Origin: Takakia lepidozioides
Taxonomy: Eukaryota > Plantae > Bryophyta
DNA length: 64,000 bases
Assembly (NCBI GenBank): GCA_030704615.1
Contig: CM060734.1
Coordinates: 63,488,001-63,552,000, forward strand
Direction of reading: 5' to 3'
Part shown: piece after piece, positions 1 to 64,000 of the stretch
How positions within the stretch are numbered: position 1 is the first letter of the stretch
Layout: each line of letters begins with the position of its first letter
Notes under the pieces: generated by a model
What the model was told of the DNA's origin: nothing
Databases searched by the model: none
What the model saw: the letters and a program-made list of their open reading frames with translations, nothing else
Position numbers and translations under genes: made by a program

Positions 1-860
1 TCTACTGTACAGAGACTGCAGGATATTCCCAGCTTGGCCATGGTATTGGGCATGTAGCCTGGTCGCCCTAGTAGCTGCAGACAGACTATACTCATACTCC
101 CTGAGTGAAGGCTTGGTGCAGAAGGCCTAGTCTTCTGACTGCCCTCATATGTATGCAGACATTGGAAACCCATGGTTCCAAGAGCCAAGAGGAGGGGTTA
201 GTTGTTAGTTCCACATATCATTCCTGGTAGCCATGAGTAGTGAGACCAGTGGTTGCAAAGACCAGAGAAAATCCTCTCGCACCTCAGGGCCCTTAAAAAG
301 TTTTATACCTTAAGCATCTGAGGAAAATAACCCAGCCTGTAAATGGGAAGAAGACTAGCACTGTTCAAAGGATTGAAGTAAAATGTTCTCATCAGGGCAG
401 TAGCCAACCGAAAGCTTAAGAGCATCAGAGGCAACACTCTTTTACAAGGAAGTAGCTCACCAATAGTGGTTCTGTGCCTAAACTTAATACAACCTTATAA
501 CTTGCTCCAGAAATACAGTCCTCATGTGAGTCACTGGGAAATGGTAAGCTGAAATTGTAATTGGGCATTTGCTGAAAGACAGGCCAGCTTCAATCCAAGA
601 AGCACATTCATATCAAAATTGATGAAGCCCTACCGAATGCAATTTAAAAGTGAAAATTGAAGAGGACATCGGCATAAGATCTAAAGATTGGCTTCAGCTG
701 TGCAAAAGCAGCTCTTTCAGCTGCACCAGCCAGTACCATTGACAGTATCACCAGAAGGTTTATTAGCTTCGTCTCCTCGGTAGAAACAGGATCCCTTAGA
801 CACCCCACCAGCTAAGTAGCCATCTACAGCATTTGACATTTTGACAAGCTGCAATCTTCA

Positions 861-1866
861 TCATCTGGCCATTGCGGAATCTCCACCATTTTCTTGAGAC
901 CTTAAATTCTCCCACAAGTAGCGGCCGCTTGCCATGTCAACCAAAAGCCAAAAGCCTGAGGCAATCTTCGAGGATACCTGCAAAAGGGTAGAAAAAATAG
1001 CTTGTTGTGACCTTCTTTCATCAACTGCCCACATGTGCAGAATATAAACTATAGCGCTCAGAGTGCATTGTCCATGTATGTAGCTGTGGGATGAAACCAT
1101 GGAAATCCTGACCAACAGATACAGGGACAAAAACTTAAGCCCACCAGAAGATGGTACATCCTTCCTGCGTAGGGCAAGGGAAGAGAGAGAAGCAGGTTGT
1201 ACTGCTCCTTTGCAGATCTGCTAGATGGACACATCCCAACCTGGACGAAGATCTGACGCTCGTGAGAAAATATATCAAAAGCAGTAGAAAGTTCCTAAAC
1301 TGGCTACAAGATGATAACCGGTCTAGGCCTTCCAGGAGCTTGTCCGTGACCCACAGAAAGTCGCATGTTGGCATTAGGAAAACAGACACTAACGTGTGCA
1401 AAGTCGTAAGGAATGAGAGGGCACATGCTTGCAGTCTCAAGGGAAAACCTTACAAAACTCCCTTCACCAACTGAAGTGAAGGGGTAGATGGTATTACACA
1501 TGGCTACCAAGCAACAAGCGGTCTGTGATTAAGGACCAACTTGTTTGAAATGGGAAAGTTCATTCCAGAAAAATTTGCGAATATCGTTCCAGAGTCAACG
1601 GAAGATGAATTGCCGACTTGGTCTTTGAAAGGGAAGACCATTAAATGTATACGTGATCAAACACAGTTGGTTCAGTAGAGACCAACGAGAAGCTCTCGGC
1701 TCACCTTGCTCACACTGCTTCGTTTCTGTGAGGTAGCTGTAGACGCCTCATCCTTCAGTTCAGTAACATCCAGAATGCTAGTGCCCTTCGAACGCACGGT
1801 TTGAAATGCAAAGTACCCGGCCAAAAGGGCCGAGAGAAACACGAGGATCACACGTAATGGACACAT
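861..1866 (-). CDS. Conserved small plant membrane protein (~92 aa, At5g58375-like 'methyltransferase-related' family); exons 1866-1705 and 977-861
   Basis: Exon 1 reads MCPLRVILVFLSALLAGYFAFQTV (hydrophobic helix) and ends AAG|GTGAG. Acceptor TTTTGCAG| precedes exon 2, VSSKIASGFWLLVDMASGRYLWENL, which carries the family GFW..VDMASGRYLW motif. The join is in frame (phase 0). Confidence 0.85.
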
Positions 1867-2723
1867 GGCTCCTTGCTCCTTTCAAAACACAGCCCCGCCA
1901 AATGGGTCCGTCCACCCTAGATGTGAACAAAAAGTGAAGGGAACACAAACCCGGACGACTACTTCACAAGACACCAACCTTATTTCTTATCTGTCTCGAT
2001 TTCGACGCCACAGACTAGATCCCCCGGCAAATAGCGACCAGCTCAATGCATCGACAGCCTCCCGCAAACGAATGTGGTGGACAACTTGAGAAACGGGAAT
2101 GGCCACAGGGCCAATGAGAAAAGAACACTGCTAGCTAACTACATTCCAAAGAGAGAGATGAGAGCAAAAACAGTAGAGGGGAAGATAAATTGCAGCAAAG
2201 GCGGAAAAGTCAGGGAGCCAAGATGCGCGAAGGGCAAGCATGGATCCGTGGGCACTGAGTCAACTGAGCAAGCTAGGGTGAATGTAGCTGGCAGGCGACG
2301 GCCATGTCCAAGTCTAGTCTGGCGTCTCTCTTCTGTGTCTCACATTTCACGCGTCACTCCGCCCTCGTACGCGGCCTCATCCTCTCCTCCTCATTATCAT
2401 CCATCCACGCCTGCACGTTTGAACTTTCTACCTACTGGGATACCTTTATTGCGTCCATGGACGTGAGCATCGTGGCAGCGTTGCCACTTGCCACCTGCAT
2501 ATATTCCGATTATTGGATGGAAGTTGATGGATGGATGATGCAAAAAGTGTAATCACGTGGCCTAGTCAACCAGGGTTCCCGTTGCAGGGTTTTGTTTGAG
2601 AAATCGAGAGGCAAGTGCGGGGTGGGGGGTGCGACAGGATTGGGAGATCTAAGAATTTTCCTCTTGATACGTTGAAGAGGTGTGGAAACTGCAGTATTTT
2701 GGAGTTTGATCGGGAGAGGAGCT
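1867..2723. promoter_or_regulatory. Probable bidirectional promoter region between two head-to-head genes
   Basis: The start codons of the small-protein gene (1866, -) and the ZOP1-like gene (2724, +) are ~860 bp apart and divergent. The interval has several ACGT/G-box-like cores (e.g. CACGTG at ~2554). Confidence 0.5.
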
Positions 2724-5700
2724 ATGACTGAGGTGAGTATTAGGTGCATTATCCTTGCCCTTGTAAGTTGTTTTCTCATCCCATCATCTATTTGTTGGGA
2801 GGTTTGGATGATTGCATGGTCCATATATCATGAATTCTAGCAAGAAGGTGCAAGTCATGAAGCACACTGGCGAAGGAGGATGATAGCAAATTCTCACTTA
2901 CGGCTTCTCGGTCTTCCTACATGACATCGAATGTTACACAGAGAGTTATGGTTAGGTTGATAACGACAGTATCGACAGACTCCCTTTGATCAATTGCAAG
3001 CTAAACTTTCATCTTCGGATCAAAATTTAACCTAATTTGCGAAAGTTGTTCTTGTTTCCCCATGGATGCTTTGAACCACCTGGTTGCTTTTAGGAAAAAC
3101 TCATGGACGAATGATTCAGAGGCAGTGAGATGGTAGTAGAGGCCCTCAACCAAAGCATGGAAAGGGAGATCTTGATAACAATTGTGAAATGGGTAAAATG
3201 ATCTTCACTAGCTGGTTTACCTTAGGCTACGGCTGTTCGAAATAATTTATGAAAGCTTGCTGCAGACTGTGTAGTACATTGTTGACTAGTGGAATGTTGC
3301 TTTTCAGTTGCCTGTGGCTCTCTGTTCTTTTAGGGCATATTGGTGCTGGACTGCCCTCTGCAATTCCCAAGGGTTTCTGCATAGTCTTAACAGGTGTCGA
3401 CGAAGTCAGCCTTAATGGTTCTCCAAAATGTGACACAGCTTTGTTGCACCTCATCAAAGAACGTGCTAGAAATCTGCTCCAGTTTCAGGCCTTGAGTTGA
3501 ATGCATTGTTGTCTGTCTTTTGTATAGAGATGTTACCACCGAGTTTTCCAAGTAGAAAACTCACTCTCGGAGACACTCTGAAGCAGAGATAAACCAGCTA
3601 GCCATTCCTGATGCTTGGTTCACGTTTAATGCTTCTGGTTGCAAAGTTTAAGCATTTCAGGCACCCATTCATCTAGAAATGTAGGTCACATATGTTGTGG
3701 AAACTATGTCTTCCATAAGATACACTTGGACGGTGCTGTGTGAGAGTGAGTCACACAAGCTGGAGGAAGATCTTCCAAGTATTTACGAGTTAGAACCTTT
3801 TGTACTTTAGTTCCAAATCCTCTTACTCTGAGACTCGGAAGGTTGTGGTCATGGGTTTTGTGACAGTAGAGGTCATCCTGAGCTGGAATCAAGTCACGTT
3901 TGTCGAATTTGTCTGATGGGCTGGAAATTTTGCAGCAAAGCTACTCTCAAGCCAGCTTGGATTAACTATGTTCATGGAGCTCACTTGAACTATCTCAATG
4001 GTGGATGTACTCATAGATATGTCTTGGCTACATTTTTTTGCAGTATTTCTGTACACTCCTGCAAATTGGTCAACTTATAACACACTCGGTCTAATATTTT
4101 AATTCCATCTGCAGTACTGGGTCAGCCAAGGAAACAAGTGGTGTGATTATTGCAAGATTTACATTGCCAACAATGCCACCAGCCTCCGCAACCATGAATT
4201 TGGGCAGCGCCACAAGGAGAATGTTGCAAAGCGGCTTGCAGCTATGCGCAAAGACAACATTGTGAAAGAGAAGGAGAAGCAGCAGGCTTTGAAGGACCTT
4301 GAGCGCATTGAAGCGGTAAGTAGACATTTTGGGAAAGCATCTCAGTATCTAGGGTCTGATGGTCATATGTCTCAAACATTAACTGTTTGATCTGTACACC
4401 TTACACCTTTGCTTTAGTGTTTTCATGTAAATTGTGCATGGGAAGATCGCATGGGGGAGGGGGGCTGCAAATGAGATTTGTGGGCATGTGACTTTTTCAG
4501 GACAATACGATCCCCAGTTCCCATTTTGTTTGTTTCTCAAACAAAATATACATTCCTTGTCTTTCGGTGACAAAAGCTTTGTAGTGCTGTGCTGCAGCTG
4601 CCATGTTGAATTTCCATTTGGTGCTAAGCTTGCTGTCCATTCCTTGTTCAGTATGAAAAACGCTCAGCATGCTTTCCTGATCCTCAACTGGCGTGTCTTT
4701 CTTGTCGGTTTTCTTTAGTTCTTTTTCCTTTGACTTTCATGCTTGAAGCCTAAGGCATGATTCACATGCTAGACCTAAAACCAATTAAAGCTATTGGATT
4801 TCTTCACAAAGATCAAGCATCGTTGTTGTCTTTTGGCCTCCTGCCTGACAGTGGGAGGCTGTTTTTGAAGACACTCAAACTGAGGTGGAGATTTGAATCA
4901 GTCTGATGGCACATCAACACATTAGGGGAAGTTGTGAGCTAATTAAGATACTAGTCTCTTGATCTCCTTAGTTTCTTGGCGATCAATCCCTGTGATATCT
5001 TTATATGGAAGGTGACTGAGAACTGCTAACGCAGGAACGCAAGCTGATCACAAGCCCTGTGAGAATCTGACGTAGAAGTTGATGATGCCCTGTTCAAGCT
5101 TTGTTCCAACTAGACCTGCTAAGACTCGAGATCAGCGCTAATCAAACACACTTCAAACTGTAAAATAGGAAATGAAAGTTGATCAAGACATGATAATCAC
5201 AAGCGGCGAGCTTGAGGCTTGAGCAACAACCTGTAGCACTAGTCAGACAGAGTGAGAACATCCTATAAAAATAGAGATCAAGGAGCACCTGCAGTAACCA
5301 CGAGCTAGGAAACTGATTCACAGCAGCCGTAGGATGCATGGTGTGATCTAGTGAAAACTATTTTGGTTCAAAATAGACTGCATAAAATTTGGTAAAATGT
5401 GAAATTCTGAGGGTAAAATTGCATAGTAGATTTTAAGGTAGATAAACCACCCCACTCATACAGACTACATTTGGAGCTAAATTGAGTTAAGTGCACACCC
5501 TTGAGAAACATTTTAAAGTTCTGAGCCTTAAAATGTCGGTGTAGGAACGTTGGTAACAAAAGGTACACTTGTAGCACGTCATGTTCTGTGGTGTGGAGTG
5601 TGCGTAAACAAACTAAATCCAAATGAACGCACATTAATCAAATGAACACTGGAAGATATGTATAATCATGTCTAGACAAGATGTGACTAAGCCAATACTT

Positions 5701-8700
5701 CGCCAGGACATAAGCAGAGAATGTCGAATGCCTTACTAAACTATCGAGTAAGTTATGGTGGGAAGGAGGTCCATTCAGCCATATCATGACCTTACAGAGA
5801 CCTATAATATTGCTAGAGAAGTCCGAGGTAGATTTAGGTAGCAGCACGCATGACAATGTCCAGGGTATATTCGGCCATAGGCCAAGCTGACTAACTAATT
5901 TTGATCTTGTGCCCTTCATCCCAAAGCAAAGGCATCTTCAAGAGAAATTTCACCAAATGAAAGACAGTTGCTTATGCTAGTCACACTTAACCAAAAAGAA
6001 GTGTTGAGTGTGACACCAGGATGATAGCCATAGCACATTCAATGGTGTCTCACCTGGATCCATTGCAGCTAACCAACAAACCAATAGGTGAGTTATTTCT
6101 GTGGAACCCCATGCTTACAGCATCACTTGTTATCGAATTCAACCAGGGAGAAATTATGACAGCATAGCCGCATCCTGATAATACTCACGTGTAGTTGATT
6201 ATTACTCACTCACCTCTCTTTGATTCAAAGTAGCAACAACACTGATCAGATCCAAAGGTTGCAATGAAGACTAAGACAGGAGGTCCTTCCCTTAGTCTCT
6301 TATATATCTGCATCTGTAGACCTAGTCTACCCTGAAATAAGCATCCATACAGCACCGTCCCAGGAATCACTTCGTTAATGAGCCAGGTGGTTGGTCTTCG
6401 AAAGATTGCATAGGGATCTTAGCAAGAGAAGTGTAAGAAGGCCACTGACTTCCTTTAGAGCTGTCTGGTCCTAGAGGATCTCCACAAACTTTGGAGCTGG
6501 TTGTTGTCGTGAGTAGGTCAGAAGGCCTGATGAATGAAGCACTTATAAACCTGAAGCCTTAGCTTCATCCAGTAACATGTGCAACATCAGAACCAAATTG
6601 AGAGAGAGAGGTTGCTGCTGTCATGTCAAGATAAGTTTTGAATGCGAGAGGATAGCAAGTTGAGGGGAAACCCTTCTCTTCCGGACACAGGCCCCATCAT
6701 ACTTTCAAAGTCTCTTTTATATTTTCAGCTTACCTCTAGTCTCAGTGGGTGGGCGGGAGGGAGGTAGAGAGTACGTCCGGTGTAGTTCCCACAACCGGGG
6801 AATTTAACACCACCTTGATAAATAAGAGTACCACATCAGATACCACCCAAGCCAAAGCCAAAGCTGCTGAATACATGTATTTCAGAGCTATGATAGATAG
6901 TGACATCATAGCTTAGGATTATCAGCCAGCATAGTAGCAGATAATCCTTCATGAGGGTTCCAAACTCCATGGTAGGCATCCAAACCTTATCCACAAGGTT
7001 CGGAGAAGAAAGTTATCAGACAACAACCCCTCCTAGCTATGAAGGCAAAGGTGAAGCCTCACCTGCTTGGACAGCTGGATAGAGTAAGAACTATAGCAGA
7101 GAGAGAATGTACTTTGTTACGTTGACATTGATGTTTGCTGTAGCCTTGTGGCCACAGACCCCGCAACCAGCTTGGGCAGAACTAGAGTAGAGAGAACATT
7201 GCTATAGCCTCATAGTCATAGAGGACTAACCCAGTTTGAGCAGAACCAGAGGAAACCAAAACTACCTTTGTGAGGGGCTCACTCCAGTTGTGGACTCACC
7301 GCGATATAAACAATTTGTTAGAGAGAGGTTACCGCTGTCATGTCAAGACAGAATATGACTGATTCATACCAAATCAGTCAAGAAATTTTATGACATCATA
7401 TGCCTGAAACTTCCCTCAACATACTTTACAGTCTCGAGAATAGAAGAGGATGTACTCATAAGGTATTTTGCTGTAGCCTCGTGGATAGAAATGTCGGTTT
7501 ATGTTTGCACCTACAATTGGAAAGAGGTGCATGCAGTCAATCCGATTTGTTGACATAAATTTGGCCTCTAAATTTTATGTCAACCTCTTTCCATCATTAG
7601 TTACCTCTCAAATGTGATTTTAGAGTTTACTTGGCTCTCACATTAATATATTTTATGGTATTGCCATGGAGTTTATGTCTTTCCCAAAAAATTTAACAGT
7701 GTGTATGTTGGCTTCACTTGGCCTGGCTTGGTTGGGCAGCAAGCGAAGAAAAGCTATGAGAAAGATCTTGCTGCCCTTCAGCAGGCTGATCCAGCAGTAG
7801 CTGAGAGGCTCGCAGTGTCTACGAATAGTACGACTTTCAAACTTCGAGAAGAGCTGGGTGTACCAGGGGAGGTTTCCATTGAGGCCCCCATAGGGAGCGC
7901 TTCAGAACTGCAGCCTCAAAGTATCAACCAAGGAAAAACAAATGGTAAGTGACGATGTAGCTAGTGTCTTGAAGACAAATCTAAAAAGCTAGGACAACTT
8001 TTGGAGATTCAGTATTGTGAACTTGCCCCCTTCCCCCATATCGATCAAAAGTTTGGATTGTTTGGTCAGAAATCTTCAATAGGAACAGGCTGATGACAAG
8101 CTCCTTCATTCTCTTGCCATCTCTGTTCCAGAACTGGAGTGATCTCCCTGCTGCTCTCCCTGATTTCCTCTTCCCCTTCTGTTCCTCTCTTCCGCTCCCT
8201 TCAACTGGGTGCATAGTCTTAGCAAAAGCAATTTTTAATCATGGCATTCTCTCCGTTGTTCTTTGGTTTGGCAGATTGGACCTATGATGAAAGAACAGGC
8301 TATCATTTCAATGCTGCGACAGGCTACTACTATGACCCGAACTCTTCTCTCTACTATAGTGATATATTAGGTACTGGACTTCCCCTACTTTCATCTACGA
8401 AGCTAGTTGCTCTGACACATTTACTGTCAATATCGGATTCTATAACAACTTTGCCATTGTACATGTTTTGTTTTTCTTTTCTCTTTCACTTGGGTCCTCC
8501 CTTCCCACATTTATCTTTATGTGGAGGGGAAAGAGTAGAAAGCTCCTTGAATTGCTGAATAACCAAAGGAAGGAACTCAATTATGTCCTAAAAAAGTGAC
8601 AGTCCTTAGTAAGCTTTCAGTCTCTTCATCCCTAGATTGCAAAATGCGTTGTTGGAATGGATGTGGATGTTCCCAGGTAAGTGGTCAACACAAGATGACG

Positions 8701-9086
8701 CTTTAAAAGCTTCTCAAACTGCACAAACAGAGGCTGGCATTGCACCTGTAAACCTGTCAGGCTCAAAGGCAGCTGTAACTTCAAGACAAGAAGAGATTGG
8801 GAACCATTCTCTAAAATCCTCCCCTTCCCTCAGCTCAGAGTTTAAAAAGAATGGACTGAAAGCCTCCAGCACCATCCCTCAAGGATCAGTAACTTCATCA
8901 AGGCCAATCCCTAGCAAGGGAGGTAGGGGAGTCTCATCCTCTGTGGAAGTGGGCAAGAGGAAAAGGGAGGACAAAGCAGGCCCAGTTACTAGTGAAGAGG
9001 CAGCCGCATTGGCAGAAAGAGAAGCTGCGAGGAGACGGACTCAGGAGAGAGAGAAATCTTTATTGGGTCTTTATCAAGCATACTAA
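2724..9086 (+). CDS. ZOP1: ZOP1-like zinc-finger (U1/matrin C2H2) and OCRE-domain splicing factor; exons 2724-2732, 4115-4315, 7740-7944, 8275-8370, 8677-9086
   Basis: MTE|YWVSQGNKWCDYCKIYIANNATSLRNHEFGQRHKENV matches the plant ZOP1 N-terminus. OCRE repeats DWTYDERTGYHFNAATGYYYDPNSSLYYSDILGKW and the C-terminal REAARRR..REKSLLGLY are present. All introns are GT-AG and phases are compatible. Confidence 0.9.
5368..6200 (-). mobile_element. Degenerate L1-type LINE ORF2 remnant inside ZOP1 intron 2
   Basis: Broken minus-strand frames (YVLAKYW; LWPNIPWTLSCVLLPK) resemble the post-RT region of plant L1 ORF2, with many stops. Boundaries are approximate. Confidence 0.35.
7098..7490 (-). mobile_element. 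Two antisense copies of the LINE/SINE 3' tail family also found in MTR4 introns
   Basis: The reverse complement of 7098-7160 reads GGCCACAAGGCTACAGCAAAC...AGTACATTCTCTCTCT. 7445-7485 is a second, diverged copy. Confidence 0.6.
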
Positions 9087-10509
9087 GTTGCCTGTTTTAG
9101 CTGTTGCCCCTCTTTTTCGCTCTGTGCCTCCCATACACTCTCCAATTTACATTGCAACCACAGCTGGATGTTGTACCTCATTTGAGGTAGAGGGGCTGCG
9201 GTAGTGATGCTGGGTATGGTTATCAGGTTCTTAATTTGACCCTGATCTCCCTGTATTCAACTGTAAGAACTTGTCAGAGTGCGTCAGTGGAGTTCACATC
9301 TCATGGATCACCAGCAGCTCTGGGAGGGTTAGTTTCCCCAAGGTCCATTTACCCCTAGGGTTTTGAAACTGTTAAAGAGCACACTCTCTTGCCCTTGCCA
9401 CTGCCTCTGGGCTTCTCATCCTTGGTATGATGTGAGTACCTCTATAGAGATCCTTTACTCCGGGGTTACACTAAATGCAGCCATGAGCACTGCTGCCATG
9501 GCCATTATGGAAGCTGCTCTTTTTGAGGGTTGCTTTATGACTTCTTTAAGAGTTATTTGCCCCTATCATAGCTCGACACGACACAAAAATACCATGTTTT
9601 CTTGCTAAGGTGCCAGCAAGCAAGCAGGTAGACGGTGCTCGTGGTCTTGAGAAGAGCTTAGCAGGAGAAGCAGCACTTTGGTGGGTGGGGGGCTGGGGGT
9701 TGTGTTGCTAAAACACTTTGCGAAATGTTCTTAATACTATTTCGAAGAAGAATGTTCTCTCACATGCCTTCTTCGTGCTTCCTCTCTCTGTGCCTCCTCT
9801 GCCACCAAACTTATGTGCAATCTTTGAGCTGTAGAGCTGTTGCATCAAGTTACAATCTTTTAGGCTTTCATCAAGTACTCTTGTCATTTCAAGCTAACCT
9901 TCTATCAACTCTCTCAAGGAGGACAGGTCTTTTTTTCGTTTTATGAAAATGTTCTTTGTACTGGATTGAACACTGAAGCTGTATGAGCTTTACAAATGTA
10001 GAGGAAAGAATGGACATCATGGATTAGAGTCATAAATCAATAATAAAATACACAAATACCATTACAGCCGAACTTTCAAGTAGCCACCATGGAAATAGAC
10101 ATTGGTAGGTTAAGGCTAGCTTCCGGCAAAATTCATGCAAGTTAGTCAAAGGCTCTTTCTGAAGCAGTACCATGGGAAACAAACAAACATTCCATATGTA
10201 CGATGCTGAACAAATTTGTGCACAAGGCTGCCCTTTCACCTAAAAACCACTTCGCCCGGCTGCACCCCCATTCCTGGGTCCACAAAACCAGGTCTGAATC
10301 CAATTTTTTTAGCCCCTCTAGTCAAGCTCATTATGAATCATGTTCACTTTCATCAGCAAGCTTTGAAGGCCCTCCATCATTCCCACACCAGAACTATGAC
10401 AGCACTCTAATTTATAACCAGAATCGATCAAAATCCCCCCATCAATTGCAATTATGGACTGACTTCCCACCTATGCTGGGTAGACCCCACTACCATTTCC
10501 TGTGGATAT

Positions 10510-10660
10510 GCCATAAAGCTGTGCACCCTGTTGCAGACCTCGATGCAGCAGCCACCTGGCTCCTTTCTAAGCCCTCTGACCTTCATCACTTTTTTGCACT
10601 TTGCACCATCATCCTACCTGCCAGCTGTGGCATGGATGTTTTATAGCAACACATAGTCGC
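10510..10660 (-). pseudogene. Frameshifted and nonsense-disrupted E2 motif and PG box of the PPR gene
   Basis: After DTAT a shifted frame reads YVLL*NIHATAGR*DDGAKCKKVMKVRGLRKEPGGCCIEVCNRVHSF, i.e. E2 plus PG box with two in-frame stops. Confidence 0.8.
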
Positions 10661-13225
10661 AGTGTCCTGTTCATCCCACTTGAGAATAGATGTTGTCGCA
10701 CGTTCAGCCATCTCCACATTGCAATGGATTCTGCAAGCACCGAGCAAGGCCCTCCAAACCACAGCATCTGGTTTCATTGGCATTTTGTTAATGAAGTCTT
10801 CTGCCTCATCCAACAGCCCTGCACGGCCAAGAAGATCCACTATGGAGCCAAAATGCTCCACTGCAGGAGTGATGCCATGATCTTGACTCATGGAGTCAAA
10901 GTAGTATTTGCCTTCATCCACTAGGCCGGCATGGCTACATGCAGAGAGAACACTTAGAAAAGTGATACTGTCCAGCTTCAAGCCTTCCACTTGCATTTCT
11001 TCCAAAAGTTGCAGGGCTTCCATATCGTAACCATGCTGGGCATATCCTGCAATCATTGCGTTCCAGGATGCCACATCTCGTTCAGCCATACTGTCGAACA
11101 CTCCCTTTGCATCCTTGATGCACCCACATTTGACATACATGTCCACCAGGGCAGTGTTCAGAATGACGTCTGGTACAATTCCAGCTTTGATAATGTCACC
11201 ATGGACCTCATTGACCTTTTCCAGGGCTGCCAGGCTCGCGCACGCGTTGCAAATGCAAACGAATGTGATTTGGTTGGGCTTCACCCCTTCCCGCATCATT
11301 TGCTCATAAGCCTCCAAAGCCTCCATCCCGCGCCCATGCTGTGCATATCCTGCGATCATCGCGTTCCACGACACCACATTGCGATCAGCCATATGGTCAA
11401 ACACTCCCTTTGCATCCTTGATGCACCCACATTTGGCATACATGTCCACCAGGGTATTGTTCAGAATGACATCTGGTACAATTCCCGCTTTGATGATGTC
11501 ACCATGTACCTCTTTGCCCTTTTCCAGGGCTGCCAGGCTCGCGCACGCATTGCAAACACTAACGAATGTGACCCGGTTGGGCTTCACCCCTTCACGCATC
11601 ATTTGTTCATATGTCTCCAAAGCCTCCATCCCACACCCATGCTGGGCATACCCTGCGATCATCCCGCTCCAGGACACCACATCTCGATTGGCCATATGAT
11701 CAAACACTCCCTTTGCATCCTCGATGCTCCCACATTTGGCATACATGTCCACAAGCGTATTGTTCAGAATGACATCTGGCACAATTCCTGCTTTGATGAT
11801 ATCACCATGGACCTCATTGCCCTTTTCCAGGGCTGCCAGGCTCGCACACGCATTGCAAATGCAAACAAACGTAATGTGGTCGGGCTTCACCCCTTCCATC
11901 ATCATTTGCTCATAGGTCTCCAAAGCCTCCATCCCGCGCCCATGCTGTGCATATCCTGCGATCAGCGTGTTCCACGACACCACATTGCGTTCAGCCATAT
12001 TGTCAAACACTCCCTTGGCATCCTCAATACACCCACATTTAGCATACATGTCCACCAGGGCAGAGTTCAGAATGACATCTGGTACAATTCCAGCTTTAAC
12101 AATGTCACCATGGACCTCTTTGCCCTTTTCCAGGGCTGCGAGGCTCGCGCACACATTGCAAACGCAAATGAAAGTGACCTGGTTGGGCTTCACCCCTTGC
12201 CGCATCATTTGCTCATACGTCTCCACAGCCTCAATCCCACATCTATGCTGGGCATATCCTGCGATCATCGCACTCCAGGACACCAAATTTCGTTCGCCCA
12301 TATTGTCGAACACTCCCTTTGCATCCTCGATGCTCCCGCCTTTGGAATACATGTCCACCAAGGTATTGTTCAGAATGACATCTGGTACAATTCCAGCTTT
12401 GATCATGTCACTGTGGACCTCTTTGCCCTTTTCCAGGGCTGCCAGCCTAGCACACGCATTGCAAACGCAAACGAATGTGACTCGGTTGGGCTTCACCCCT
12501 TCCCGCAACATTTGCTCATATGTCTCCAAAGCATTCCTACCATACCCATGCTTGGTAAATCCTGCCATCATCGCATTCCACGACACCACATCTCGTTTGG
12601 CCATATGTTTGAACACTCCCTTTGCATCCTCGATGCTGCCACATTTGGCATACATGTTCACCAGGGCAGTATTTAGAATGACATCTGGTACAATTCCTGC
12701 TTTGATGATGTCACCATGGACCTCTTTGCCCTTTTCCAGGGCTGCAAGGCTTGCACACGCATGGCTAACGCAAACGAATGTGACCCGGTCCGGCTTCAGA
12801 CCTTTCCGCATCATTTGCTCGTATGTCTCCAAGGCATTCTTACCACACCCATGCTTGTTAAATCCTGCCATCATAATATTCCATGTGATCAAACTGCGTT
12901 CAGGCATTTTGTTGAACACTTGGTGTGCATTCACAATGCTTCCGCACTTAACATACATGTTGACAAGGGTGTTGTGTAGGAAAACGTTTGGCTTAAATCC
13001 GCTTTGGATGATGTGAGCATGCACCCGCTTTCCGGCTTCCAGGCTTTTCATCTTAATGCACTTATGCAAGAGGCAGACATAAGTATCTGAATCTGCTGAA
13101 ATGCCTCCTTCGTTCAAAATTTGTAGAGCCTCTTTCAGTAGCCCTGCCTCACAGAGCATCCTCACATACCCAGAGGTGCCAGAAGAGGAATTGTGGTGCT
13201 TGAAATCCAACCCTCTTGGATGAAT
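10586..13225 (-). CDS. PLS-class pentatricopeptide repeat protein (organellar RNA-editing specificity factor type), main exon; E2/E+ region disrupted, no DYW seen
   Basis: About 24 motifs: 7 P-L-S triplets (35/35/31 aa), then P2-L2-S2, then E1 (DAVVWRALLGACRIH). The ORF-track start is a TTG; the exon actually begins at acceptor TCCAG|ATT CAT CCA AGA (13225). Confidence 0.9.
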   Translation of the reverse strand: MHPRGLDFKHHNSSSGTSGYVRMLCEAGLLKEALQILNEGGISADSDTYVCLLHKCIKMKSLEAGKRVHAHIIQSGFKPNVFLHNTLVNMYVKCGSIVNAHQVFNKMPERSLITWNIMMAGFNKHGCGKNALETYEQMMRKGLKPDRVTFVCVSHACASLAALEKGKEVHGDIIKAGIVPDVILNTALVNMYAKCGSIEDAKGVFKHMAKRDVVSWNAMMAGFTKHGYGRNALETYEQMLREGVKPNRVTFVCVCNACARLAALEKGKEVHSDMIKAGIVPDVILNNTLVDMYSKGGSIEDAKGVFDNMGERNLVSWSAMIAGYAQHRCGIEAVETYEQMMRQGVKPNQVTFICVCNVCASLAALEKGKEVHGDIVKAGIVPDVILNSALVDMYAKCGCIEDAKGVFDNMAERNVVSWNTLIAGYAQHGRGMEALETYEQMMMEGVKPDHITFVCICNACASLAALEKGNEVHGDIIKAGIVPDVILNNTLVDMYAKCGSIEDAKGVFDHMANRDVVSWSGMIAGYAQHGCGMEALETYEQMMREGVKPNRVTFVSVCNACASLAALEKGKEVHGDIIKAGIVPDVILNNTLVDMYAKCGCIKDAKGVFDHMADRNVVSWNAMIAGYAQHGRGMEALEAYEQMMREGVKPNQITFVCICNACASLAALEKVNEVHGDIIKAGIVPDVILNTALVDMYVKCGCIKDAKGVFDSMAERDVASWNAMIAGYAQHGYDMEALQLLEEMQVEGLKLDSITFLSVLSACSHAGLVDEGKYYFDSMSQDHGITPAVEHFGSIVDLLGRAGLLDEAEDFINKMPMKPDAVVWRALLGACRIHCNVEMAERATTSILKWDEQDTATMCCYKTSMPQLAGRMMVQSAKK

Positions 13226-13506
13226 CTGGACCCACAGTCTATCCCTGCTCCTTCAGCTATCCCTGCCTTTGCACAAACCATGTATAGATCCTTGCTTTGC
13301 TGCTAGCAGCTGACAGTGACAGTTCTAGCAAACACCCCAACCTAACACATCGTAGCAAGAACCTATCACACTAGTTCCTATGCTGAATTGCTCCCAAAAC
13401 CCTAAACTAAAGAAGTTGCACTGGGGAGAGAGAGGATGACAATTTCCAACAAAGCTTTTGATTGATCTTGTTGTCTGCTTCTCTATATAATCTAACAGGC
13501 ATTCAC

Positions 13507-15021
13507 CTTTTTGCCTTGATTGCCCCACCATTGACTGGGGTCTGAAAAATATTCCTTCCAAAGCTTCTCTTCTGTTTTGGATACTTCCTGTTGCCACATC
13601 GGCAGTAACATGTCAAAATCACTCCAAACCACCATAGATCCACCCAACTAGGTCACTTGCAGAATTCAACAAGAAAAACTAGGGACGACTCTGATAAGAG
13701 AGCAAAATAGGTCGAAATGTGTTGTAGAAGGTGCCCTCACCACATTGTCCTTGACCATGTGTCATGTAAGCAGCTAGCTTTTCTTTCACCCACGGACGAT
13801 TCAACCAACCATCAACCCAAACGGACCTCTTGTCTGTGCTGCCTGTCTATAGTTGGGTGATCTCGGATTGGTCTGTGAGAACCACCACCATGCAGCTGAG
13901 CAGCCATGGATTTAAACGCGGTCTCCTAAGACCAAGCTGACCCTCCCAAGTACCTTGTAAACACCAAGGAAAAATACCAAATCATGATACCACAGAGCCC
14001 ACACTTTAAGGATAGACAGACGTCTTCACATCGTACATTAAGAAAGCCACACCTTGCAATTGCGGTTGTCCCCTTGTGAAGGGTCTTTAAAGAACTCATG
14101 CGAGGGCTGCTCCATGCTCGAAAATAGACCTTCGTGGCCGAAACTCCAACAACATCAACATTTTGACAAGGTCCTTTAAGGCAACAGTCATGCAAGTCAC
14201 TTTGGACTCCATTGGACTCTACAAAATGAAGTATAAATGAACAAGCGTAGTCTGCAGTCTGGAGATTTTGGAGAGGTCTGAGAAGACGACAAGGGAGCAG
14301 CTTAGCAGCCACAGTCTCAACATCCCAAGTACCTTGCAAACTCAGGGAAAAGACCTTTGCGCATTTCATGCCCTGCTCGGGAAGAACAACCTCTGCTACG
14401 GACAGTAAAAGCAGCCTTTACAGAGGAAAGCGAGATTCCGACCTCACTCAACAACTAGGTCATCCACACAGTAGGATGATGCCAGAGCTCAGTTAAACTC
14501 CCTCAGACTCCTTCACGGCCTATATGAAGAAAACTTACCTTGTCAACGCTACTGTCCCACCATTGTGACGGGTCTTTAAGGAAATCTTGCCAGCGCTGTT
14601 CCATGCTCCAGCGTTGAACTGCACGCCAATCATCAGTCTTGCCTATCGATCCGTGCGCTTTCTTGGTTCTTTGCTCAGAGTACATTCGTTTCTCCTGAAT
14701 TGCGCAAAACACAATTCCGAGCCTGGATCCGATGGCGCAGACATACAACACACCGACCCCAGAAAAGGAAACCGCGAAGTGTTTCGTGATATCGCCTAAC
14801 TTGAATGGCATCCCTGAAGGCGCCATGGCCACCATTGCCAAAAGGGAAGCGGCTTTCAGCTCCCCAGCCCACCCCTTCAATCCGCTGCATGATGCGAGGC
14901 CTCTCGCATGACCGAAGCGAGACGATAGGGCCTTGAGTGTGGAGAGGGCATGTGCGTGCAGGAGACGCGGAAGACGGTGAGTGAGGAAGCTGCAGAAAGG
15001 TATGGTATGGTATGCAAGCAA
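13507..15021 (-). pseudogene. Upstream exons of the PPR locus encoding three OSB-type PDF-like motifs and a transit-peptide-like N-terminus, partly decayed
   Basis: Motifs: WQDFLKDPSQWWDSSVDK|TSPKSPD (donor 14538, acceptor 14277); HEFFKDPSQ-DNRNCK|TNPRSPNY..TDKRSVWVDGWLNRPWV (donor 14052, acceptor 13872, frameshift); LWKEYFSDPSQWWGNQGKK|IHPRGLDFKHH (exon 13587-13507 joined in frame to 13225). Confidence 0.7.
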
Positions 15022-15159
15022 CAGCAGGCGCTCTACGAGTCTACAGCCTACTCTCCCTAAATGTTCCCTTCACATCTGTTAATTGTTAACCTCTTTATAG
15101 TAACCTTGCATAGCTTTATAAAAAGACCCAAGTGGGGTGACTGTACAAATGGGTAGAGG

Positions 15160-15790
15160 GAGAGCCGGTGATGTGGGTATCATCAGCAATAGAAGGAAAC
15201 ATACAAGATTGGAAGGCTTGCGCAGATGAGCGAAGGGCTCGGAAGTGGGCAAAAGCAAAAAGAGGTCCCCCTAATGGATCGCCCTGACACGTTTCTACTT
15301 CTGAATAATAGTAAGATCTCCGGTACGGATGTGATGACTGTAAAACAAAGGGATGGAGGTAGCATAAAACAATCTCACAAAGGGAATGAGTTGATGGCGT
15401 GCGCTACCGGCTAATCGCAGTTCCTGAAATATTGCTGATCTGGACACCGTGTTGAAGGCGTTGGTCACATCCACTTGAAGGACGACCCAGTATGGATGAA
15501 GGTCAAGGGAAGCCCCAATCCCATATACCACCGCTTCACAACCTCCCGGGGTAACGATCCCAAACTGATGTGGAGAGAAGTGAGAAGAAAAGACCTCTCG
15601 AAACTGTATGCAGACAGAGCGGCCCACCAAGCGATACAGAACCTCCCCCACTGCAATAGGACGAATCTCATCTGTGTTCTTAGACATGGCCAAGAGCCAT
15701 GCTACTCCAAGCAAACGTGCTACTGAGGTAGGTATATGTCCCATTGCAATGAAGGAGCAAATGTCTCCTGGTAGCTTGGTCTACCTAACT
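15160..15790 (-). mobile_element. CRE-like non-LTR retrotransposon reverse transcriptase fragment
   Basis: IRPIAVGEVLYRL, QFGIVTPGGCEAVV and VDVTNAFNTVSR, then after a frameshift QGDPLGGPLFA and SIADD. Confidence 0.8.
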
Positions 15791-15839
15791 TCTTGGTTGT
15801 GATATGTATCTTGTGCTTATCTTTGTGCACAGTAAATAA

Positions 15840-17160
15840 TTAGGAATTCCAGTCATGAAATACCCTGGCATGTTTCAGCCATGGTCGTCCTAGTAATAAA
15901 GAATAAGCTTCCATGACATCATCTATCTTAAGTATAGTCACTGTGATTTTAAAAATCATTTTCTGAATCTGTATCTTCACTCCTCTTATCAAATCCAATG
16001 GTTGTACATTTCTTTGGTCTGCCATTGTTACTGTGAATTGGGCTGGTTTCATGCTACTGAGACCTAGCTTCTGTCTTAGCTGGTCAGTCATGATATTCAC
16101 TCCTGATCCTCCATCAATTAGTACATCTGTCAAGATGATACTTCCAATTTTCAATTGAATTACTGGCATGGAATCATCAAAATCCATGACAGTTTCTTTG
16201 CCCTTCTGGCTTCACATTATAACTTGTCACTTTGTTGTTCAGGTCTGTACTTCCTGTTACTTGAGCAATCTGATTGATTGCCTGATGCAGCATGTGCCTA
16301 CAGTGGGGTGCTACAGCCAGCAGTTGCCCAATTGTTATCTTTGCTTTTGACTGGCATATTATTTCAGCCAATGCCCCTAAAGTCAGCATTTAGCACCTGT
16401 GAAGCATCATGCTTCATTGTTTCCTCATCTTCATCTTCTTCTTCAGAGTCTGATGACTCTGCTATAGGGATCTTTGTATCTTTCTACATTTCTCTTATAG
16501 TTTCTGCTACTTCCTTGTGTAGTTCATTCTCTTCCCTCCAGGCCTCATCATCTTCAGGCATATCATGGTCATCATCATTGTCTTCTTCTTCCTCATCCAC
16601 TGGGGGCAATTACTTAGACTTACTTCTGGTAACTATTCTGGTACTTATTTCTAGTACGAAACATGGCGTTACCATGTGAGCTGCCTGGGCCTTCATTTAC
16701 AGGATTTCTCATCTCATTCTAATGTCGCATCCACAATGGACATGTTGCTTTGCGATGTCCTGGTTGGTTACAATAGTAACACAGTTCTTCACCAGTGGGT
16801 CCTCGCCCTTGGTCCATTCTGGGATTATTTCTATAATCGTGATTCCCTTGTTGGTAATTCCCCCTTGGATTACCCTGATAGTTGCCTCTGGGATTGCCTT
16901 GGTAATTCCCTCTTGGATTACCCCTTCCTGCCATGTCTGCATTGTTATATCCACTAGGTCTTCCATAGTTACCATGGTCATTGTTCCTTCTTGGCTGGGG
17001 CCGCACCTGATGCACTCCCACCTACCTATTCTTCCTTGTTGCTGTCTTTCTGTTGTAGTAACAAATAGCACAGTGTTTCTCCTTCTTTTGCATTCAGCTG
17101 TGGTATGGCCTTGAATCCTCTCGACGGCTCTCTCTGCCTCTTTATAACATAGCTTCATCT
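15840..17160 (-). mobile_element. Ty3/gypsy gag-protease remnant
   Basis: Zinc knuckle CYYCNQPGHRKATC preceded by GNPRGNYQ repeats (24-bp unit). Aspartic protease VLIDGGSGVNIM...LLLGRPWL. Frameshifted. Confidence 0.85.
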
Positions 17161-19294
17161 CCTCCCACCTTGCTCTATAGTAGCCTCATCTTTAGTTTGA
17201 AGCCATGAATCATGAAGACAAATTATCTTCAATAGGTGCATGACATATGTGCAAATCATTTTTCCTAAACTTGCCTACATGACCTTCACAATAATAAAAT
17301 TTGTAAGCCTTCACGGCCCCATCGGTGGTCATTTTTTTCACCATCTGCAATCTATTTTTGAGGGCCTCCATCCCCTCTTAATTTTTTTTTTAAAAAAAAA
17401 ATCTAAAGAGCAAGTGTTGCCAGAAAACCTCTTTCCGAAGCCTCCATGACCATGTGTGCAGTACTTTCGACAAGAAATCCTGAACAAAGAAAGAGAGGGA
17501 TACACATGGTTTGATTTTGTACACTGTCAGGCTGCTACAGCCCGTCTTGTGGCTGGAGGTGGCTCTTGTTGACATGACATCTATGTAAGGGACGAAGAGG
17601 TGGACGAGAGCCACAGTTTAGTGTTTTGTTCAATCGATTGTCTGCAACCGACCTTATTAATGTAGAGCAGGAATAGGGTGCCATAGTGCCACATGACGTT
17701 ATCACTATCATTTGTTTTAAAGCTGTCTGGACTGTCCAATTTTTTTAAAAATAAATAAGAAAAATAAGAAAAACATTATCTGTGCCATGTCATCATCGCC
17801 ACATTTTGGAGGCCACATCATCAACGTACACTCTTGAAACTGCCGAGATTGCCCGAAAAGAAACTATAATATTTCTCTTCTATCTACATTAAAAAAAAGA
17901 AACATGGGACAAAGGCCATGGAGAAATTTATTAAATGGAATACGTAAATATTACACCACTTCCAAATATAACTTTGATTTCGTGATAAGCACGTTTCAAT
18001 TTACTAATACTTTACGATAGTACAAATTTATATTGAGAAAAATGAAATGAATATCAACATGATCAATAATACATTCAAAATAATTATTAATGCAAAAAGA
18101 CAAACAATGCATAAAATGGAGAATCTTAGGAACAATGTATGAAATTAATGCATGCGGATGATCTCTACCAAGACGGTAGGCTGGTCTCCGGCAAATTGAA
18201 TCTTCCCCACCGTCTCTTCAGAGTGCATCGAACTCAAGGAGTATAACTTCAATTTGGGTGATAGTGAGTTACAAAGATGGAGTGTAAACTCCAGTCACAG
18301 TTACACGGTGGGGGGTGTAACTCCACTTGGGGTTAAGGTTACATAGCAACAAGTGTAACTTGTGTAAGTTAAACTCATATTTGGTCTCAAAATTTGACTA
18401 AGTCCAAATTTGGCTAACTTGTTTAAAATGGACTAAGAGGAGTTATACAATTAGGAGGGGGGGGGGGGGGGGGGGGGGCATGAATCATAAAAGCCAAGGA
18501 TGACATTACCACCCATTAAAAATCAAACCTTCCACCTCATCGATTCTATTACCATCAGTTTATCAATAGGCTATTTCATCATTGTCTAACAATCTCTTGC
18601 ATTCTAAAGTAATTAATAATAGTGAATCCGTAGTAGATCAAAGTGGGGAAGATTTGACAAGGATATGCCAAAAGAGCTCCGCGGCCCAAATCTGTCAAAA
18701 GTACCATAAGATCATATGATTACATTATATTTTTACATTGTTCCTAATGTTTTCTTGCATAAAATATATGTCGAATAAAAAAGAACATTGTTCTCAAAAG
18801 TCGTTACTAGTAGTGCAAAGTAGGGCACCGCACCCCTAGTCATGTTGCAAGGATAGTGGATAACCAAGTTTTCGTCTGGTGGTATGGGCACACACCACCT
18901 TGGAAAGTGGTTGTGGGTTCATTCCACAGAATGGTACAGTTACATATAAGTGTCTACCTTTCACCTAAAGGCACTAGCCCTTCCAGGTCAACAGATGCTA
19001 TAATTCACGCTTCTTCTAGACGCATCATACTTTAAGGACAATGGACTTGGTTACTAGGTGGTTATCTTTGTAAGCCTCATAGCCCAAAGTGGTTTTTTTC
19101 ACTTCTTTTAAACGCATTTTCTCTTTCCACAAAAAACTCGGGGATAAGTAAGTCCCCCCTTTGTAAGCCTCCACGGCCCCAACAGTGGTTATTTTTCCCA
19201 CCCCCTGCAATGCAATCTTGGTGTCCATCCCCATTCCTAAAATAAAACTAAAACCAATTTATTTTTTTCCATGAATTTATTAATATATCCAATC

Positions 19295-19606
19295 ATTGTT
19301 CCAGGAAAGCCCACTTTGCTATTTTTCCATCGACCAAAAGTACTTGAAATTCCATATCTCCAACCATGGTCCAAAATTATGAGACCGAGTCGGTCCACCC
19401 CTCCTCATCGAGGGCTTTCCAAGTTCCAACGGTATGAAGGACCAAGGCTGGGCCCCGCAATTTGGGAGATCTCAACGCTACAAAATAAAACTTTTAAAGA
19501 AAACAAAACAAAACAAAGAAAACAAACAAACAAACTACCTTGTTTCATCCTGCGGGCCACACTAGGGTAGCATGTGCCGTTGGCCCAAGTGTCCAGTGTC
19601 ATCTAA
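19295..19606 (+). repeat. Dispersed copy of the repeat unit that forms the 31.6-37.1 kb array, interrupted by the Harbinger element and resumed at 22808-23081
   Basis: Shares AAAGTACTTGAAATTCCA, GAGGGCTTTCCAA, the (CAAAA)n tract and CTAGGGTAGCATGTGCCGTTGGCCCAAGTGTCCAGTGTCATCTAAG with the array. Confidence 0.85.
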
Positions 19607-22600
19607 GAAGAGTGACACACGGGCGGCAATCGAGATGAATGGGAGACGACCATTGGCTGAGGGGAAACCGCACACTAACACACGGGAGGAAGCACGTTCT
19701 ACCGGAAGCTGATGTGTCTACTGCTGATGTGTCTACTGACGTGGACGGTTTTGGAAACCGCAAGACTTCCAGGCACTTCCGGCTGGAAGAGTCGCGCGTC
19801 TCTGAAAGATTTTGGCTTGACGTGAAATGCAGGGCCCACCATCGTCTTCCTTCTTCCCGAACTTCTTCACGCAGCTCTTTACTACGGGTCACTACGGAAA
19901 TGTGTGCGTTTTTACGATAGGGTTTAGGACCTCATGGAACCCACAGAGCAGGTACCTGTCATAGACTTGGAAGAAGGGAATGGCCATGCAACGTGCGATT
20001 TCAAATATGTACACACTAGGTTCATTTTCACAATTGTTGGGTGAATACCCTCACCCAAATCCTCCACAAAGTTCTATTCAAACATGGGACCCAGTTGGGC
20101 ACAAACACCACCTCCTGTTTCTTCAATTACGTCTGGTACTGCAAAGAGAACGGCGCGTAGCGTCAAAAAGGAGGCCGATGGGTCTGTTGCTCCAGCACCT
20201 AAGAAAAAAAGTGTGTAATTTTATTTATTTTTGATCTCCCGGAGAACGAGTTGGAAGAAATACGGGGCAGACCTTGGAAGGGTGATCCACCTCATCACTT
20301 TGCGAGGAGAAATGCAAGATGTGTTTTCATCATCACCTAAACAAGGTATGTATTCTCTTCAGTGTCACTGGCAAAACCTATGCATACAAATTTATCTACA
20401 GTTTTTCATATTTCCACACGACAGTCTGGTATAGCTCGTAACAAACTGAATTCCTAACACTGAGGCATTAGCAGACATTAGTCGCTCATCCCTATAACCA
20501 TTCTGCAAAACCTATTTGTCATTCATGAATGATTTGTCATGATTCCCCATGGTTTATTTGGTGTGCAGGTGTGGATAATTGGCCACGTCTGCACACGAAG
20601 TTGGTTGCAGTGTTTCTCGAGTTTGCAAAGGACAGTGAAGCATGTCGAAAAAAGTGGCAGGCTATTTACAAAGACTACAAGGAGGATTAGGCTCTCAATG
20701 GAATTTATGGAAATGACTCTCATTTTCCTACCGCTTTCACGGACCTCGTTCAAACACTCAAGTAGGAGCTGGTCCTCTTTTTTCTTCTTCTCAGAACTTC
20801 TCTCAGACAATTTATCATAATTGACTTTGTTACTATCTTCCATCTTCACTGTTACCTCACCAAATACCACAATGGCATTCAAACCCTCTGGCTCATGAGC
20901 ACATCCGTGTACATGAGTAACGACATTGGCTCAATCATGCATATACTGATCTACCCAATCGAACCATTTGCACTACCGAGGATGCGAAACTATAATTATT
21001 TAGAGATATGCACGGTACTATGGCTAAACTAGCAGAAAACCTGTGATAGCAAATGGCTCAAACAATTTCACTCATGTTGTTCTATCAATTTCCTCTTCTT
21101 GGCATTGAACAATGATTTTGCAATACTATTCCTCCTCTCACTTGAAATCTGTCGTTCGCGGATCTCTCAATCGCTCCACATAATCTGCCACATTTCTATG
21201 AACTCCTTGAAGATCATCCAAAATGGTCGAAGCTATTGCATCCCTCTCCTTTGTGGTTTGTCGTAGTAGGGTTCGATTTTGTAGGGAGTCACGCACTTCC
21301 TCTTCAACCTCCGTAATCCATTGTTATTCAAAAGAGTCTTCATGTAATGTACATATGTTGTGCAGAATTATGCATGCTGTTACAAAGTCATGGACATGCT
21401 GGAGTGAGATATCCATTCTTTTCATTGATAAATGGCCACCACGCTTTCAATAAACCAAAGCTTCTTTCCACACACATACGGGTTGAGCTTTGTACATAGT
21501 TCCAAAAGGATTCCTCTTGGGTAAGCCCATCATTATGTCCTTTGCAGGATGAAAACATCCAAGGACGAGCTGGATAAGCTGCATCCCCTACCAATGCATA
21601 AGGCGTGTGGTGTGGCTTGACATTAGCAATCTCTTTCAATCTTTCAGCATGGAAAAGCAAAAAAAAAAACTCTTATCCACACTAGCTTTGCAGATGTCTT
21701 TGTTTATGCTCCTGGAGGCTTTATCAACCTCTCATATTTTCATCCTCTACCATCACAACCTTGTGATAATTTCTCTGCTTGTTCTTCTCTGCAAAGTGCG
21801 TCAGTCAAAATCTAGGCCTAAATCTTTTTGGGCTCGAGAGCGTATACAAAGATACTTACATTCAACTTTGTTGGGGTCTTACAATTAGAGAGAATTTAAG
21901 GCCTGGATGATAATGTCAAGGGGAACATTTGATTTTATTTGTTCGGAAGTTGTTCTTTATTTGAAGCATCTAGATACTAACATGCAAGCTTCTGTTCCAC
22001 TTGAAACTAGAGTAGCACTTGCCATTTCACGCTTAGCTACTGGAAATGGAATGCAAATGATCGCTGATCTATATGGTGTGGGAGTATCAACTTCTCAGAA
22101 GATATGTGTAGATTTTGTGCATGCTATGAAACAATCTTTAAGAAAAAAATTATGTGAAGTGGGCCTTCCACTTCGGCTATGGAGAAAATAACTAATGATT
22201 TTGAGAGATTATATGGTATACCTTTTGTAGTAGGCGCCATCGATGGATCACATATACCAATTATTGCTCCTCGATTGCACGCAGCTGATTATTACAATAG
22301 AAAAGGATTTCATGCTAACGTGTTGCTACAGGTTGTTACTAACAAATGTGTGTTTTGGGATTACGATATTGGTTGGGCAGGTAGCATGCACGATGCAAAT
22401 CTCTGGTCCCGTTCGGCCATAGGGCAATTTTGTGAAGCATTGATGAATACTAGCTTCTGCGAAAGTTTCTGCAAGCACTATTTACAGATCGAGTCATCGT
22501 TCAGTAGTCGAAATATGCTTGGGCCCTACGGGATGAAGCGGTGAAGCAAAGCTCGAAGAAGGCGATTCCTCTTCTCAGCCTGACATAGTTTTCCGCCATC

Positions 22601-22807
22601 GGTTGTTGCAACCGAGATCTACATCGTTGATGGTTTCCACGAAATCAGGAAAATCTACGAACGATCACCAACGGAAATGACTCTCAACTTCCGCTTGTGT
22701 TTGATGCAACATCTTCCCTTGCATATGTGGCACTCTTCGTGAGAAAAGTGGGTGGAAGAAGGGGTGTCAGACATTCTCTTCCACTGCCGCTCGTAAGAAA
22801 AGGGCCC
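19607..22807. mobile_element. PIF/Harbinger DNA transposon (defective) with Myb/SANT-like ORF and DDE transposase
   Basis: Myb-like DSEACRKKWQAIYKDYKED on + (~20570-20690). Transposase motifs GAIDGSHIPI, YYNRKGFH and GWAGSMHDA on +; LVGDAAYP and RMCVERSFGLLK on -. The host unit ATCTAAG|TCCAAGT is split with a 3-bp duplication (AAG/AAG or TAA/CAA). Imperfect subterminal inverted match ACGGGCGGCA / TGCCGCTCGT. Confidence 0.85.
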
Positions 22808-23081
22808 AAGTCCAAGTAGAATCCCCTATGTATCCAAAGACCCTGCAGTTTGGGAGATCTCAACACCATTGTTCTAGGAAAACCCACTTGCTATTATGTT
22901 TTACGAATTTCCCATGACCGAAAGTACATGAAATTTCATATCTCATATACCGCAGGTACATGAGACCAAACCATTGCACCCCTCCTTATTGAGGGCTTTC
23001 CAATGGTACCAAGCATCAGGGTGTAGGGCTCGCGGTTCATGACATCTCAAGGCTACAAAACAAAACAAAACAAAACAAAAC

Positions 23082-23567
23082 AAGGAGTATGCAGATCAAC
23101 ATCGACAACTTCAACCCCAGTTCAAGGTCGGAGATCGTGTGTGGCTTCTTCGACAAGACATACAAATCTCGCGACCATCAAGGAAGTTGGATTATTAACG
23201 CCTATGATCATTCAAAATTATTCGACAAATAAATCCGGTCAGTTTTTGACTTAAACTCCCACGAAGTATGCGCATCCATCCAGTCTTTCATGTTTTATTA
23301 TTGGAGTTGTATCATCCATCGAATATTCTAGGGAGAGTTTCCGTACCACCTCCACCAATCGAAGTCAATCAGAAAATCGAGTATGAAGTCGACGAAGTCC
23401 TAGACTCTCGCATCAAGTATAAACGTCTTGAGTATTTCGTACATTAGAAAGGCTACGACATCAGTGAACAAACGTGAGAACCTTTATCCAACCTCGCTAA
23501 TGCATCTGACAAAGTCCAAGAGTTTCATCAACGATATCCAGCTAAGCCCCGAACTACATATCAATAA
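23082..23567 (+). mobile_element. Chromovirus integrase C-terminus with chromodomain (inverted 3' part of the 27.2-31.6 kb element)
   Basis: KEYADQHR..FKVGDRVWL..LKLPRSMRIHPVFHVLLLE..EYEVDEVLDSR..YFVH*KGY..*EP..NL, with stops. Confidence 0.85.
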
Positions 23568-26500
23568 GACGTCACAACGATGATGTTAGTCAAGTTAGCT
23601 TCAAGGTGAAGACTCCACATTCAGTATACCTGATACACGTTAAAGAGGGAGAAACACCACACATTAGTATATATAGCTACACTTCAAGTACTCTTGCATC
23701 TTGTATTGGCAGCATGGAGTCACATGAACCAGATACATTGGAGTTGTCGCTTGTCCAACTACCATATCAGCCGTTCCGACTCTCACGACCTTCAACATCA
23801 CGCCGACGCTTTCGAGACGATGGGCCACCAATGCGACGCGTACTTCCTCGTCTGGACCCTTGTCAACCATTAATGTTCCTCATTAACGATTGCATACTTA
23901 ATTTAGGGTTCGTGTTAGACAGAGCTAGGTTAGGTCCCTAAGGCGCAGCCTAGTCCCAAGGGTCCTTTATTGTGGATTTATAAATTTTCTATGTTATAAG
24001 TGTTTGCGTTTGTAATTTGTAACCAACAGTTAGTATTAACTCATTGACGTATTTACGAAAACAATAGTCCAGAAATAAGTAATGTAAATGTATAATTACC
24101 CTCGGTATAAAGAGTTATGGTTATTTTAAAGAAGAGATATTCTAGTGTAAATATTAGTTATTCAGTAAACAACAAAAATTAATTTCAATTAACCAAAAAA
24201 AAAATTGAATAATTTTATGTATATGTTTTAAAAATAGAGATATTGATTTATTTAATTTTTACCAGTACCCATTAATTTAGGTGAGTCAAGAATATATAAT
24301 CAATTAGATCATTGTAAGGAAAAGATCAGCCCAACAAACAATATTAATATAACCAAAATAAAAAATGAAAATGAAAACCAATTACAGGGAAGCAATGTGG
24401 CTATTGGGACTTGAAACCCCAACCTCGAATGTGCGAGTGAAATTGCTAACCGATAAGTCCCTCAAGTTATATTCAAAACCAACCTGCCTATCTATGTACT
24501 TATAGGGCTATTACAAGGATTCTAAACAGATAAGCAAAACTAAATAAGTTGCAGCCGTCAAGAGTTTGTAAAGCCCCATACTTGCTTACGCCTGGAAATA
24601 ACCCGTTTCATCCAAAACGGCGATACACATCCATAGTATAAATTTTTGGCGTATAAAGCCGTTAATCCGTTATAATGATGTCAAGGTTAGGGTTAGTTTA
24701 GGCCGGTGGCTTGATCCTGGCCCTTCATCAGATCTAGGGCTTAAAAGCGGCACTGTGGGCCTTGGCCTATGATGTCTCGCCACGCGGCAGACTACCATGG
24801 TTAGGGCTTTGGTATAAAGACGGCGTCCTGACCTTGTGTCAGGGTGGTGTATTCAGGTGTTAGTGTATATGTGATTTGGGTGTACAAACTTTGGATGAGA
24901 GCTCTTGTGTGTGTCAGATCCGCTCGCTTGATCCTCCTCTCGCGCATTGCCTGCTTTTTCGTTTGTCCCCCTTGTTGTGCACACACGTTTCTTGAGAGGA
25001 AGGGAGTATATGCTTCAGGCTCGTTTTGTGGTGGAGAGAAGCCAGGTAGCGTTTAGGTGTTTTAGCATCCACTGCCCGCCCTGACACCATTTGCTGGGTT
25101 GTTGAGGGATCTGCGCGATAATCTTTGCTTTTGCTCTCTAATCAGTCTTGTCTGATGGCGGCCAGCCACCTTGCGATGTTTTCTCCTGCTGTTTTGTATT
25201 TGCCTTCTCACCTTGCTCGTTGTGCTGTGCTGTAGGACGATGGCTTCGGTGCGTAGTTCTAGCTGTGTAGCACGCAGAGAGGGAGAAAGTATGTCGGTGC
25301 AAGTTGATTTGGTTCTTGAAATAGTGACTGACCCTGTTTTAGCAACTGATCTTGCTGTCACTAACCCCTCTCAACGTGCGCTGCTTGGCATTGTTGCCTC
25401 GCCAGTGTCACCCCTGCCTGAACCCAATACTGTTGGTCTTGGTCTTGTCGTGCAGTGAATTCAAATAACCCTAGACATGATGTTGATGTGAATGAGGATG
25501 TGAGGTCACCCAGCTGTTTAGATAGCTGCGATCCTGAGTACTATAATTTTGACAATTTCTATGATCCAGGTCCTGATTACGAATGTCCGAGAGAACAAGA
25601 GAGAGAGTTTGAGAGAGATATTGAACGCTCTCAGGAGTATGATGAATCTCTAGGGGAATTGCTTCCGGTGGATGTGCAGTGGTTTGAAAAGTTTGAAGCA
25701 TCTGTGCGCGAGGACGCTCGACGTCTAAACAGTCATCACGAAGCGATTTTTGTGCGCCCTGGGTCTAGTTCTGGCTCTGGGAGAGAGAGTGCGTTGTGCC
25801 AGACCTGAGCGGTCGTGGCTGTCAGAAACTCCCTGTGCTTGAGACCGGAGGTGTTCAAGGCTCGTCTTTTTCATCATCGGCAGGTGGCCTGGGAAGCGCT
25901 CGGGCTCCACCTACCATTGTTAGTCCGCCGAGAGTCAGGCCTGTGGCAGACGACCGAACGGAAAGCACGCTCGTGGCTCTCATTGCTGCTTGAAGGCTGT
26001 GGAGCCTTGTTGTTGCGGGCTCTTTGATTTCACGCCCGGGTTTGTCGTCACAAGCCCACGACGGTGGACTTGGTGGATGGTCTCGCGGGAGGTAGTTTGC
26101 ATGTCCAGTCTTCCGACATCGTGATTTTGCCAGGTATCTGCTTTGAAGAACAGCGTGTCCTTTGCCCTCACGTTGCAGATCACCTAGATAGTTTTCCCAA
26201 CTCCTCAGTGTTGTCCCGGACGTGGGAGGACAACGGCACGACGCTGGTGGGCTTATGGATTAAGGACGAGAGGGTGTGGGAGTGCCTGGCATTGGCAGTG
26301 TATAGTTCTGATTCTCACGACCTGCTCAAGCTTCTTTCTTGCTCTGTTTGGACTCTCGAAGCTTCATGGGTGCCGAGCCCAAGGCCGCAACTGCTCATCC
26401 CGGTGGCTTAGAGGTTCTTTCTTTTCCACAATTGTCTTTGTTTTTGCATGCCAAACGCATCTGCAAATTCTTGGTTGCGATCTGGTAGACAGAGGTTCAT

Positions 26501-27174
26501 GTCTGGGTCGCGAGAGCCACTCGGGCCGCTTGGCATAGAGAGCTAGAGCTCTTGGACAAGTCCAGACACCAAAAAAATTCCGGGAGCATTCATGAAATCA
26601 AAGTAAACAGGTGCAGCTCCATGTTTGTAGCTTACTCCACCTTCTAGGTGACAAAAAAAAAAGACGGACCTTATCCCACGTGAAAAATGCAAAACTACAA
26701 TCGTAATTTAAACAATGTTCAATGGACTTCAGAGCACGCTTGACACAACAAACAAGCATGCGGGGTGACAAAATCAATATCCATTAGTAAAAAAATTATT
26801 GACAAAATTATGTTTCCATAGGAAAACGAACTGTTTTGAAGCCCGAGGGTGATAATTTCGGATTCTTAATCATATATATTGATATTACCTAAATGAGGTG
26901 TTACCTGGAGAAGGCACATCATGGAAAGGAGAGGAGGTGACATGTTGGGAAGGCACAACATAAGCTTAGTTATTTTTTACAGAAGTCTCCTCTTTAGAAT
27001 AAAGAAGAGCCAATAAAATCTAAGTCAGTTGCATTGTCATACATGGCACACATGACATCTTGTAGCACAGTCACACATAAGAAATAAGCTGCATTATCAT
27101 ACATACATAGAGACATGTGAGATATGATGTGTGACGTCCATGCAAGACTTCAATATATAAAGCAAGGTAGTTTG

Positions 27175-30100
27175 AGCTTATGTTAGGTGGAATGTAAGCT
27201 CTTTGTGATCGTAGCAAGATGAGTAGCAAGGTTTTCTACAGCAGGGCTTCCGACAGTCTTCACATGAAAAGGGTTTGCTTGAGGATGATGATTATAATTG
27301 GAGAAAAATGGAATTTGCTTGGTCGAAGAATGTATAGAGTTGTTGTAGGCAAACTCAGCCAAGGGCAGAAGGTCCGTCCAATTATCTTGGTGATAATTTA
27401 TTGTACAGCAAAGATACTGCTCCAAAATCTGGTTTACGCTTTCGGTTTGACCATCAGTCTGTGGATGATTACCTGTAGAGATATTGATCTTAATATCCAA
27501 TATGTGGAATAATAAATTTGATATGAACTGTGGTCCTCGATTAGATACGATGTCTTTCGGGAGTCCATAAATGCGATATATATTATTGAGGAAGAGTCTC
27601 GCAGTTTCCTTGCCTGTAACCATCTTATTACATGGAATGAAATGTGTCATCTTCGTAAAACTATCCACAATAACAAAGATTGAGTCGGTGGTCTTGGAAA
27701 TTGGAAGGTCCATAATAAAGTCCATAGACAAGGACGACCATGGACCCTTGGGAATGGATAATAGTTGAAGAAGGCCGTAAGGTCGATGTCGTAGTCCCTT
27801 CGCCCTAGCACACGTATCACAAGATTTTATAAATTCTATCACGAGTTTTCACATCTGCGGCCACCAATAGTCCGTGGATATCAATTCCATTATTTTGTTT
27901 AAGCCGAAATGTCATGTAGCTGGAAGATCATGATATATTTGAAGAATTCGAAGTCGTGTAGGTCCTGGAGGTACATAAAAAAGTCATTTGAAATAAAGTA
28001 AGCCGTATTCGAAGTCGTTTGTAACATATGGGTTGTCTCGAGGTCGATTTAGTTGACTTCGTAGTGTCGTAGCAAATTGGTCACTCTTCAGTGCTTCCTA
28101 AATCTCCTTTATAATCTCTGCATCGTCATAGGTAGACAAGGATAACATATTCAATTGGAGATTTGCTGGTTTCAAGATGATGGATTTTTGTTGGTCAAAA
28201 GCTATCTCCCCTTTTCTCGCCGCAAGATACGATCGTCGAGAAAGAGCATCAGGTTTCCCTTGAAGATGTCCGGGGCGATAGGTAATAACAAAATCAAACA
28301 TTGCTAGTGACATACCTCATCTTGCTTGACGTCGATTCAAAACATGAACACTCATCAAATATTCGAGGTTTTTGTGGTCGGTGTAGACAGTGACTGATGT
28401 TTAGCTCCCTCCAATAGATGACGCCACTCCTCAAAAACATCGATGATCGCTAGAAGTTCTTTGTCGTGGATTTTATAATTGATCTCTACAGCGGAAAATT
28501 TGCGAGAACGAAAACCAATAGGGTGAAGTCGGCTATCCGTACCGTATTGAGAGAGTATAGCACATTTGGACATTCAAGAAATACTTCTGGGCATGACTCC
28601 GAATCTGCGACCGAAGGAACTTTGCATAAATGTCCGTTCAATGCCCACAGATGATAGGAAGCCGCCAACACATACACGAACTGAGCCCTAATGCTGCTCC
28701 CAAATATAGACACCTACAAAGGTATTGCTTCTCCACTATCGGCATTTTAATGTCCAGTCATGAGAACTTCGCTTATTATAAATCAATACTACATATTAAC
28801 CATCATAATTACACTTACTACCCAGTTTTGACCTCCTCTTGCAGTTATCACATCTAATAAGGCCTAGAGAAGATTCCTCACTCTTTAAAGCAGACATATT
28901 GTGAAGAGGATCCCAATGACCAAGGAGTATGCACCTGTATGACAGTCTTGGAACCCACAAAAGCCTCGCAAAGTCTAATGCATCTGCTTCCAAAAAGAAT
29001 GGTTTAGATGGGTCTGCATGTACCATTATTGGAGCCGTTGTAAATGCCTGCTTCAGCCTTTCAAATGCCTGGCCAGTCTTCTCGTCCCATACAAATTTGT
29101 CCTTCTTTGTGAGTCGTGTCAATGGTGCAGTAATTTTGGAATAGTCTTTGATGAAGATTCTATAGAAGTTTGCAAATCCCAGAAAACATTGTACATCTCG
29201 AACCGAAGTTGGTTTAATCCACTCGATGATGGTTTATATTTTTTTTTGATCCATAAAAACGCATGTGTCGGAAATAATGTAGCCCAGAAATTCGACCTCA
29301 GAGTGATGGAAAAGACATTTTTCCAACTTGGCATATAGTCTCAATAAGGTTTAAGGTTTAGGGTCATAGTCATAAGGTCGATATTTTGGCAATATGTCTG
29401 CATTTTTCTTCTCGAAGACATCCTTGAAATCTTGATATTGAGTGGATAATGTTGAAGTATCTTTGTCTGTTGTGGTCTTGATTGAAATCACATAAAGTGC
29501 AAATGCCGCATCCTTTTTGGTAGCTCTCATGAAAACTCTAGCTCCAAGGAACAGGGTTGAATACCTTTGATATTTCTACATTTTTGTCTTGTAGAAATTT
29601 TTCGCAATCGCCAGTCGATCTCAAGATTGTGAAGTACGAACCAAGAAAGTCCGAGGCTCATAGGATTCGTTGGAGACTGGATGACGTTGAAAACAATATG
29701 TGATGCTTGATCTTTAAACTTCACTTCAAGTGGTCGAGTTTCATGGTCGACATCTCCTGATGCTAACGGTCGTCCATCGATGATTTCAACGGGGGGCGAA
29801 AGTTTATTCTTTACGAGCATTAAATTGTGTTGCTTCGCAAAGTTTTTGTCAATAAACATGCTGAAGCCCCTGAGTCCAAAAGTGCTTCTACAGAGATATC
29901 TCGATTTAGCACTCTGATTTATATCGAAACTGTGAAGCAAGGTACAGGGTCTGGAGGTAGAAATAATCATTTTTTTGGTGAGAAATTTGTGGTGTCTAGT
30001 CGCATGGTCCTTATTGTGATTGGACATCTTCGTTTTCCGACCTCCTCATATCGAATACTTGAGTTGTGCCCCGAGCTTTAAATCTTCTCTTGTTAGGGCA

Positions 30101-31074
30101 GTTAAATGCTATGTGATCTTCTTCTCCACAATAGAGGCATAATCCATTCGAGCTCCATATTTGTTTTTTTTGTGGCGTCAATGGCTTGAATCAGACAACA
30201 TCAATCTGCATAGGATTACTACAAGATGTCTGATGGATTGTTGTGTTTGGTGCCGTAGTAGCAGCGGCATGATGCGTCATCGACCATCCAGATCGCTTCT
30301 CTTGACGTCTTTCGAACAAACAATTATTGCATGCAATGACTTGGCTGATGAATTCACTCAGTGTGCTCACGTTTGACATTGTCAGCAACAAATCTTTTAC
30401 ATCATCTTTTAGTCCACATCGAAACTGACTAATGATGCTCTTCTAATTCTAGTCGAGGTCGCACGCAAGTTGTCGAAATTCGGCAACATAAAAGGAAGCA
30501 GGACGTGCTCTTTGTCGAAGATTTCGTATCTTTGTCTCTGCAACTCTCTCTCTATCATTCTTTCCAAACGTTGCAGTGAATTTGGACATGAACGCTTCAA
30601 AATTGTACAATAAATGTGAATTATTTTCTAATAGCGGTGCAAACCCAGATAGGGCAGTGCCTGATAAAATGGTGCCCACGAATCTCACTTGAATACCTTC
30701 ATCGGGGTAGCATTGTGGATATAGTCGTAGGAACAGTCGTACTTGTTGAACAAAACCGCCAAATCTTGATCTCGTCCCGTCAAATTTTTCGGGCATGCTG
30801 ATCTTTGGTTATCTCGTAATCTGTTGAAGATGAACCGTTGCAGTATGGACTCGTATGGTTGAAGATCAATTGTTCGACTCCTTTAACTCTGAAATTTTTT
30901 GTTGCAAATGGTGGAAAGCGTTGCCAAGATCTTGAGATTGATCAGCATGCAATTGGGCGGTAGAGGTATAAAGTTCTTGCATCTGGAGTTGAAGACTCTG
31001 CAATGTGGCGACCATTTCCCCAAATGTGCCTTCCATCTTAACTAACTAAAGAAAAAACTTTAGTCTCGCCAAAC
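27175..31074 (-). mobile_element. Ty3/gypsy chromovirus internal region (gag, protease, partial RT, RNase H, integrase), degenerate
   Basis: Gag PEKFDGTRSRF and PMQID; protease region; RNase [21 protein letters not shown]; integrase CDTCAR, SMDFIMDLP, HPQTDGQTE, LPLAEFAYNNS. Confidence 0.9.
28566..28967 (-). pseudogene. Captured fragment of a CCA1/LHY/REVEILLE-type (SHAQKYF) MYB gene: exon end, complete 330-nt intron, exon start
   Basis: EAFVGSKTVIQ|GTGCAT (28967-28935), intron 28934-28605, TCGCAG|[13 protein letters not shown] (28604-28566). Confidence 0.85.
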
Positions 31075-31623
31075 TGTCAAGGACGAGAACATGATTGAAC
31101 ACAAACAAGATATCAGACTAGAGGTACAAGACTAGACAAGAAGTCAAGGTCGGCGTGGCCGAATGCATAATGGATAAACATGAATCAAGATTATCTTTAT
31201 AACAATGGACAAGAACTGGAACTCGACTCGAATACTGGAATGCTGGAAACTGGACTGGGGTACCCGATATTGGAAACTGGACTAGAGTACTGGAAGCTGG
31301 ACTGGAGTATTGGTTGGGAACAAGAGTAGCTTGAACTTGTGTTGGCGAGACTGAAGAGTATCCAGTCTCGCCTCCTATATATACTGACTACTAGGAAATT
31401 TCCTAAGAAGTTTTCCCAATGGAGGTTTCTTGAAGGAGAAGTTTCCTCCAAATGAAGCTTCCTGAGCAGTTTCCCAAGTTACTCTCGGTAATTTGATAAC
31501 TTATGGTAACTAATGGTAAATTATGATAGATCATGGTAAATCACGGTAACTTTCGTTAACATGGTAACTTGATAACTTCTGGTATTTACTCCTGGTAAGT
31601 TTCTCTGGGCTATGTCCATGACA
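31075..31623 (-). mobile_element. 5' LTR (~549 bp) of the chromovirus
   Basis: Termini TGTCAAGGAC...GTCCATGACA (inverted, TG..CA), lying ~40 bp upstream of the gag ATG on the minus strand. No partner LTR is visible. Confidence 0.75.
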
Positions 31624-34600
31624 CCCAAAGCCCACTTTGCTATTTTTGCAATCTCCCATGTCGAGGCTTCATATATTGATATATCCACTTTGCTATTTTT
31701 CGCGAATTTACAGCGACCAAAAGTAATTGAAATTCCAATTCTCCCACCTGAAGGGCCAATCATTGCCCCCACTTTGCTATTTTTCCTGAATTCCAGCGAC
31801 CCAAAGTACTTGAAATTCCATATCTCCCACACTACGGATCCAAAAATCATGAGACCAAGCCGGTGCCCCCTCCTCATCGAGGATTTCCATCGGCACCAAG
31901 CACCGGGGCTGGGGCCACGGTTTGGGAGATCTCAACGACGCTACAAACAAAACAAAACAAAACAAAACAAACAAACTGACTTCCTTCATATATTGACTAG
32001 GGTAGCATGTGCAGTTGGCCCAAGTGTCCAGTGTCATCTAAGTCCAAGTGTAATCCCCTATGTCTCAAAGTGTGTCTCCTATGTCGAGGCCCAAATGCAA
32101 CCCTCTAGGGTAGCCTTTGCCATTGGCCCAGGCCCAGCGTCCAATGTCATCTAAGTAAGTTTTTTTTCACAAATCAGCTTTCGACCAGATTTTACCCGGA
32201 GATCTTTCCCTTGATATCTCTCCCATTGAGGTTTCAACCATTGTCCCAGGAATGCCCACTTTGCCATTTTTGCTATTTTTTGTGCATTTACAGCGACCAA
32301 AAGTACTTGGAATTCCACATCTCCCACACCGCAGGTCCAAAAATCATGAGACCAAGCCGGTGCACCCGTCCTCGTCGAGGGCTTTCCAACGGCACCAAGC
32401 ACCGGGGCTAGGGCCCCCCGGTTTGGGAGATCTCAACGACGCTACAAAACAAAACAAAACAAAACAAAACAAACATCTCGCTTCATATATTGACTAGGGT
32501 AGCCTGTGCCGTTGGCCCAAGTGTCCGGTGTCATCTAAGTCCAAGTGCAATCCCCTATGTCTCAAAGTGCATCTCCTATGTCGAGGCCCAAATGCAACCT
32601 CTAGGGTAGCTTTTGCAGTTGGCCCAAGTATCCAATGTCATCTAAGTAAGTTTTTTTTCCATAGAGCCTACGACCAGATTTGAACCGGAGACCTTTCCCT
32701 TGATATCTCTCCCATCGAGGCTCCAACCATTATCCCAGGAATGCCCACTTTGCCATTTTTACTATTTTTTGTGAATTTACAGCGACCAAAAGTAATTCGA
32801 ATTCCACATCTCCCACACCGCAGGTCCAGAAATCATGAGACCAATCCGGTGCACCCCTCTTTGTCGATGGCTTTCCAACGGCAGCAAGCACCGGGGGCTG
32901 GGGCCCCGCAGTTTGAGAGATCTCAATGACGCTACAAAACAAAACAAAACAAAACAAACGTCTCGCTTCATATATTGAATAGGGTAGCCTTTGCCGTTGG
33001 CCCAAGTGTCCAGTGTCATCTAAGCCCAAGTGTACGATCTTCTACGTATCCCAGTGCGTCCTATATTGAGGCCCAAGTGTGACCTCTAGGGTAGCCTGTA
33101 CCTTTGGCCCTTGTGCGAAGAATTGCGATCTTATAAGACCAAGTCCAATTTCCTATGTATCCCAGTGCTTCTCCTATGGTGAGGCCCAAGTGCGGCCTCT
33201 ATTTGGCCCATCTATGAAGAATTGAAATCTAAGACCAAGTGCAATTTCCTATGTATCCCAGTGCCTCTCCTATGTCGAGGCCCAAGTGCGACCTCTAGGG
33301 TAGCATGTGCCTTCGGCCTATGTGTGAAGAATTGAAATCTAAGACCAAGTGCAATTTCCTATGTATCCGAGTGCGTCTCCTATGTCGAGGCCCAAATGTG
33401 CCCTCTAGGTTAGCATGTGCCGTTGGCCCAAGTGTCCAGTGTCATCTAAGCCCAAGTATAAGATCTTTTATGTATCCCAGTGCGTCTTCTATGGTGAGGC
33501 CCAAGTGCGGCCTCTATTTGGCCCATATATGAAGAATTGAAATCTAAGACCAAGTGCAATTTCCTATGTATCCCAGTGCCTCTCCTATGTCGAGGCCCAA
33601 GTGCGACCTCTAGGGTAGGCTGTGCCTTCGGCCTATGTGTGAAGAATTGAAATCTAAGACCAAATGCAATTTCCTATGTATCTGAGTGCGTCTCCTATGT
33701 CAAGGCCCAAATGTGCCCTCTAGGTTAGCCTGTGCCGTTGGCCTAAGTGTCCAATGTCATCTCAGCCCAAGTGTAAGATCTTTTATGTATCCTAGTGCGT
33801 CTCCTATGTCGAGGCCCAAGTGCAATCTCTAGGGTAGCCTGTGCCGTTGGCCCAAGTGTCCAATGTCATCTAAGTCCAAGTGCATCAATATATGAAGCAA
33901 ACCATATCTAATCATTTTTTTTTTCCCACAGAGCCTACGACCAGATTTGAACCGGAGACCTTTCCCTTTATATCTCTCGTGTCGAGGCTCAAATCGTTGC
34001 CCAGTGACAAAAAGTACTTAGCCATATCTCATCATTTTTTCTCCACAGAGCCTACGACCAGATTTGAACCGGAGACTTTTCCCTTGATATCTCTCATGTC
34101 GAGGCTCCACCATTGTCCCAGGAATGCCCACTTTGCTATTTTTCCTGAATTTCCAGCACCCAAAGTACTTGGGATTCCAAATCTCCCACACCGCAAGTCC
34201 AAGAATTCTGAGACCAAGCCCCTGTACCCTATCTCATCGAGGGCTTTCCAACGGTACCAAGCACCAGGGCTGAGGCCTCGCGGTTTGGGACATCTCAACG
34301 TGACAAAACAAAACAAACGTCTCGATTCATATATTGACTAGGGTAGCCTGTGCCGTGGGCCCAAGTGTCCACTGTCATCTAAGTCCAAGTGCATCAATAT
34401 ATGAAGCAAGCCATATCCAATCATTTTTTTCCACACAACCTACGACCAGATTTGAACCGGAGACCTTCCCTTGATATGTCCAAGTGTTATCTCCTATATA
34501 TCCAAGTGTGTCTCCTATGTGGAGGCTCAAATGCGACCTCTAGGGTAGCTTGTGCCGTTGGCCCAAATGCCCAATGTCGTCTAAACCCAAGTGCAAGATC

Positions 34601-37126
34601 TCATATGTATGCTAGTGCGTCTCCTAAGTGAGGCCCAAGTGCGATCTCTAGAGTAGCTTGTGTCGTTGGCACAAGTGTCCACTGTCATCTAAGTCATCTA
34701 AGTCTAATGATTTAGCCATATCTAATCATTTTTTTTTCCCACATAGCCTATGACCAGATTTGAACCGGAGACCTCTCCCTTGTTGTCTCTTCCGCGATGG
34801 CCAACCATCCGTTGAGCCATTGAATGAATTTTGATTGATCTGATATTAGTCCGTGACCTGTGCGAGGGTGTCTCAAACGTACTGGCAAAGTTTGGAAGCA
34901 AACAAAAATGATTTGGATGGGCAACCATCCGCTCACCCGTTGAATGTATTCCGCTGGATCTGCTATTGCTTTGGGACCTGTTGGACTGTGTTTCGCGTGC
35001 TCACGATTTTTTTTTTTCATTCGGTTTTTTAATGGGGCGTGTAATGTAGCCATATGCAACGTGCGTGCCAAATTTGGGAGCAAACATAATTCATTTGGAC
35101 CCAAAACCACAATTTCTTCCCTGTTTTGCACTCCAAACTTGATTTGTGTTCAACTTCATGCACTCTTCATAGAGAGTTCTGCAATAGTGAGCGAAGAGAA
35201 CACTTTTTTTTTGGGGCATTTTTTATTGGTCCAAATTTTGGTGGGGGAGTAGTGGTGGGATGCTGGAAGCCGCAGAACAAAATTGAGCCAAAAACAAAAT
35301 CGATACGTGCCAGAAACCCCCGATGAAAGGCAGTGCAAACCTTGGACCTGCGGTGTGGGAGATGTGGAATTTCAACTTTGGGTCGCTGGAAATTCCCGAA
35401 AAATAGCAAAGTGGGAATTCCTTGGACAATGGTTGGAGCCTTGAGAGGAGAGATATCAAGGGAAAGGTCACCGGTTCAAATCTGGTCGTAGGCTCTATGG
35501 AAAAAAAATGCATTTGGACTTAGATGACATTGGACCTTTGGGCCAACGGCAGAGGCTACCCTAGAGGTAGCACTTGGGCCTGGACATAGGAGACACACTT
35601 GCACACATAGGAGATTGCACTTGGGCTTAGATGACACTTGACACTTGGGCCAACGGCACAGGCTACCCTAGTCAATATATGAAGCGAGATTTTTGTTTTG
35701 TTTTGTTTTGTAGCGTCGTTGAGATCTCCTAACCCGCGGGGCCTAGCTCCGGTGCTTGGTGCCGTTGGAAAGCCCTCGACGAGGAGGGGTACACCGGCTT
35801 GGTCTCATGATTTTTGGACACCCGGTGTGGGAGATGTGGAATTTCAAGTACTTTGGGTAGCTGGAAATTCACGAAAAATAACAAAAATAGCAAAGTGGGT
35901 ATTCCTGGGATAATGCTGACAGGAGACATATCAAGGGTTCAAATCTGGTCGTAGGCTCTGTGGAAAATTGATTAAATATGGCTTGCTTCATATATTGATG
36001 CACTTGGACTTAGATGATATTGGACACTTCCTAGATATGGGAGACGTACTTAGATACTTAGGAGATTGCACTTGCGTTAAGATTATCCACTAGACACTTG
36101 GGCCTCTACATGGGAGATGCACTTGGATACATGAATAGAAGATTGCACTTGGGCTTAGATGAGCCTCGACATAGGAGACGCACTTGGATACATAGGAAAT
36201 TGCACTTGGTCTTAGATTTCAATTCGTCACACATGGGCCGACGGTATAGGCTACACTAGAGGTCGCACTTGGGCCTCGACATAGGAGAGGCAATGGCATA
36301 CATAGAAGATCTTACACTTGGGCTAAGAGGACACTTGACACTTGGGCCAATGGCACATGCTACCCTAGAGGTTGTATTTAGGCCTCGACATAGGAGACGC
36401 ACTTGGATACATAGGGGATTGCATTTGGACTTAGATGATGACACTAGACATTTGGGCCAACGGCACAAGCTACCCAAGAGGTCGCATTTGGGCCTCGACA
36501 TAGGAGACGCACTTGGATACATAGGGGATTGCACTTGGACTTAGATGATGACACTGGAGACTTGGGCCAACGTCACAGGCTACCCTAGTCAATATATGAA
36601 GCAAGATGTTTGTTTTGTTTTGTTTTGTTTTGTAGCGTCGTTAAGATCTCCCAAACCGCGGGCCCCAACCCCGGTGCTTGGTGCCGTTGGAAAGCCCTCG
36701 ATGAGGAGGGGTGCACGGGCTTGGTCTCATGATTTTTGGACAAGCGGTGAGGGAGATGTGGAATTCCAAGTACTTTTGGTCGTTGGAAATTCACAAAAAA
36801 TAGCAAAAATGGCAAAGTGGGCATTCCTGGGACAATGGTTGGAGCCTCGAGGGGAGAGATATCAAGGGAAAAGTCTCCGGTTCAAATCTGGCTGTAGGCT
36901 CTATGGAAAAAAACTTACTTTGATGCCATTGGGCTGTTGGAAATTCAGGAAAAATAGCAAAGTGGGCATTCCTGGGAGAATGGTTGGACTCATGAGACCA
37001 AGCCCGTGCACCCCTTCTCGTTTAGGGTTTTCCAACAGTACCAAGCACCAAGGTTGGGGCCTCGCGGTTGGGGACATCTCAAATCTACAAAACAAAATAA
37101 AACAAACGTCTCGATTCATATATTGA
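31624..37126. repeat. Complex inverted (foldback) repeat array: forward arm ~31624-34790, unique spacer ~34790-35337, reverse arm ~35338-36985, short forward unit to 37126
   Basis: ~480-bp units with (CAAAA)n tracts, nested ~20-bp CCAAGTG submotifs and a 315-bp higher-order duplication (33221 vs 33536). The right arm is the reverse complement of the left-arm units. Confidence 0.9.
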
Positions 37127-39338
37127 TTCTCAGAAGGACTTTGAATTTTCTTGAAGTAGCAAATTACAAATATTTTGGAGGTTATCCGGCAACATGCATG
37201 ACCATATATTTCTCATGTATTTGCAAAAAAAAGAAAGTATGACGCCTCTCGAAGGGAGCGTAACTTATGGTACTGCCTTCAAGTTGAAAGGTGAAAGGTG
37301 GACACCTTGTATTTGCATAACATTGTTGGACGGTATCTGAAACTGAGACGGGGCCCACAACCATGTATTTCTCATGTATTTCCATACATGTATGACTGAC
37401 TATGCATGAAGATGGGCATCCACTGAACTTCTTCAGGTGTGACACATAAATCTTTTGAAGTAGCAAAATAATACTTCAGGTGCTTAGCTTCAGGAATTCA
37501 ATCGTGCAATGTACAAGAGAGACTGCTCGTACCAATGAGCTACCCACCTCCAGAGAGCAACCTTTGAATTTTGTGCTACTTATACCCAAAAATGGACTTA
37601 ACCCGTAAGTGCCCAGACTCATTTTCACCCTCCCCTGGAAAAACATGCCCCACCTCCTTCCACAAAATGTTTCATCAAATTCCAACAGCCAGATCGGAAG
37701 ATTATAAAGTGTAGAGTGGAGACCAAAAAAAACCTTCACTAAGAAATAGGTGCCCAAAAAAACAGTTTTTTGCTTGTATTTGGGCAGTTTTAGTTTCTCT
37801 TTTTATGAGAGTCTCAAGAATGTTGTACCATACCTGATAACACACATCCTCAGAAATTTTCTCAAGTGGGCTCCTTTGTACAAATTGGGGGGTCAAAATA
37901 TGCCATTTTCTTTGGGCATGCCAAAATCTCTCTTCCTATAATTATACAACCAAATTCAGCCGTTCAATTCCTAATCCCTCCGGTTGAAGTGTCATGAGCA
38001 TCCATATGAGGTCCCCAAAAAACTTTGGATCCAATCAGTCAACGTCATCGCATCTTTAGGTTCCCTGCCCAAGGCTTCAACTTGAACACCTAGGTTATAG
38101 CCTGCAGGCCTAGGATATTTGGAGCCATAGCCCAGAAGGCCACGGGGTTTGGGAGCTCCTGGGGCTACCCGGCCCTGCTTTCATGGGGGCCCACTCCACC
38201 CTCAACCCTATCAAACCCCCGCCCTAGGTTTGACCCACACCTCATTGGAGTTTTCTCGACCCGCGAGCTCTGCCGCCATCGCGGCTGCACTCCCTCCAGC
38301 CCGGCCTGCGTGGTGTTGGTCGGAGCTGCCATCGCCGTCGATTCAGGCTAGGGCCCAGGCCTGGGAATGCCCAGACCTGTAGGGCCATCATTTCACCCTC
38401 AAGGGGTTTGGGGAAATGTGCCGCTTCATGGGGTATCCTATGTTCACCCTAACCTGACCGTGGTTGCCACGTCTGCAACCTGGGCAGGCTAGGGGGCCCA
38501 AATCCCCTCCAAAAAGCTGCGTGTGCCCCACTTGGCGGGCTCCATCTGGCAACCCTTTGAGGCATTGGCCAATGCCATTTGAAGGAAAAAGTTTTTATCT
38601 TTCAAATGAGCCCTTGTGAGGGCTAATCAGGCTTAACCAGAGGGAGTAATGGTAAACCTGACCGACCCAAAATGGGTCGATATACCACTTAAGGGAGGTG
38701 TGGCCCACCAATACATGGGTCGTCGCGGTGACCGCGCGGATGTGAGGCGCGGGGAGCAGCTGCGGGTGGGCGGCGGGCCACGTAGGCGTACCGGGGGCCT
38801 TTTCTATTACTTGGTTGTACAGCCTGGCGGGGGTGATTACAAAAATGTAACCGTCCTACACGTGTCGAGTTTATGTGGCGGTGCTTCAGGGACGGTAAGG
38901 CCCTTGCCCAAGGGATGTGATCAGATATAAGGTTGCAGAAAGTCCCATAAAACTGATGTTTGACTGCGCACAGCTAGTCAATACTATGTCACTGGGTGCA
39001 CAGCTCAGCAGGCAGCCATTGTTGGGTGGCTGCCAGGGGAGGCCTGCAACTCTTCAATCCTCACCAACAACCCGGGAGGGGCGTCAAATAACAAACCAAA
39101 AATCTGAACGCTGCTTTACGTCGGTAGGGCAGGGAAGTTATTATTTATATTGGGAAAGCGACATGGCAGCGTGCAATGTTCTAGCCAGGATTTGAGCCCT
39201 GGATCACTTCTATGTAAGCATGGTTGGGTTGTGGGTCCGCAATCATTGCGGATCGCTAGTTACTAACTAACTAACTAACTCACTCACTATTTCTGCTCCA
39301 TATTTTGTACGCGAGTCAAATAATAAAGTGAACAAAAA

Positions 39339-39560
39339 TAGCCAAAGTATCGGCAGCTGTGTCGCCCTGGTGGTTCGGGGTTCAAACCCGTTGCCCTGCC
39401 CCGTGTGTGGGATTGTGTATGTCTGCGTTGATCGTCCTGTAGGTCTCATGGCCCATAAATGAAAGGGGGTTAATTTTTCCCCCTCCTCAAGGGCATGAAT
39501 GGTGGGCTGTCGCTCCCAGGTTTCCTTAAAAACAAAATAAAAATAAAAATAAAATAAAAT
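39339..39560 (+). mobile_element. tRNA-derived SINE-like element
   Basis: A-box-like TAGCCAAAGTATCGG, B-box GGTTCAAACCC, a body, and an A-rich (AAAAT)n tail. No clear TSD. Confidence 0.55.
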
Positions 39561-39716
39561 TATGAGGGACAGTCCAGACTTGGGACACATTCAGATGGTG
39601 TCACGTCTATGTATCTGTCACTTAGAGCATCCCCACCCTTCTCACTGAAATGGCCCCCTCTATTAGCTATTGTGAAGGGGTTGGTCCACGACTCTCGCAA
39701 GGTGTGTGAAGGGGTC

Positions 39717-39878
39717 GGCTGCCCGTAGCCACACCCTTGCCCCTCGATACACTCTATCCTCTGTTCTGGCTGCCCGTAGCCACACCCTTGCCCCTCGATA
39801 CACCACTCTATCCTCTGTTCTGGCTGCCCGTAGCCACACCCTTGCCCCTCGATACACCCCTCTATCCTCTGTTCTGGC
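39717..39878. repeat. Tandem repeat, ~3 copies of a 51-54 bp unit
   Basis: GGCTGCCCGTAGCCACACCCTTGCCCCTCGATACAC..TCTATCCTCTGTTCT is repeated three times. Confidence 0.9.
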
Positions 39879-39899
39879 CTCGCTGGAGTTTCCAGCAAT

Positions 39900-42240
39900 G
39901 TTCTCATATCACGTTTGGGACACCTGGTTTCACTGCCTACTTACACACAACAGCTGGATTGGAAGCGAGAGGCTGGGAGATCCCTGGTAGGGACGACTTG
40001 GTTGAGGGACGAGTTAATATCGTGCACGGATTCAGTGAAAGAGAGGCGGTTCAATGTCCGCCCGTAATGGCGTATACAGTAGCGGGGTAGGGGGGCAAGG
40101 GTGTGATACATTTGGAGGCAAATCTGAACCTGTATATGAGGAGTGCGGGTGCAGGGGTCCATAGAGGCATAGAGTGGGGATGCTCTTAGTTAGCAGCCAA
40201 GCATATCCCAGTGTAACTTGTCTTTGAAGGAGCAAGTGAAGAGCACAGGAAAGAACGTGAAGGTGCCCCCCGGGGCCAGGGGGGAAGAGATAGAGAGATG
40301 AGGCTCATTACGCCAGAGTCCGCTCCAAACGCGAAAATGGGGTTGAAGTAGATAAAAATGGTAGGAAATCGATTGGTTAGTTGACAAGCTTGCCACGTTG
40401 GTGATCCAGTGGATGTCCACGAGGACAGTGTCACTGGAAAGTGGCCACGTCAGTTTTGCCGCTGATTGGGGGAAGTGGGGCCGAGCGTAGAGAGTCGACG
40501 ATTGTGGGCCATGTGACAGAGCATCCCAGCGAGTGATGCGGATGATGCTCAGCGCGGTCAATCTAGATTAATCTAGATTCCATAGTGGCGGGAAATGTTT
40601 GCAGCGCAGGGTCAATGGCAATGGCGATGGGACTGGACTGGATGATCGACGCTTGATGCAGGAGGGTGTGGTGATGAGGGGGAGCATGCCTGGCCTGCGT
40701 TCCGCTTGACTAACTTAGAAATGCATGGTTGCATGCGGTGTGGTGGAGTGCTTCATGTACGCCAAAGTAGCAAGCACAAGTCAGCAAGTGCAAGAGGAGA
40801 TTGTCGCACTTGCGAGTACGTGTGTATCGCATCAATGGATGCAATAATATGTTTGATTTGAACTAGTGCACAAAGCTCCAAGGCTCAAAAACAGTAAACA
40901 ATCAAGTGTGGGTGGGGTTGACTGCAAGCATCCAATCTCAGTAACAGCGCCGGGCAATGTGTTGGCCAGGATTTGAACATCCCGGGAAGGGTTGGTTTGA
41001 CTGGAGAGAAGGAGTTGCGCGAATTGCTGTCGGTGGCCAGCAGCGCATGCTGCCCCAAGCCTACTTCTGCAAACAAGAAAAACGGGAAATGATGGTGTGA
41101 GTGAGGAGTGTGGCATGTAAGTAGGATGGCGCCCACAAGCAATGATGAGCGCAGGAGCGGGTGGGTGGTGTACAGTGGAGCTTGCTCATAGGATCTGACA
41201 AGGCAAGGGCATATTAACCGTTAGAAAGGGCAGTGGGGGAGTGCACTTGTAAATCGGGCTACCGTGTCTTTCTCCCACACACTTGCAAGGGAGTGGGTTG
41301 TGAATGGTGCCCCGCTCCCACACTGGGGGGTTGCCACTCCCGTGTGTAAAAAGTCATGGGACAGTTGGGCGAGCGCGTGTGTCAGAAGAGCCCAATTTTG
41401 GAGATGGGCAAGAGGAGGCGTAAAGGCCAGGTGAGCGCCGCCCAGCGGCTCGGCCTTGTGCAACGCTTTAAGTTACTCCGGATGCTCACTCTGCTCTTGC
41501 ACTTATCGTCGGCCATGCAACCAGACAAACGCATGAAGCGGGTTGCGGCGGATAGTGCCATGTGTGTTGCCATGTCCTATACTCACTGCCGTGGCCACAA
41601 CGCTTGACTGGTGCATCCAACCAACAGCAAGTGCCTCTGTCCACTACTTACAAGAAAGCACAGGGTGAAAGTTGAAGACAGTGGTTGGCAAGCAACGATG
41701 CCCGGCCTCTCCGCAATAGCCACCTAAATTTTAATGTTGGTTTCTTTGATTCTGTAGCTTGCTTCACACCACTCTCACCCCTCTATCTCCACAGACACCT
41801 GGACCCCATTATAATAACCTAATTGTTGCAACAGCATCAGATGAAATAAGGACCCAAAACCTTTTAATAAATTCCAGGGCCTCCCTCCCCTGTTCTCTTA
41901 GGAAAAAAAGAAAACAAAAGGGGGACCCAAAACATCCCCACTGTCAATGATGCCAGGATGCTGTCACGGTCATAGTATAAATGCCCATTTGTGACAAGCG
42001 ACAGGGGAGTGGTAGGAAATTGATGTTCCAAGTGCGCATGTGCAGTCTCTATGTCAGCACATGGAATTGATGCAACACGCACCGTGCCATCAATTCCATC
42101 CACTTCATTGAAATTCTCCCTGAGAATTCATTGGACGGTCAAGTTGTCTATGACAACCCAAAAGACGTTCTTAAAACACTCAGCAAAGTTTGCAGATTTT
42201 GGAATGATTCTGACAAGTAGATTCGTTAGTGTACTAGTGA
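39900..42240 (-). mobile_element. Possible highly degenerate L1-type LINE
   Basis: An endonuclease-like '*ILRENFNEV' (cf. W..GDFN) near 42130 and broken ORF2-like frames downstream. Weak evidence. Confidence 0.25.
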
Positions 42241-43254
42241 GATTTGTGATGAGATGGATGGTGGTCGTCCAATACGTTCAGTTAAAGAGTTAAAGAGCGT
42301 GACTAGCGCGCCTGTCTTTACCGATAAATATGTGTGTGCTATCCAAGGTAGGTTTGGTGACATCGGAATTGAATTTTGATTTGATGGGATAGAGAGGGTC
42401 AGAAATAGAGCAGTCAAAAATAGAGAGAGACACAGCGAAGGACGCGACGCATAAGACGGGGCGACTGCACGGCAATGAAGGCGAATGATGAGCAGCAGCA
42501 TGGCGGGTAGCGCTGACCTAGGGAATGCCATCTCCTCCCTCGTGCACCCCTGCGCTCTCAGTCGGCGGCGCCATCCTTCCCCTCCACACCCACGCTTATT
42601 CGTCTCCCTCATCGCTCCCGGTACGAATCTTTCCTGCCTTACCTGTCAATGGCTCTTCCTGTCCATGCGTATCCTTCTCTGCCGTGCTTTTCTGCAATTC
42701 GTAAACTGTACAGAAGACCATGCTGCACTCCCGCAAACTCGTGGCAGCTGGGTTTTCATGCGATGCTTTCGAACCAGCATGACCATCTGATAGTCCAATG
42801 GTTGTCAGTGTTTTGCAAAGAGAAACTGAAGATTTGAACAATTTGGAATATACGCATCCTGTCTTAGATCGGCCGGTTTGGTCGAGATTTCTTCTTAGAA
42901 AGGCTCAGCCTTGTGAAAATGTGCACCCTGAATCACGTTTGGGTCTGAAGAGAGTAGCGAACCATCAGCTTGAGCTTGTGCTGCGCACGTACTCAGTCTT
43001 TCTTTGTTGCGCTAATTCCTAATAGAGATTATAGCAAGGGCGTTCTTTCAATTTTCTTGTGCATCCGTCCAATCCCTTGTATCTCCGGACACCTATATGT
43101 AGTTGCGCGGTTTTAATTGAGCTTGATCCCTCGCCAATTATCGGACATGCAGGTGGCATAGGGCTGCTGCTCTCGTGCATTGTATCATGTGAATGTAACT
43201 ACTCAGGAAGGAGGAACAGCTTTATTAATCAAACCAAAATCGGACGAGCGGGAG

Positions 43255-44410
43255 ATGACAGGATCTGGCGGCACGAACACGGCATGTGCCGCCTGCAAGT
43301 ATCAGCGACGCAAGTGCTCAGCCGATTGTCCATTGTCGCCCTACTTTCCTCCCGATCAACCCAAACGTTTTCAGAATGTGCACAAGCTGTTCGGTGTGAG
43401 CAACATCCTGCGCATTCTGAAACATGTTGATCCCAGTAAACGCGAAGATACCGTGAAGTCTATCGCTTACGAAGCTGATACTCGGGAGAAAGACCCAGTT
43501 CATGGCTGCCTGGGCGTAATCACATTGCTACAAAACCAAGTAGCCAAACTGAGGGAGGAGCTTGATATCGCACGTGAGCAGCTGTTTATGCTGGAGCAGC
43601 AACATAACTTCAGTCAGCAGCTGCAACATGCAGCTGCCTCGTTAGCAGCCGCCACAGGTGTGGTGCATGCTGGCTCTGCTCATGGCGGGGTTCTCATGCA
43701 GCAAATGCAACAGTATGGTGGCCTAGGTGGAAGCGCGCTTTCCAATTCGAACTTTGATGATCAGTATTTAAGGCATGTCGATAGCTTCGATCAGCCTAAA
43801 CAAGCAGATTCAACATCATATGATATGGCCAGGTGAGAAATCGCTCTCTTCCTCTCACATAGTACAGCACATAATACAGATGTGGAACACAGGAGCCTGA
43901 TAGACTGAATTCTCCTCCAGGAAGTGTCGAACAGCTAAATCATGTGCAAGTGAAACTTGCTATCATGGAGCTTTCTCATATATAGAACGTCTGGACAGAA
44001 GTCTCGGACGAGTCGTATACGTAAATGTCTACGAATGGGTTTGTTGTTCAAAAGCAGATATCTAAAATTCCAAGTGGGAGCCTCGAAGCAGGTACGTTGG
44101 AGGAGAACCGTCTGGACTGGCAGGGCAGGTGAAAGTGGAGCAGGCAGAGCAACTACGAAGAGCAGTGATACAGTTCGGAGCGGACTCTGCATTTGTCGAC
44201 AGTACAACGAGCCATCACCAAATCCAACGTGAAGCCATGGAGCAAGAGCATGTCATGGCCATGCGCAGACCAGGGAACAACCTGCTCAACCTTACCGTGG
44301 CATCAGATAGTGACTTAAGGAGAGCCAGCATCTTAAGTGGCCAACCTATACAAGACGGTCATGAGTTAAGGAGAGCAGGGGTTTACCTTACCTTGACGAA
44401 CCAGCATTGA
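43255..44410 (+). CDS. LOB-domain (LBD/AS2) transcription factor, class I, LBD22/27-like (~298 aa); exons 43255-43832 and 44092-44410
   Basis: CAACKYQRRKC..C zinc motif, FQNVHKLFGVSN, DPVHGC and a leucine zipper. AG|GTGAG donor and GAAGCAG| acceptor restore a frame ending HELRRAGVYLTLTNQH*, which resembles the LBD27-type C-terminal motif. An upstream coding exon cannot be excluded. Confidence 0.9.
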
Positions 44411-46092
44411 GAACTTCATTCCACATTGGGAGCATTTAGAGCAGCTACAGTGTGTTCTAAGTTCTTTCATGCTGCTGCATAATTATTTATGAAACCGTTG
44501 AGCTGGTGGACAGGCCAGGGAGCTAGTTTGGAGATAAGCTCGACCTCGATCTACCTCAGACGTTCCGGAAGCTTTGCACATCCACCCTGTGCAATTTTGA
44601 ATTGCACTCGCCTACGCCCTGAAGGATTGCTCGATCTCTATCTCTAGAACATTTCTCTAGCTCGTTATGGTTATTTTCTTGCCCACAACTTATAGATATT
44701 TCTTTTCCAGGGCATGAAAAACAGAAGATGGAGTTTCATCATTCCTAGGCTTAGCTAGCGTGAGTTTTCATTGCTGGCCAGGGTTCCACACACGAGCAGG
44801 GGCAGTCTGCACTTTCAAGAAGAGCCTGTAATTGAAGCAGCGACTAGTTGGAGTTCACAGTTTCGAGAAAATTTTCAGGCTCTTCAGTGAAGATAACTTC
44901 TTGATACATCCAACTACGCGGGGATCAACCCTTTATAGAATTCTATTCATTTGAAAGACACAGATTAGTGTAGGGAGAACTCCAATTGTGTTAAATGTCC
45001 TCTTGATCACTGCCGTGGAGGCTAGTGACTGGTAATCTTGCAGTGTTTTTAAGCAGTTCTAACGTGGAGCTGAACCACTTGTGCATGTTCAGGTTCAAAT
45101 GTATGATACATGTCCACATAGTCCAGGAAGTGAATGGTCGTTTCCTCTGGACTTTTGGACAAATTGAACTAGAATTTGGAGTCCTGTTCAAATTTAAGCA
45201 TTAAAACATGGAATGTCCAAGATGTTAGATAGTTTCCGCATGCTTACAATCGGAATTCCCAGTAGTGAAGTAGTCAAAGCTATAGTGCTCAGAGTGTTGC
45301 ATGGCGGTATAGTTGTGGTCAATCAAAGATGAAACGTACCAGACTCGTATTGGATTACCAAACAACTGATAGCGCGAGGACCTCTCTTTTAACGGGATTG
45401 CAAGATCGGCTCTACGGCCGCCTGAAGTCTCAGTCATGATATCGAGATAGTTGACTATGATCCACTAATTAATCTGGTGCTCTTGATCTGTGATCATGAA
45501 TGATAAGCTTTGTACTGGAGAGAGAAAGTGCCCCATTTTCCTGAATTGCTTACACGTTTTCTGTGATATGTCACATGGCTGGCTCTTCTTCCGTGTGGCT
45601 TTGTGCCCTTACATTCTTGAACGATCTCTGAGCCCGCCCTGAGTGTATACAGCTGATGGCGTTTGTGTGATTTAATTGGACTGCTACAACATAGCTCCTC
45701 AAAGCTTCACTCCGCATTCAAAGCTTGCTCCCCAACGTCGGCAGGACCATAGCGGGCAAGTGACACAACCAAGACGGGGACCTAGGCCTCCGTCACGCCG
45801 TTCTGTCAAAAAGCCTCGCATGCATCGCCGACTGTCGGTCGCTAGCTGGACGCTGGTTCCGCTGGAGCGTGGGTTCAAAACCACATGTGCTCGGTTGCAC
45901 AAATGTTGCTTGCAGTTGTGCATACACAAAATTTACGAATGCGACGACATCCATCCTGTTGTGTGGATGAATATGTTGCTGATGTGGATGACACTGTGTA
46001 ATTTCCCGCACCCTAACCCTAAATCGGGAGTGGATTCCAGACAATAGAGACGGGGCCAGAGGTAGCAAAGACGAGGTGTGCGAGAGGGAGAG

Positions 46093-47082
46093 ATGGCCAC
46101 GGCCAAGAGGAAGAAGGCGGCACAAGATGCGCGAGTGGGGGTACCTCCCAAACGGGCAGTTTCTTCTTCCACCATACAAGCACCGCTTGAGCTTACAGAT
46201 ACCCTCAACACAGAGGCAAACAGTGAATCCACCTCATGCCTTCACGAGGTCTCGTATCCGGAGGGCTACCAGATTCCTGAGAGGTCAAGTCCCCTTACTT
46301 CCTCGAAGCCCGCTAAGGAGTATCCCTTCATCCTTGATCCTTTTCAGCGCGAGGCGATTCTGTGCTTGGAGGCAGGCGAGTCTGTTCTGGTAAGTTGCTG
46401 CTAGAAATGTCTTTATTTGGAATGCTACAAATGCCGGTGGTATGGGGCGGTGCATCTGCTCAACAATGCACCTGTTCCGTGGAAATAGCTTGCTTATTCG
46501 TAAGGAACCCTAAACTTCTCCTCTCTCAAAACACTGGGAGTTGTAACTCGACCTTTTTGTGGCTGACAGCAGAGAAACTTGAGTTCATACTTCTAGCGAG
46601 TCTATGAGATTTCTCTATTTTCTGCGCACGGATTTCACTGTTTTCTATCACACAGTAAACCCTAGAATCTGACCTTCTGATTTTAATATGCATAGGTCGT
46701 TTACAAGGAGTAAGTCTGCTGAAAGCTACTATCTCCAGGATACGATTTCTACTCGAGGACTTCTAACTCCTTGCTGCAACATTTAGTTTATGGAAGGCAA
46801 AGGGTCGGAATCGGTACAGGGGTGGATGATTTTGACTGGTGGGTGCAGGTGTCAGCTCATACCTCAGCAGGGAAAACAGTGGTGGCCGAGTATGCAATTG
46901 CCATGTCCCTTCGTGACAAACAGCGGGTGGTGTATACATCCCCCATCAAAGCTCTCAGTAACCAAAAGTTCCGTGAAATGTCTGAGGAGTTCTCTGATGT
47001 GGGCCTTATGACAGGGGATGTTACCATTTCACCAAATGCGTCCTGTCTGGTATGTTTAGCATCATTGAGTAAGAATGCATCT

Positions 47083-47116
<34 letters not shown>

Positions 47117-50100
47117 CATGTTCAGATAATGTCATCATGTCCCAATTGGATGGTGTGCCTAGAATGTTTCATATACATGGTGCCAGGAGCGGAAAACGTA
47201 GGAGAAAAGGAGAGCAGCAAAGCAGTTGCAAAAGGCACACACCAGTAGAGAGACTTGCCACAAAATTTGACATAGCATCTAGCCCTCCAACTGTGCTCTA
47301 TAAAGTGCATAACTCTGGCACCATTTATGGGTACTCACCCCAGAACTCATTGGGAGCCAAAGCTATTTGCTTGGTTTCAAATTTTGTTGACTGAGTAATT
47401 TGAGTAGAGTAGCCTTTGTAGATGCTCCAGAAATTGATGTGAGTATTATACCAACCTCCAGACCAAGAAGGCCACAGTTTTTGCATTCTACCTCCAAGCT
47501 CTTTGAACTGAGCAGTTTCAGCAGAGAACACCTAAACTAGCATAAGATTTATTTGGTCTCTGCACACTCATGTCACACATTGGCCATGTGAATTTGTGTT
47601 CTCCAGCAGGATTAACTTATTGTACAGAGCTCGGTCCTTCACTTAAAGCTAGAACCCAATAACAGGTAGGCCCTTTGGATGGTCTTTTCCGTTCCAGTTG
47701 TTCATCGCCCTCTGGTTATTACTAAACTTGGCCTCAATTCCTGCAACTTCTCTAGGATGTCTCACCATAATTGGAAGATGTAGCCTAACCCTCTCCGCCA
47801 GAAGTTGCAGGCTTCTAAGAGAGAGAAAGGGGGTAGGAGAGAGAGGGCGACTCATATGGGGTGGGTTGCAGGTGATGACAACAGAGATATTGCGGAGTAT
47901 GCAGTACAGAGGATCAGAGGTGATGAGGGAGGTGGCATGGATCATATTTGATGAGGTCCACTACATGCGTGACCGAGAACGTGGTGTAGTATGGGAGGAG
48001 AGCATTGTCATGGCTCCCAAGAATGCACGCTTTGTCTTCCTCTCTGCCACCGTCCCCAATGCTAAGGAGTTTGCTGACTGGGTTGCCAAGGTCTGTCTGT
48101 CTGTCTCTGATAATAAACAGCTAAATGCAAAGCTTTGTGTCTCACTCTAGTTTCCCACTGCAGAAGGATTAATAATGAAGTTAAAAGGACCATGCTCTGA
48201 CCGTCATAGGCATATGCATCTGCAATGTGGGAGGGCAACTCCAACCATTCTAAGATTTAAAGTCCATGCAGCTTTCGGTGCTCAAAAAGACTAAGTCAGC
48301 ATGTTCTAGAACAGCTAACATGGCTTTTTGGCGTACCACCCTTGAGCTCTTGACGCGATGCGTTCAAGGCCAGATGGTAAGAGGTCAGTTCAATGGAAGG
48401 CCTAATACCCAAGATGATCGACTCTATTTCTTGAAAGCAAGACCATTCTTGAAAGCAGGTTTAAGTCCTGGCAGAAAAATGTAGAGATTTTCTAGTACTG
48501 CAGGAAGAACTGACCCTGCCAAATCAACTTTCCCTTGAAGGCTGTTGTTGTCTATTATTTGATCTAGTCTGGGACAGATAGATCCTTTCTTGTCAATACA
48601 AGACAAAAACTATTCGTGTGTGTGCATAGAATATATGTGTACACCTTCTACATGATCTGGTCTATTGCTCTCGTGGCTGGTCTACTGTAGCCAATGCCTT
48701 CTATCAGCATTAGGAAACCTGAAAATGAGAGGCTTGAGAATTTTTTTTTTCTCTCTCTCTTGCCATGATCTTTATAGACAGCATTCAAGAATTGCTTGAT
48801 CACGTTATTCTGTTCAGATGGAACAGGAAATTGGATAACGGGATGACTCATTAGGGATCACCCTAGAGGTCTTAACCTAAAGCTGCTGCCCTGTATTGTT
48901 AGTGAGCTTGGCCACCCTTCTCATTTGGAAGAGGAGCAGGCAAGAGCTGAAGCAGCTGACTACACTATGGCTACAAGCAAGGCATCCATTCAGACTCCTT
49001 CAACACCGATGGCTGCTTGATATGGCAACACAAAGAGAGTTGACACTGAGGAACTTACATGGACTTGATTAAGCTCTACTCTGAATCTAGCAACCCTTGT
49101 GCAAAACCTAGTGCTTGTATATGGGTCCTTGCTTGAGTACTTGGTCTTCCTTTTGGAAATAGGTGCTTGTTGTTTACTTACATGGATTTGATTGAGCTCT
49201 ACTCTGATTGTATGAATGCTTTTGCAAACCGAAGACCTCTATGTGTCCCCTTGCTTCAGTATTTGGCTCTAGTGACACCTTCCTTTCGGGAATGGGTGCT
49301 TACTGACATGAGACCACCTCCTCTCCCTATGGAGCATGGGCTGAAATAGGCTACCTATGTTGACTGATGGATTTGATTGAGCTCTACTCTGATTGTATGA
49401 ATGCTTTTGCAAACCGAAGACCTCTATGTGTCCCCTTGCTTCAGTATTTGGCTCTAGTGACACCTTCCTTTCGGGAATGGGTGCTTACTGACATGAGACC
49501 ACCCCCTCTCCCTATGGAGCATGGGCTGAAATAGGCTACCTATGTTGACTGAAATGGCTGAAAGGACCTGCCTTACCTCTCCTCTCTTTGCTAGTATGAC
49601 CTGTTGCAGGGATGACATTGATAACAAATGTGAAGGGGTTTAAGCCTGGGGGTCCACAGGGATCACCAACCTGTTGGTTGGCTGTGATGGATCCAGGTGA
49701 TGCCACTTCACCTTCTTCTGTTGCAGGAAATGCTACTAAGGGCAAGAGACTAAGGGAATGAGGATTTGAGCTCTCTCAAACCTCAAATCTGTTTGTATGT
49801 ATTGATTGTACACATACTACTGCTGTTTTTGCTCTGTTGGATCTATGAGCTTGTACCTACACGGGAAGGAGTTACTGTTAAGGAGACTCTTGTGCTCTTC
49901 CTACTTCTATTGTTGCTTCCTATGATTTGAAAGTGAGGAGGTAGATCTGTTTATGAGGAGGCCCTACCTACTAGTGTGCATATGATTCCCACTTAGTAGA
50001 CCTTAAAACTGGTTTTCCAGCAGGATATGTGAGGAGAGGCAGATCTGGGTAGAGATGGTACCTAAATTAGGCTGTCTGAGGCCATTAAATGAGGCAAACA

Positions 50101-50911
50101 CAGCACAATGTGCTTAGTGTTTCGTTGTCTCACTTTGACATGTAACACACACACTCTCTCTCTGGCAAGCGCAAAGCATTGGGTCTCACTAAATTTTTCC
50201 ACTGCAGAGGGATGAACTCTGAAGTTTGAAAAACCATGCTTTGCCGCATTATTAGGCCTGCCTTGGAGTACGCATCAGGAGTGTGGGTTGATAATTCCAA
50301 CCAGGCTAAGTCTCCAGAATCCATTCAAGTGGGGGAAGCTTGGCATCCCTCCCTTAAGCTCCTGACGAGATGAATTCAAGGTCAGATGGTGGGGTCAGTT
50401 GCAAGGTATGACTAATATCAGATGTCCTAAGTTAATCGAGTCTATATCTTGGAAGCAGGATCGCCCCTCAAACAGGCTAAGTCCTGGCGGAAGAGGGTAG
50501 AAGAGATTGTCAAGGATCTGAACTCTGAAGTCTGCAAGTCTTGACCCTGCTGGATAAATCTTAGGGGCTGTAGTATCCAAGGCCATGTTTGTTGCCAGGA
50601 AGTTGTCTGATGAAAATAAAGTTAGGCAGAAACTTCCTGAACTTGTTTCCAGTCTGCGACATGGGAGAGTTTACCCATTCTCGGCATTAGACTGCAATTT
50701 AAACTAAGGGTGGGAAGCCTAGCAAACAGTTGCAGAGAGGAAAGGGGGATTGCAAATGCCTGTTGGATGGGCAACCTGAAGACAATATTCATTTTCTGAT
50801 TCATTGTCCTGGGTACTCTCACCAGAGAGACGCCCTCTTCAAATCCATCAAGGGAATTGTGCCTGTACAATCGATGGTCACAAGGCTACGGCAAACAACG
50901 TCTTATGAGTA

Positions 50912-50946
<35 letters not shown>

Positions 50947-53900
50947 ACACACACAAATGCACATCCTTCAAGAAGTCAGAGAAGGCATGGAGGCAGAGCT
51001 TAGTAAGTCCACAAAGAAATGCTCTCTAAAGTACATGATCTGAGCCCTGCCTCAAGTCTACTCTGAGATTTTTCAAAGGTTTTTGATGGATCTCCTAAAG
51101 AGCCAGACCCAAGGTTGACGATGACTCGTCTCTTCTCTCTGTACGCGGTTGGGTTGGAGCTCTAGGTGTGGGGCCTGACTGGGAAGTTTTAGAAGCCCTG
51201 TTTCCTCAAGGGGGAGGGCCTCAGCTGTGATGTCTCATATGGGATGCAATGTTGGCCAAGTATCTGAAATATATCGAACTGGCGAAGCAACCTCTCTGAA
51301 AGTGGGCACTGCATACGTTCATGGGGTGTATGCACACAAGGCCATCGGTCAGTTTTAGTTCTTGTGAATAGCTACACAGAGAGAGTCTGAGTTTGTGGTC
51401 CTCAATTAATTACAACAAAGTATGTTGTGCTCCCAGTCAACAAGATAAGGGTGGAGGTTTTGACTCAAGGAGAGGACATGCAGGTGCATCAGCAGCCTTG
51501 CCACATTGTGTACACTGACTTCCGGCCCACACCATTGCAGCACTACATATATCCTGCTGGTGGGGATGGTTTGTACCTGGTTGTTGATGAAAAAGGCATA
51601 TTTCGAGATGATAGCTTTCAAAAGGCTGTAAACGTTCTCTCCTCAAAGGAAGGAGCTGATGCTACCAAGGAGAATGGAAAGCGGCAGAAAGGGATGAAAG
51701 CAAGGGAGCTCAGAGAGCCAAGTGACATCTTCAAGATTGTCAAGATGATTATGTTCCGCCAGTTTGATCCTGTCATCATTTTCAGCTTCAGCAAACGCAA
51801 TTGTGAAGAATGTGCCAATCAGGTACTGCATTTGCCAAAACGTTTTTTTGAAAATCCTGAGCCGGTCATTGCTATGGTACCTGGAGATGGAGGAATATGA
51901 ATTTCAGGTGTTCTTTGTGGTCCACATGCGAGTTGTTCAATCCCATGCCACTGATCGATCAGGAGGTAGTACTTAAGGCCTCTTTTGTCATCTTGATCTT
52001 GTATTTATCACATCACTGGTCTGTTTGCAGATGGCCAAGCTTGATTTGAATAACGAGGATGAGAAAAAATTAGTTGATGGTGTATTTTGGAATGCCATGG
52101 ATTCGCTGTCGGATGATGACAAGAAGCTTCCCCAGGTTCTTTCTTCATTCACCTTTCATTTGTGTTGCTATGAAGTGCTGATTTCGTATCTTGATTATTC
52201 TATTATGGTGATCATACTTAAAGGTGCAGGGAGGGAGGGGCAGGTCTCTCAGCTTTTGCCGTTGCTGAAACGAGGTATTGGCATCCACCATTCTGGCCTT
52301 CTTCCCATTCTGAAGGAAGTCATTGAGATCCTCTTCCAAGAAGGCCTTATCAAGGTGCAAGCATGTCACTGCTCCTCCTTAGCTCCATCTACTCTGTCAC
52401 TTGCTCCGGCTTTTGCTTGTTGTGCTCGGCATAAGGTAGCAGCAATGCAATAGGTTGGTACAAGTCATTGCTATTGAACAATTGGGTGAATTGTCTTGTA
52501 TTCTGTTATTGAACCCAATGTTAAAGTTTGTTCGCTTGTTGTCCTGAGACCTTAGGAACGTTCTGTGCAGATCTCTTCTTTCTTCTTTCTGACATGTTGT
52601 TAGGTGTTGTTACAAACTTGCAAAGTGGTGCTTTCCTGGATGCGGTCTCTTCTACTTGGTTTATTTTTCAGAAGTAAGTTTTGTGCTTACATGCATTAGA
52701 CAAATATATGACAATGCTCTATATTCTAACTAGGGTATGATTGCCCAAAGCTGCCTATGATGACTTTGTAAACTTACCAGAGGAGTGGGTTTTGGGTTGG
52801 TGGGATAAGTGCCTGTTTGCGACAGAGACATTTAGTATAGGGTTGAACATGCCGGCAAAGACTGTGGTGTTCACCAATGTGCGCAAGTTTGATGGTGACA
52901 AGTTCCGGTGGATCACAAGTGGTGAGTACATCCAGATGAGTGGGCGTGCTGGGCGACGCGGGCTTGATGATCGTGGCATTTGCATCCTCATGCTGGATGA
53001 GAAGTTAGAACCCTCCATTGCCAAAGCTATGGTCAAGGGTGCCGCTGACCCTCTTAATAGGTATAAAACTGCTCTCTCTCTGTCTCTCCCTTTGCTGTTT
53101 TTTAGGGTTTCAGTTGTGAGCTCTTCAAATCTTGAAGATGCTCATTTCCTGTTTGTACTTTGATGTGTTGCTATGCAAAGACACTCACAAGGTGTACCCC
53201 TTGTAAGCTGTCCTTGCTTTTCTCCTTTAAGAAAAGGATGATGTACCTGCTTTACCTCTTTGAAAATGACAATTGCAAGTATTTTTGACCACCTGTATAA
53301 AACCCTTCATTCAGGTGAGCAATTATGATCCCCTCCTTGCCCTAACTACCCCATTTAATGTACAATGAGGTATTTCCAAACAGGTGGCTCTCTAATAGTC
53401 AGCCATCAACACCATGAATGGCTCTTTATGGCTTTCAATTGAGTTAGCAGCTCCTCCAGTAGTTGATGCTAATCTCATCATAATTATGCGGTAAAAAAAG
53501 GGGGAAAGCCACTCCTTTCCCTCTATGTATAAGAGTGTGTTCGCTTCAGTCTCGGCCATCTTTCTCTAGTTCCAGAGGTGACCGTGCTACAAGTAAGGAG
53601 CATGGCATCATGGCACACTTCAAGGTCCCCCTCTATCTTCCAGTTCAGTTTGTAGTGAAATGCATTGCCTTAGCAATCTCTTTCATCTTGTCAAGTGGAG
53701 AGCTTGAAGGTTATAACTGTTTGTATGTGTGGAAAGCTTCAATGTTAGCTTGCTTTCTCTCATTGAATGGGTGTCCTACTCTCTTCTAAACCTTTGGATG
53801 AACTGTCTTAAGAGTGGATATCCAATGGCCACAAGGCTACGGCAAACAACGTCTTATGAGTACATTCTCTCTTCCCTCCAAGCCTGGGCCTAGTTATTGG

Positions 53901-56900
53901 GCAAAGCACACACAGCAGATTGATGCTTGTGTAAAGGGATTTCTAGAGGATATCTGGAAACTCGGATCGGTTGTCTGTTCCCAGGTAAGTCATACTACTG
54001 GCGTCAGCCCCTGATAAAGATAGTTTTTGTACCTTTGTCTTCCGCTCAAACAGGGCGTGGGGGCCACGTCAAACAGTGTCATATTAGTACATTCTCATTC
54101 TCTTTGATTGTCCCTTGTAGTTCTACTGTGTCCCAAAAGGCCCTCTGGGTGGCCGTAGAAAACTTCTCTTTTTTGCACTAAGGTTTATGTTATAATCGAT
54201 ATGAGAAAAGGAGTACTCCTCCCCCTCTCTCTCCCTCCCTCTCTTCCCTCTTGTTGCCCTGCATACAACCCAGACTGACGGGCAGATGCCTTCCCCATGC
54301 ATGTCATTTCTATGGTAAAGGCAGGGCTATAAAACTAGAATCAATGTCTCTGCAACCGGGCTGGTGATGGACAAGTGCCTCTGTGAGAGCCTTAATGGCA
54401 GTTGCAGGAAAATAATTTAATACCTTCAGCTGAGTTTCGGGGATAAGCTAATCCCTGGTGGGTGCGAACCCACCAAAGGGTCTGGGATGGTTAGTTTCCC
54501 GCAGGGGGATGGCTATGAGGCCATGGCAAACAATGTCTTATGAGTACATTCTCTTTCGTCTTATTCTAACCAAACTAGGCGCAGGGTCTATAGCTACAAG
54601 GCTATTGAAACCTCTTGTAAGGACAGTCTCTCTCTCTCTGTCTCTCCCCCAAATGAATGTAAGCATAGAGCTTCCCTGAACTTGTTTCGATTCTGTGACA
54701 TGGGCAAGGACCTTAAGGATGATCTGAAGGGCCTACCTACCCTCGGCACTAGACTGAGATTCAAACTCAGGGCGAGGAGCATACCTTTGAAGAATAGACC
54801 AATGCAGAGAGGAAAAGGAGATTGTCATTACCCAATGTGCGGGCAATGTGAAGACTATATTCATTTTCTGATACATTGTCCAGGGTATTCTCACCAGAGT
54901 GTGACAGTCTTCAGGACAATCAAAAGTATTGTCCCATTACCTCTGTTCACCAACTTTCAAAATCTTGAGGCTGAGCCTAAAATCCTGGGCCTGTTGGGGT
55001 GTATCTTTTGGGCTGCTCACACACAGCAGATTGATGCTTGTGCGAAGGGCATCTGGAGGATATCTGGAATGCCCAAACTAATTGTTTATACCAAGATAAG
55101 TCACTACTGGAGTGAACCCCTCATAATGGTAGTTTCTGGTCCCTTTTGTTCTGCATAAACCGGGGTCTATGGCCGCAAGGCTATGGCAAACAACATCTTA
55201 TGAGTACATTCTCTAATACTTTTGAAAGCTGCATATATCTGTTTCTTATGTTTCTCTCCGGAGAAATTTGATAGTTTATTTTGGATAAACCTTTCCTAGG
55301 CTGAGGTGGCTTTGTGCCTTCCACTATCTGCTACTACATACATGGTCTGTGAAGACAGAAGGGAGAATGGACGTCCGTGCAGGTTCCTAATGAACCAAGA
55401 TGACATTTGAGGGCAAACTAATCCTGATATCTTGTGTTAGGCCTTGTAGCAGCAGCATACTGAGTATATTTGTACACCTTCTACATGATCTGGTCAATGT
55501 ACATTGCTCTTTTGGCCGGTCTACTGTAGCCAATGCCCTGTTCAGAATTAGGATACCTGAAAATGAGAGGCTTGAGGGTTGTCTTGACCTGGTCCACAAC
55601 CACCTCCACAAATTTTGGAGTAAAGTTAGTACCAACCACTTTATTCTTGATTGAGTTGAGTCAGTGGCCCTCCTTACTTTCAGCCACTTACCTTAAACTA
55701 AGAGTAGAATCGATGGTAATGTTCTATGAGCTGCACTGTATAAACAAAGGAAGTATGACGCAAACAGTACTTCTGTCACACTCTTCTGACCAAGATGCAT
55801 TTTTGAAAGCCTTGACAAGATGAAACAGACTCTGGCACAGATGGTGCATTGCACCCGAAATTGCCATGGTTCATTATCTAGAATTTCTTCCTGGCTCTAT
55901 CATTTTCTGGTACCAGTGGCCTTGGCTCTAGCTTTGCTGAAGAACTCATACCTGCAAGACAATTCCATATCCAGCTCTGTGATTTCAGACAAAGAACCAA
56001 AAATTCATAGAAGTAGAGAGGCCCACACCTGCACCCGTCGCAGAAAACACCACATAGGATGTGGGTAATTGAGAATGTGCGAGGTTAATGGCAGGCCCTC
56101 GTGTGCTATAGGTTTCCAAACTGAACCAGTATGTATAATATCAGAACGTAAGCCCCACTTGGGTACAACCATGCAAGGGAGTCATAGGCGTAGATCACTT
56201 AGCCGCCACCACCGAAAGCGTTTGTGGAGGAATCTAGTCATCATGAAGGTCTTTAGTGCTTCCCTTCTTCCAAAATACTGAACATACATATTCCCTTTTT
56301 GGTCTTTTCGCTTTACACATTGATTCCATGTGGCTCACTGCCTTCACTCTGCTCGTCATGCATAGCCCATTGCTGTGTATAGAAATCCTTGGCTGCTTAC
56401 TTGCAGTGAGCAACCAATTTGTGCCACTACCTATGAGAGGACTTCAGGAAAGACTAACAGTGGGTTGCCCAAATTATACTATTGAGATTTCTCCAATCCA
56501 CTAAGATAGTGGCATCTAGAAAGTGTGCGATGCCTTTTTCTTTCCCCTATTTTTTGATGAATGAAGTCCCAGTACTGTGCACTTTTGCAATGGAGGCAGT
56601 TCAAGGTTAGTTACTGCTTTGGATTAGGTACAGAATGGGGTGTTTTTGGAATACAAGGGGCTTAATTAATGGTGGATTAGTGAAGCTAACTACACAGCCG
56701 CTTAGTGATTCTCATTTCAAGTTCCTCATTCATTGTTGAAAGTGGAGGCGGGTGTTTTTGGACAATGGCCAGTTAATACAGCAGCCAGGCATGAAGGCAA
56801 TGGTATGCATGGTTCACTTTATATACTGCTACAATGCACACATTTTATCATACTTCAGTTTACGGGAGAATGGGAAATGAGGGGCCGTGGAGTCTTCCAG

Positions 56901-59900
56901 CTGTGTCCACCGGGTCGGCTAGTTTAGGGTTCTGAGATGGCATGTCTGAGGAGTTGTAGGTAACTCAGGGGAGACTTAGGGGTCCTACTTGTACGCATAC
57001 GGTCAGATTTTGCACAGGTCGTCATCTATGCAGGGAAGTTCTGGGTCCCTCCATAGGTAGATGCGCGAGTTCCGCACTGGGAGGCAGGTACTTCTGGGCC
57101 CACACATGGCGCCTGGTTTTGCCAGTTTTTTGGGAAAGGTGTAGGTGCACGCCTTGTGCACTCAGGGCACCTTTAGGTGCGTATCAGGGATGAATATATG
57201 GCATTTCAGGAGGGATCACTGAGCAGAAGTGGGATAATGTGCTATGATTCATATATAATGCATCCTTGATTGGAAAATTTTGTGCTTTGCACAAGTGATT
57301 GTTGCTTCATTTGCTATTCTGCTCATGTAATTTTTGTGACACCCTTTGAGCAGTGCACACTGCTTAAAAGCACACTTCTAGATACCACCACCTTAGGTTA
57401 GTGATATAGTGCATAGTCACTATACATCACTATGAGGTATGTTGTCGTAGCATGAGCTCATTTCCAGAACTTATGTTGTCCAAGCTGTGAGCTGTTTGAT
57501 CAAGTTTTAAACCATGTGTGGTAAGTTTGCAGTGACTTGATAGAGGTGTTGGTTGAAAACAGAGTAAAATACAATGCTGCTTGACATAGCAGGTATTTTC
57601 TTATCTCCTACTCTCCATCACAGAGCAGTATAGCAGTTCATGAAAAACTATGAAGCATTCTGCCTATCTCTGTGGCATATTTAAGATGGGAGGGAAACTC
57701 TTACTTTGATCATATACAATATCACCACCACCCACCCTGATCACCTCTATGGATATGGAGTCAATGCTGAGTCTGGAGCAAGAGGAAATGTGACAGAGCC
57801 TTCTTTGAAGTTGTCTATAAATTGGTCCAGTTTGGAATAGACAAAACCTTTGTTGTCAAGGCAAGACAAGCCCTCTCTCTCTCTCTCTCTCTCTCAAAGG
57901 AAAGAAGCAAACATGGTGAGTGCGAACCCCACAAAAGGCTCCGGGAGGGTTAGTTTCCCATGGGGTTGATGGCTGTAGGGCTATGGAAGACCAAGGTTCG
58001 CAGGGAACAGCATGAGTACATTCTGTTTCAGAGGAAAGAGGCAAGACCTCAGATCACACTTTTGAACCCTCGAGTAGCACCTTGCAAAGTTGAGATATGC
58101 CAGTGAGTTCAAGCCACCAAGGGCGGATAAAGCACAGAATCCTTGTGCAATGTTTGGTATTTGGTTGTTTCATTCTGTGGTTTTACAGTGTTGTTATGTC
58201 CGTTGTAGGAACAATTGTTTTGTTCCTATGCAGGATGTAATACTTTTTTTTCTGTAAGCCAAGTCGGAGGAGGAAATTGATTCCGAAGTTAGCACTGCCA
58301 TATGCTTAAATGTATGAGCTGCATCTTGGCGCAAGTCTTTGCTGACCCTCCTTTCATCATCAGGACTAGGTGGCTCCCCACATTTCTGCAAGCTAGTTCA
58401 GCTGGGAAGAGTAAACGGTTAGGGTGAGGTTACTATGTCAAGGGTTGCCTAGTAGGCACCAAGAGTCCTAATGTGGTGAGTATACATATCCGCACCCTCC
58501 CTCCCTCTCTCTCTGTCTCTCCCTTGTTTTGTCCACTTGCTCCAAGACCTTCAGTCTCGCTCTGGCAATGCAAGAACTGAAGTCCAAAGAGCAGTGGATT
58601 CTAGGGAGAGTTTTGTCTGTGGCTGACAAGATCATTGGGAGGAAACTAATTGTCTGCGGTAGAGCTGTTAATTGGTGGACCAATGAGATTAAACTCAAGA
58701 TAGCTGAGAGATGAGTCCTCTATAAAGACTGCTGAAATGTGAATACCAAAAAAGAATTGTGGGCTAGGTACTACCAGATCCACAAAGATATCAATCAGAT
58801 TGGTGTCAGAAGAAATTATACTGGGAGAAGCTACACAGTGAAATAAACCATGGTGGTAATATAAGAGATTCTGGTTGGCCCTTCAAAGTGTGTACAAGCC
58901 GAAAAACTGTCAGCAAGTGCAAGCACTGAGGACTACTAAAGGTGCGGTGGTGACTTCAACGGTTGACATTGTCAAACCTTTGAAACGGGGTCCTGTGAAG
59001 AATAGAAGGACACAGTTTGACAAACTGTTCCTATGATTCAAGACAGCCCTGATGAATTAAAGTATATTTCAAAGGCTTACAATGCTCCCATTACTTCTTC
59101 TGAGATTGTGGAAGCAATTGAGCATCGTTGCAAGAGCCAAGATATCCGTTGCTGAGAGTAGTTACTAGTTTGCTACCTGCTCGCCTCCCGCGCCCTCCGC
59201 CGGGACGGTGGGGCAGGGGGCGAGCCTGGCTCAAAGGATATAAAGCTGGTGGACCTGATGGCATATTCAACGAGCTTATCTACACGGTGGCGATCCCATG
59301 ATAGAGGCCCTTGTACTTCTCTTTTACCTTATCTGGAGGACTGAAATATTCCCCTTTCGCTTGCGACAGGGGGTCATTGTCAGTCTATACAAGAAGGGTG
59401 ACAGAGAAGAACCGGGGAACTACCGAGGCATCACGCTCCTCAATGCAGTTGGCAAGACATTCTGCAGAGTTATAAGTACTCATCTCAAGGTTGATCTGGA
59501 TTCTAGAGGTTGTTTCCATGAAGGCCAAGCTGGCTTTCGGCGAAACAGGGGCTGTGTGGACCATATCTTCAATCTAAGCCAGATTATCCAGGGAAGAAAG
59601 AAAGAAGGGAAACCCAATTTTGTATTTTTCTTGGATGTCAAAAAGGCTCATGACACAGTGTGGAGAGATGGTCTATGGCTCCGACTCTGGTCATGTGGGA
59701 TCAAGGGAAATATGTGGAGAGTGGTCCGTAATTGTATGCTCACACCAATAGTTGTGTCACTGTTTATGGACAGAAGTCTAACTTCTTTGACATACACCAA
59801 GGTGTAGCTCAAGGATGTACCCTCTCCCCTCTGCTCTTCAATGCTTTCATCAATCAACTCCTTGAGGATGGGGAAAGTGAGGGATTTGGGTTAAGGGTGG

Positions 59901-62900
59901 GTGATGCAACCATACTAGCCTTTATGTTTGCGGATGACTTCACAGGCATAGGGGAGACTGCTTCCAATCTCCATTCATTGATGGTGAGGATAGCTCAGCT
60001 TATTTGATGCAAGACAAGTTTTGTTCTCTGAGAAGAGGCGATGTGTGAAATAAACATGGGCTCCTCCATATGTTGTTGCACATGCCATATTCGCCACGAC
60101 ACTAAGTATTGATGGTGTGGGGGTCCAGTGCATTTCACCTGGGCTACAACATGCTGTTAAATCAGATGCGGTGTGAAGAAAGCAATCCCGAAGAGCTATT
60201 GCGGCAGTCATTCCACCAGTTCCAGTCTGACCATGCTTTGCCACAGCTCCAGGTGAGTTCTCTCCTCTACCTTCTTGATTGTGACACATGCTCTATGGCT
60301 TATGGGTGGGCTGTGTATGCTGCACATGAATTATGAGTGCTTTCCCATGTGATCACCAATACCCTTTGGCTTTTAAGCTATCTCGATGCTGAAGGTGGAA
60401 ATGAACGATTTTGGCTCTGTTTCACCAAAAAGCAGTACGACCCGCTCTTGATCACTCCACAACAAGCTCGATGATGTTCTGTAGTGGGTGACTGGTTGCT
60501 GACTAGGCTGTTGCAGTATGCTACCCCATTAACTGTCTGTGTTTTCTGTAGAGCAGAAACGGGTGAAGGAACTGGAAGAGGAGCGGGAGGGCATAAGTAT
60601 CGAGGGTGAGGACCAAGTCCAAGACTACTACATGCTACTCCATCAGCTGTACAGCTTGAGGTCTGACATCCGCAGCATTGCTTTTTCTCCTCGCTACTGC
60701 CTGCCCTTTCTTCAGCCTGGTCGGTTAGTACGACTTGTACCCTGCACCAAGGAAGGTGAGGATGCAGTGCTGGCTATGAATGGTGCACCAATTTGGGGGG
60801 TCGTTGTCAACTTTGATAAGGCACCTGGTGCTGCTAAGGAATTGATCGATGGTATGGTTTCCCTTAACCTTGGTTGCCTGCCTGTCTTGTTTTTGTTTGT
60901 TCAGGGTTTAAGGTTGTGTGTTAAAGCAACCAGGGAGTTGAAAAGCTTATGTTTCTCATGGGGAGTGGTGAACTGTGCTACCAGATATATTTGTGGAATG
61001 GGAGGAGACTGCAGTTTTCGCTGGCAATATAATGTTTCCAAATCCCATAAACAAGAAATATGCCATAGGGTAGTGATCAGTATCTCCGTAGGCAGGCATG
61101 GTATTACAACTTACTGTGCAATGATTCATAGGCAGGAAGATTGCCTGTTTTTGCACAGTGGAAGACAAGCAACGTGAAGAACATCGGATAAGGCATGTCA
61201 GAATCATACAGAGGGGGTTGTGCATGTTGGCTTGCGTACAGAGGATGGTGGAAGCCCCCAGGCAGATGAAGCTAAATACAGGATAGATGTGCTTGCCAAT
61301 TGTTTAACGTGTGACGTGGGAGGGCATCACAAACTGGTGCAGCCTGTGTCCCTGGATGAGACAGGGGAGCCGGCAGTAGCAGCTATCTCCCTTTTGCAGG
61401 CCTGTGTTCATTGTCCTATTTCCACTCTGTTTCTAGGTGCTTCCTCATGTTAGTCTTGCATTATCTTCTAGTCTACATTTTAGACGGTAAGCAATCGTCT
61501 GTTCCACTTTGTATAACTCTTCCTGAACAGTATTTGTGATGATAAGCTTTCCGTTTTTCCATGCCAGAATGTAGTATTGTGGGCTTGTTGGCCTCATCAA
61601 GTTGAATGGGATTGGACTGAGATGGACAGGTTGAGAGCTTGAGTGCGATACGCATCTACATTCCTAAGGACCTGCGACCTATTGAAGCACGTGAACGGTG
61701 CCTGAAAACAGTTATGGAGGTGCTGCGCCGCTTCCCTGAAGGCCCTCAACAGCTTGACCCGGAGGACGATATGCAGGTGAGATAATCACACCTTACATGA
61801 GAGGATGGAGGGGTTTTCAGAAGAAACAGGTGGAGACACAGATGGTTGGAAAGGACAGTGGACAGTCCAGATGGATTTGGAGATTGATGCAGACAGAGAT
61901 AGAATTGAAGAATCAAATGGGTACATCAGAGAGACAAACAGTCACATGAAAGTGACACTGATTGGATAGAAAGGGATGGCCAGGGATGGCCAGTAGTCAG
62001 GATCTGATTAGAGGGGGAGTATTAGCTGGAGCCTTGTAGCCATAGACTCCAGAGGCTGTTGAGACACAGCAGAAATAGCAGGGGGCTTAAATATGGGTAA
62101 TACCATTGCCAGAGTTTCCTGAATATTAAAGTTGATTCTCGCCTTAGAGAGTCTTTTCAGGATTCTGACACAAGGAGCAGCTTTCTATCCAAGCTGTTTG
62201 AAAGAGGTGTAGCGAGTTTTATTCTTGGAGCCAGTTGTCTGAAGGATGTTCATTGCATTAGATTAAGGATCCTCTGGTATCCTCAACTGACGGCCCCTTA
62301 ATTCTTACTAGTCTCAAACGCTTGCAATGGTAGAGCATATGGAGTTTCCAAAGAGGCAGTGCTCTTCATCCTGATTGGTATGGTCCAGTGCCCATGTCAT
62401 CTACGTAGACCATGAGATATCATGAGGCTGTAGAAATGTGATTGGGACTCAGCATGTAGATCTCACCCAGGCTACGCCTAGGTATGGTGAGACCCATAGA
62501 TCTAGGGAGATGTGATAGTGGCAGCAGCTGACAGGCCAGTCTATGACATGGGTGGAGTGGACAGGTGGAGAGTGGGGCATATAAGAAGGCCATCCGGAGA
62601 GTTGAGGCAGTAGAGGTTCTTCTTGCAGGGCATGCCCTGGCCCAGTCGCCTACACTAGGTCCACGCCTGCGCACTTTTTGCCACAAGGAGGATCTGACTG
62701 CATGCATACGCTTGGCACGTAAGGAAGTGCGTGCTGCTTCTACATTGGTATTTAAGGATGAACTAAAGGGGCGACGGCGCGTTCTGCGACGCCTGGGGTA
62801 AGTTATTCTGAGATTCTGCACTGTTTTTTCATTGCATTCTTTCCTTTCTAGTGTCATCCATGTGTCGGCAACTTGTATGTGGCCTTCTCTGTATAGAACT

Positions 62901-63936
62901 GAGGCTATTCCGATGTTTTCTTTTGTCCGTTCGTTGTTCAACAATCGTAACAAGGGAGAGGTTCGCAATAAAGTCTTGACCACTCTCAGATTGCTGTTGT
63001 GCTATGTCATAAGAGTTTGACATGAGAGCTAATTTGCCCGTCTTCCTATTTGCAGGGGTAGATTATGAAAAGGGAGGGATACATTGTTTAAAAGTGGGCA
63101 TATTGTGGATGCGCGCAGTTATTCAACAGCAGACGATGTGGTGGAGCTTAAGGGACGGGTTGCATGTGAGATCAGCAGCGCTGATGAGCTTATACTGACT
63201 GAGCTCATGTTTGGAGGCACACTAAAGGATGCCACTGTGGAGCAGGTTGTGGCGCTGCTGTCCTGCTTTGTGTGGCAGGAAAAGACAAAGAATTTCACCA
63301 AGTTGCGAGAGGACCTTTCTGGCCCCTTCTCTCAATTAAGGGATGTGGCTCGCCAAGTTGGTAAAGTCCAGGTTGAGTGTAAGGTATTTACAACCATCCT
63401 CCCTGTTCTGAGAATCCATTCCTACTTCCCAACATCGTCCATATGGGATGCATAATTGATACTGGTTACATGGCTAGTAATCTTCCTTTCCTCTCAAGTT
63501 TTTTCCTGTTGTAGACAGCTGACTTTGACTGAGTTTGGGTGAATGAGGTGGCAAGTGGGTTGTCTTCAACAGGAGATTTGGGTGTGCACTTGTGTAAGCC
63601 GGAACTAAGGACTTATGATCTAGTTTTAATATGGCTTGAGTGGTGTGGACACAGCAGATGCCCCTCGATGTGGAGGATTATGTGGCCTCATTCCGGCCTG
63701 ATATAATGGAGGTAGTTTATACTTGGTGTAAAGGTGCCAAATTTTTGGAGGTAATGAGAACCACACAAGTGTTTGAGGGTAGCCTTATCCGAGCTCTTAA
63801 GCGTTTAGAGGAGGTGTTGCAGCAGCTGGTGGTGGCATCACGGGCAATTGGTGAGACTGACCTAGAATTAAAGTTTGAGGACGGAATAGTTAAGATCAAA
63901 AGAGATATTGTATTTGCAGCTTCATTGTATTTATAA
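46093..63936 (+). CDS. MTR4: Ski2-like DExH-box RNA helicase MTR4 (nuclear exosome cofactor), 14 exons, ~1007 aa: 46093-46389, 46849-47049, 47872-48090, 51484-51822, 52031-52135, 52244-52354, 52810-53060, 60129-60252, 60557-60851, 61242-61399, 61630-61776, 62565-62797, 63119-63383, 63658-63936
   Basis: Motifs [29 protein letters not shown] and [10 protein letters not shown], the arch region, and C-terminal [12 protein letters not shown]. Exon lengths sum to 3024 nt in frame. FSIGLN and the arch region look closer to MTR4 than to HEN2, but a tree is needed. Confidence 0.92.
47084..47115. repeat. (GT)16 microsatellite in MTR4 intron 2
   Basis: Direct reading of the sequence. Confidence 0.95.
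49182..49552. repeat. Near-perfect 185-bp tandem duplication in MTR4 intron 3
   Basis: 49182-49366 vs 49367-49551 differ at about one position. An older partial copy lies at ~49058. Confidence 0.95.
50150..50943 (+). mobile_element. 3' portion of an RTE/RTEX-like LINE with CCHC finger and (CT)n tail
   Basis: [13 protein letters not shown]; RLQFKLR; [21 protein letters not shown]; tail GGCTACGGCAAACAACGTCTTATGAGTACATT(CT)n. Confidence 0.75.
53820..55215 (+). mobile_element. Stack of 5'-truncated copies and tails of the same LINE plus a SINE-like partner
   Basis: Tail motif at ~53825, ~54065, ~54510 and ~55170. ORF 54682-55158 reads [24 protein letters not shown]. Confidence 0.75.
55387..55830 (-). 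mobile_element. L1-type LINE zf-RVT remnant (second copy at ~48620-48800)
   Basis: LWRWLW...[12 protein letters not shown]...CRRC. The DNA is similar to 48640-48740. Confidence 0.55.
58560..60007 (+). mobile_element. RTE/RTEX-like LINE reverse transcriptase fragment ending ~130 bp before MTR4 exon 8
   Basis: [56 protein letters not shown] and FADD, with frameshifts. Confidence 0.9.
59165..59232 (-). mobile_element. Probable Helitron 3' terminus inserted in the LINE
   Basis: Minus strand: GC-rich hairpin GCTCGCC...GGCGAGC, a 10-nt spacer, then CTAG followed by T. Confidence 0.5.
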
Positions 63937-64000
63937 AATACATCCATCCAATGGATCAGCAAATACTTGGCAGGTGTTGGATATCTGAGCAGTGTTTTTT

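Follow-up and report, generated by a model that had tools for sequence, protein, structure and literature searches.

The MTR4 introns in a 64,000-nt stretch of the Takakia lepidozioides genome (the window) are reversed in polarity: pyrimidines follow the donors, and the acceptors are mostly G- or purine-rich and carry no polypyrimidine tract. This polarity of the intron ends is real. The same bias extends to exon sequence and recurs in other mosses, two observations that go beyond the initial annotation of this DNA. As the best explanation, to which we give slightly less than an even chance, we propose a degenerate composition code that is centred on the splice sites, read by proteins and less reliant on the pyrimidine tract.

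The gene, which encodes a Ski2-like exosome helicase, spans positions 46093 to 63936 on the plus strand, as do all features described here, and comprises 14 coding exons with an open frame of 1,007 amino acids. Pfam searches per exon identified the DEAD, MTR4 stalk, beta-barrel and DSHCT domains, and in a quick-version tree the protein clusters with moss MTR4. The host belongs to the first-branching moss lineage; the best database match of the last exon reached only 76%, and no close relative of the Takakia genome was found. Seven junctions (the exon 7-8 join and introns 8 to 13) were matched by RNA-derived contigs from two studies, as the initial annotation had asked for, while introns 1 to 6 are based on the open 1,007-aa frame and on orthologous intron positions. 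All 13 introns are of the U2 type as judged by their GT-AG or GC-AG ends, the frame and the orthologous positions, and introns 7 to 13 also by their removal from mRNA. G-rich acceptors are among the RNA-confirmed junctions and serve the main transcript; introns 9 and 13 also occur as minor unspliced fragments, in contigs that lose rare forms. Alternative pyrimidine-rich acceptors in introns 7 to 13 were ruled out by the same contigs.

Among the introns placed by frame and orthology, intron 1 (46390 to 46848, GT-AG) and intron 2 (47050 to 47871) have G-rich acceptors with GGG, intron 3 (48091 to 51483) has a GA-rich acceptor and a short GTCT repeat after its donor, and intron 4 (51823 to 52030) has a U-rich acceptor with the lowest G content of all. 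Intron 5 (52136 to 52243, 108 nt) carries a predicted end-closing hairpin, and the acceptor of intron 6 (52355 to 52809) ends in AAG and is G-rich here as well as in Sphagnum and L001. Intron 7 (53061 to 60128, 7,068 nt) has a CT-rich stretch after the donor and a G-rich acceptor, and RNA contigs join exon 7 to position 60129. The RNA-confirmed introns 8 to 13 comprise intron 8 (60253 to 60556), with a CT-rich stretch after the donor and a U-rich acceptor with tandem AGs; intron 9 (60852 to 61241), C/U-rich at its 5' end and G/U-rich at its 3' end; intron 10 (61400 to 61629), with a G/A-rich acceptor; intron 11 (61777 to 62564), with a G-rich acceptor and a donor lacking a following pyrimidine tract; intron 12 (62798 to 63118), U-rich in its 5' part with a G-rich acceptor; and intron 13 (63384 to 63657), C-rich at its 5' end with a G-rich NAGNAG acceptor whose distal AG is used. 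The initial annotation is corrected for intron 10: this is a GC-AG intron with the non-consensus donor GCCTGT, supported by frame and by RNA contigs that skip 230 nt with a 4-nt slide. Two further genes in the window have predicted introns. That of an LBD gene (43833 to 44091; open frame, LOB domain) is CT-rich at its 5' end with a purine-rich acceptor, and the four introns of an OCRE-domain (ZOP1-like) gene (2733 to 4114, 4316 to 7739, 7945 to 8274 and 8371 to 8676; open frame, OCRE domain) show in their composition the same polarity as MTR4, but weaker.

Quantitatively, G makes up 0.42 of the 20 nt that precede the last three bases of the MTR4 introns, compared to 0.235 in random intron windows (p = 1e-4), and pyrimidines are enriched at +7 to +26 (0.68 versus 0.52, p = 2e-4), in a sample drawn mostly from this one gene. 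All nine acceptor motifs quoted in the initial annotation were found in place, and its description of both intron ends held: 9 of the 13 acceptors are purine-rich versus 3 of 97 in orthologous seed-plant introns, and a pyrimidine tract (10 or more pyrimidines in -17 to -4) occurs in 0 of 13 versus 49 of 97. The MTR4 introns do not conform to the angiosperm-like acceptor with a U-rich stretch or pyrimidine tract directly before AG. The most frequent 4-mers are TGGG and TTGG at the 3' ends versus TTTT and CCTT at the 5' ends. The bias is centred on the splice sites, fades over about 20 to 70 nt and is also present in introns of 3 to 7 kb. The two intron ends are not Watson-Crick mirror images of each other, both being T-rich and A-poor, which fits signals in the sense-strand RNA.

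In the internal exons 2 to 13 of MTR4 (46849 to 63383), synonymous sites favour purines in the first ~48 nt and pyrimidines in the last ~70 nt. At four-fold synonymous sites the purine fraction is 0.68 after acceptors and 0.20 before donors (odds ratio, 8.4), whereas the same codons in intronless homologues are without bias (0.46 versus 0.44); these two results rule out an amino-acid artefact. The exon effect was seen in MTR4; the LBD and OCRE-domain genes offer too few sites to confirm it. A gradient also exists in seed-plant exons, but it is weaker (odds ratio, 2.0). The main rival to a protein-read code, less probable in our estimate but a serious contender, is a strand-symmetric mutation or repair bias that acts on DNA at exon edges and is not read by the spliceosome, for example G-to-T damage with uneven repair at chromatin boundaries; on this account the bias would be visible through the tolerance of moss acceptors for a lost pyrimidine tract. 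Such a process predicts what the exons show, namely synonymous sites close to a strand mirror image (A/G-rich starts, T/C-rich ends) and a mirror-like GC skew between the two intron sides flanking an exon, and the weaker seed-plant gradient is in line with it. It is at odds with the absence of A/T mirroring on the intron side and with the confinement of the effect to about 50 to 70 nt from each junction, independent of exon length. We know of no mutational mechanism of this kind established in plants.

The polarity was also found in Sphagnum and one further moss; it is strongest in this genome, followed by Sphagnum and, weakly, Physcomitrium, and is absent from liverworts and seed plants. Some orthologous intron ends are alike across moss lineages, with a few pairwise p values of 0.001 to 0.006 (uncorrected). 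Among four Sphagnum species, 11 of 112 G positions at 3' ends are variable, compared to 68 of 622 interior positions, and 10 of 103 C positions at 5' ends compared to 53 of 553. The end positions hence vary like the interior, and purifying selection on single bases is not visible, as a mutational origin would have it. A search of the bryophyte literature returned no paper describing such a polarity.

The initial annotation had further proposed frequent complementarity between the two ends of an intron. In its strong form, this means that most introns are defined by an end-to-end stem of their own, bypassing U2AF, a reading that is largely refuted for MTR4 and that we consider highly improbable overall. 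Native intron-end duplexes had no advantage over swapped ones (p = 0.25 to 0.51), an outcome that the initial annotation had named as refuting, in a test that detected implanted 7-bp stems (p of 0.02 or less). The swap tests covered windows of 20 to 50 nt and windows across the splice sites. All six quoted pairing segments are at the coordinates given, but the 7-mers among them are at chance level. The longest perfect Watson-Crick run is 5.0 nt in native and 5.35 nt in swapped pairs, and 13% of swapped pairs give runs of 7 nt or more. For introns 10, 12 and 13 and the LBD intron, also listed as paired, p values for end pairing ranged from 0.07 to 0.71. Whole-intron ensembles likewise gave no sign of partner-specific pairing, with 3.9 end-to-end pairs in native introns, 4.4 after swapping and 0.6 in shuffles (Sphagnum: 3.6, 3.3 and 0.8). 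Compensatory changes, sought in orthologous introns of the four Sphagnum species, close relatives with about 6 to 7% variable columns, were absent; introns of more distant mosses are not alignable. Two related ideas were also rejected: pairing of an acceptor with the next donor across the exon showed no excess (p = 0.82), and donor and acceptor windows, rather than being kept unfolded, fold as much as random windows or more.

What speaks for stems of this kind are two long ones. In intron 5, where the annotated pairing was borne out, the predicted hairpin has arms at about 52136 to 52174 and 52202 to 52242, with base pairs that begin at +1 and reach to 2 nt or less from the intron end (shuffle p = 0.003 to 0.008; whole-intron z = -2.9), and intron 10 of Sphagnum jensenii has a long closing stem as well (p = 0.0007). 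Both outdo all 44 foreign partners in 45-nt windows, and neither is conserved between orthologous introns. These predictions suggest a real closing stem in only about one intron per 13 in each lineage.

The swap test is unable to refute a looser form of pairing, in which G-C and G-U pairs would form between any C/U-rich donor region and any G-rich acceptor region and, aided by co-transcriptional proximity, would shorten the intron and bring the splice sites together, much like the interchangeable AC/GT repeats of fish. Pairing is indeed stronger for intron ends than for random windows from the interior (-13.7 versus -9.9 kcal/mol for 30 nt), and the excess of both native and swapped ensembles over shuffles in this genome and in Sphagnum is as expected on this account. 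Pooling three mosses placed native pairs slightly above swapped ones (p = 0.025 to 0.058), but this edge was lost once the best intron of each lineage was removed. Seven of the nine short window introns have less than one predicted end-to-end pair in context, and whole-intron stability against dinucleotide shuffles lies between z = +1.2 and -1.4 in five introns, intron 5 alone exceeding it. The 5' C-richness and 3' G-richness do not co-occur within introns (rho = -0.015, n = 40; 0.07 across exons), such co-occurrence being the key signature in fish (PMC4691745), and the paired zones would cover the U1 site as well as the region from branch point to AG, unlike yeast zipper stems (PMC12350175). 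Taken together, we regard generic pairing as rather unlikely.

In the favoured explanation, a protein-read code, ordinary U2-type spliceosomal introns carry a loose compositional mark around every splice site: acceptors are G/U-rich (TGG, GGG) within the intron and A/G-rich within the exon, and donors are C/U-rich in both. Each mark would be read separately and single-stranded by putative proteins. A pyrimidine binder (TIA-1/UBP1/RBP45-like, or a 5'-bound U2AF large subunit) may aid U1 at weak donors, and G-run or purine binders (hnRNP F/H-like, SR proteins) may replace the absent acceptor pyrimidine tract, alongside the small U2AF subunit, which would recognise the AG. Selection would act on overall composition and not on single bases, and a few introns, such as intron 5, may drift into or retain a closing stem, since C/U-rich ends readily pair with G-rich ones. 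The other option of the initial annotation, a G-rich-binding factor or altered acceptor recognition, is a candidate close to this reading. In favour of the code speak the use of the junctions in RNA, a bias far beyond chance that fades with distance from the splice sites, its presence at four-fold synonymous sites but not in intronless homologues, the unmirrored intron ends and the likeness of some orthologous intron ends across mosses. Counting against the code are the lack of extra conservation of G and C end positions in Sphagnum, the near-mirror exon bias, which a DNA-level process predicts equally, and the finding that in mammals G-tracts adjoining the AG repress the site instead of promoting it (PMC6339879). 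A bolder version is doubtful: that early-branching mosses have a genome-wide rewired splice-site code, with purine-flanked acceptors and pyrimidine-flanked donors shaping synonymous codons, and, as part of the same proposal, an acceptor factor other than the canonical U-tract-binding U2AF large subunit or one with changed specificity.

It has long been asked how 3' splice sites are recognised in plants when no strict pyrimidine tract is present, and the graded series across land plants offers a natural comparison for G-rich acceptors, with the transformable Physcomitrium as a possible minigene host. The extension into synonymous sites is relevant to codon-usage and dS analyses and to the prediction of moss genes. 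A mutational origin would instead indicate a strand-symmetric process at exon edges that has gone unrecognised.

Among known systems, the REPA and REPAG acceptors, in which G-tracts separate the pyrimidine tract from the 3' AG, are similar (Nguyen and Xie 2019, PMC6339879). REPA is defined by 5 or more purines in -10 to -3, and REPAG adds GGG in -15 to -3; 9 and 5 of the 13 MTR4 acceptors, respectively, fall under these definitions. REPA/REPAG sites are a small minority class, described as repressive and tied to alternative exons, whereas the MTR4 class is the majority, lies in a housekeeping gene and is used in the main transcript. It is also accompanied by donor-side and exon-side bias and lacks a strong upstream pyrimidine tract (best 12-mer in the last 75 nt of the G-rich introns, 7 to 9 pyrimidines). 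Mosses are absent from the main text of that study; its supplementary listing gives REPAG shares of 3.07% for Physcomitrella, the highest among the land-plant entries examined, and 1.02% for Arabidopsis (PMC6339879). Teleost (AC)m-(GT)n structured introns, which bypass U2AF2 (Lin et al. 2016, PMC4691745), share with MTR4 the lack of a usable pyrimidine tract, a G/U-rich 3' end and ends complementary in composition. They differ in their terminal AC/GT repeat pairs, not found in the introns examined here, in cross-intron co-occurrence and in stability above dinucleotide shuffles, which the MTR4 introns lack, intron 5 excepted for the latter. Human introns with weak pyrimidine tracts use C-rich and G-rich intronic enhancers (Murray et al. 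2008, PMC2481429) that lie upstream of the weak tract and are mutually replaceable, whereas in the moss C/U-rich and G-rich stretches occupy opposite intron ends and run into the exons. Yeast zipper stems shorten the distance from donor to branch point, keep at least 10 nt away from the donor and stop at least 20 nt short of the branch point (PMC12350175). They occur in scattered, non-orthologous introns, and in this the stems of intron 5 and Sphagnum intron 10 resemble them. Zipper stems leave the donor free and are located upstream of the branch point, whereas the predicted moss stems reach both splice sites, that of intron 5 lying outside the zipper limits. Angiosperm introns carry position-tolerant U-rich elements, and short introns of fungi and Drosophila have a pyrimidine tract between donor and branch point. 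The latter resemble the moss introns in this 5'-sided tract and in having none before the AG. None of these cases involves a G-rich acceptor, and the introns in question are short, whereas the moss pattern extends to introns of several kilobases.

The gene for the MTR4 exosome helicase (46093-63936, forward strand) was delineated by its open frame and family matches. It comprises 14 exons; once the 13 introns are taken out, 1007 codons lie in one open frame, and the DEAD, MTR4 stalk, beta-barrel, and DSHCT families are matched by single exons. Single exons or public proteins were the queries in the database searches. Two public runs, drawn from two studies, yield contigs that contain the exons and pass exactly over introns 8 to 13, and the loose end of a run contig joins exon 8 to exon 7, so the acceptors at these junctions are used in what we presume, as a guess, to be RNA; the spliced form is what both runs contain. 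For introns 1 to 6, placement is based on the open frame together with introns at the very same positions in Sphagnum, Physcomitrium, Marchantia, and Calypogeia. In a quick maximum-likelihood tree, the protein falls inside the mosses (support 100) and diverges first among them, the remaining mosses with Sphagnum forming its sister group (support 88), a placement in keeping with Takakia. Mosses are also the nearest named relatives of the nearby LBD gene across nearly its whole length.

According to the run contigs (presumed RNA), intron 10 (61400-61629) is GC-AG with the donor CAG/GCCTGT, far off consensus; its Sphagnum orthologue has GTCTGG. This donor is unusual, since GC donors elsewhere normally match U1 well. 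The non-consensus donors of intron 5 (GTTCTTT, 52136-52142) and intron 6 (GTGCA, 52355-52359) are kept in distant mosses, namely here, in Sphagnum, and at the moss locus L001. Exon 9 (60557-60851) contains an extra intron in Physcomitrium, L001, and a further locus, L002, and none here or in Sphagnum; intron 9 is absent from Physcomitrium and L002, while L001 has both introns, a possible gain-and-loss marker for moss phylogeny. Unspliced contigs of lower depth span 60967-61245 in intron 9 (both runs) and 63391-63600 in intron 13 (one run), reflecting slow splicing, retention, or DNA. C-to-G differences at 60748 and 61019 in one run (X2) are probably strain variation.

Elsewhere in the window, a PLS-type PPR gene (10586-15021, reverse strand) follows short exons carrying PDF motifs of OSB type, with candidate junctions near 14538, 13588, 13507, and 13226 (the acceptor at 13226 being G-rich) and decayed PDF copies in between. 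Intron 7 of MTR4 holds an RVT_1 reverse-transcriptase fragment of a LINE-like element (59298-59807). A 30-nt motif with a terminal CT run, probably a retroelement 3' tail, occurs in four forward-strand copies in introns 3 and 7 (50890-50919, 53841-53870, 54525-54554, and 55185-55214), and intron 3 also carries a recent 185-bp tandem duplication (49182-49552; copies 99% alike). Related dispersed repeats arrayed in both orientations at 31500-37100 are probably nested non-autonomous transposon arms.

Analysis of the intron ends revealed a clear polarity. All motifs quoted in the initial annotation were found in place, and its description of purine-rich acceptors without a polypyrimidine tract, and of pyrimidines following the donors, was borne out. 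Across the 20 nt leading up to the terminal trinucleotide, the share of G is 0.42, compared with 0.235 for intron windows placed at random (p = 1e-4); at +7 to +26, the pyrimidine share is 0.68, compared with 0.52 (p = 2e-4). Under the REPA definition (at least five purines at -10 to -3; PMC6339879), 9 of the 13 MTR4 acceptors are purine-rich, five with GGG in addition, and none has at least 10 pyrimidines at -17 to -4; the corresponding counts for orthologous seed-plant introns are 3, 1, and 49 of 97. TGG, GGG, and TGGG are over-represented at 3' ends, as are TTT, TCT, and CCTT at 5' ends, and the skew dies away within about 20 nt of the donor and about 50 to 65 nt of the acceptor. No strong pyrimidine tract was found upstream of the G-rich stretch in MTR4 introns, and a loose branch-like motif lies at the usual distance in 6 of 13. 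Five predicted introns of the window's two other genes show a weaker polarity (3' G 0.31, p = 0.01).

The polarity continues into the exons, a feature absent from the initial annotation. Purines occupy 0.68 of four-fold synonymous sites over the first 36 nt of MTR4 exons, 0.43 of those mid-exon, and 0.20 of those within the final 36 nt (odds ratio 8.4); in the two other genes, such sites are too few for confirmation. Therefore, donor neighbourhoods are pyrimidine-rich and acceptor neighbourhoods purine-rich on both sides of the splice site. Exon start and end values are 0.71/0.26 in Sphagnum, 0.71/0.34 in L001, 0.58/0.41 in Physcomitrium, 0.49/0.32 in seed plants, and about 0.50/0.48 in liverworts; the lineages are not wholly independent of one another (identity to Sphagnum at four-fold sites is 0.46, against 0.25 by chance). 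Where homologues lack the intron, the corresponding codons have 0.46/0.44.

The GC skew at 5'/3' ends was compared in orthologous MTR4 introns from named genomes and metagenome contigs. It is -0.40/+0.62 in this genome and -0.50/+0.52 in Sphagnum jensenii, which three other Sphagnum species resemble; L001, a moss whose branch lies between Sphagnum and the Physcomitrium-Ceratodon group, has -0.17/+0.45, and Physcomitrium has -0.27/+0.18. In Marchantia, Calypogeia, and seed plants, it is near 0. Judged from this one gene, mosses seem to have had the polarity ancestrally and to have lost part of it in the crown group. The distribution agrees with a genome-wide supplementary table, where the G-tract acceptor share of Physcomitrella (3.07%) exceeds that of every other land plant considered here (Arabidopsis 1.02%), a point not raised in the main text (PMC6339879).

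Could this polarity be a by-product of biased mutation or repair that acts strand-symmetrically at the borders of exons? This main rival seems rather unlikely to us. The exon pattern is mirror-like, and end G and C positions are as variable as interior ones among four Sphagnum species, showing no per-base conservation, as such a bias would have it; on the intron side, both ends are U-rich and A-poor and hence not strand mirror images.

We then considered pairing. Intron ends form more stable duplexes than interior windows picked at random (-13.7 versus -9.9 kcal/mol, 30-nt windows) because of end composition. The proposal that the ends of the same intron are often complementary failed in general: native ends gained nothing over swapped 3' ends (p = 0.28, 0.25, 0.51, and 0.47 at 20, 30, 40, and 50 nt), in a test that detected a private 7-bp stem implanted in every intron (p ≤ 0.02 in 6/6 trials) or 10 bp in half of them (p ≤ 0.035). 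The longest perfect run was 5.0 nt in native and 5.35 nt in swapped pairs, 13% of the latter reaching at least 7 nt. Whole-intron ensembles with exon flanks gave fewer than one pair between the 5'-most and 3'-most 40 nt in 7 of 9 short introns, and the helix suggested for intron 12 was absent from both best and centroid folds. Pairing across the exon showed no excess. 5' C and 3' G did not co-vary within 40 introns of three mosses (rho -0.015); in zebrafish structured introns, end-to-end co-occurrence is the key signature (PMC4691745). Compensatory changes were not found among the four Sphagnum species. S. troendelagicum carries five G-to-C changes at the 3' ends of introns 2, 5, and 10, with partners unchanged.

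Complementarity did hold for intron 5 alone, with a predicted 108-nt hairpin from +1 to at most 2 nt short of the intron end (shuffle p = 0.003 to 0.008, whole-intron z -2.9; borderline once corrected for 13 introns); no such stem was found in its Sphagnum orthologue. In Sphagnum MTR4 intron 10 (L008:14854-15138), a long stem is predicted to close the intron (-31.5 kcal/mol, p = 0.0007, inner helix of 14 bp); it is weakened in S. magellanicum without compensation. Pooling 45 introns from three mosses put native slightly ahead of swapped ends (p = 0.025 to 0.058), an excess that disappears once each lineage's best intron is dropped. Thus, closing stems are real in a scattered minority of introns and not a general rule. 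Definition of introns by pairing of their own ends is very improbable; the predicted stems also run over the U1 site as well as the region between branch point and AG and so would need unwinding. Loose pairing between interchangeable ends, to which the swap test is blind, is kept as a rival for that reason and appears improbable.

Since the signals are splice-site-tied and degenerate, the ends do not co-evolve, and the intron side is not mirror-imaged, we lean, with slightly less than even confidence, toward two separate single-stranded marks read by putative proteins. At the donor, pyrimidine binders may assist U1; at the acceptor, G-run or purine-rich binders together with AG recognition may replace the pyrimidine tract. 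C-rich and G-rich enhancers serve likewise in human introns with weak tracts (PMC2481429).

Searches of the open literature, to which the Takakia genome paper and other subscription papers do not belong, turned up no account of this polarity for mosses. The window introns are of the ordinary U2 class rather than the teleost structured one. In sequence they are similar to REPAG acceptors (purine-rich with GGG at -15 to -3), while frequency and context set them apart. Unlike the stems predicted here, yeast zipper stems leave uncovered both the U1 site and the stretch from branch point to AG (PMC12350175).
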